Source: Intoshia linei (taxonomy: Eukaryota; Animalia; Orthonectida). Taken from it: 38,143 nucleotides of DNA. Below are positions 1 to 38,143 of this stretch, in pieces. The stretch lies in the NCBI GenBank assembly GCA_001642005.1, contig LWCA01000230.1, forward strand, positions 1 to 38,143, written 5' to 3'. Numbering within the stretch: position 1 is the first letter of the stretch; every line of letters starts with the position of its first letter. The notes below the pieces were generated by a model. The model saw only the letters and a program-made list of their open reading frames with translations. It was not told the DNA's origin and did no database searches. The translations under genes and the position numbers were made by a program.

Positions 1-207
1 TTTATAATAAAGTTACAATAAAAACGACATTACTTATGAAACGACCTAATATTAGATACAGTGGAATGTGAGAAAACTATTCTCATGAAATGGACAATGT
101 CCATTGGACATTTGTGATTAAATTATTAAGATTAAAGAGTTGTAGTTTAGGAACCAGTGTTATACATTTGTATATAATTTTTACTGTAAAGAGATATTTT
201 AGCATAC

Positions 208-3200
208 CTTATCCAGCTGAAATATAGCAAAATTATCTTTATCTTTAATTTGATTGCTTTGGAATATATCTAAAATACATTGCAATGTATCACTATATTG
301 GCTTTAATATTAGAAGTACAAATTTTAAAATTAATTAATTAATTTAACATACTAAACATTTTTTTAAGTCTAACGATGCAATGGATAAAATCCACGAAAT
401 ATAGCTTTCCTGTGTTGCCACTATATCGGCAAATTATACATTTCAATGTTTGATTGGAAACTTTGTAATCTGATATAATAAAAACATAAATAAAATTTTG
501 ACCAATTAATTACTCAGACTGTTCAAGGCATTACGTAGTTCATAACTGTTAAAATATCCATTATTATCCAAATCAAATTGCTTGAATGTTTCCTAATATG
601 CGCTGTATATTTATAGTTAAAGAAGTTGAAAATTTATATTAGTTTATATCGAAATTTTGATTTTGATTCATTTATTCGACGAACCGTATACGGCCTTTTG
701 ACCAATCAAACATTATACATTAGCAAAAATGTTACCATTGTTAGCATTTATTAGCTTGTTAGCTGGTATTAGTATCAGCAAAATTAAAAATTATTTCCTT
801 TTTGTAAATACATTATTGCAGAGTTGGCAGATGTTAGCATTTTATCCCAAACCCTAGACCAGGCATTCTCAACCCTTTTTCGCTGTGGACTCCTAAGATG
901 ATATTATAAAAACCCTGTGGACCCCAAAAAAATTAATAATAATTACAATTTTTAATGAATCATTACATTTGGGTGAAATAAATGTTGGTCAAAAGACATG
1001 GAGTACTCTATTTTTGCGAGATGATAAAATATTAATATTAACCTTTAACCCGTCAATGTTCCCAAAATGGAACATGTTTTTCAGGTATTGTTTACAGTAC
1101 ATTATTAATATGTTTACTACATATTTTTATCAGATCAATAAAAAATCTATATTATCTATCTTCCCTGTGAAAAATTAATATTTTATATCCCTTGGTTGAT
1201 GTTTCAAAGAATCATGAATATTGACTGATTTTTTGTCCCATTTTCAATTTGAAATTTAAAGCTTTATTTTATGACTAGAAACTTAATTTTAATAAATTTT
1301 AATAAAATAATTAAATAAAACCGCTGCTCCTATAATAGAACAACGGAGATTTCCCAATAAGTTTTTACACTTGTAAGTAATTTAATTTAATACCAAAGAA
1401 TTTACTTTTACACGATTTGCACGATTTATATTAGTATTTCTGAGCCGTTAGGTTTTAAAAACGACTATATGTTACTGAAAATGTCTATAATATGTAATAA
1501 ATGTATATAATTTTCATGGACCCCCAAAAAAGTGCTGTGGACCCCGTTGAGAATGGCTGCCCTAGACGACCGCTAAATTATCATTTTAAAAATCTCACTT
1601 TTATCCGGTCATTAATTAAATTTAATACAAGACACCATTTGAAGCCCTTTATTAAAAACACCCTTCTTAGAATTTTACAAAAAACTTTGTGAGAAAAATC
1701 TTTTAATCCAACCCCAAAATAAAAAATCCAATTTTACCAACCATTAAATCTTAAGTTAAGATAAAATCTTATTTTCTACTTTTTTTTTTGAAATCTTCTA
1801 TTTTACCAAACCTCACAAAAAACAACTCTTAATCCAACCACAAAATAAAAAACCACCATTTTAGCAACCATTAACGAAAAATCCCTTTTTCCGAGTTCTG
1901 AGTTCTAAAAATTAAAAATTTGGAGACTACAAGCGTCATTGCATTCAGTTTACATTTTACAAATTAGTCATTAATCTATTTAAAACATTTTGCTAGTACC
2001 ATCAAATCGACCACCCTTGTACATTAGTATTAGTTTTGGTCACTATATCATTACGTAAATAATAATAATATACTATAATCAATAATATATTATTATATTT
2101 TAATTAATATACTTATTATATTAATTATGGCTTGTATTTATAGTGTCAGTATTTTAAATAGTTTGTCAGTAAAAATATTAAATTGTCAGTTGATATAATA
2201 AATTTTAAGTATTTTAGGTTTTTTTAGGTTAGTATTTTTTTTACTGAGAAAATATTATTTTATATGAATGTGTTTATTTTTATATCTTTTTTATGGAGTA
2301 ACTTAACATGAACAAAAACTGACAAATATGTAATTGAATACTGACAAAGTACATAATAATATTTATACTAACAATTTTTTTTGAAAATACTGTAAATATA
2401 TATTTTTTATTAAAATACTGACAGTTTCGGTAATTAAATACTGACAAATAAAATAGTTCTCATTAAAATTATTCACCCTCCATTTTTGTAATTCGCACCA
2501 TAAATCCAAAAATTCATTCAATTCCAATTTTCCAGACATATTTTTCTAAAATAAATTCAATTTTATATAACAGCTTCTGCTAATTACGTGACACAAAAAA
2601 AATAAAAAGTAAAATTACTATATAATATAAAAATTTAAAAATAATATATTTGACATTTTTAATAATATTGGTTGCAGCGCTCCCTGAAGAAAGCACTAAC
2701 GGCCACGTTGAAAACCACTGTTATATTATACTGTATATCAATGATTATTTTAATTATTTAGAATTAACTAATGCTTTAGTTGAAAATGTGCCGGGTTTAA
2801 ATGTCATTTTGTGATTAGTTATGATATTAAATATTCACTTAAATACTGATTCAAGTTTATAGTGTTCACAGTCAGTGATAATCACAATTATTTGTTATGT
2901 TTGTATAATTATCATTTTTTATCATAATCTACATTTGTACGTATATCAAATAACCGTTACAAATTGGGTATTATTAAATTATAAAAAAAAATTAAAATAT
3001 ACATCCCACGAAGCAATCATTGTTCGGCAAGTTTCCATTGTAACCTTTGGAAAATTTTTGGCTAAATTAAAACATGAAAAAATGTTTTAAAAAATATAAA
3101 ATGTTGATTCATTTCATTAATGCAGTGACTATTACCGATCACTGCGGCTCACTGGTACCCATGAGTAGTGTTAACGTGATCCGCATAGATATTTCAGTTT

Positions 3201-3225
3201 ATTTTATAAAAAAGTTTTTTTATTA

Positions 3226-3258
<33 letters not shown>

Positions 3259-6200
3259 GATTTTATATTTTTTAATCTTTGCACATTTCCAAATATCGAT
3301 GTGCTTTTTCAATCAAAATTTAAATTGCGCCCAAATATTTATGTACTTCACAAATGTGCCCTGAAGTTAAAAAGGTTAAGAAGCACTGAATTAATCTAAT
3401 GATATTTCAAATTCATCATATTACAAACATACATTACATTTCATGAAAGCTTCATTGATAATATCGACCAATTGTCTAACACCAATTTCTTCATTTTCAT
3501 TAGCAATCGCTTTGAACGTCTTTTTAAGTGATTTCATATAAGAACTATCGTGTACAAATTTGTTCATTACATCTTTTTTCTACAATAGAAATAATAATGA
3601 TACCAATATAAATTTAATGCGGCTCTAAAACAGGTTTAAATTAGCATTGAAAAGCGTGTCTTAATTTTGAGAATTTTTTTAATATTGACGTTAAATGACC
3701 TTTTTTATTTGCTTAATTTCGGTATAAAAAATGGTTTATAAAGGCACCTGTCAAGCATGGTTGGTATATAAAAATATTTATACTACAATGTATTTCAATA
3801 ACTTTGTTTTTGATAAATTATGTGAAGTTTTTCAAATTAGGATTACATATTACAATATTGTAGTATTAATAGTTTTAAAAGATTCTTCATCATATTTTAA
3901 GTTCATTTATGATATACGGTATATGATTTATCATATATGTTTTCTATAGAAAAGAAGAAAAAATATTAAAAAATACAAATAATCAAATTTAATGTTTTTT
4001 AAAATAATACGTGTATTGTTGCTTAATTATTTATATCAATTTATCTCTGCAATTTTCAGATTAGTACTTGCTTCAACCCCTTCACTTTCACAATTAAACT
4101 TGTGAGAAAGTCGTTCAATGTTTAAAATGTTGTCATGTGGAACATTTAATAATAATATACCAGGGGTGGCTTAACAGGTCGATCCCGAAATTTTTTGAGT
4201 CGATCGCTGAAATATAAAATAAAATAAAACGTTAACAGATATGAAAAGTAGTATTGATTCTTTTAAAAACACAATTCCTTTAATAATTAATGATCTCAAT
4301 TAAAAAAATTTAAATATTTTTCCAATATCACCAATTTTTGTAAAGATAACCCTAATGTTAATATTAATTGTGATAAATTTATTACTGAAATAAAAATTGT
4401 TCCACAAGATTTCAACAAAAGATTAAGTAATTTTCAAAAAATAAAAGATATATTAGAATATTAATTATCATTTCAAATCTGACGTAAATACAAGTTATAT
4501 TTTAAAAAAAAATCACTTATTTGATTTTGTTTGCGATAAAATAGAAATTGCAAATTGTATCATTAAAATCTGATCTATTTTTAAGGGCTCATTCTATGGA
4601 TAACGATTTCTGGAAATATGTATCCAAAGAGAAATACAATATAATTAAGATGTGTTCAGAATATGTTCAATCATGTTTCGGTTCGACATACTTATTCGAA
4701 TCAGCGTTTTCTGTAATGAACTCAATAAAATCGAAAAATCGGTCGTCCCTTACTGATAAAAACTTGGAAAATTTAATTAAATTATCCTTGTCAAATTACA
4801 CTCATAATTTTAATAAACTAGTAAATGACACAAAAATACAACCATCTCATTAATGATTAAAAGTAAATATTTCAACTAATTATTAACTAACATAAATATT
4901 TTAGTAATGCAACGAAAAATTTGGATTTTTTTTAACTATGAAGTGTATTTAATTTATATAATAAAATTTTTATATTTTTTAATTTATATTATAATGTCAT
5001 ATTACTTATTAAAAATCAGTATAATCGATTGCTAGTATTTAAAAAAAATATAAAGTCGATCTCTAAAAAATCAAGTTGGCCAGCCCTGTAATATACAATT
5101 ATAGACATTTGACCACTTATATACTACGCTTGTTAATATATAATAATTATATAGTACAATATTTCATTATTTAAAAATTAATATTTCTAAATAAATGACA
5201 TTTTTACCTTTTCTGAGGGGGGTACATATGTTATTTCGTTATTTTCTCTAAAAAAAAATTTTAAAATAAATAATTATATACAGTCAATCCTGTTCAACAT
5301 GAAAATCAAAATTGATAAAATTTCGTACGCTCATGTTCAAATTTAACGGGATTGACTATATTGAAATAAGAATCACGCAAAGATTAAATTAAAAAATCTC
5401 AATTTAAAAATGAAATAATATAAATAACCTATATTGATATTTCATTTCACCAAAAACAGTAAGCATAAAATCTCCAATTTCATCTGGTTTATATGAGGTA
5501 GGAATAATACAATATTCTCCTTCTTCTAATTCAAGACGCATAACTACATCTCTGGAATTTTGGTATTTTGACTTACCAAATGATGGATTATGACTAAAAT
5601 AGTGTCTATCCAGTAGTTTGTTTTTATACTTGTCTTTAATCTATAAGAGTATCATCATTTTAATACACAACCTTTTAAAACTACATATTATTTAAATATT
5701 AGTCATCAAACAAAGATTCGAACGATTAAGGTTTAATTATTAAGGGTTTACAATTTAAAGAAATAACTGACATGATTTAGAAAAATAAGTTATCTCCGTA
5801 TTAAATATTTTTAAAAAAAAATCGCACGGACGGATAAAATCATGCAATAAATTTAAATTATATACAAAATTTTAAATTTTAATTTTAAAAAACAAAGGGA
5901 GCAAACGATGAAATGACTGAACTAGTGGTGGGAGAATCATTCGCACCATAATCGTCCCATAGCGAGACTTGACATTGCCCAGTGCATATGTTAATTTATA
6001 AAAATTTTATTATAATTTATCAAGTCGCAGTGGATTGTTGGAGTGGCGGTTCGACACTACAAATATTTAATATTATTACCACCGGAACCAAATTTTAAAA
6101 TTTTTTTCATGTAATATTGTAATTAAAACCTTATAAATCATAAAACCGATTGACAATCTCCGATCCACATTATTTAATTTAGCCAATTTTTGAGTTAAAC

Positions 6201-9200
6201 AAATTATAATTGTTTGATTTTGATTCCTAGTCTGATTTTTAGTTTGATTTTCTTTTTTAATATCAAAATTTTGAACTTTAACAATGTATTGAGGATTTGC
6301 CCAGAAAGTTTCTAGTAAAGAATTAATTCACACAAGAAATAAAAACCATTAAAATTTCGACAACCACCAGCATTAATTCCACTAATCCAGTTTCCACTAA
6401 AAGTGTGTTTTTCCCAATAACTTTCAATACATTTATTTTGTTTAGTTGAATAAGGAGGACACAAAGAACAAATATCAACTTGAGTAAAATTTTCAATAAA
6501 TTCTGATAAAGGTATCCTTAAAAATATACATAAATTTATGAAAAAAAATAATAATAATATTAATACGTCAATACAAATCAAGTAAAAAACACTATAACAG
6601 TATAAGTATCCAAGTTGGCCAACAAAATACTATGCTTAGATCAATTATTATGCAAAACCCAAATTTTGCATTTTGAGCAATTTAATCATTGTCCAACGTT
6701 ACGAATTATAGAATTACCAAGATTCACCATCATTTTCAAAGTTTAATTTAATGCTTTTTTTATCATTTTCGTGCAACATGTTCCATTCTTTAGAACTTAA
6801 AAAAGAAATTTAAAAATTTTATATAAAAAATGAGGCGTAATTACTTGTCACTCCATGGACCATTCCATTCGTGTTCATTTCCCCATGGATTTCTAATACG
6901 AATCATATTTGTTTGACAAGGTTTATCGTTAACTTTATATTGAATTTGCTTTACGTTGGTTATTGTATAAGCGTGATTTGCAATCAAACCATTTTTTTGT
7001 TTTTGTTCGTTGTGACCTTTCTGTTAAAATATGTTGTAAAAAGTATATTAATTAATATACTACCATCTGATTTATTGTGTAAAGATCCCTAAACCCCATA
7101 ATTAAATTCAATCTTAATGGATAATCTATTAATTCTTGGGGGGAATGTAATCAAAATTAAAAAAATTTCCCAAGATTAAAATTTATATTTCACATCTTTT
7201 AATTATTAAAGATAATTGTATTGTAAATGCAATAATAATTATATTTAAATTATAATGAACAGCAAAAATTACATTGATGGAGCAACCAATTAGACATTTT
7301 CTTTTCCTTGAATTCAACAACAGATTGAATAAACTTTCAATAGAGCAGTCTTTCATTTCATAAATTTCACAAACGCCACCAGTAAAATCTACCATAGCTT
7401 CGCTAATAATACCACCTTTTAATGATTCATACGAACCACGAAATCTAAATTTTTTAATTTTAATTTAATTAGACTGTTAAGAATAATTAATAACATTTAA
7501 AACAATGGTTTCGGATTCAAATAGTTCATGAATCCAATTTCAAAATATTTATTTTTTTAACCCCAAAGGTAACAAGAAATACAGTATTCTCTCGCCAACT
7601 CTAACTCGCAATTCATTTAAAATATAAACTAAAAGTTTTAAAACAATTTTTCAAAATAAGTTAAGTTATTTTGTATCAAATTTTACAATTTGTATTAAAA
7701 TTTACATTTTATTGCAATTTAACCTTTAATTTAAAGGTTTTATCTGCTGTTTCTATAGTTAAAATTATCTATCTTGCCAACTTTTTCTAAATGGCAAGAA
7801 TGGTGAGTAATAGAGAGAATATTGTATATAATTTATGAAAAAAAAAATTTCTTATACGATTTGGTAAAATAGTGTTTTTCAAAAAAATATTGGAAATAAG
7901 TGATTTTCTTTTAATTTAGGTTAATAAAATTGTATTTTTTATTTTGGGTTTTGGTTTAACAAGTTTTTGCTCATAATTTGATAAAATCGGATTTTTCAAA
8001 AAACCATGGTTAAAATTCGATTTTTCCATGAAAATTTAAATGGTATTTTTTATTAAATTTTATTAATGGTGAAATTAATAGTGGGATTTTTGAAATAATA
8101 ATGTAGCGGTCGTCTAAGCTTTAGGATAAATCCACAAATTTGGTATTAATATTAAAAATTCTAAAATTAAACATAAGTTGATAAAATTTTTATATAATTT
8201 ATTTGAATCTCACGGACTCCAAGGTATATAATTTTGGACCCAAGGGGGTCCAGGGACCCCAATCGGGAACCACTAATTTAAAGTATGTAAAAATGAAAAA
8301 CTTTGCATATGCTTTTTCTAAAAGTGAAGACCAAAACTCGTTTTTCGTTTCAGAATGTAAAAAAACTAAATCATCGTCAATTGTCGGTAATCTATCATCA
8401 ACAGTAACTTGTATCCATTTTCCATAAGAATAAAATGAGAATTTAAAACTTCCATTATAATTTGGATCATTAAATGATTGATTAGTATCAACAACAGTTG
8501 AAAATATTTGATTATATTCGCATATTGCAGCAATTACAGCTAATAACCAACAGTCTCCTAAAATAATAAATGTAACATTTAAAAATAGCTAGGACTATTC
8601 AAAATCAAATTTAAATTAAATTGAATTGATTTTATTAAATTGGACTTATTGACTAATTACTTAAAGATTTACTTATATTTCAAAAATTTAACGTAATTAT
8701 GATATTCTAAATTAAAGCGCATCTACAATTTGTAGATACATAAATAAGAAATTGCCTGTTCGTAAAAATTCCGCCAAAATAGTATAATGATATATTTATT
8801 AAAAATCATCTTCATGGTTTTATAATCATTACCTGTGAAAATTAAAAAAATTGGCGCAATTTTACATGATTCAAATTTAAATAAAAATAAATTACAGAAT
8901 GGAATATATTTTTGATAATTGAGGTAATGTTATGAATATTATGATAAATAATGATAAAATTTGAATATAAAATTGATTAATGTAAATTTTGACATTAACC
9001 ATTTTATTTTTAAATCGATTTTAATTAACTGAAAAGATAAAATCTTTCAATCATTTTTTAGATAAAAAATAAACAATAAATATATTGAATTTGTCAATTT
9101 TTCGAGACAAATTTATTCATATAGAATCTATATGATTGAACCAATACTTGATAGAAATAACCAGTTTATGCGTTAAAATTTACATTTAAACAACTACAAT

Positions 9201-9497
9201 TAACATTATCATTGATAACCCATATATTAATAAAAATTTTAAAATAACCAAGTAATCCCTGTTTAACATCAAATCGTGATATACCACCAACGACAAATTT
9301 TGGATTATCGCAAATTTCCTATTAATAAAAATTAAAATAATAAAATTTTTAGATTTAGATTTGACTTGAATAATAAAGCATTACATGAGGTCTTTTCCAG
9401 ACAATTTTGTTGGGTAGATTTTGATTGGGAAAAATAGAACTATTATTAGCCGGAAATGTTGAATCTTCAAACAAATTTTTTTTCATTGTATATGCGT
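208..9497 (-). CDS. Classical calpain (CysPc protease core + C2-like domain + penta-EF-hand), at least 16 exons; extreme 5' and 3' ends uncertain
   Basis: Hand-spliced GT-AG exons with consistent phases: 9385-9497, 9249-9318, 8302-8557, 7273-7444, 6845-7020, 6718-6795, 6347-6516, 6130-6311, 5429-5640, 5208-5247, 3438-3579, 3003-3061, 2477-2545, 514-592, 353-469, 208-269. Protease core: LFEDSTFPA..IVWKRP, catalytic QGLLGDCWLLA, VDDRLP, EFWSSLLEKAYAK, DFTGG, GLIANHAY (His), IRNPWG (Asn). C2L: AGGCRNF..TFWANPQY and GEYCIIPTSY. PEF: TMETCRTMIASWD..SGKLELNEFLDLW and FDLDNNGYFNSYELRNAL. In-frame ATG at 9486. Last exon probably lies left of the window. Confidence 0.95.
819..1895 (+). repeat. Family A array unit (interrupted by the hAT MITE at 860-1559)
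   Basis: CAGAGTTGGCAGATGTT...CCCTAGAC|GACCGCTAAATTATC anchor, followed by AAAAATCC.ATTTTACCAA monomers. Confidence 0.75.
860..1559. mobile_element. hAT MITE inserted into a copy of the tandem-array repeat
   Basis: TIRs CAGGCATTCTCAAC...GTTGAGAATGGCTG. Perfect TSD CCCTAGAC (852-859 and 1560-1567). Subterminal GTGGACCCC repeats. Confidence 0.92.
1932..2021 (-). mobile_element. Tc1/mariner-like terminal fragment (second copy ~28945-29008)
   Basis: Reverse complement begins TA-CAAGGGTGGTC. AGCGTCATTG...TAGTACCA.CAAAT.GACCACCCTT is shared between the copies. A similar end occurs at ~32656. Confidence 0.5.
2129..2460. mobile_element. Palindromic MITE-like element with TGTCAGT/ACTGACA subterminal arrays
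   Basis: Left end GGCTTGTATTTATAG, then repeated TGTCAGT. Right half has repeated ACTGACA. Second copy at 34577-34830. Confidence 0.7.
3123..3388 (+). mobile_element. hAT MITE (family C) with internal (ATT)n microsatellite
   Basis: CAGTG...GGTTAAGAAGCACTG ends. Imperfect TSD CATTAATG/AATTAATC. Both ends align with 30839-31261. Confidence 0.7.
4161..5088 (+). mobile_element. Internally deleted hAT (Buster/Charlie-type) DNA transposon with transposase C-terminal remnant
   Basis: TIRs CAGGGGTGGC...GCCAGCCCTG. Perfect 8-bp TSD TAATATAC (4153-4160 and 5089-5096). ORF 4548-4853 encodes the hAT dimerisation domain FGSTYLFESAFSVMNSIKSKNRSSL...QPSH. Lies in a calpain intron. Confidence 0.93.
5281..5358. 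mobile_element. 78-bp Tigger-like micro-MITE
   Basis: TA-flanked CAGTCAATCCTGTT...AACGGGATTGACTA. Lies inside a calpain intron. Confidence 0.7.
7503..8275 (-). mobile_element. hAT MITE family A, reverse-orientation copy
   Basis: Ends CAATGGTTTC...ATCGGGAACCACTA. TSD ATTTAAAA/ATTTAAAG. Shares the GTAGCGGTCGTCTAAGCTT anchor and the array with 17791-18520. Confidence 0.8.
7582..7824 (+). mobile_element. Tigger/pogo-like MITE (family B), nested in a family A element
   Basis: TA-flanked TIR CAGTATTCTCTC...GAGAGAATATTG. Highly similar to 30134-30351. Confidence 0.85.
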
Positions 9498-10374
9498 CTA
9501 TTTAAAGAGTGTAAATAGCATATATACTAATCTTTTAATTTTAAATGTTTAAATTTAGTTTAGTAACATGATAAAATTTGTATCTAAACACTGAAAAATA
9601 TAAAGTATATAAATTTGTTTGCAAAATCAATAATTTTATATTAAAAAATGTCTGACTTTTGATAAAAATTAAAATTATTATGTTTCTAAACTATTGTAAA
9701 ATATGCAGTGATTACAAGAATTCTTTTAATTTATGTACATTTTAATTGCATGTAAATGAATTCAAAATTTATAATTACGATAAATATTAAAATTTAAAGT
9801 TTTTTTACATATACAAATACAAGTTTGTTTAGTATCATCATGTATAACTGTTTTATGTTTATTTTTACCCTTTAATTTATACGAAAGCATACTTATTAAT
9901 CCCTAACACAATTTGACAGGGTAATAATCTCACATAGTTTAGATTCCAATATTTATACGTATACCAGTAACTTCCTAGCAGGAAGGCACAATCTGTCAAA
10001 TAAAAAAAAGTAATTGTAACAAATTAATTTGATTGTTTGGATTTTGGACCCGGTTTGGAAACTCTATTCTAAGATATGTAATTTAACATAATATAATGTA
10101 TATAATATTTTGAAGCATATTATTAAAAATTTATCAAATTTTGACACACTACATATATGAAAAATAATCTTAATTTTAATATATTATTATTTAAATTGGT
10201 TTGATTAAAAATAATTATGTTAATTAATTTTATGAGTGTGACTATACACTTATTTAACGACGTTCTTTATAAAGCGTTAAATCAATTTATTTTTTGATTT
10301 ATATTTTCTTTAATTCTATGATTGGTTTTATATTTGTATAAATATCTTTATTTTAAGAATTTTAAGATCTGGGA

Positions 10375-13300
10375 ATGAAAGTTTTAAAAATATTCACGAA
10401 AATTTCGTTAAAAATATTATTGAAATTCATTTATTTTATATTTTTCCTTGTATTCTTTGTATTTGCCTATTTGCAGGTATATATAATTTAAAAACAAAAT
10501 ATGCTCGTAAAAACTTTTTATTTATTTTACATTTAAATGTTTTGTTTAAATTATTATAATCAGGCCTGGACACCAATGTCCATCTGAATAATTTTCGTAA
10601 CCCTTTGACAAAAATCGTAAATATTAGTATAAATATTTTTCACATTCACCAGTTACAAAATTATGCAAGATTAGTAGATCAATAATTCTAAACTTATTAA
10701 ATATTGTCGGCCCTGGTTTAAACTTTAAAGTATCAGAAATTATGATTGTATGTTTAGATCAACGACATGGATTTTTATATATGGCTGGTAATTATTTAAC
10801 AGTTTAAATTCGTGATTCAAACTAAAATTACATTTACAGATTATATTGTATCTAGAATCCATCTAGTAATCTAATGTAATCTAGTATCTAGAATCTAAAA
10901 TATTTTTAAAAAAAAAGGGTAATCTGTTGATTTGACTGAGAAACTGCACTTTTTTGGGTTTGCAAATGATATTTATGATAATGCTTATTATTTTAAAAAC
11001 TATCATATATTTTATCTTTATTTATACATTAAAGTAAAAAGTAGTGTGATATGACGGTTCCACCTGAAACAAAATTGGGAACCAATCCTTTAAAGGATTT
11101 ATAATAGTGAATAGTAGGATTTTTAAGTTAGATTTTCAACGTGAATTTATTTATTTGGTAGAATAAAAATGTGCCCTCGCCAGAGCTAGATGCTATTTGT
11201 ACGTAGCACATAACAGTCAACCTAGTCTTTTATAAAATTCTAGGACTTTTTATTTAAATTTTTTAAAAAAAGGTTATTTGGGTTTTGACGATGAGATTTA
11301 TGACAAAGAGTATTGCTTTAAAAAGCGCCCCGGTATACATGTATATGTTTTTTAAATTTTAGGGCGGTTAATTTTTTAGATAAACGGTAAAACACGTAAT
11401 ACAGACAAAAATTTAATTTTATATAAGTAAAGGATAAATAATTGCTCATTTATCCCACATGTTAAGTCTTAAGACTTATATTAATTAATTTGTCACTAAT
11501 TCAATTCCTAAAAAATATATTGCGATTTTACGATTTTCAGAACTTTACATTTTCCAAAGAGAAATTTATATTCTGTTATTAAATGGTTTAATAAAATTTT
11601 TTTTATAAATTTTAAAAATTCCAGAACTTTTAGAAATTAGATACTCACGCAAATATTCAAATTTATATTGATAAGAGTTGCAAAAATATGGGGTGTGTTA
11701 CACAAAAATTGTAATAACCACTTCAGTAATGTATATCTAATTCTATTTAGCCTGTCTACTTGTTTGCGAGTCTTTTTTCTATATGGGTTGTATTTTGCGA
11801 TGTAGCTAATCTCAGTAATTAATTTAAAAATTCAAACATGATAAAAGAAGGGCCGGAAATCTTTTATAGCAGAGGGTTAATTTCTCAAGTTAAAAATCTT
11901 ACGACACTTATAATAAGTATATAATATATTTATATAGCAATATAGAAAGTAAATTCGAAAATAAAATCAAAAGTGGAGTATTAATTATGAGGTTAGATTC
12001 GAAAATTATTTTCTGGTGTATTTTAAAATAAAATTGTTAATCAGGGCTTCCAATTGCAGCAAAAGTTAAATTATTTATTTTTACGAGAGACAATGATAAT
12101 TATTTTTATCAAACTTTTAAATGTAAGAAACAATTACGAATAATTTTCATTCAACATATCTTGTAGGTTTCAATGCTGCGCAAGTGAACCTTGTTTATTC
12201 AGCAATCTATTTCTTTTATTATTTTTTATTAAATTTAATTTATTGATGTGTGTATTTATAATGCTAGGACTCGTTTGATTTATCCAAAAAGGGACAATTT
12301 TTGTTTTTGACCTTGAACGACTCAATTTCTAAAAATGAATATTGTGATAAAAACTTACCATCGTCAAACTGTAATAGAAATAAGAAATGTTTAAAACTCG
12401 ACTCCTTTTACTTTCTTAAATAAATAGACATATAAAAATTAGAAATACATTTTTACCTAAATTACTTTACAATTGTTATTAAGTAATAATTTTTTTAAGT
12501 ATGACAAATTAAATGAATTATATTAATGTATTATTAACACGAAAACACGTTTTGTCACCACTGGCGTAAATGGAAAACATTTCATCACATAATCCTAAAT
12601 CCATACTAATGGTTTTCTACAGTGGGCGAATCGCTAGTTTTAGAAATATTGGTTGAAGAAACGTTGAAATGAACCTACAACGTATATTAATAAACATACG
12701 TAAATTTCATTATTTCATACTCTTATTTATACTTATATTTTAGGAAAGATGTGTTTTGTATATGTTCTGACATGCTATGTTACAGTTACATCACTCATAT
12801 TAGTATATTCTCTATATTCATATCAAAAAATATCCGAAACAAAACTGAAGAAAGAAATTTTATTGTAGCTATTTACATTATGTTAATGAAGAATTAGATA
12901 AGACTTTAATATACGCAGGGCCATGGAGATTCAGAAGTAGGCCCGGTCAGATGGACATTGTAGGCGCCATATCAAAGTTATTTTAAAAATGGGACGCCTA
13001 TACATTGTTTAATCGATCGTTTATTGTCTAAAAATTAAAAATAACAGTTGGAAATAGTATTAGTCATTTTAAAAATAGCTAAATTTATCGGTAGATATTA
13101 ATAAATTAAAATAGTAAGACACTCCACGGTCCTGAATATACCAATAATCTAGTGCAGGGGTTATCAAACATTTTTATATCACCACCCACACATGAAATAA
13201 AAAATTAATTTTTATATAAATTATTAACCAATCCGTCGTACGTGTATGTAAAGCAGTGATTCCCAACGTGGGGCTTAGAAAATTTGAGTGGGGCTTGTGA

Positions 13301-15691
13301 ATATTTGGTTGGGCTTTAAAAATTTTAGAAAACAAAATAATTGATTATAATTAGTTATTAATGATTTTCTATTGTTACAAATTCATTGATAAGCTCAATT
13401 TTTATTAAAATTTATATATATTTTTAGAGGTATTTTTACATGCGGTTTTGATTACAATTATGGTAATTGAATAAGATGTTGATAATGAATTGACATTCTT
13501 AAATTAATTTTTCGAAAAATATAATTAATATCTTTAAATAAATTATAGAGATTAAATTAGTTTTGATATTTCAAAAAAATTTATTCGGTAAATTGCCAAC
13601 CCTAGAAAAAATCCTTTTTTCCACTATTTTTTTAAAAAATCTAATTTTACTAACCTTTAATGGAAAAATCCACTTTTTAACATTTTTCTTTGTATATATA
13701 AATTATATATATTTATATCTAATTTGAATCATTTTTTAATAATTAATTGATGATAAGTGATCATTTATCACATTTAACTTTAAAGTTATAACTTATAACT
13801 ACTATTTGAAACACAGTGGTAACCTTTACCAGGTAAAGTTACAGCAATGATAATTTTTAAACAAGATAAACTAAACTTTGGTAAATTCGCATATTTTTGA
13901 TAGACTAAAAATATTTACACCAAACTCAAAAATCACAAATGAATTCGGTTTATTGTATGTTATATTTAGGTATATTTAATTTTAATTTTTGCGCAGTAGT
14001 ATATAAACATAAAAAAATCTGTTAATACACCACATGGAAATATTTGTTATAAATTGTAGTGGGGCGTAGAAATTCCGTAAGGATAAAGTGGGGCATGACA
14101 CTTAAAAGGTTGGGAAACACTGATGTAAAGTATTATAGTTAAAAATGAATTCCTGCTTGTTTGTTACTATTTATTTAGAAAAGGAAGAGACGTCGAATTT
14201 AAAACACATATTTTAGGTCATATTTAAAAAACATTACCATTATCGTACATTTCAATCTCAGAAACTTGCATCTTTAAAGTCAAAAACCCAAAGTATTCTT
14301 TATTTTAAAAGTGAAAAGTCCCATATTTTTAAAAAATGCAAATTCTACATAAAATATTTGAACCCCATATTTGGCATCATAGAAACATTTACGCGGTGAA
14401 GTAATGTTACCAAAATTGAGTATAATTAAATAAATTTAAAAATGATATTAACAAAGTTATATTTCCGTTCATAATATAGATTCTTCTAGATTTATTCTGA
14501 AATTTTAATGAATAATCATTTTTGACCAGGCATACGTAGATTTGTCAGGTTAAAATTTAAGATGTGATACATTGATAGTTTTAAATTTCCTAGAATTTGT
14601 TTTTTAAAATAAATGGTAACGGACAAACATACATTTTTAGCTATATTATTTTTATATATGTCGTATAGAATGTATAAAACTTTCATTTATATTTTAGTTT
14701 AATTTTGGGTTTTAGCAATTTTTTTTGAACCAAAATTTAAGGGGGGTTTTTTTAGATTTTTTTGTAAACCAAATTTTAAGGAACGATTCTTAGAAATTTT
14801 TTTTTAAACCAAACTTTCACGGGGGGTCTTTTAAGATTTTTTTTGAACCAAAATTTTAAGAGGGTTTTTAAGATTTTTTTGGAACTAAACTTTTAAGAGG
14901 GGTTTTTAGGAATTTTTTTTGAGCCAAACTTTAAAGGGGGTTTTTTAGGAAATTTTTTTTTCCAAAATTTCAAGAGGGTCTTTTAAGATTTTTTTTGAAC
15001 CAAAATTTCAAAAGGCGTATTAATGCTGTTTCTACATTGATATCAATTATCGTTCAATTGATAAGTATAAAATTTTTCACTACAATCCCTCGAAATTTTA
15101 GTTCAAAAAAAATTTTAAAAACCCTCTTAAAATTTTGGTTCAAAAAAATCTTAAAAACCCCTACTCAAAGTTTGGTTCAAAAAAAATTTCCTAAAAATCC
15201 ACCTTAAAAGTTTGATTTAAAAAAAATTCAAAGAAACGCCTTTAAATTATAAATGAAAGTTTTACACATGATACGACTAACCCATAGAATGTGTACATTC
15301 TACGACTTGCCCGTGGAATGTGTACATTTCACAGTTGTACACATTCTATGCAACATATATAATTAATTAAGAATAAAAATTATTATAAAATATATTTTTA
15401 ACATATATATATTTGTAAATAGTTTTAATTTTTGGCCAAAATTTTAAAATGACTACTTTTTTTATTTCCTGTATAACATTCCTGCTCATGTTGAGAAACC
15501 TGGTCTAGAATATTATGTGATTGTATTTTTATAATTAATTTGATATTTTTTACATTTAGTGAAGCCATCGGTTGTATTTTCTGCATAGTCTTGGCTTTTT
15601 CAATATTATTCATTGCAACGAATAAGTAAACGTTATAATTAATTAATTCTAAAACTGTAACACTAGATTTCATAGATTTAAAAAACCATAA
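10375..15691 (+). CDS. Putative multi-pass membrane protein gene, model incomplete (possibly tetraspanin-like topology)
   Basis: Splice-bounded hydrophobic open frames: ~10375-10476 (MKVLKIFTKISLKILLKFIYFIFFLVFF), ~12743-12865 (KMCFVYVLTCYVTVTSLILVYSLYSYQKISETKLKKEIL), ~15423-15489 (LIFGQNFKMTTFFISCITFLL), ~15560-15626 (EAIGCIFCIVLAFSILFIATNK) and final FHRFKKP*. I could not join all pieces and found no CCG motif. Confidence 0.35.
11047..11236 (+). repeat. Dispersed ~190-bp repeat with terminal hairpins (copy 1)
   Basis: Colinear with 34872-35062, e.g. TTAGATTTTCAACGTGAATTTATT and GGTAGAATAAAAATGTGCCCTCG. Confidence 0.85.
12916..13134. mobile_element. hAT-like MITE (CAGGGCC-type ends)
   Basis: TIRs CAGGGCCATGGAG...CTCCACGGTCCTG. 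TSD AATATACG/AATATACC. Confidence 0.8.
13254..14122. mobile_element. hAT MITE
   Basis: TIRs CAGTGATTCCCAAC...GTTGGGAAACACTG. Perfect TSD ATGTAAAG. Subterminal GTGGGGC repeats at both ends. Confidence 0.92.
14659..15355. mobile_element. Foldback-like element with inverted arms made of ~39-bp tandem units, TGT...ACA termini
   Basis: About 8 units of TTTTTTGAACCAAAATTTTAAGRGGGTTTTTAAGA at ~14720-15015, and about 4 inverted units at ~15085-15240. Outer inverted repeat TGTCGTATAGAATGT / ACATTCTATGCAACA, flanked by TATA. Confidence 0.75.
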
Positions 15692-15711
15692 ATTCTACAT
15701 TGATGTACATT

Positions 15712-16257
15712 TTAAAATTTAAATAAATAACAAAATGTCATATTGTAAATATCGAATCTTGCAAAATCAAAATATTTTTGATAAAACATAATTGAATACA
15801 CATAAACAGTGATTTGCTTAAATTTTTTTATAATAAAAAATAAATTGTAAGTTCTTTTTAGTATAATTATTCTAGAAAAAAATTTAGCGTAATACACAGA
15901 ATCAGAAAGATAACAAATTTTAACTAAGCGTTTTTTATGTTAGTAGTTATGCTCATTAAAATTTACTATTCATTTAAAAACCTTATTTTTAGATGTGTAT
16001 ACTTTACGAGAATAGATTTGAAAGTAAAATGTTATAATTAATGTTTATAAATACAGATTTAACCAAAATTTGGGGTTATTCCATTTTGTAATATTTAAAT
16101 TAGAAATGACCTTTTCAATTTTATGCTTTAAATAATTAATGATAGGATTCTTTTTTTCGATATGAATATAAATGATGAATTGCAGTGACGTACTGAAATT
16201 GTCAATATGGATAATTTTTTGATTGATAGTATCTAAAAATTCTCCAAGACACGTCAT
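15712..16257 (-). CDS. Possible small spliced gene of unknown function directly downstream of TMEM53-like
   Basis: Two open frames (16045-16257 starting with ATG; 15712-~15925) with plausible GT/AG sites between them. No recognisable family. Confidence 0.25.
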
Positions 16258-16483
16258 TTAAATTTTATTCTTAAATTTCAACGAAATACAAAATGGAATA
16301 GACTCACTCATTTGTATTAATCTATTATTTCTAGTAAATGCAAAAGTCAACTCGAAGATAAATAAAATTTAAAAGGAAAATAAAAATTAGATAATTTAGT
16401 TATTAAAAATTAGTATACCATGTAAATCTGATACATATCATCTTAATTTGTTAATATTAAATCAAAACCTGCAAAAATAAAAT

Positions 16484-19095
16484 TTATTTGCACACTTCAA
16501 TAAAATTCTGAATGAGAATTTTAATATTTTGATTTTTAGAAAAAAATTTAAATTGACACCGATTACTGAAAATATTTTTTTCATTGACAAGTGAAAGAGA
16601 TTGCTGAAAATCTTCATTTTCTTCCATTTCATAATTTTCTACATTATCAACATAACAGTAATTACCCATCATAAATTTGACATGTAAACAAGGGTACTTG
16701 CTAGAAATTTTATTCAAAATATCCGAGTAGTTTAAATACAATACATTTGTAAAAAGAGAATAAAAAAAAGATACAAATTGATAAATTGATTGAAATAATG
16801 TAGAAAAGCTGAATTTGAAATTTTTTTTAAAATATTTTAAAAAATTGAATACTGTTGGAAATATGAGTTCGCCATCTACAATTAGTCCAATTATCATTAA
16901 ATTATTCAAATTATTTTCAATCTTTTTTTGGGTTTTTAAATTTGAATTATTATAGATATTACGATTTTTGAAATGTGCTGTTTTAGGTCTATTTTTATTA
17001 TTTGGTATATTTTCAATTGAATCAGACTCACTTGACGTGTAATAACAATCTGTTGATATTGAACCCCACGAGTTATCCAGAATTTGAAATTCATCATCAT
17101 CCATGTCAGAATCAATTTCCTTTACACTTTCAAAACAAAAAGTATGACTTTTACGTTGTGTAATGTTAGACTTTTTACAAATTTTGGATTTTTCATTTTG
17201 TTTTATTTCAGGTATATATGCTGTTTTATATTTGCCATCGGATTCCTCCTTTTTTAATTGTTTCCAGTTGCCCTTCTTTTCATTCATTTCACCAAAAAAG
17301 TTTTGGAAAAACATCATGCTGATTGGACCTCTCAAATGAAATACAATATTATGGCCTACAAAATCATATTCATATAAAATTTCAATTAAACGATCCGTGT
17401 AAAAATTGATCATATTCACATTAAATATATTCGATTCTTGGACAATATAAGCTAGCACAGTATAACTAAATAATTTAATTAAAAATTTAATAATAAAAAA
17501 AAAAGTAATCTTTATTTTTTAAATGTCTCATTATACATAATTATATAATAAAATTACTTTTTTTTAAGATAAATGCTTTTGTAAACGGCACTTTTTGCAA
17601 ATTTATCGTCTCCGATAAAAATAACCAATTTTTCATTTACTATATTTAAAAATGTAAATATTTATAATACAAACTAATTCCTCGTTAACGGAATAATTGG
17701 TCCAGAAAAAAATCTCACTCGGTTACGAGGATTTTTTTGGGAAAACATTCTCGTTAACGAAATTTTTTATAAATAATGCATATATTAAAACAGTGGTTCT
17801 CGATTGGGGTTCAAAATTATATGACTGGGGTTAGTAAGATTCAAATAAAATATGGAAAAATTTTAATCAACTTTTATTTATTTTTATAGAAGAATTTTTA
17901 TTATTTATTACCGAGTTTCTAGATGTTCATTACCCCGAAGCTTAGATGACCGCTACATTATTATTTCAAAAATCCCACTTTTATCCACCATTAATAAACT
18001 TTAGTCAAAAATACCATTTTAAGCCCTAAAGAAAAATCCGATTTTACGAAATCATATGAAAAAAATTAACTTAATCAAAACCACAAAATAAAAAATCCAT
18101 TTTAATAACCCTTAAGGTAAAAATACCCCTTTTTCCAATATTTTTTTGCAAAACACGATTTTACCAAATTTTATGAGAAAAACCTCTTATTCCAACCCCA
18201 AAATAAAATCCAATATTATCAACGCTTTAGGGAAATACCCTCTTTTTCCAATATTATTTTGAAAAATACGATTATACTAAATCTTATGAGCAACAACTTT
18301 TTAATCAAAAACTCAAAATAAAAAATAAAATTTTAGCAACCGTCAATCAAAAATTCTTCAATTTCAAATATTTTTTTGAAAAACACTATTTTACTAAATC
18401 TTATGATGAAAAACCTTTGAAATTTTTTATCAATGTTTTATATTTCATGTTTTCCTTGGGCTCCAAAAAAATAAATATTTTGAAATGGGGTTCGTAAACT
18501 ATTTGAAACGAATACTATTGCATTAAAATAATGAAAAGATTTTAATTTCAATTACTTAACATATATTTGCAGGTATATATCAAAAAAAAATAATTTTTTT
18601 TACATCTTAAAGTTTTAGTATAATTATGATGCTAATCATTTTAAGTTAAAATTTAACGGAACTTTTTGTACTTTAGAAAAAAATTAAATAAAATTCATAG
18701 TCCGTTATTCAGGATTTTTTTTTTGGATAACGAGGAATTCAGTTAAATAGGAATTAGCCTGTATAAATGTAACATAATCGTCCTTACCGATTAAATAGTG
18801 TCCAACCACCAATTTTATAAATTTTTATTTAAAATAGCCAATCAAAATAATAATAAACTATTGAGTTTATAGATATGTATGGTAGATACTATATATCCAT
18901 ACAGTTTATATATAAAAATTTTTGAAATGCGAATACAGCACATATTTTGATAAGTAATGCTAAAATAAAGGCGGCCCATATATACTAATATATACAATTA
19001 CCTTCAATTTGAAGATGGACATTTTGATAAACATTCTTTGATATTTTATTTTCGGGGAAAGTAATAATATAGTCATCATCCTCAAAATTAGCCAT
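16484..19095 (-). CDS. TMEM53: TMEM53 / DUF829 alpha-beta-hydrolase-fold-like protein, 3 exons, ~385 aa, with large internal insertion
   Basis: Exons 19002-19095, 17558-17639 and 16484-17465 splice in frame. MANFEDDDYIITFPE resembles human MASAELDYTIEIPD. KLVIFIG...VYKSIYLKKNYTVLAY resembles PVVILLGW...KYSAIYHKRGCIVIRY. DRLIEILYEYDFVGHNIVFH resembles QKLLELLFDYEIEKEPLLFH. LMIIGLIVD resembles LRVVGTIFD. Human sequences are recalled from memory. Confidence 0.8.
17670..18761. mobile_element. Tigger/pogo-like MITE hosting a family A element
   Basis: TA-flanked TIRs CAAACTAATTCCTCGTTAAC...GTTAAATAGGAATTAGCCTG. Subterminal CTCGTTAACG/TAACGAGG palindromic motifs. Confidence 0.75.
17791..18520 (+). 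mobile_element. hAT MITE carrying internal ~29-bp tandem array (family A)
   Basis: Ends CAGTGGTTCTCGATT...AATACTATTG. TSD TATTAAAA/CATTAAAA. Array at ~17965-18420. Confidence 0.8.
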
Positions 19096-19556
19096 TACGA
19101 ATAATTTATTTCTATGTTGTAGCAACCTTTAAACCAATTTGATACAATGGTTTCCAAGATTTTATATTTTATATATACATTTTTCAATATAAATTTAAAC
19201 ATCAGACAAATTTAATGGATACCGTAAAATTATAAATTATTATTTATCACACTATAAAAATTAAGTACAATTGTAATGTAAAATTAATTCATTTCAGATT
19301 TTGAAAAATAATTTAAATATTTGACTAAAAATTTATATAAAATAACGTGTAAATAATCCATTTCTAGTCAATCTAAAACCTCTAAAAATTCAACACCAAA
19401 TGATCAGTTTATCAGTTTTATTTACAAAAAATATATATGATATTGTATAAACTACAAATATTTGTATTAAAACATATACTATTCTCATTATAAATATTTG
19501 TTCAATAATTTTAAGATGATGGACATAAAAAAATATTAAATAAAAATCATTTAAAA

Positions 19557-20450
19557 ATGGGAAGCTTATGCTCAAAAAAAGAAGACGATAATGTGGTATA
19601 AATATACTTAGATATCCACAATGTACTTTAAAAAAATTAATTATAATTTCATGATATTCACATTAGGAAACATTAAATAATCAACAAATAAATGAAGAAA
19701 ATAACGATTTGATAAAATATGCTACAACTCCACAAATTAGTATAAAAAACGGATGTGAAGATATTGTGTATAAAAATTTTGGTGCTGATTTAGACACGTT
19801 GAAAAATAAAGATGCAGACGATTTGATTAGCTCACTCAATGTTACAGGTGAAAAATTTAAATAATATAATAAACATAAAAATTTTACAAATACAGACAAT
19901 ATTACAATTATATCAGCCTGGTCTCAGTCAATTCGGATGAGAACTAAAAAGTTAAGATACAAATTTAGCCAACCAAACTTTAAAAATTTTCAACCCTATT
20001 TTTAGTTTATTCAGTGCTACCAATAATGTAATTAAGAAAAATGGCATTTAAGATTAACTAATTAATATGTAATATTCAAAATTAGAGGACAGTGAAAAAA
20101 AAACAGATGAATGTGATTCAGAAAATCAAAATAAAGAAATACGACGTAATTATATTAAAATTCTCATCATCTATCGAAGGTTCCAATCTTAATATAACCA
20201 ATAAGATTAATTTTAACTCTTAAAAATTCATAAATTTTCCGTTTCCCGAAGGGAAACGTTTTGACAAGTTTTTTCTAATGTTAAACTTAACCATGAATTA
20301 GGTAACATATATTATACACTAACTTTAGAACTCAAAGTAAGGTCACTACTGACGCCAGAAACCGAAACAAAAAAATACGCATATTTTTCTCTTCCTATTA
20401 CATTGTGCAATGACAAATTGTCCTTTAATTTTGAAGATTCAGTTATTTAA
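19557..20450 (+). CDS. Small uncharacterised protein (~160 aa) with N-terminal myristoylation/palmitoylation-type motif MGSLCSK
   Basis: Exons 19557-19595, 19667-19847, 19896-19950, 20006-20027, 20088-20145 and 20329-20450 join in frame with GT-AG junctions. Stop TAA at 20448-20450 is followed by AATAAA at 20458. Internal exons are tentative (one GAG acceptor). Confidence 0.6.
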
Positions 20451-20529
20451 TATTTTTAATAAATGTACATAATAATTTCAATTTTTAACATACTATAATT
20501 ACTTTTATAAATATTATTCATATTTTATT

Positions 20530-23500
20530 TTAACAATTCTCATAATTATTGCCGCATAATTCAATGATACTTTGCTTACTTGCAATCGAATAATAAGAAA
20601 CATATATTCCCATTTCACTTGACCCCAAACTTGTAACACATCGTAAATGTTCAAATGCAATATGAATCAAACTAAATCTTTTATTAATAGAGTAAGTAAA
20701 TAATACATTTAAACTACATACCATATATTGGTTTTAGAAAGGGTACTAGAGAGGTTCATATGCAAAAATATTTTTTTAAAATATACCAGTACAAATAATT
20801 GAAATGTAATCTCTAAAGCAAAAGTGGGCAACCTTATGATGGTCACGGTATAACCTCACAAGGAAAGAGAAAAACACAAGAGAAGTATAAAAGAAAGATA
20901 TATAATACTTTTTTATCCTGATAAATTCTGATAATTTGGCAAATCAAACACATTAAAAATTTAACTAATAACGTTCATCGTACCACGCGTGGCACGTGGT
21001 AACCGTGGAAATAGGTGTATTAATGAATCTTTATTCATATTTTCTTATCCTATCAAAGAAATTTTTCATCAAATCACAATTAATCCTTGATAATTAATTA
21101 ATAAAATAATTACTACCGCTGTTAGTACTTAGAAAAATGACTGTGGATTAAAAAATGAAATCTATGGACATATAAAAATTAAAATAAAATCATTGGTGTA
21201 GGTTGTCCATTATTGCTCTAAAGGAGATACACAAAAATATAAAAAATGTTGCATCATAGATTATATCAGTGTTTCTTAAACATAGCTATACAGACCCCAC
21301 TTTCAATAAAAAGTTTTATAATTTAATTTAACATTATTTAAATTAAAAAGTTTTGGTGTTTTAGACCGGGAAGATAATTTCAGACGTTAAAAATTTTTCT
21401 CAATAAAATGAAAGAAGTCTGTCTTGGAAGTTGTAGTAATTACGTTTTTTTAAGTTGTAGGAATTTTAATTATTCAATATTAATTGCTATTTGCCAAATT
21501 TTGGGTAATAAAATGGTAATTTGAGTTCTTGATATTAAAGACGCAAATTTCTGAGAATTCAATTTATAATAAAACACTCACTGGAAAACACTTATTAAAA
21601 TTATTTAAATTTGTGTTATTTTTCTATTGGGTATTGTCAAGTATGATTGATAAGCTTTTCTAACATATCTATATTAGAAAGTTACACATCCCTGATATAA
21701 AATAAAATGTTAAATGTATACGTTATATATGGCGAAAAATTGATTCGTAAAATTTGTAGTACATGTTCGAAAAAAATGTAAATGTATTGTCCATTGCAAT
21801 CTAAATAATTAAAATGAAATATCAGTATTATTAATAGTGACTATAACAGTGATTCTCAATTTGTGATCCGCGGGCCATTTTGAAAATACTTTAAAAAATT
21901 TTGTTTTTGTTTAAAAAAATCTATGGAAAAATTAAAAAAAATGGGAATATTCAAAAATTGCAAGAACACATTGTCTGAAAAATATAGTTTCATTTTTCAC
22001 CGTTGGCTACTTTTGAATTGATTAAAAAAAGATAAATTCATTTTTTTTCAAGATCAACTGGGATAAAATGTCTCAAACTAATTTTATTTACAATGACAAG
22101 ACTATTAATTGATTAAATAATTAGTAAAGTGTTTTCTTTGCCGTAATTAATCCTTCATTTTTAGGAAGCAAAGTTTTCTGAATGTTACCTGGGAATATTG
22201 TATTAGTGACAAGTTATGACTCATAACTTTTTTTAAAAAAAACGGGATTTAAAGTTTTTTCCGTGGATACTCAAATGTATCTTAATTTTTGGTCGGATAA
22301 AGCTCACCCATAAATTTTGTCTGTAAATTTCTGGGATTGTCAAGTTTCTAAATAAATGTTTACACATACAGAAAGATGTACATTTTTAGCAATTTGTAAC
22401 TTATGTAATTAAGAATATATATATTAAAAATTTTCAACTAAAAGTTGAGAATGACATATACAATGACATTTAAATTTTCTTAAACATTACGTATTGTAAC
22501 GGGATTAGGACAAACTAATGAAAAATTTGACGTAATTTCATTGTTCTTCAAAACGGAAATATTTACTAAAAAAATATAAAATTATGTAATTAATAAAAAT
22601 TACCATCTGTACAAAGCAAAGTACACTTTGCTTCATAAAATATATGAACAAACAACAAGGGAGATTTTGTCAACAATGAAAATTTGTCTAAAATATGTAA
22701 TACAATAACATTAAAGCAACATAAATAATAAAATATGTATTTTAAGGGAAGTTTTTTTTCATGCAATTTTTATAGACTTTGAAGATAATATTGGGACTAA
22801 CATTTGGTAGGGTTTTTAAGGGAAGTTTTTTTCACCAAATTTTTAATGGTTTTGAAGATAAGTTTGGTCCCAAGATTTGGTAGTGTTTTTAAGGGAATAT
22901 TTTTAACATTTAACGTTAGGATCTTCAAAATTGTTCCCTTAAAAACCCTACTAAAATTGTGGCTAAAAAAGGGTTAAAAACCGTACCAAGTTTTGGACCC
23001 AAAATTATCATCAAAATCTTTAAAATTAAGTGAAAAATTAATATGATAAATTATTAAAATCTATGATTATGCAGCTCTAAGATGTATCGCTTAAATGAAT
23101 ATAGCTCTAGAGCAAGGGTTCTCAACCTTTTTTAAAAATTGCCCCCTCCATAATTCATAAACAAGTTTTTATTTACTCAATTTTTTAAAGAATCCGTCCA
23201 TAGAACCAATAATTATCTTAAAAAAAATTGTAATACTTTTGTATGTTATTTTAGACATTGGAAAGCATTAACAACATAGTAAAATAAGTTAATTAACAAC
23301 ATAAAAAATGTTATTTTAAATATACAGTCAATTTAACCAACAGCAATTACATTAAAATTTCTTGTTCGTTAAAAAAAAGTTAACGAACAAACAAAATTCA
23401 TTTTTAATTCATTTATTTTTTTATAAAAATCACATATTGTTTTGGGTCTTTTTTTTAATATAGTTTCTTTCACTGTTTGTAATGCGATTAGGCCATTCAA

Positions 23501-26500
23501 GTTTCAAAAATAAAGAACTTTTCTAGTTTATCAATACATTCTAGATATAATGTCATCTTCTATGTCGATTTCACTACAGGTAGAATAACCAATGCTGTCT
23601 TTATGATTGGTGTCTTCTTCTATAAGCGGTATCAAAGAATCGATGAATTCATCGTCACTATAGTCGTTTTCATCATACGCACGGAATTCATCTGTGACAT
23701 TTCCATTATTTTCCACAAGATTTATCACTATTTGATAAAACGTATGTTCTAGAATTAGAATTTTTAAAAAACAGGCCTGTCTCATCGCAATTATAAATCT
23801 CAATATGACTATATTTCTCTTTACTTCTAAAAAAATCTGAAAAAGTTTCAAATTCACTTATATTAACAACACCTGCCTCACCACTAATAACACGAGAACG
23901 AATATTATGACGTTTTTAAAAACACGAAAACCAACCATTTGAAGCTCTGAAATTGGGTTTTTTTAGCCGTTTTCCGATTTTAAGAGCCATTGTTTGAATC
24001 GTATTTCCTGAATAATAAAATTTTTCTATCTCTTTCGAACAAACCATTCATATATGGTTTTTCAATTTCAGCCGTTGCAAAATTAAAAAAATGGGTTTGT
24101 CCTCAATAAAAATAAATAAATAATAAAAATAAATAATTTTTTTTTTAAGATTTTAAAAAGTTTGTTCGTTAATAAATTTAATTTTTTATAGTAATTGTAT
24201 ACCCATAAATTATTAATATTTTGTTTTTTCGTTAAAAGATAGGTTTATCATGTTGTTCGTTAAATTGAGGTTTGACTGTACTGCTAAATATCGATAAATT
24301 AATAATTCACTATCAGAAAATTGTATTAATAAGATTTTAATTTTTCAAATTATAATTTATAATAACAAATTTATAATTTATTAACTCTTTTTAGAGATTA
24401 TTTGTTAAAATTTTTAAATAAAGTATTTTATGAAATAAAATACAAAAATCGCCCCTATATTATAATTTCGCGCCCGATGGGACAATTCGCTCACAGTTGA
24501 GAATCACTGCTCTAGAGTATATAATCCGATTCAAATAGTGTACATTTCATTTGTTTCATTCATAGAACCATCATTTCAAAATATTTCTTTTTTTGGACCA
24601 AAAGAAACTTGAAATATACAACATTTATGAAAAAATTAAAAGTTTTTTCTCGTAAGATTTGGTAAAAGCGTGTTTTTCAAAAAAAAATTTGAAAAAGGTG
24701 ATTTCCCCCTTAATTTAGGTTGGTAAAATTGGATTTTTTATTTTGGATTAAGAAGTTGTTACTCATAAAATTTGGTCAAGTTGAATTTTTGAAAAAATGT
24801 TGGAAAAATCCTCTTTCTAATAAGTTAGGTTGATAATATAGGATTTTTTATTAATATTGATATTAATAGTGGGATATTTTAATTAATAATGTAGCGGTCG
24901 ACTAGGTTTTAGGATAAATTCACAACATCTGGCTACTTTGTAATAAATATTAAAAATTTTAAAATTAACTAAAGTTGACAAAATGTTTTGTACATTTTAT
25001 TTGAATCTCACGGACATTCAATGAATTCATTGAATTCAATAAAATGATTTTTTTCCAATAATCTTTCTATTAGGAATAGATTTCGTACATATTAAAAATT
25101 AATTCTTTGCGATATTTTTAAACTAATAGGTGACACTGAAAAAGGGTTGGGCGACTAGTGGTTTAATCCATAACTAATATGAACAACTGCTGCATATTAT
25201 AAAATTTCATATATTTAAAAAATACCAACATAGCTAGCTGATCCACAATCATAAGTCACTAAATTATTGTCACAACAATTTAAAAATGTATCATTATTTT
25301 TGTCAAAAATAATAAATCGTGAAACATGTTTAGATTCAAAGCTTTGAATAAGTTTAAATTGAATTTTTTTAGAATCTAAAAGGTATAAATGTAGACTTTC
25401 AGTAGTTTCGACAAATAAATAAAGACATTTTTCATGAGAATGAAACCCAAATTCCATTGTGACCACACTAGAATCAAATTCCTTAAATGGTAGCCTTACA
25501 ATTGAACAATGTTTATTAGATTCTTTCTTTGAAATTGAAGCAACATCAGCAAATTTGATGACATAGATAATTCTTTTAACTCCTGCCACAATAATAAGTA
25601 ATGAAAAATGAGCATCAAATTTAATTTCATGTATAGATTCGAAAGAATCTACCGCAAATAAATTTTTGTTTTGGGTGCAATACAAAAATAAATTGTTATC
25701 TCCTCCGATAGCCATATAATTTTGAGGTAATAATGTACAGCAAGTTAAACAAGTATTTTCAAAACTTTTTACAATACAATCACTAGATATTTTTTGATTT
25801 AATAATACGGTGCATAGTGGAGACATTAATTGAAACGATTGTTCAAGTGATTGAAAATTCAATACAATAGTCGGATATTCACCAGTCAAAGGAAGTATAG
25901 TGAATTGATCAATGCATTTAATGACGACGTAAATTTTTTTATCATAATCTTTCCCGACACATGTATAATAATAAATAATTTTAGCGACATGGGTTAAATC
26001 AAATGTTTTTAGACATTTTTGAGTCAATTGACCTTTTCGTAGTTCATAAAGCATCATTTCATAAAATGACAAATTTACCATACATTCAATAAATGATTCA
26101 TTTCTTTTGATTCGACATGAAATTTGTCGTGAAAAATTTTTACATTGATCAACTTTTATCGATTTATCAAAATTAACCATAAAATCGGAATTAACAATTT
26201 CACCATTGCATTTCGTACGTAGTTGATCCACACAATCGACATGAATTACGATACCACATTCTAAACATTTCGCCGCATTATTTACAAAATAAACTGGTTT
26301 CATGCAATTCATACACGTCTGTGTTTTGCAATTTAACCCTCGTTCAATCACATGATCATTGTGACAGTCGGGTTTTTCGAATACTTCACAATTTTCAATT
26401 TGTTTGTTTACGCTTTGAGAATTTTCGCTAACTGTAAAAACATGGAATTAAAATATATAAAATAAAAAATAAATATACGGTATTTATCTTTTATTGATAA

Positions 26501-29500
26501 TTTCTTTTTTAATTTTTCAATTTCCAGGTTCTTTTTTTGCAATTTCAATTCCAGCGATCTGACGGTATCCATTTTTTTTAAAACAATTTTTTTCGAAAAA
26601 AACTAAATTTAAAAAATAAAATTTACAAAAATAAATATATTTATATTACGGCCAAAATATTTCTTTTAGGTTTAGAATCAATTTTTTCATGAAGAAAATC
26701 AATCAACTTTATATGTTGTTGACCAACAGTTTTTAATTTTATTTGTTCTTCCTCGTTGGCCAACTAAATATAAAAAATTAAAAGTCTTCAAAAATGCATG
26801 TTTTACTTTTACAAGTTCCAATTTATTTTTGACGTTTAGTATGTCTTTTTTTAAAAGTGTACTTTCTTCTTTAAAGTTTTGCAAGTTTAATTTTAAATTT
26901 ACATTATCTTTTTTTAAAGTATGATTATTTAGAATAACATTGTTGAGTTGAATTTTATAATTAGTGTTATCGTCATTCAAATTTTGAATTTTTTTAACAT
27001 TTTCATAAATTAATTTTTTTGAATTTTCCAAATTTAATTGTAACAGTTCATTTTCTTTTGATAAAATTTCTTGTTTATTGTTTAAAAATTTTGAATAATT
27101 TGTTAATTTTTCCAATCTTTTTTTACTACAGTTCAATTCATCTTCAACTTTTTGAAAATTGTTTAATTTTTTTTCAAATAATTTTCTAAATTATAATTAT
27201 AATGATTGTAAAAATATTACATTTTAGTCATTTTTATCATACAATAATCAATTGTGACAAGAAATCAAATCAATTATACAAATAAAACTCAAGTTTTCTA
27301 ATAGTTTTTTTACCAGTTTGTGAAAAGATTTATTTAAATTTTAATTAAGAATACTTAGTAATTAAAATCTAATTGTTAAAAAATTTTTGAAAAGTAGTAA
27401 AAATATATTTTTCCTCAATTTTTTAAATTTGAGGGAATAATGGGAAATCGGATAATAATTAATCTAAAACATGTGTCTTTTATAAAGGAAATAATGAATA
27501 TAATTACATTTTTGATTTTTGCGCAGAAATTACTTTTGTTTGATCTTTAATCGTACATTCATCTTTTCCGGATTCAATTTTTAAATACTTTCTAAGTTTT
27601 AATCAAAAGTTTCAGAATACATCTTTTCATATTTCCATCATAAAAATTTTAAATAACGTAAATATAAATCAGTGTTTCCCAACCTTTCTTATGCTAGGCC
27701 CCACTGAAAAAAAATTCGAGAGAATTATAATAAAATAATAATAAAAACAATAATAATGTATTTATTTTTTAGAATTAATGAGACAATTGAGCCTGACGAT
27801 TCTGACAGAGTTTATTAATATTAGGTACTAATGTTGTAAGCTTTAATCGTAGATTATTTTTTTTGTCAGTAAGTCTAAAACTGCACTAAACCCGTATTCT
27901 GCTAAATAAGAGGATGGAAATGGCAACAAAGCAATCCTAGCAAAAGTAATTAAAGTCGGATAATTTTGTAAATTTGCAAATTTGGCATTTTGCATATACT
28001 CGTCAATTTAGTTAAATTTGAATTCAATAGCCCACGATCATTAAAGATATATTTGTTTTTTGTCATTCTAATAATTTAATAATACAATTAATTGGTTCAA
28101 GTATCACATAACCATTTATAAACCGTAAAATATTGTATAAAATTAACAATAAATTAATCTAAAGTTTCATAATCCTATACATTTATAATATTTCCCAGGA
28201 CCCACCAAAAAGTCGTAGGCCCCACCAAATTTCCAATGCCCCACTAGTGGGGCCTGGCCCCACGGTTGGGAAACATTGATATACATATAATATAAGTTAA
28301 TGTTATAAGAATTGTACGATCTATATGAAAATTTGAGTCCCGCTCCACAGAATTTTCAGTCCTTCTAAAATGTATACCCCCAGGTTCACATTTAAAGTCA
28401 GAAAAGGAAATAATTGAAGAAGAATACTCATTAATTTTATAATTTAAATACTCTTTTTCCTCAAATTTTTTAATTTTAGCAGAAAATTCCAACATTTTCG
28501 ATTCATACTCGGATAATTGATATTCTTGTTCATTAATCATTGTCAATTGTCTTTTGATTTTCTAAATAATGATAAAATTGATATTTAATTACTACAGCTT
28601 TAGCTTGGCTGTTTTGTACTATGTACAAACAGCACCTAGCTCTGAAGAGGGCGGATATTTTTAATTTAATCAAAAAAATTAAATCATCCATAAAAATGCA
28701 ACTATTCAATATTAACAATGCTTTAAAGGAGTGGGACCCAAACGTGTGTTATTACATCATTTTTATTTTTAAATTATTATCATTTTAGAATCATTAAATA
28801 TATCAAATGTTTTAATAAAATAATTTCCATAAAAAAAGTGTAAATAGTAAATTTCTTTTTTGAACATAAAGAATTAACTTAACATTAAAATATATTATGT
28901 ATACTTTTTAATTAATTTTAACCAAGTAAAAAGTGACACTCAATAGCGTCATTGTATCAGGTTTACATTTTAAAAAAATTTTTAGTACCACCAAATAGAC
29001 CACCCTTCATTATGACAGGATGATAAAAAAAATTAACACTTTCGTTTAATTAACATAATTGTAATTATAAATATATACATTTATATATATTATACCGTCA
29101 TCATTTTTTCGCGATCCAAATTCTTTTCCTCAGAATCTTGTAATTTTTTGTTTACAATGTTAATTTCGTCTTTATATTTATTTTTGAGAGATTCTATTTC
29201 AATTGTATATTCATTTTGAATAGATTCTAATCGCATCGATTCACTATTTTGTATTTTTTTATTTAACAATTTTTTCTAATAATAATAAATAAATTAACAA
29301 TAGACACTATACCTCATCCAAATCGCACCTCAATTCAAGTACAATCAATCGTTGTTGATCAGCCTCCTTTTTATAACTTCGAACTTCCTTTTTTAAGGAT
29401 TCAACATTATTATTATCAATAGTTTCAGTTAGAGTTAATATTTTCTTCTTTTGTAAAGCAATTTTTAAAATTTTTTCGTTCAATACACATTTTATTTGAT

Positions 29501-32500
29501 CGACTTCATTATTTTTACTATCTGCATAATATGAAATTTCACTTTTGAGATTAGAATTATCGGTTTTAATTTCGTCCATTTCGGTCAATAGCTTCTCAAT
29601 TTTTGTTTCAAATGCATTATTAATAGATTCGCTATGAAAAAATTAAGATACATAATTATAGTTTGTATATATCAGTGTTTCCCAACCTTTTTTACTACAT
29701 TACCCATATTATAGTACTTATTTGGATATTACCCACTATATTGTTTAACTACTTTTTGGATAATCAGGTTTTTAGAATAAGCCATATAAATTTTTTAAAA
29801 AACTAATTTTACAAAATAGTAAAATAAAGGGGAAATTGTGTTTTTGACCCAGAAGGACTCAATGGGAAAAATTATATTTCATACGTTACTGTGCATGCGG
29901 CGCAAAAAAATAACAAAATTCCTATTTTTTTAGAACAAATTTCGCGATTACCCATGAAAAATATCAAATTACACACTGGTGGGTAAATACCCACAGGATG
30001 GGAATCATTGTTCTAGATGGTTAATAAAAATATAATATTAAAGTTAGATTTACTTGGAGGACTGATCATAGGGAAACCCTGATATAAGCTACATATAATA
30101 ATCATATTTGTGAGTATAATTATAATTCAAGTACAGTATTCACTACACAACTCGCCATTAATTTAAAATATAAACTAAAAGTTTTAAAACCATTTTTCAA
30201 AATAAGTTAAGTTATTTTGTATTACAATTTACATTTTATTGCAATGTAACCCTTAATTAAAGGTTTTATCTGCTGTTTCTATAGTTTCAAATTCTCAATC
30301 TCGCCAAATTTTTCTAAATCCCAAGAATGGCGAGTTATAGAGAGAATACTGTATATAAAAATGTAATAAAGTAATGTTTTTCAAAATGTTACTTTATAGC
30401 AAACATAATACATGATAAGTACTCCGGTCGCGGGTTTCGAATATTTTAATAAAAATTAAGGAAGGTCAATAGACCAGATTCATATCGATATTAAGATAGA
30501 TATTTAAAAAATTCAAAGTTCAGTTTTAAGATTTACAGCATAACCCCTTATAACTAAAATCATAGAATTAATAAACAAAAGTTTTTACATTTCACAACCC
30601 TTTCATTTTTGCAGACCTGTGAAAGTGAAACGATATTTTGTTAAAAAGGTAAATGTTATAAATTATATATGAAAATGTAACCCTCTAACTTTAAATGGTA
30701 TTCGAATTGCTTCCTTGCAAGCGATTTTTCCAAAAATTTTTCATAACATTTACATTTTAACATTTTGTACATATTAATCAGGAATAGTAGAAACCGGACC
30801 GGCGGTTGAGAAATGGTGATCTATCTCAATCTTTAGAGCACTGATTCTTAATCGGTGCACCGCGGCGCACTTGTGCGCCATGAGTAGAGTTGATGTGTAC
30901 CGCAAAGAAATTTGACGTTATTTTATAAATTTTTAAAAATTAGTGTCAAACTTTTACATTGACAATTCTTTAATGAATATTTAGGGTTTGACTAATTAAT
31001 ATAATTTATATATATTAAATACTATGGTGAGTACCAAAAATATCAATATTTCATCATACATAAAATCTTCTTGACTAAATTTAACTGATCAAATAAAAAG
31101 TATTTGGGTATTATTATTATAACTTTATCGTTTTTAATCTTTATACATTTATTTATACATTTTAGAATGTCGATGTTTTCTTCTCATCAAAATTTAAGGT
31201 GTGCTCAAATTTTTATTTATTTCACAGGTACTCTTGAAGTAAAAGACGTTAAAAAATATTGATATAGATGGAGCGGAGAGCATTTGATTTAATATGTAAA
31301 CTTTAACTTATGCTACTATAATAACTGTGGCATTACTAATTCATTAGTAGCACCAAATAACAATAATGTATAATGCTCAGTAGAATTTATACTATAATGT
31401 TTATAATCGTGAATTGTTATAATTATAATTAAATTACAGCTTGTTTATAAATAATGAATTATTATTTTCTGTCACAGATTGTATATCAACATCTCGGTCC
31501 TTCAATTCCTGATCAAATTGTTCGAGTTTTGTCAATTGCTTCTTTAATACTCGGTTTAAATACTAAATATCAAAATTAAAATGTTTGTGAATATTACAAT
31601 TAACTATTAATAAAAGTATAAATTTTACAACAGTCATGTAAAACATACAAAGCGTCATGAAGTTTGATTTCACATGACTCATTTACAAGTTAATACGTGT
31701 CTTAGAGCAGAGTTTCTTAACCGTGGACCCAAAAATATTTTTCGACAGTGTTATTTGATTCAAATTTTTATTTTTTTAATACACATGCATTAAAGTAAAT
31801 TTCCTTAAAAATGTCCATGTCAAATATCAATCCTAGATGTGAACTACTCTTCCAAAAAAATATCTCAAAATTTAGACTCTAAATGTAAAGTCAAGATAAT
31901 TTTTGTATTTCGGTTCGAATTATATATTAATTATACATAATTATAACAGGGTGGTCCAAAAGACATGGCGAGTGAAAGCCGAAAAATATATTTTACACAG
32001 TTATTTTTCATCAGTAAGTAATGATGGGCAATGTAATAATTATATTTCTGTAAATAAATTTTTTCAAACGGTACGCTCTGGCGCATTTGTGCGTCCCAGT
32101 AAATTTTATGTGTGCCAAGCTAATAATTGAAAATGAGCTATACACCCTTTTACAAAGGGTCACTTAACCCAGATTTTTTTTCTTAAATTATTAAAAAACT
32201 CCAATTTGGGTAAAAATCAAAATCAGAAAATCTAGTTCGAAATTCCACGTCATATTCAATCACATATTTATTTTTTATTATTTACTTGTTTTACAAAATA
32301 TGTTACTAATAAATTTCGCGGGGCATACAATTTGATCTTGCGGACCACGCTTTGAGCCACCATGTATAATATTATAAATAAACCTCGTTATCCACAATGT
32401 ATACATTAATTTTTTGATTCAGAGACTCATTTTCTGTTACAAGTTTATTTAATTGATTTTTATACAAATTTAACTCAAATTCCAATTTTTGAATTAAAAT

Positions 32501-35500
32501 CCCTCTCTCATTATTTTTTTCATCTTCAATATTTGTATCAGATATTTGAAGTTTTTCACAATTCAAATTTCTAAAGTAAACATTCAGTTTTTGTATAATT
32601 ATTGTTAAATTATTTATTTAATTAACTTGGGATAATTCTCAAACAGAATATGACATACAAGGGTAGTCGTCAGGGATTGGAAATAATTGAAATTAATTAT
32701 GTTTTTAAAGTAATTGCAAAAATAAAAATAGAAAAATTTTTTCACGACGAAACATTGCATCAACTAATATATTTAAATTTTTTTTATGTGAAGCTAAAAT
32801 TTAATTTGTTCATTATTAATATTTCAACACTCATTGATTTTGTGGAATAATAGTAGTCAGACCTCTCATTGAGAGTTTGTCAATACCGCTATTTTAGTGT
32901 TTCGATATTTATGGCGGTATTGAGGGTTTAGCGTTGTTGAGAGTATATCGTTGTAGCGAATATATCATGGATACTGTTATTATGTATTAATAATCATTCA
33001 CATAGTAAAATAATAATAAAATGAAAGTTCATTCATCCCACAAATGCGTTTTTTAATTTAAGTTTGTAAATTTAATTAGGGTTTGATAAAATATAATTAA
33101 AATTAGATTAATTTTTTTAAAATAACAGTTGAGATTAAAATATTTATAATTTTAAATTAAGGATTAAACTCATTTTAATCAAATTTTTTTTTAAAATATT
33201 TGAAAATTTTGGCGGTACCTACAATCCATGTACAATGTAAATTATATAAGGTCAAGCCATCAGTTGACATTTGCGCTTTGTTGATATTGAAAAAAACAAA
33301 AAATCTTTATCATTATCAATATTTTGATTGGCTTCTCTTTATTTATCTTTAAATTTCAAAACTGACTTTAAGTAAGTTTAACTTTTTATCAGTAAATTTT
33401 TTTATCCAATTCAAAGATTTTAAAGATAATTTTTCCACAACAATTTTGTAGGTTTTAAATTATTTCAGTCAATTTTTAATAATGTCACTCTATAAATACT
33501 TCATTCAGCTGATTCGCCCATTTGAAACCGATAAAAATTATTTTTAAAATATTTAAAAATAATATTCCCTTAAAAACCATGTTGAGAGCATTAAAAAAGA
33601 AATTAATTTAAAACCACAATGAGTCAATCAAAAAATTTGTTATTTTCAGTGAGAACGTACTAATTAATAATTAATTTAAAAATGAAATTACCTTTCGAGA
33701 CATTTTCTGAAAAACCGGTTAAAAGAAAATCCAATTAAATTAAAATTAACAAAATTCAAAACATCTTTATTCAATTCTCTCCAGGAACTATAAATATTAT
33801 CAACATGAGAATTTTCTTGCAAATTTTCTTTGATATCTTGAATATTAAAACAATTCTTTATATTTTGATTTAAAAAAAAATCGTGTAGTAGAATTTTATG
33901 AAAATTTAAAATATTTGCATCATTGGTAAACAATAACTGATGAATCAAACTTTTGTAATCAGTATCATCAAATTCAATGCGATGATTAATATCTTTAACA
34001 CTTAAAATGCGACGTGTTGGTTTTCCGTACATTATCCTATATAAACATACGCCATAAGCATAAAAATCTGACTCAACTGTTGGTAAGTTTGGTTTCCCGT
34101 TGTTGTAATAATTTAATGACATGTAAAAAATATTTTCAATCATCTAATATGCTAAAATTAAAAAAAGGCTATAATTAAAAATTACCAAATGTTCTCTGTC
34201 TAAACGATTTTCATTCTTACAAATAGAATGTTCAAAATTACAAATTTTAAAATGACCAGTGGAAGAAATTAAAAAATTTTCAGGTATTATGTTTCTAAAA
34301 ATTAAAATATACATAATATTAATACTAATACTAGAATATCGTAATCCATTGAATAGTGTATAATTTATAATTATAATAAATATCCATAATAATGGCAGGC
34401 GTATATAAGACTTACATTACAAGTGGTCTCATATTTCATATATTAATTAAGAATCATCAAATTCAACATTACTTTTCAAAATACTGAAAAATTCTTTTTG
34501 ACGTTGCAATTATAGGGACACGATAAATCAGTGATTATCAAACTTTTTTAGAGCTCTTTTTTTCTCTTTTTTAATTGGCTTGTATTTATAGCGTCGTTAT
34601 TTTAATCCGTAAAGTGTCAGTATTTTAAATAGTTTGTCAGTTTATATAATAAATTGTCAGTATTTTAAGTGCCAGTTGACAAGATGTCAGTATAAATAAT
34701 TTATTGTCAGTCTTTAAATTAGAAGGGCAGTGAAAAAAATTATTTTGTCAGTACTTTAAATATACTGTCAGTATATCCTTGACTACACAGTATATACTGA
34801 CAAATATGTAATTAAATATTAACAAATGATTAATTAAGATGGAATAATTCAGTTTAAAGTAAAAATTAATCTGATATGATGGTTTCACTTGAAGCAAATT
34901 TGGGAACCACTACTTTAAAGGATTGATAATAGCGAAAAGTTCTATTTTTAAATTAGATTTTCAACGTGAATTTATTTTTTTGGTAGAATAAAAATGTGCC
35001 CTCGTGAGAGCTAGGTGCTGTTTTTACGTAGTACATAACAGTCAACCTAGCACTTTTATAAATGTAAGGATTATAAATTGTATAATATAATATAATACCC
35101 ATGTATAAACCCCAATTGGTGAAGTCCATCTATACATTTACCCATAGAATCAACATAAAATAAAAGATTTTCAAATTTGATTATTGGATTTCTTAATGAA
35201 TTAATTATACATTTCAATTAACATTATAAAAATATTTTAAATACTTAATTATAAAATTTTCTAAATTTCCTCCAATACAATATTCCATAATTAAATGAGC
35301 TTGCTTTTGATAAAAGAAAGAATAATACAATATTGGTAAAAAAAAATGATTTTCTGTTTTAGCCAAAATTTTTATTTCATTATAGCATTTATTGCTCTAA
35401 AAATAAAAAATTAGAAAAAATATATTGACAGGTACAGTACATAGTACATAGCATATACGCGTCACATAATTAGCATAAAATATATTTTTTTAATGTTGGA

Positions 35501-36389
35501 TCAGTTAAGTGTATATAATTTTTGATATTGAAGATGAATCTACTAAATTATTTTTCCGTAGTTTTGAAATAAAAAATATAATAAATTAAAAACTGAAAAA
35601 TTTTTAAAAAAAATGATGAAAAAATTCATTTACTGTGGATATAATCATCTAAAGGATTTAGAGAACTGACAATATAAATAAAAATATATAATTACAAAAA
35701 CGCCGTCGTTTAAAACATTGTCACGAGATGTGTGTAAAACTTGAGATATATTCAAATGATCACATATTATAGTTTTCATAACATAGATTGTATCACTTGG
35801 GTCTTTAACAAGATCAATTTGTGTCGTTTTCTTTTTACAAATTGTATTTACTTTTACAAAATCTGACAAAGAAATTGAAAATTTACTGAAAGATTCATAA
35901 ATATCGATATCTAATAGGTTATAATATACAAATATAAATTATAGGTTTATAACTAAATTATCAAAATATGAAAAAAGGTATTTTTACTAAACCATATATT
36001 TACTAATTTGTAAACTAAATAACGCATTTTCATAAAAATAATAATTCAGAAAAAAATCTAAAATTATTATCAGTTTAATTTAAACTTTAAAAGAGTTTTC
36101 ATTTACGAAATTGTTAAAATTGATTATTATCAAAGTTTAGTAAGAAAAAAAAATTATTTACAACTTTATATTATTATGAAAATTTAAAATTACAATTTTC
36201 TAAAAATTCTTTTCCATAAAAACCATCCGATTTTAAAAAATTAAAAATATTTGTAAATAAATCGATGAGAGATTCTTTGGATATGAGAAAATTTTTTCTG
36301 CTATTATATTCATTTACTTCACATTTTTTTAAAAGTAAATATGAATTGTAGGATTTCTCGTCTAGTGGTGCAAGTTTATAATTATCCAT
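20530..36389 (-). CDS. CIT: Citron Rho-interacting kinase homolog (degenerate AGC kinase domain - coiled coil/Rho-binding region - C1 - PH-like - CNH), 20 exons, ~1461 aa
   Basis: Exons with consistent phases: 36194-36389, 35741-35910, 35245-35396, 35099-35191, 34186-34294, 33692-34143, 32384-32570, 31438-31562, 29313-29631, 29096-29275, 28452-28561, 27508-27591, 26813-27185, 26650-26763, 26479-26602, 25226-26431, 22604-22687, 22491-22565, 20722-20812, 20530-20671. Kinase subdomains: IYVMK, NEIKIL, LIMEYCIGGNL, LHQLGFIHGNIIPENFLISSTGHFKICNFE, SDFYAYGVCLYRIMYG; AGC tail LIGFSF. Citron-type motif VGQQHIKLIDFLHEKID (human CIT, from memory: ISQQTKLIDFLQAKMD). C1 domain H...CMNC...CLEC..IH.DC...C. 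CNH-like end GIYVSYY...IIELCGN. The last four exons are less certain. Confidence 0.9.
22741..23037. repeat. ~74-bp tandem repeat followed by an inverted copy (foldback-like)
   Basis: TTTAAGGGAA at 22741, ~22815 and ~22888. Reverse-complement arm TTCCCTTAAAAACCCTAC...TTTTGGACCCAAAATTATC at ~22934-23037. Confidence 0.7.
23113..24509. mobile_element. hAT MITE hosting the pogo element
   Basis: TIRs CAAGGGTTCTCAAC...GTTGAGAATCACTG. Perfect palindromic TSD CTCTAGAG (23105-23112 and 24510-24517). Confidence 0.9.
23325..24278 (-). mobile_element. pogo/Tigger-family deleted transposon (CENP-B-type HTH + start of DDE domain), nested in a hAT MITE
   Basis: TA-flanked TIRs CAGTCA(AACCTC)AATTTAAC. Minus-strand translation FRASNGWFSCF*KRHNIRSRVISGEAG...IYNCDETGLFFK is the pogo signature. 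An internal deletion joins this to an acidic tail (ORF 23531-23857). Confidence 0.9.
24525..25015 (-). mobile_element. Family A element, end-degraded reverse copy
   Basis: Colinear with 7515-8217 (GATTCAAATAG...GTAGCGGTCGACTAGG...TTGAATCTCACGGAC). Confidence 0.75.
27670..28278 (-). mobile_element. Deleted hAT (Buster-type) element with frameshifted transposase C-terminus
   Basis: TIRs CAGTGTTTCCCAACC...GGTTGGGAAACATTG. TSD ATATAAAT/ATATACAT. Minus-strand ~27775-27965 reads YPTLITFARIALLPFPSSYLAEYGFSAVLDLLTKK, then after a frameshift LRLKLTTLVPNINKLCQNRQAQLSH*. Confidence 0.9.
29673..30010. mobile_element. hAT MITE
   Basis: CAGTGTTTCCCAACC...GGATGGGAATCATTG ends. Subterminal ATTACCCA repeats. 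TSD degenerate. Confidence 0.7.
30134..30351 (+). mobile_element. Tigger/pogo-like MITE (family B)
   Basis: TA-flanked TIR CAGTATTC...GAGAGAATACTG. Second copy of 7582-7824. Confidence 0.85.
30839..31261 (+). mobile_element. hAT MITE (family C), degraded
   Basis: The GCGGCGCACTTGTGCGCCATGAGTAG left part and TGAAGTAAAAGACGTTAA right part match 3123-3388. Confidence 0.6.
34577..34830. mobile_element. Second copy of the TGTCAGT MITE-like element (right end truncated)
   Basis: Same GGCTTGTATTTATAG start and GTGTCAGTATTTTAAATAGTTTGTCAG segment as 2129-2460. Confidence 0.7.
34872..35062 (+). repeat. Dispersed ~190-bp repeat with terminal hairpins (copy 2)
   Basis: Colinear with 11047-11236. Confidence 0.85.
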
Positions 36390-37527
36390 TTTTCTAAAAT
36401 GTTTTATTACAAAAATAATACATACAGGAAAATGCTAGACTATCAAAATGCTAAAATAACCAAAATAATCACAAAAAAAAAGTTAAATTAATTGTATCTA
36501 TAAATTTACCTCATTTAAATTATTTGATAGGCTGTCTACTAAAAAACACGGAAAACTGGTCCGATTTTGGTATGAATATATTCATTATCGAAATTAAAAC
36601 GGGCTAGATATTTAAAACAAAATTAACGAAACAGTAATGTATTGGACCCTTTCATCAATTCAGAAATACGTAATACAAGATTGTCCTATATTTCCTTAAA
36701 AGTTATCATTTAAAATTTAAATTACCTTTTTGACCAAAATATAAAATAATTTCAAAAATCGATTTTTTATCTGAAATTTTCATTTTCATCGTCAAAACCC
36801 CAATTACCTACTATTTATTAAACGAAAAAGAATAATTGTCCCATAATATAAACAAAAAATTTAAACCTTAAAAATTAATACATTCCTAGTTAAAACGAAT
36901 TTTTATATTAATTATATTATTGTGTAAAAATATATTATTGGAAACATCTACTCTCGAGACAGTCAAATATTGTTTGTACAATAGGGCTCTCGAATATGTA
37001 ATTATTTTTGAAATTACCTTTTTCTGATTTCCTAACAGTTTTAATAGTAAAAAATATGGAAACATTTTTAACGTAGGATCAATGCATTTTTTATAATTTT
37101 AAGATTTAACATAGATCATGTGACACTAATCATATTAATTAAAAAACATGAATAAAAAATCGTTTAATTTAGACACAGTTCACGGACAAAATTTTCGTCA
37201 TTTTTAAAAAAATAATATAATTTCACAAAAAGACATGAATTTATATGAAATGGGTCAAAATATTTTATATGCTTCTACTCAAATATTTTTTAAGTACCAT
37301 TGTAAAAAAATAATTTGGTTAAGTTTATAATATTAAGAGTAAAACGAATTTAAAAATGATAACATGTAATTCACCACTTTTGTGAATATTTTATTACCGT
37401 AGATACTATTTATATTTCTTAACTATTTTTTTACATAGAAAATTTGTACGAATTTAAATTAAATTGAACAAACAAATATGAATTAAATGTGTTTATAGTT
37501 TTGAACATATAATTTTAACTTTAATAG

Positions 37528-38045
37528 TTAATTTACTAACATTAATTAATGTTGAAAATGATCTTTCACAAATTTCAATGGTCATTATTATACCGCATGA
37601 TTCAACAAAATATGAAAATATTTCGGAAATTTCAAATGATGAAATCATTTCAATATTCGACATTTTTAAGTTTTATAAATTCAGATAAATTTCAATTTAT
37701 CATAAATTGGAAATTGTATTATTTATTAACGAAACAACAACGCATTATTAAAATTTTAAACAAACTAACAGGGAAATCATAAAATGAAAATTAAACTTCA
37801 AGACGCGGGGGTTTTTTTGGATAAAAATTAAAAATATTATAATTCTTCAGCAACTTAAGCGGCGTTCATTTTCTATATATGTCATTTTTATATTAGAAAA
37901 ATAGAATAGCCCTATTTACAAACTAGACAAGCCAGTAATATACTCCCTCGCAGCAATTTTGCAATTGGTAGAAACTAGTCTCAATGAAACTCTAAGTCTC
38001 TCAATTTTTTTATGTATTAATGAGCGAAGCAAGATCTATCATAGG
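37528..38045 (+). CDS. Exon fragments of an unidentified gene (weak serpin-like motifs)
   Basis: Acceptor-preceded open frames containing ISMVIIIP, KMKIKLQDAGVF and YKLDKPVIYSL. These loosely resemble serpin SMVILLP, LKxxLxxLG and FxxDxPFLF. No consistent model could be built. Confidence 0.25.
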
Positions 38046-38143
38046 TTATGAAAAATTAAAAAATGGGCCGCATTAATTCGTAGAAATTGACCTTTTTCAT
38101 TTATATGTAGATATAAAAGTCTCAACAATTTTGCAAAACAATA

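What the first reader, a model, noticed from the sequence alone, without database searches (positions are those of the whole stretch)
33692..36389. Citron kinase homolog with an intact frame but a predicted dead kinase domain (HRD to HGN, DFG to NFE, no Gly loop, no APE)
Seen in the spliced translation: ICKKKTTQI replaces GxGxxG, HGNIIPEN replaces HRDIKPEN, CNFE replaces DFG and YMSLN replaces YMAPE. The beta3 Lys (YVMK), alphaC Glu (NEI), hinge (MEYCIGG) and AGC hydrophobic motif (IGFSF) remain. The 20-exon model keeps frame, so this does not look like a pseudogene. Established: CIT/Sticky is an active DMPK-family kinase of the cytokinetic midbody with kinase-independent scaffold roles, and mammals make a kinase-less CIT-N isoform; losing both catalytic Asp residues is a standard pseudokinase signature. 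Inference: this lineage turned Citron into a full-length pseudokinase scaffold, implying cytokinesis without Citron catalysis or a neofunctionalised paralog. The ORF track hides this because the catalytic loop is split by the 34295-35098 intron.
Basis: partly seen in the sequence, partly recalled or inferred. Interest (0 to 1): 0.8.

Follow-up and report, generated by a model that had tools for sequence, protein, structure and literature searches.

The report
Citron kinase gene with dead kinase
The tiny parasitic worm Intoshia linei has one Citron (cell-division scaffold) gene, and its kinase part has lost the residues needed for catalysis while the gene stays intact, so this animal probably divides its cells without Citron's enzyme activity.

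Summary
The window is a whole 38,143-bp contig of Intoshia linei (Orthonectida). Six minus-strand exons (36389-33692) encode the first 405 residues of the public, uncharacterised protein OAF69787.1.

- ICKKKTTQI replaces the Gly loop.
- HGNIIPEN replaces HRDIKPEN, across the 35099|34294 GT-AG junction.
- CNFE replaces DFG, and YMSLN replaces APE.
- The beta3 Lys, the hinge and the hydrophobic motif are kept.

No alternative exon restores any motif.

The Citron assignment holds, but mainly through the C-terminal C1-PH-CNH half. That half scores 47 bits against a CIT profile and 7 bits against an MRCK profile. The kinase domain alone cannot be placed within the DMPK family (AU p 0.50).

The decay is gene-specific. 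Intoshia's own ROCK, NDR, S6K, Akt, PKA and PDK1 keep the canonical motifs. ROCK, a paralogue, keeps 85 of 109 CIT-conserved columns; this gene keeps 39.

I found no second CIT and no MRCK in the 41.6-Mb assembly.

The frames are far too long for chance in 24% GC DNA.

The best reading is a non-catalytic Citron scaffold. Precedents exist: C. elegans citk-1/2 lack the domain entirely, and mammals make CIT-N. I therefore rate it a new variant of a known kind, of moderate interest.

The parts
36194..36389 (-). Exon 1: ATG and the N-terminal extension that precedes the kinase domain (aa 1-65).
   Evidence: Maps to P0001. phmmer alignments to CIT orthologues start at about aa 31.
35696..35910 (-). 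Exon 2: N-lobe beta1-beta3. ICKKKTTQI replaces GxGxxG; the beta3 Lys is kept in YVMK.
35245..35396 (-). Exon 3: alphaC (YNEIK) to the hinge (MEYCIGG).
   Evidence: Pfam Pkinase profile positions 44-90, E 1.6e-4, for the exon alone. Alignment.
35099..35191 (-). Exon 4: alphaE, ending in ..GFIH plus the first two bases (GG) of the Gly codon that replaces the HRD Arg.
   Evidence: donor GTATTA.
34295..35098 (-). Intron 4 (804 bp). It splits the catalytic loop and holds a 20-bp tandem array at 34610-34668.
   Evidence: No alternative catalytic exon lies inside it.
34186..34294 (-). Exon 5: degenerate catalytic loop NIIPEN (Asp to Asn, Lys to Ile, Mg-binding Asn kept) and CNFE in place of DFG.
   Evidence: Pfam Pkinase profile positions 124-146. 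Alignment to MRCK beta.
33692..34143 (-). Exon 6: end of the activation segment (YMSLN for APE), C-lobe (DFYAYG for DxWSxG) and AGC tail. The NFD motif is lost; the hydrophobic motif IGFSF is kept.
   Evidence: The 151-codon frame is open.
26480..32570 (-). Exons 7-16: central region of about 560 residues rich in K/E/L/N, presumed coiled coil (aa 407-968).
   Evidence: Exon map. Only weak matches to CIT coiled coils (18 bits). No formal coiled-coil prediction was run.
25226..26431 (-). Exon 17: C1 zinc finger (aa 992-1044), a PH-sized spacer and the N-terminal half of a CNH domain (aa about 1195-1346). This is the part that identifies the gene as Citron.
   Evidence: Pfam C1_1 and CNH, both below cut-off. 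The full Cys/His pattern is at aa 992. CIT HMM 62.7 bits on the exon. CIT versus MRCK comparison.
22483..24101 (-). Exons 18-22 of the public model: a doubtful 3' end. The exon at 23590-23748 is a fragment of a repeat present at 15 or more other loci.
   Evidence: aa 1413-1468 match many contigs at 59-95% identity. No CNH C-terminal half was found downstream.

Best explanation
This is the single Citron (CIT/Sticky) orthologue of Intoshia linei. Its N-terminal DMPK-family kinase domain has become a fast-evolving pseudokinase.

Shown:
- The catalytic Asp is Asn and the catalytic-loop Lys is Ile.
- The DFG Asp and Gly are Asn and Glu.
- The Gly-rich loop has no glycine.
- APE and the AGC NFD motif are gone.
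- The beta3 Lys, the Mg-binding Asn, the hinge and the hydrophobic motif remain.
- All frames and splice sites are intact.

Inferred:
- The domain neither binds ATP/Mg productively nor transfers phosphate.
- The protein acts as a non-catalytic scaffold, much as CIT-N and the kinase-less nematode CITK-1/2 do. The central coiled coil would provide dimerisation and cleavage-site or midbody localisation. The C1 and CNH regions would provide membrane and RhoA contact.
- The dead kinase fold is kept at most as a structural or docking module, with the tail's hydrophobic motif still packing on the N-lobe.
- Myosin regulation by Rho signalling would rest on ROCK, which is intact in this genome.
For: Motifs and junctions.

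Kinase fold still recognisable: Pfam Pkinase 64 bits. The best solved relatives are MRCK beta (58.8 bits), ROCK1 (50) and DMPK (48).

CIT identity:
- The C-terminal half against 120 CITs has a median of 21 bits (max 47.8). Against 52 MRCKs the median is 2 (max 11.2).
- Like for like, vertebrate CIT scores 20.2 versus vertebrate MRCK 1.9, and cnidarian CIT 20.9 versus sponge MRCK 2.2.
- CIT HMM 47.2 bits versus MRCK HMM 7.3.
- In the C1-PH-CNH tree the gene attaches 0.65 from the CIT crown and 2.56 from the MRCK crown. The MRCK|rest split has SH-aLRT 100.
- The kinase region scores 90.2 bits against the CIT HMM, 69.1 against MRCK and 69.7 against ROCK. The tree places it among CITs.
- The only non-self hit among 1.84e9 representative proteins is Owenia CIT.

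Gene-specific decay:
- It keeps 39 of 109 CIT-conserved columns; Intoshia ROCK keeps 85.
- Intoshia ROCK scores 448 bits on the CIT HMM; this gene scores 90.
- Its end branch sits at the ceiling of 10; ROCK's is 1.22.
- FYMINK content is 0.45, against 0.34 for Intoshia ROCK and 0.28 for CITs.
- Other Intoshia AGC kinases keep HRD/DFG/APE.

No second CIT or MRCK.

Open frames are not chance.

Scaffold precedent: C. elegans citk-1/2 lack the kinase domain (PMC13108882).
Against: - No transcript evidence was available. The exon 6 to exon 7 junction (33692|32570) and the 3' end are model-based. If that junction is not used, exon 6 would end in a stop 6 codons into the intron.
- No sister-species sequence was available, so dN/dS could not be computed. 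The open frame of the kinase exons could be maintained only because translation must pass through them, not because the fold matters.
- The strong compositional drift fits very weak constraint on the domain.
- The kinase domain by itself does not reject an MRCK/DMPK origin (p-AU 0.50).
- The PH domain and the C-terminal half of CNH were not detected.
- C1 and CNH are below Pfam's curated cut-offs.
- Drosophila Sticky does need its kinase activity for full function: the kinase-dead form rescues 47% (PMC3257531). Loss of catalysis is therefore not trivially tolerated elsewhere.
- The assembly is 3,520 contigs, so absence of a second copy is not proof.
Confidence: 0.7

Rival explanations
1. The kinase exons are a decaying relic and not a working pseudokinase module. 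Either the real product is CIT-N-like, starting downstream, or the N-terminal 400 residues are a nearly unconstrained leader that stays open only because translation runs through it.
For: - The end branch is at the ceiling of 10, and only 39 of 109 conserved columns are kept.
- FYMINK is 0.45, higher than in the gene's own C1-CNH part at 0.37.
- Pfam matches only aa 139-300.
- Mammals and nematodes make kinase-less Citron.
Against: - About 405 codons in six exons have no stop or frameshift, and all GT-AG sites are intact, despite saturation-level divergence in DNA with 9% stops per codon.
- The domain is still recognisable at E 1.6e-17 and at 90 bits on the CIT HMM.
- The hydrophobic motif, hinge, beta3 Lys and alphaF Asp/Gly are kept.
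- If translation started downstream, these exons should have collected stops.
Confidence: 0.15
2. The gene descends from MRCK (Gek) or another DMPK-family member, not from Citron. The two families share the kinase-CC-C1-PH-CNH layout.
For: - The C1 domain sits at aa 992, close to the position I recall for MRCK (about 1010) and far from the CITs scanned here (about 1360-1580).
- Pairwise kinase-domain scores do not discriminate: medians are CIT 57.5, MRCK 56.2, DMPK 62 and ROCK 52.
- The AU test does not reject a clade with MRCK+DMPK (p 0.50).
- No MRCK exists elsewhere in the assembly.
Against: - The C-terminal half is about 40 bits closer to CIT than to MRCK by HMM. All 25 best pairwise hits are CIT, also like for like by taxon.
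- The kinase HMM favours CIT by 21 bits.
- There is no CRIB motif in any frame of the window.
- There is no KELK domain in the genome. The only DMPK_coil hit lies in a myosin II tail.
- Short proteins are expected in this compact genome, so domain spacing is weak evidence.
Confidence: 0.08
3. The domain is an atypical but active kinase, or at least an ATP-binding one, that uses non-canonical residues as WNK, CASK or HER3 do.
For: - The beta3 Lys, a nearby alphaC Glu and the Mg-binding Asn are retained.
- From general knowledge, HER3 also carries Asn at the catalytic-base position and keeps weak activity.
Against: - Here the catalytic base, the catalytic-loop Lys, the DFG Asp and Gly, all Gly-loop glycines, APE and the adenine-contacting NFD Phe are all lost together.
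- No known active kinase lacks all of these.
Confidence: 0.04
4. Annotation or assembly artefact: two neighbouring genes (a stand-alone kinase-like gene and a CIT-N-like gene) have been fused by the model, or the sequence contains errors.
For: - The fusion rests on one unverified junction across a 1,121-bp intron.
- The public model's tail is already demonstrably contaminated by a repeat.
Against: - The strand and order are co-linear and match the CIT architecture. The phase-compatible GT-AG junction lies exactly where the AGC tail ends and the coiled coil begins.
- Sequence error cannot change about 64% of conserved columns.
- Even if the gene were split, the kinase-like part would still be a pseudokinase and the only CIT-like kinase in the genome.
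Confidence: 0.03

Closest known systems
Citron Rho-interacting kinase (CIT-K) / Drosophila Sticky
   Same: - The domain order is the same: N-terminal DMPK-type AGC kinase fold with a hydrophobic motif, a long central coiled-coil-like region, a C1 finger, and CNH.
- The C-terminal half scores specifically with CIT orthologues.
- It is single-copy, as in other invertebrates.
   Different: - All catalytic motifs except the beta3 Lys and the Mg-binding Asn are lost.
- The protein is about 25% shorter (1,522 residues or fewer, against 1,900-2,300).
- The PH domain and the second half of CNH are not detectable.
- The sequence is extremely diverged, at most 26% identity in the kinase region.
- Drosophila Sticky needs its kinase activity for full rescue.
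Kinase-less Citron: mammalian CIT-N isoform and C. elegans CITK-1/CITK-2
   Same: Citron acts without catalysis through coiled coil, C1, PH and CNH (PMC13108882). This is the closest functional analogue.
   Different: Those proteins lack the kinase domain altogether, through an alternative start or by gene loss. Intoshia keeps a full-length, in-frame but dead kinase-like domain.
MRCK / Genghis Khan
   Same: The kinase-CC-C1-PH-CNH order is the same. It is the best solved-structure match for the kinase core (58.8 bits). The C1 position is similar.
   Different: - No CRIB, KELK or DMPK_coil.
- The MRCK C-terminal HMM gives 7 bits, against 47 for CIT.
Pseudokinases lacking both catalytic aspartates and the Gly loop (the class predicted not to bind nucleotide)
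   Same: The residue signature is the same: HRD Asp and DFG Asp replaced, and a degenerate Gly-rich loop.
   Different: I know of no described pseudokinase orthologue of CIT, and the paper search found none. Here the partner domains are those of a cytokinesis scaffold.

Membership tests
Citron kinase (CIT/Sticky) | N-terminal DMPK-family AGC kinase fold with a C-terminal hydrophobic motif | tested here: met
   Pfam Pkinase 64.2 bits. The best PDB relatives are MRCK, ROCK and DMPK. CIT kinase HMM 90.2 bits. IGFSF aligns with the FxGF[TS][YF] motif.
Citron kinase (CIT/Sticky) | Catalytically competent kinase (GxGxxG, VAIK Lys, HRD Asp, DFG Asp, APE) | tested here: not met
   Only the beta3 Lys and the Mg-binding Asn remain. 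The motifs read HGN, NFE, CKKKTT and SLN. No alternative exon exists.
Citron kinase (CIT/Sticky) | Long central coiled coil between the kinase and C1 | tested here: inconclusive
   Exons 7-16 encode about 560 K/E/L/N-rich residues. Only 18-bit matches to CIT coiled coils. No coiled-coil predictor was run.
Citron kinase (CIT/Sticky) | C1 zinc finger after the coiled coil | tested here: met
   The complete His/Cys pattern is at aa 992. The CIT HMM C1 segment gives 35.7-38.7 bits. Pfam C1_1 gives 22.8-23.5 bits, just under the 26.5 cut-off.
Citron kinase (CIT/Sticky) | PH domain between C1 and CNH | tested here: inconclusive
   No Pfam PH or PH_MRCK hit. A spacer of suitable length (aa about 1060-1190) exists.
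Citron kinase (CIT/Sticky) | CNH domain | tested here: inconclusive
   Only the N-terminal half is matched. Pfam CNH positions 3-135 give 20.4-22.6 bits, under the cut-off of 26. The CIT HMM gives 26.8-30.1 bits. The second half was not found downstream.
Citron kinase (CIT/Sticky) | Closer to CIT orthologues than to the paralogous MRCK, ROCK and DMPK | tested here: met
   C-terminal half. Kinase region: a 21-bit HMM preference, but the AU test is not decisive.
MRCK / Gek | CRIB (PBD) motif, KELK and DMPK_coil regions, and an MRCK-type C1-PH-CNH | tested here: not met
   No CRIB in any frame. No KELK in the genome. The DMPK_coil hit lies in a myosin II tail. MRCK C-terminal HMM 7.3 bits.
Pseudokinase | Kinase fold lacking at least one of the VAIK Lys, HRD Asp and DFG Asp | tested here: met
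   The HRD Asp and the DFG Asp are both Asn.
Pseudokinase | No phosphotransfer activity or nucleotide binding | not testable with these tools
   This needs recombinant protein assays.

The most novel reading that the evidence does not exclude
Orthonectids have rewired late cytokinesis. Citron catalysis and MRCK are both gone, leaving ROCK as the only active DMPK-family kinase. The retained Citron pseudokinase works as a purely structural or allosteric midbody or ring-canal scaffold. This change could be linked to the syncytial plasmodium stage of the life cycle (PMC6543705), where nuclear division is uncoupled from abscission. It might also be part of a wider pattern of kinase death in this genome. 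Three other first-reader notes, all unchecked, describe dead or truncated JAK, TAO and Eph kinases.
Probability: 0.15. Interest if true: 0.6.

Novelty: new variant of a known kind. Interest (0 to 1): 0.42.

Why it matters
Whether Citron kinase works mainly as an enzyme or as a scaffold is still debated. Human microcephaly mutations and the INCENP and MRLC substrates argue for catalysis, while localisation and many interactions are kinase-independent.

This gene is a natural animal in which the full-length protein is kept but catalysis is abolished, with no back-up copy. It offers a comparative test of which Citron functions are scaffold-only. It also shows which surfaces of the kinase fold stay constrained once catalysis is gone.

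In addition, the finding corrects a public annotation. UniProt's automatic name for this entry is 'protein kinase C'. The finding also flags a repeat-derived exon in the deposited model.

Tried and rejected
- Exon-by-exon searches were nearly uninformative because the exons are short and diverged. Pfam gave only weak kinase hits at the right profile positions. PDB gave PLK4 at E 0.004 for exon 6.
- The word-indexed search with the P0001 kinase region returned only itself. The ESM Atlas returned generic kinase clusters.
- I first took higher CIT than MRCK bit scores in the kinase domain as evidence for CIT. This was rejected once the whole distribution was seen: the CIT median of 57.5 is about equal to MRCK's 56-59.
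- Human-specific 'signature' residues recalled from memory (KPEN, DYMAPE, GFSY) are not conserved across CITs, so I dropped them.
- The DMPK_coil hit at C309 is a myosin II heavy-chain tail, not MRCK.
- The other CNH loci are not CIT. C3125 has a CNH at the N-terminus of a single 893-aa frame, which I read as Vps39-like without testing it. C2353 is a MAP4K (msn-like) with an intact DFG.
- An early guess of a flatworm origin, prompted by the micro-exon notes, was wrong. The cluster look-up names Intoshia linei.
- INCENP IN-box search: no hit, inconclusive.
- No structure prediction was made. P0001 exceeds the 1,200-residue limit, and a sub-range or a joined exon translation has no reference.
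- No search was run with a spliced translation of my own. The six exons were joined only once, inside a script, to check that they equal the first 405 residues of the public protein.


Full report
**What the window is.** The 38,143-bp window has 22-27% GC throughout. A search of 1.84e9 representative proteins with the 410-codon exon at 25218-26447 returned a 100% identical 1,522-residue protein, P0001. The cluster look-up names it OAF69787.1, 'hypothetical protein A3Q56_02467 [Intoshia linei]' (UniProt A0A177B663, automatically named 'protein kinase C'). It sits on a contig of exactly 38,143 bp. The window is therefore a whole contig of the orthonectid Intoshia linei. It is not human. The assembly reachable as G000 has 41.6 Mb in 3,520 contigs.

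**Observation check.**
- Mapping P0001 back to the DNA gives 22 exons, all with GT-AG introns. The six kinase exons are 36389-36194, 35910-35696, 35396-35245, 35191-35099, 34294-34186 and 34143-33692.
- The catalytic loop is split by the 804-bp intron. His is at 35103-35101 and Gly is GG|A across 35099|34294. The Asn that replaces the catalytic Asp is AAC at 34293-34291, inside exon 5, so no splice choice can restore it. NFE is AAT TTT GAA at 34239-34231.
- No HRD-like, DFG-like, KPxN, APE or GxGxxG string exists in any minus-strand frame between 33000 and 36700.
- In an alignment with 120 CIT orthologues the substitutions fall exactly on the canonical positions:

| Canonical motif (CIT consensus) | Intoshia |
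|---|---|
| IGRGHFGEV | ICKKKTTQI |
| YAMK | YVMK |
| HRDIKPEN | HGNIIPEN |
| DFG | NFE |
| DYIAPE | FYMSLN |
| DTSNFD | lost |
| FVGFTY | LIGFSF |

**Which family: first evidence.**
- P0001 has a Pfam kinase domain (64 bits) and a C1 finger. The big exon adds a weak CNH match.
- The best solved relatives of the kinase core are MRCK beta (58.8 bits), MRCK alpha, ROCK1 (50.3) and DMPK (48.4). The domain is therefore a DMPK-family AGC kinase fold.
- The kinase-CC-C1-PH-CNH order fits both Citron and MRCK.
- A region search seeded with Owenia CIT (P0002) gave 120 labelled CIT orthologues. A short-region search seeded with the Intoshia ROCK frame gave labelled MRCK, ROCK and DMPK sequences.

**Which family: the kinase domain.** Pairwise scores of the kinase region do not discriminate. 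The medians are CIT 57.5, MRCK 56.2, DMPK 62 and ROCK 52. A family HMM comparison favours CIT moderately: 90.2 bits against 69.1 for MRCK and 69.7 for ROCK. The ML tree places the domain among CITs, outside a starred MRCK+DMPK clade and a starred ROCK clade. However, forcing it together with MRCK+DMPK costs only 0.01 lnL (p-AU 0.50).

**Which family: the C-terminal half.** This part decides the question.
- Residues 960-1522 have a median of 21 bits (max 47.8) against CITs and a median of 2 (max 11.2) against MRCKs. All 25 best hits are CIT.
- The gap holds like for like. Vertebrate CIT scores 20.2 against vertebrate MRCK 1.9, and cnidarian CIT 20.9 against sponge MRCK 2.2.
- A CIT C1-PH-CNH HMM gives 47.2 bits and the MRCK HMM 7.3.
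- In the C1-PH-CNH tree the sequence attaches 0.65 from the CIT crown and 2.56 from the MRCK crown. The MRCK|rest split has SH-aLRT 100.
- No CRIB motif, KELK or genuine DMPK_coil is present.
- I conclude that this is a Citron orthologue, with about 0.9 confidence on that point.

**The degeneracy is gene-specific.** The same genome encodes a ROCK (C2995, model P0122) with intact GRGAYGEV, HRDIKPDN, DFG and SPE motifs. Its NDR, S6K, MAST, Akt, PKA, PDK1 and PAK genes also keep their motifs. The comparison with ROCK, a paralogue, is:

| Measure | This gene | Intoshia ROCK |
|---|---|---|
| Columns kept, of 109 that are at least 95% conserved in CITs | 39 | 85 |
| Score on the CIT kinase HMM (bits) | 90 | 448 |
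| End branch in the kinase tree | 10 (ceiling) | 1.22 |
| FYMINK fraction of the kinase region | 0.45 | 0.34 |

The median end branch in that tree is 0.31. CIT orthologues have a FYMINK fraction of 0.28, and this gene's own C1-CNH part has 0.37. Constraint on the kinase domain is therefore strongly relaxed compared with the rest of the gene.

**No back-up copy.**
- CNH-profile, CIT-protein, MRCK-protein and P0001 searches of the assembly find only this locus, ROCK and unrelated kinases.
- The other CNH loci are a MAP4K, and a locus whose CNH opens a single 893-aa frame. I read the second as Vps39-like but did not test it.
- MRCK appears to be absent.
- Absence in a 3,520-contig assembly is not proof.

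**The gene is maintained.** With 9% stops per random codon, the open exons are not chance: 6e-7 for 151 codons, 2e-17 for the 406 kinase codons and 6e-57 for exons 1-17. Given saturation-level divergence, neutral decay would have introduced stops and broken splice sites. The C1 finger keeps its full Cys/His pattern. The 3' end of the public model is doubtful. The exon at 23590-23748 belongs to a repeat with 15 or more other copies, and the second half of the CNH domain was not found.

**Mechanism.**
- Shown: loss of the catalytic base, the catalytic-loop Lys, the Mg-binding DFG Asp, the Gly-rich loop, APE and the NFD Phe.
- Inferred from established kinase biochemistry: no productive ATP/Mg binding and no phosphotransfer. 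The protein can then act only as a scaffold.
- In Drosophila, the coiled coil localises Sticky to the furrow and the CNH domain binds RhoA. Kinase-dead Sticky rescues only 47% (PMC3257531).
- C. elegans CITK-1/2 lack the domain entirely and still act on microtubules (PMC13108882).
- Intoshia thus looks like an intermediate state: catalysis gone, domain kept.
- Anillin, a Sticky partner, is present in the genome. The INCENP IN-box was not detected, which is inconclusive.

**Novelty.** Paper searches found no report of a Citron pseudokinase, nor any work on this Intoshia gene. Three unchecked notes describe other dead or truncated kinases in this genome. Kinase-less Citron and pseudokinase conversion are both familiar, so I rate this a new variant of a known kind, of moderate interest.

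**Limits.**
- No transcript data.
- No sister species, so no dN/dS.
- No structure model. P0001 is over the size limit, and a sub-range or joined sequence has no reference.
- No protostome MRCK in the comparison set.
- The coiled coil was not formally predicted.

Noticed in passing
window 5407-9501, minus strand: A multi-exon calpain gene. Peptidase_C2 pieces lie at 9169-9318, 8202-8588, 7186-7464 and 6844-7023, and Calpain_III lies at 5407-5640. It is downstream of the Citron gene on the same strand.
   Followed up: partly
window 23534-23915, minus strand (public exon 23590-23748): The public model OAF69787.1 includes an exon (aa 1414-1466) that matches 15 or more other contigs at 59-95% identity. 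It is therefore a repeat or transposon fragment, and the upstream ORF reads like a pogo/Tigger-type DDE region. The deposited 3' end of the gene is probably wrong.
   Followed up: partly
window 4545-4850 (+) and 27846-28007 (-): hAT-transposase C-terminal dimerisation remnants. The first scores Dimer_Tnp_hAT 21.7 bits. The second looked similar by eye but had no Pfam hit, and it lies inside a Citron intron.
   Followed up: partly
window 16487-17518, minus strand: A 344-codon open frame with no Pfam match and no match to the CIT C-terminal profile. It is far too long for chance in this composition. It could be another gene or an unannotated exon.
   Followed up: partly
window 34610-34668 (inside intron 4): Three copies of a 20-bp unit (consensus TAAATTGTCAGTATTTTAAA), with further scattered TACTGACA words up to about 34800.
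   Followed up: no
G000:C2995:10004-12889 (L008 1387-4272): The Intoshia ROCK orthologue (public model P0122, labelled 'DM-kinase') has a 962-codon intron-free frame with a fully canonical kinase domain. In this assembly it is the only intact DMPK-family kinase. No MRCK was found.
   Followed up: yes
Citron gene introns, window 22565-36194: Intron sizes are bimodal. Nine introns are 37-53 bp and the other twelve are 187-1,694 bp. At least two of the long introns hold transposon remnants.
   Followed up: no
UniProt A0A177B663 (public record of this gene): The automatic name 'protein kinase C' is a misannotation, probably triggered by the kinase plus C1 combination. The protein is Citron-like and lacks the catalytic residues.
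   Followed up: yes
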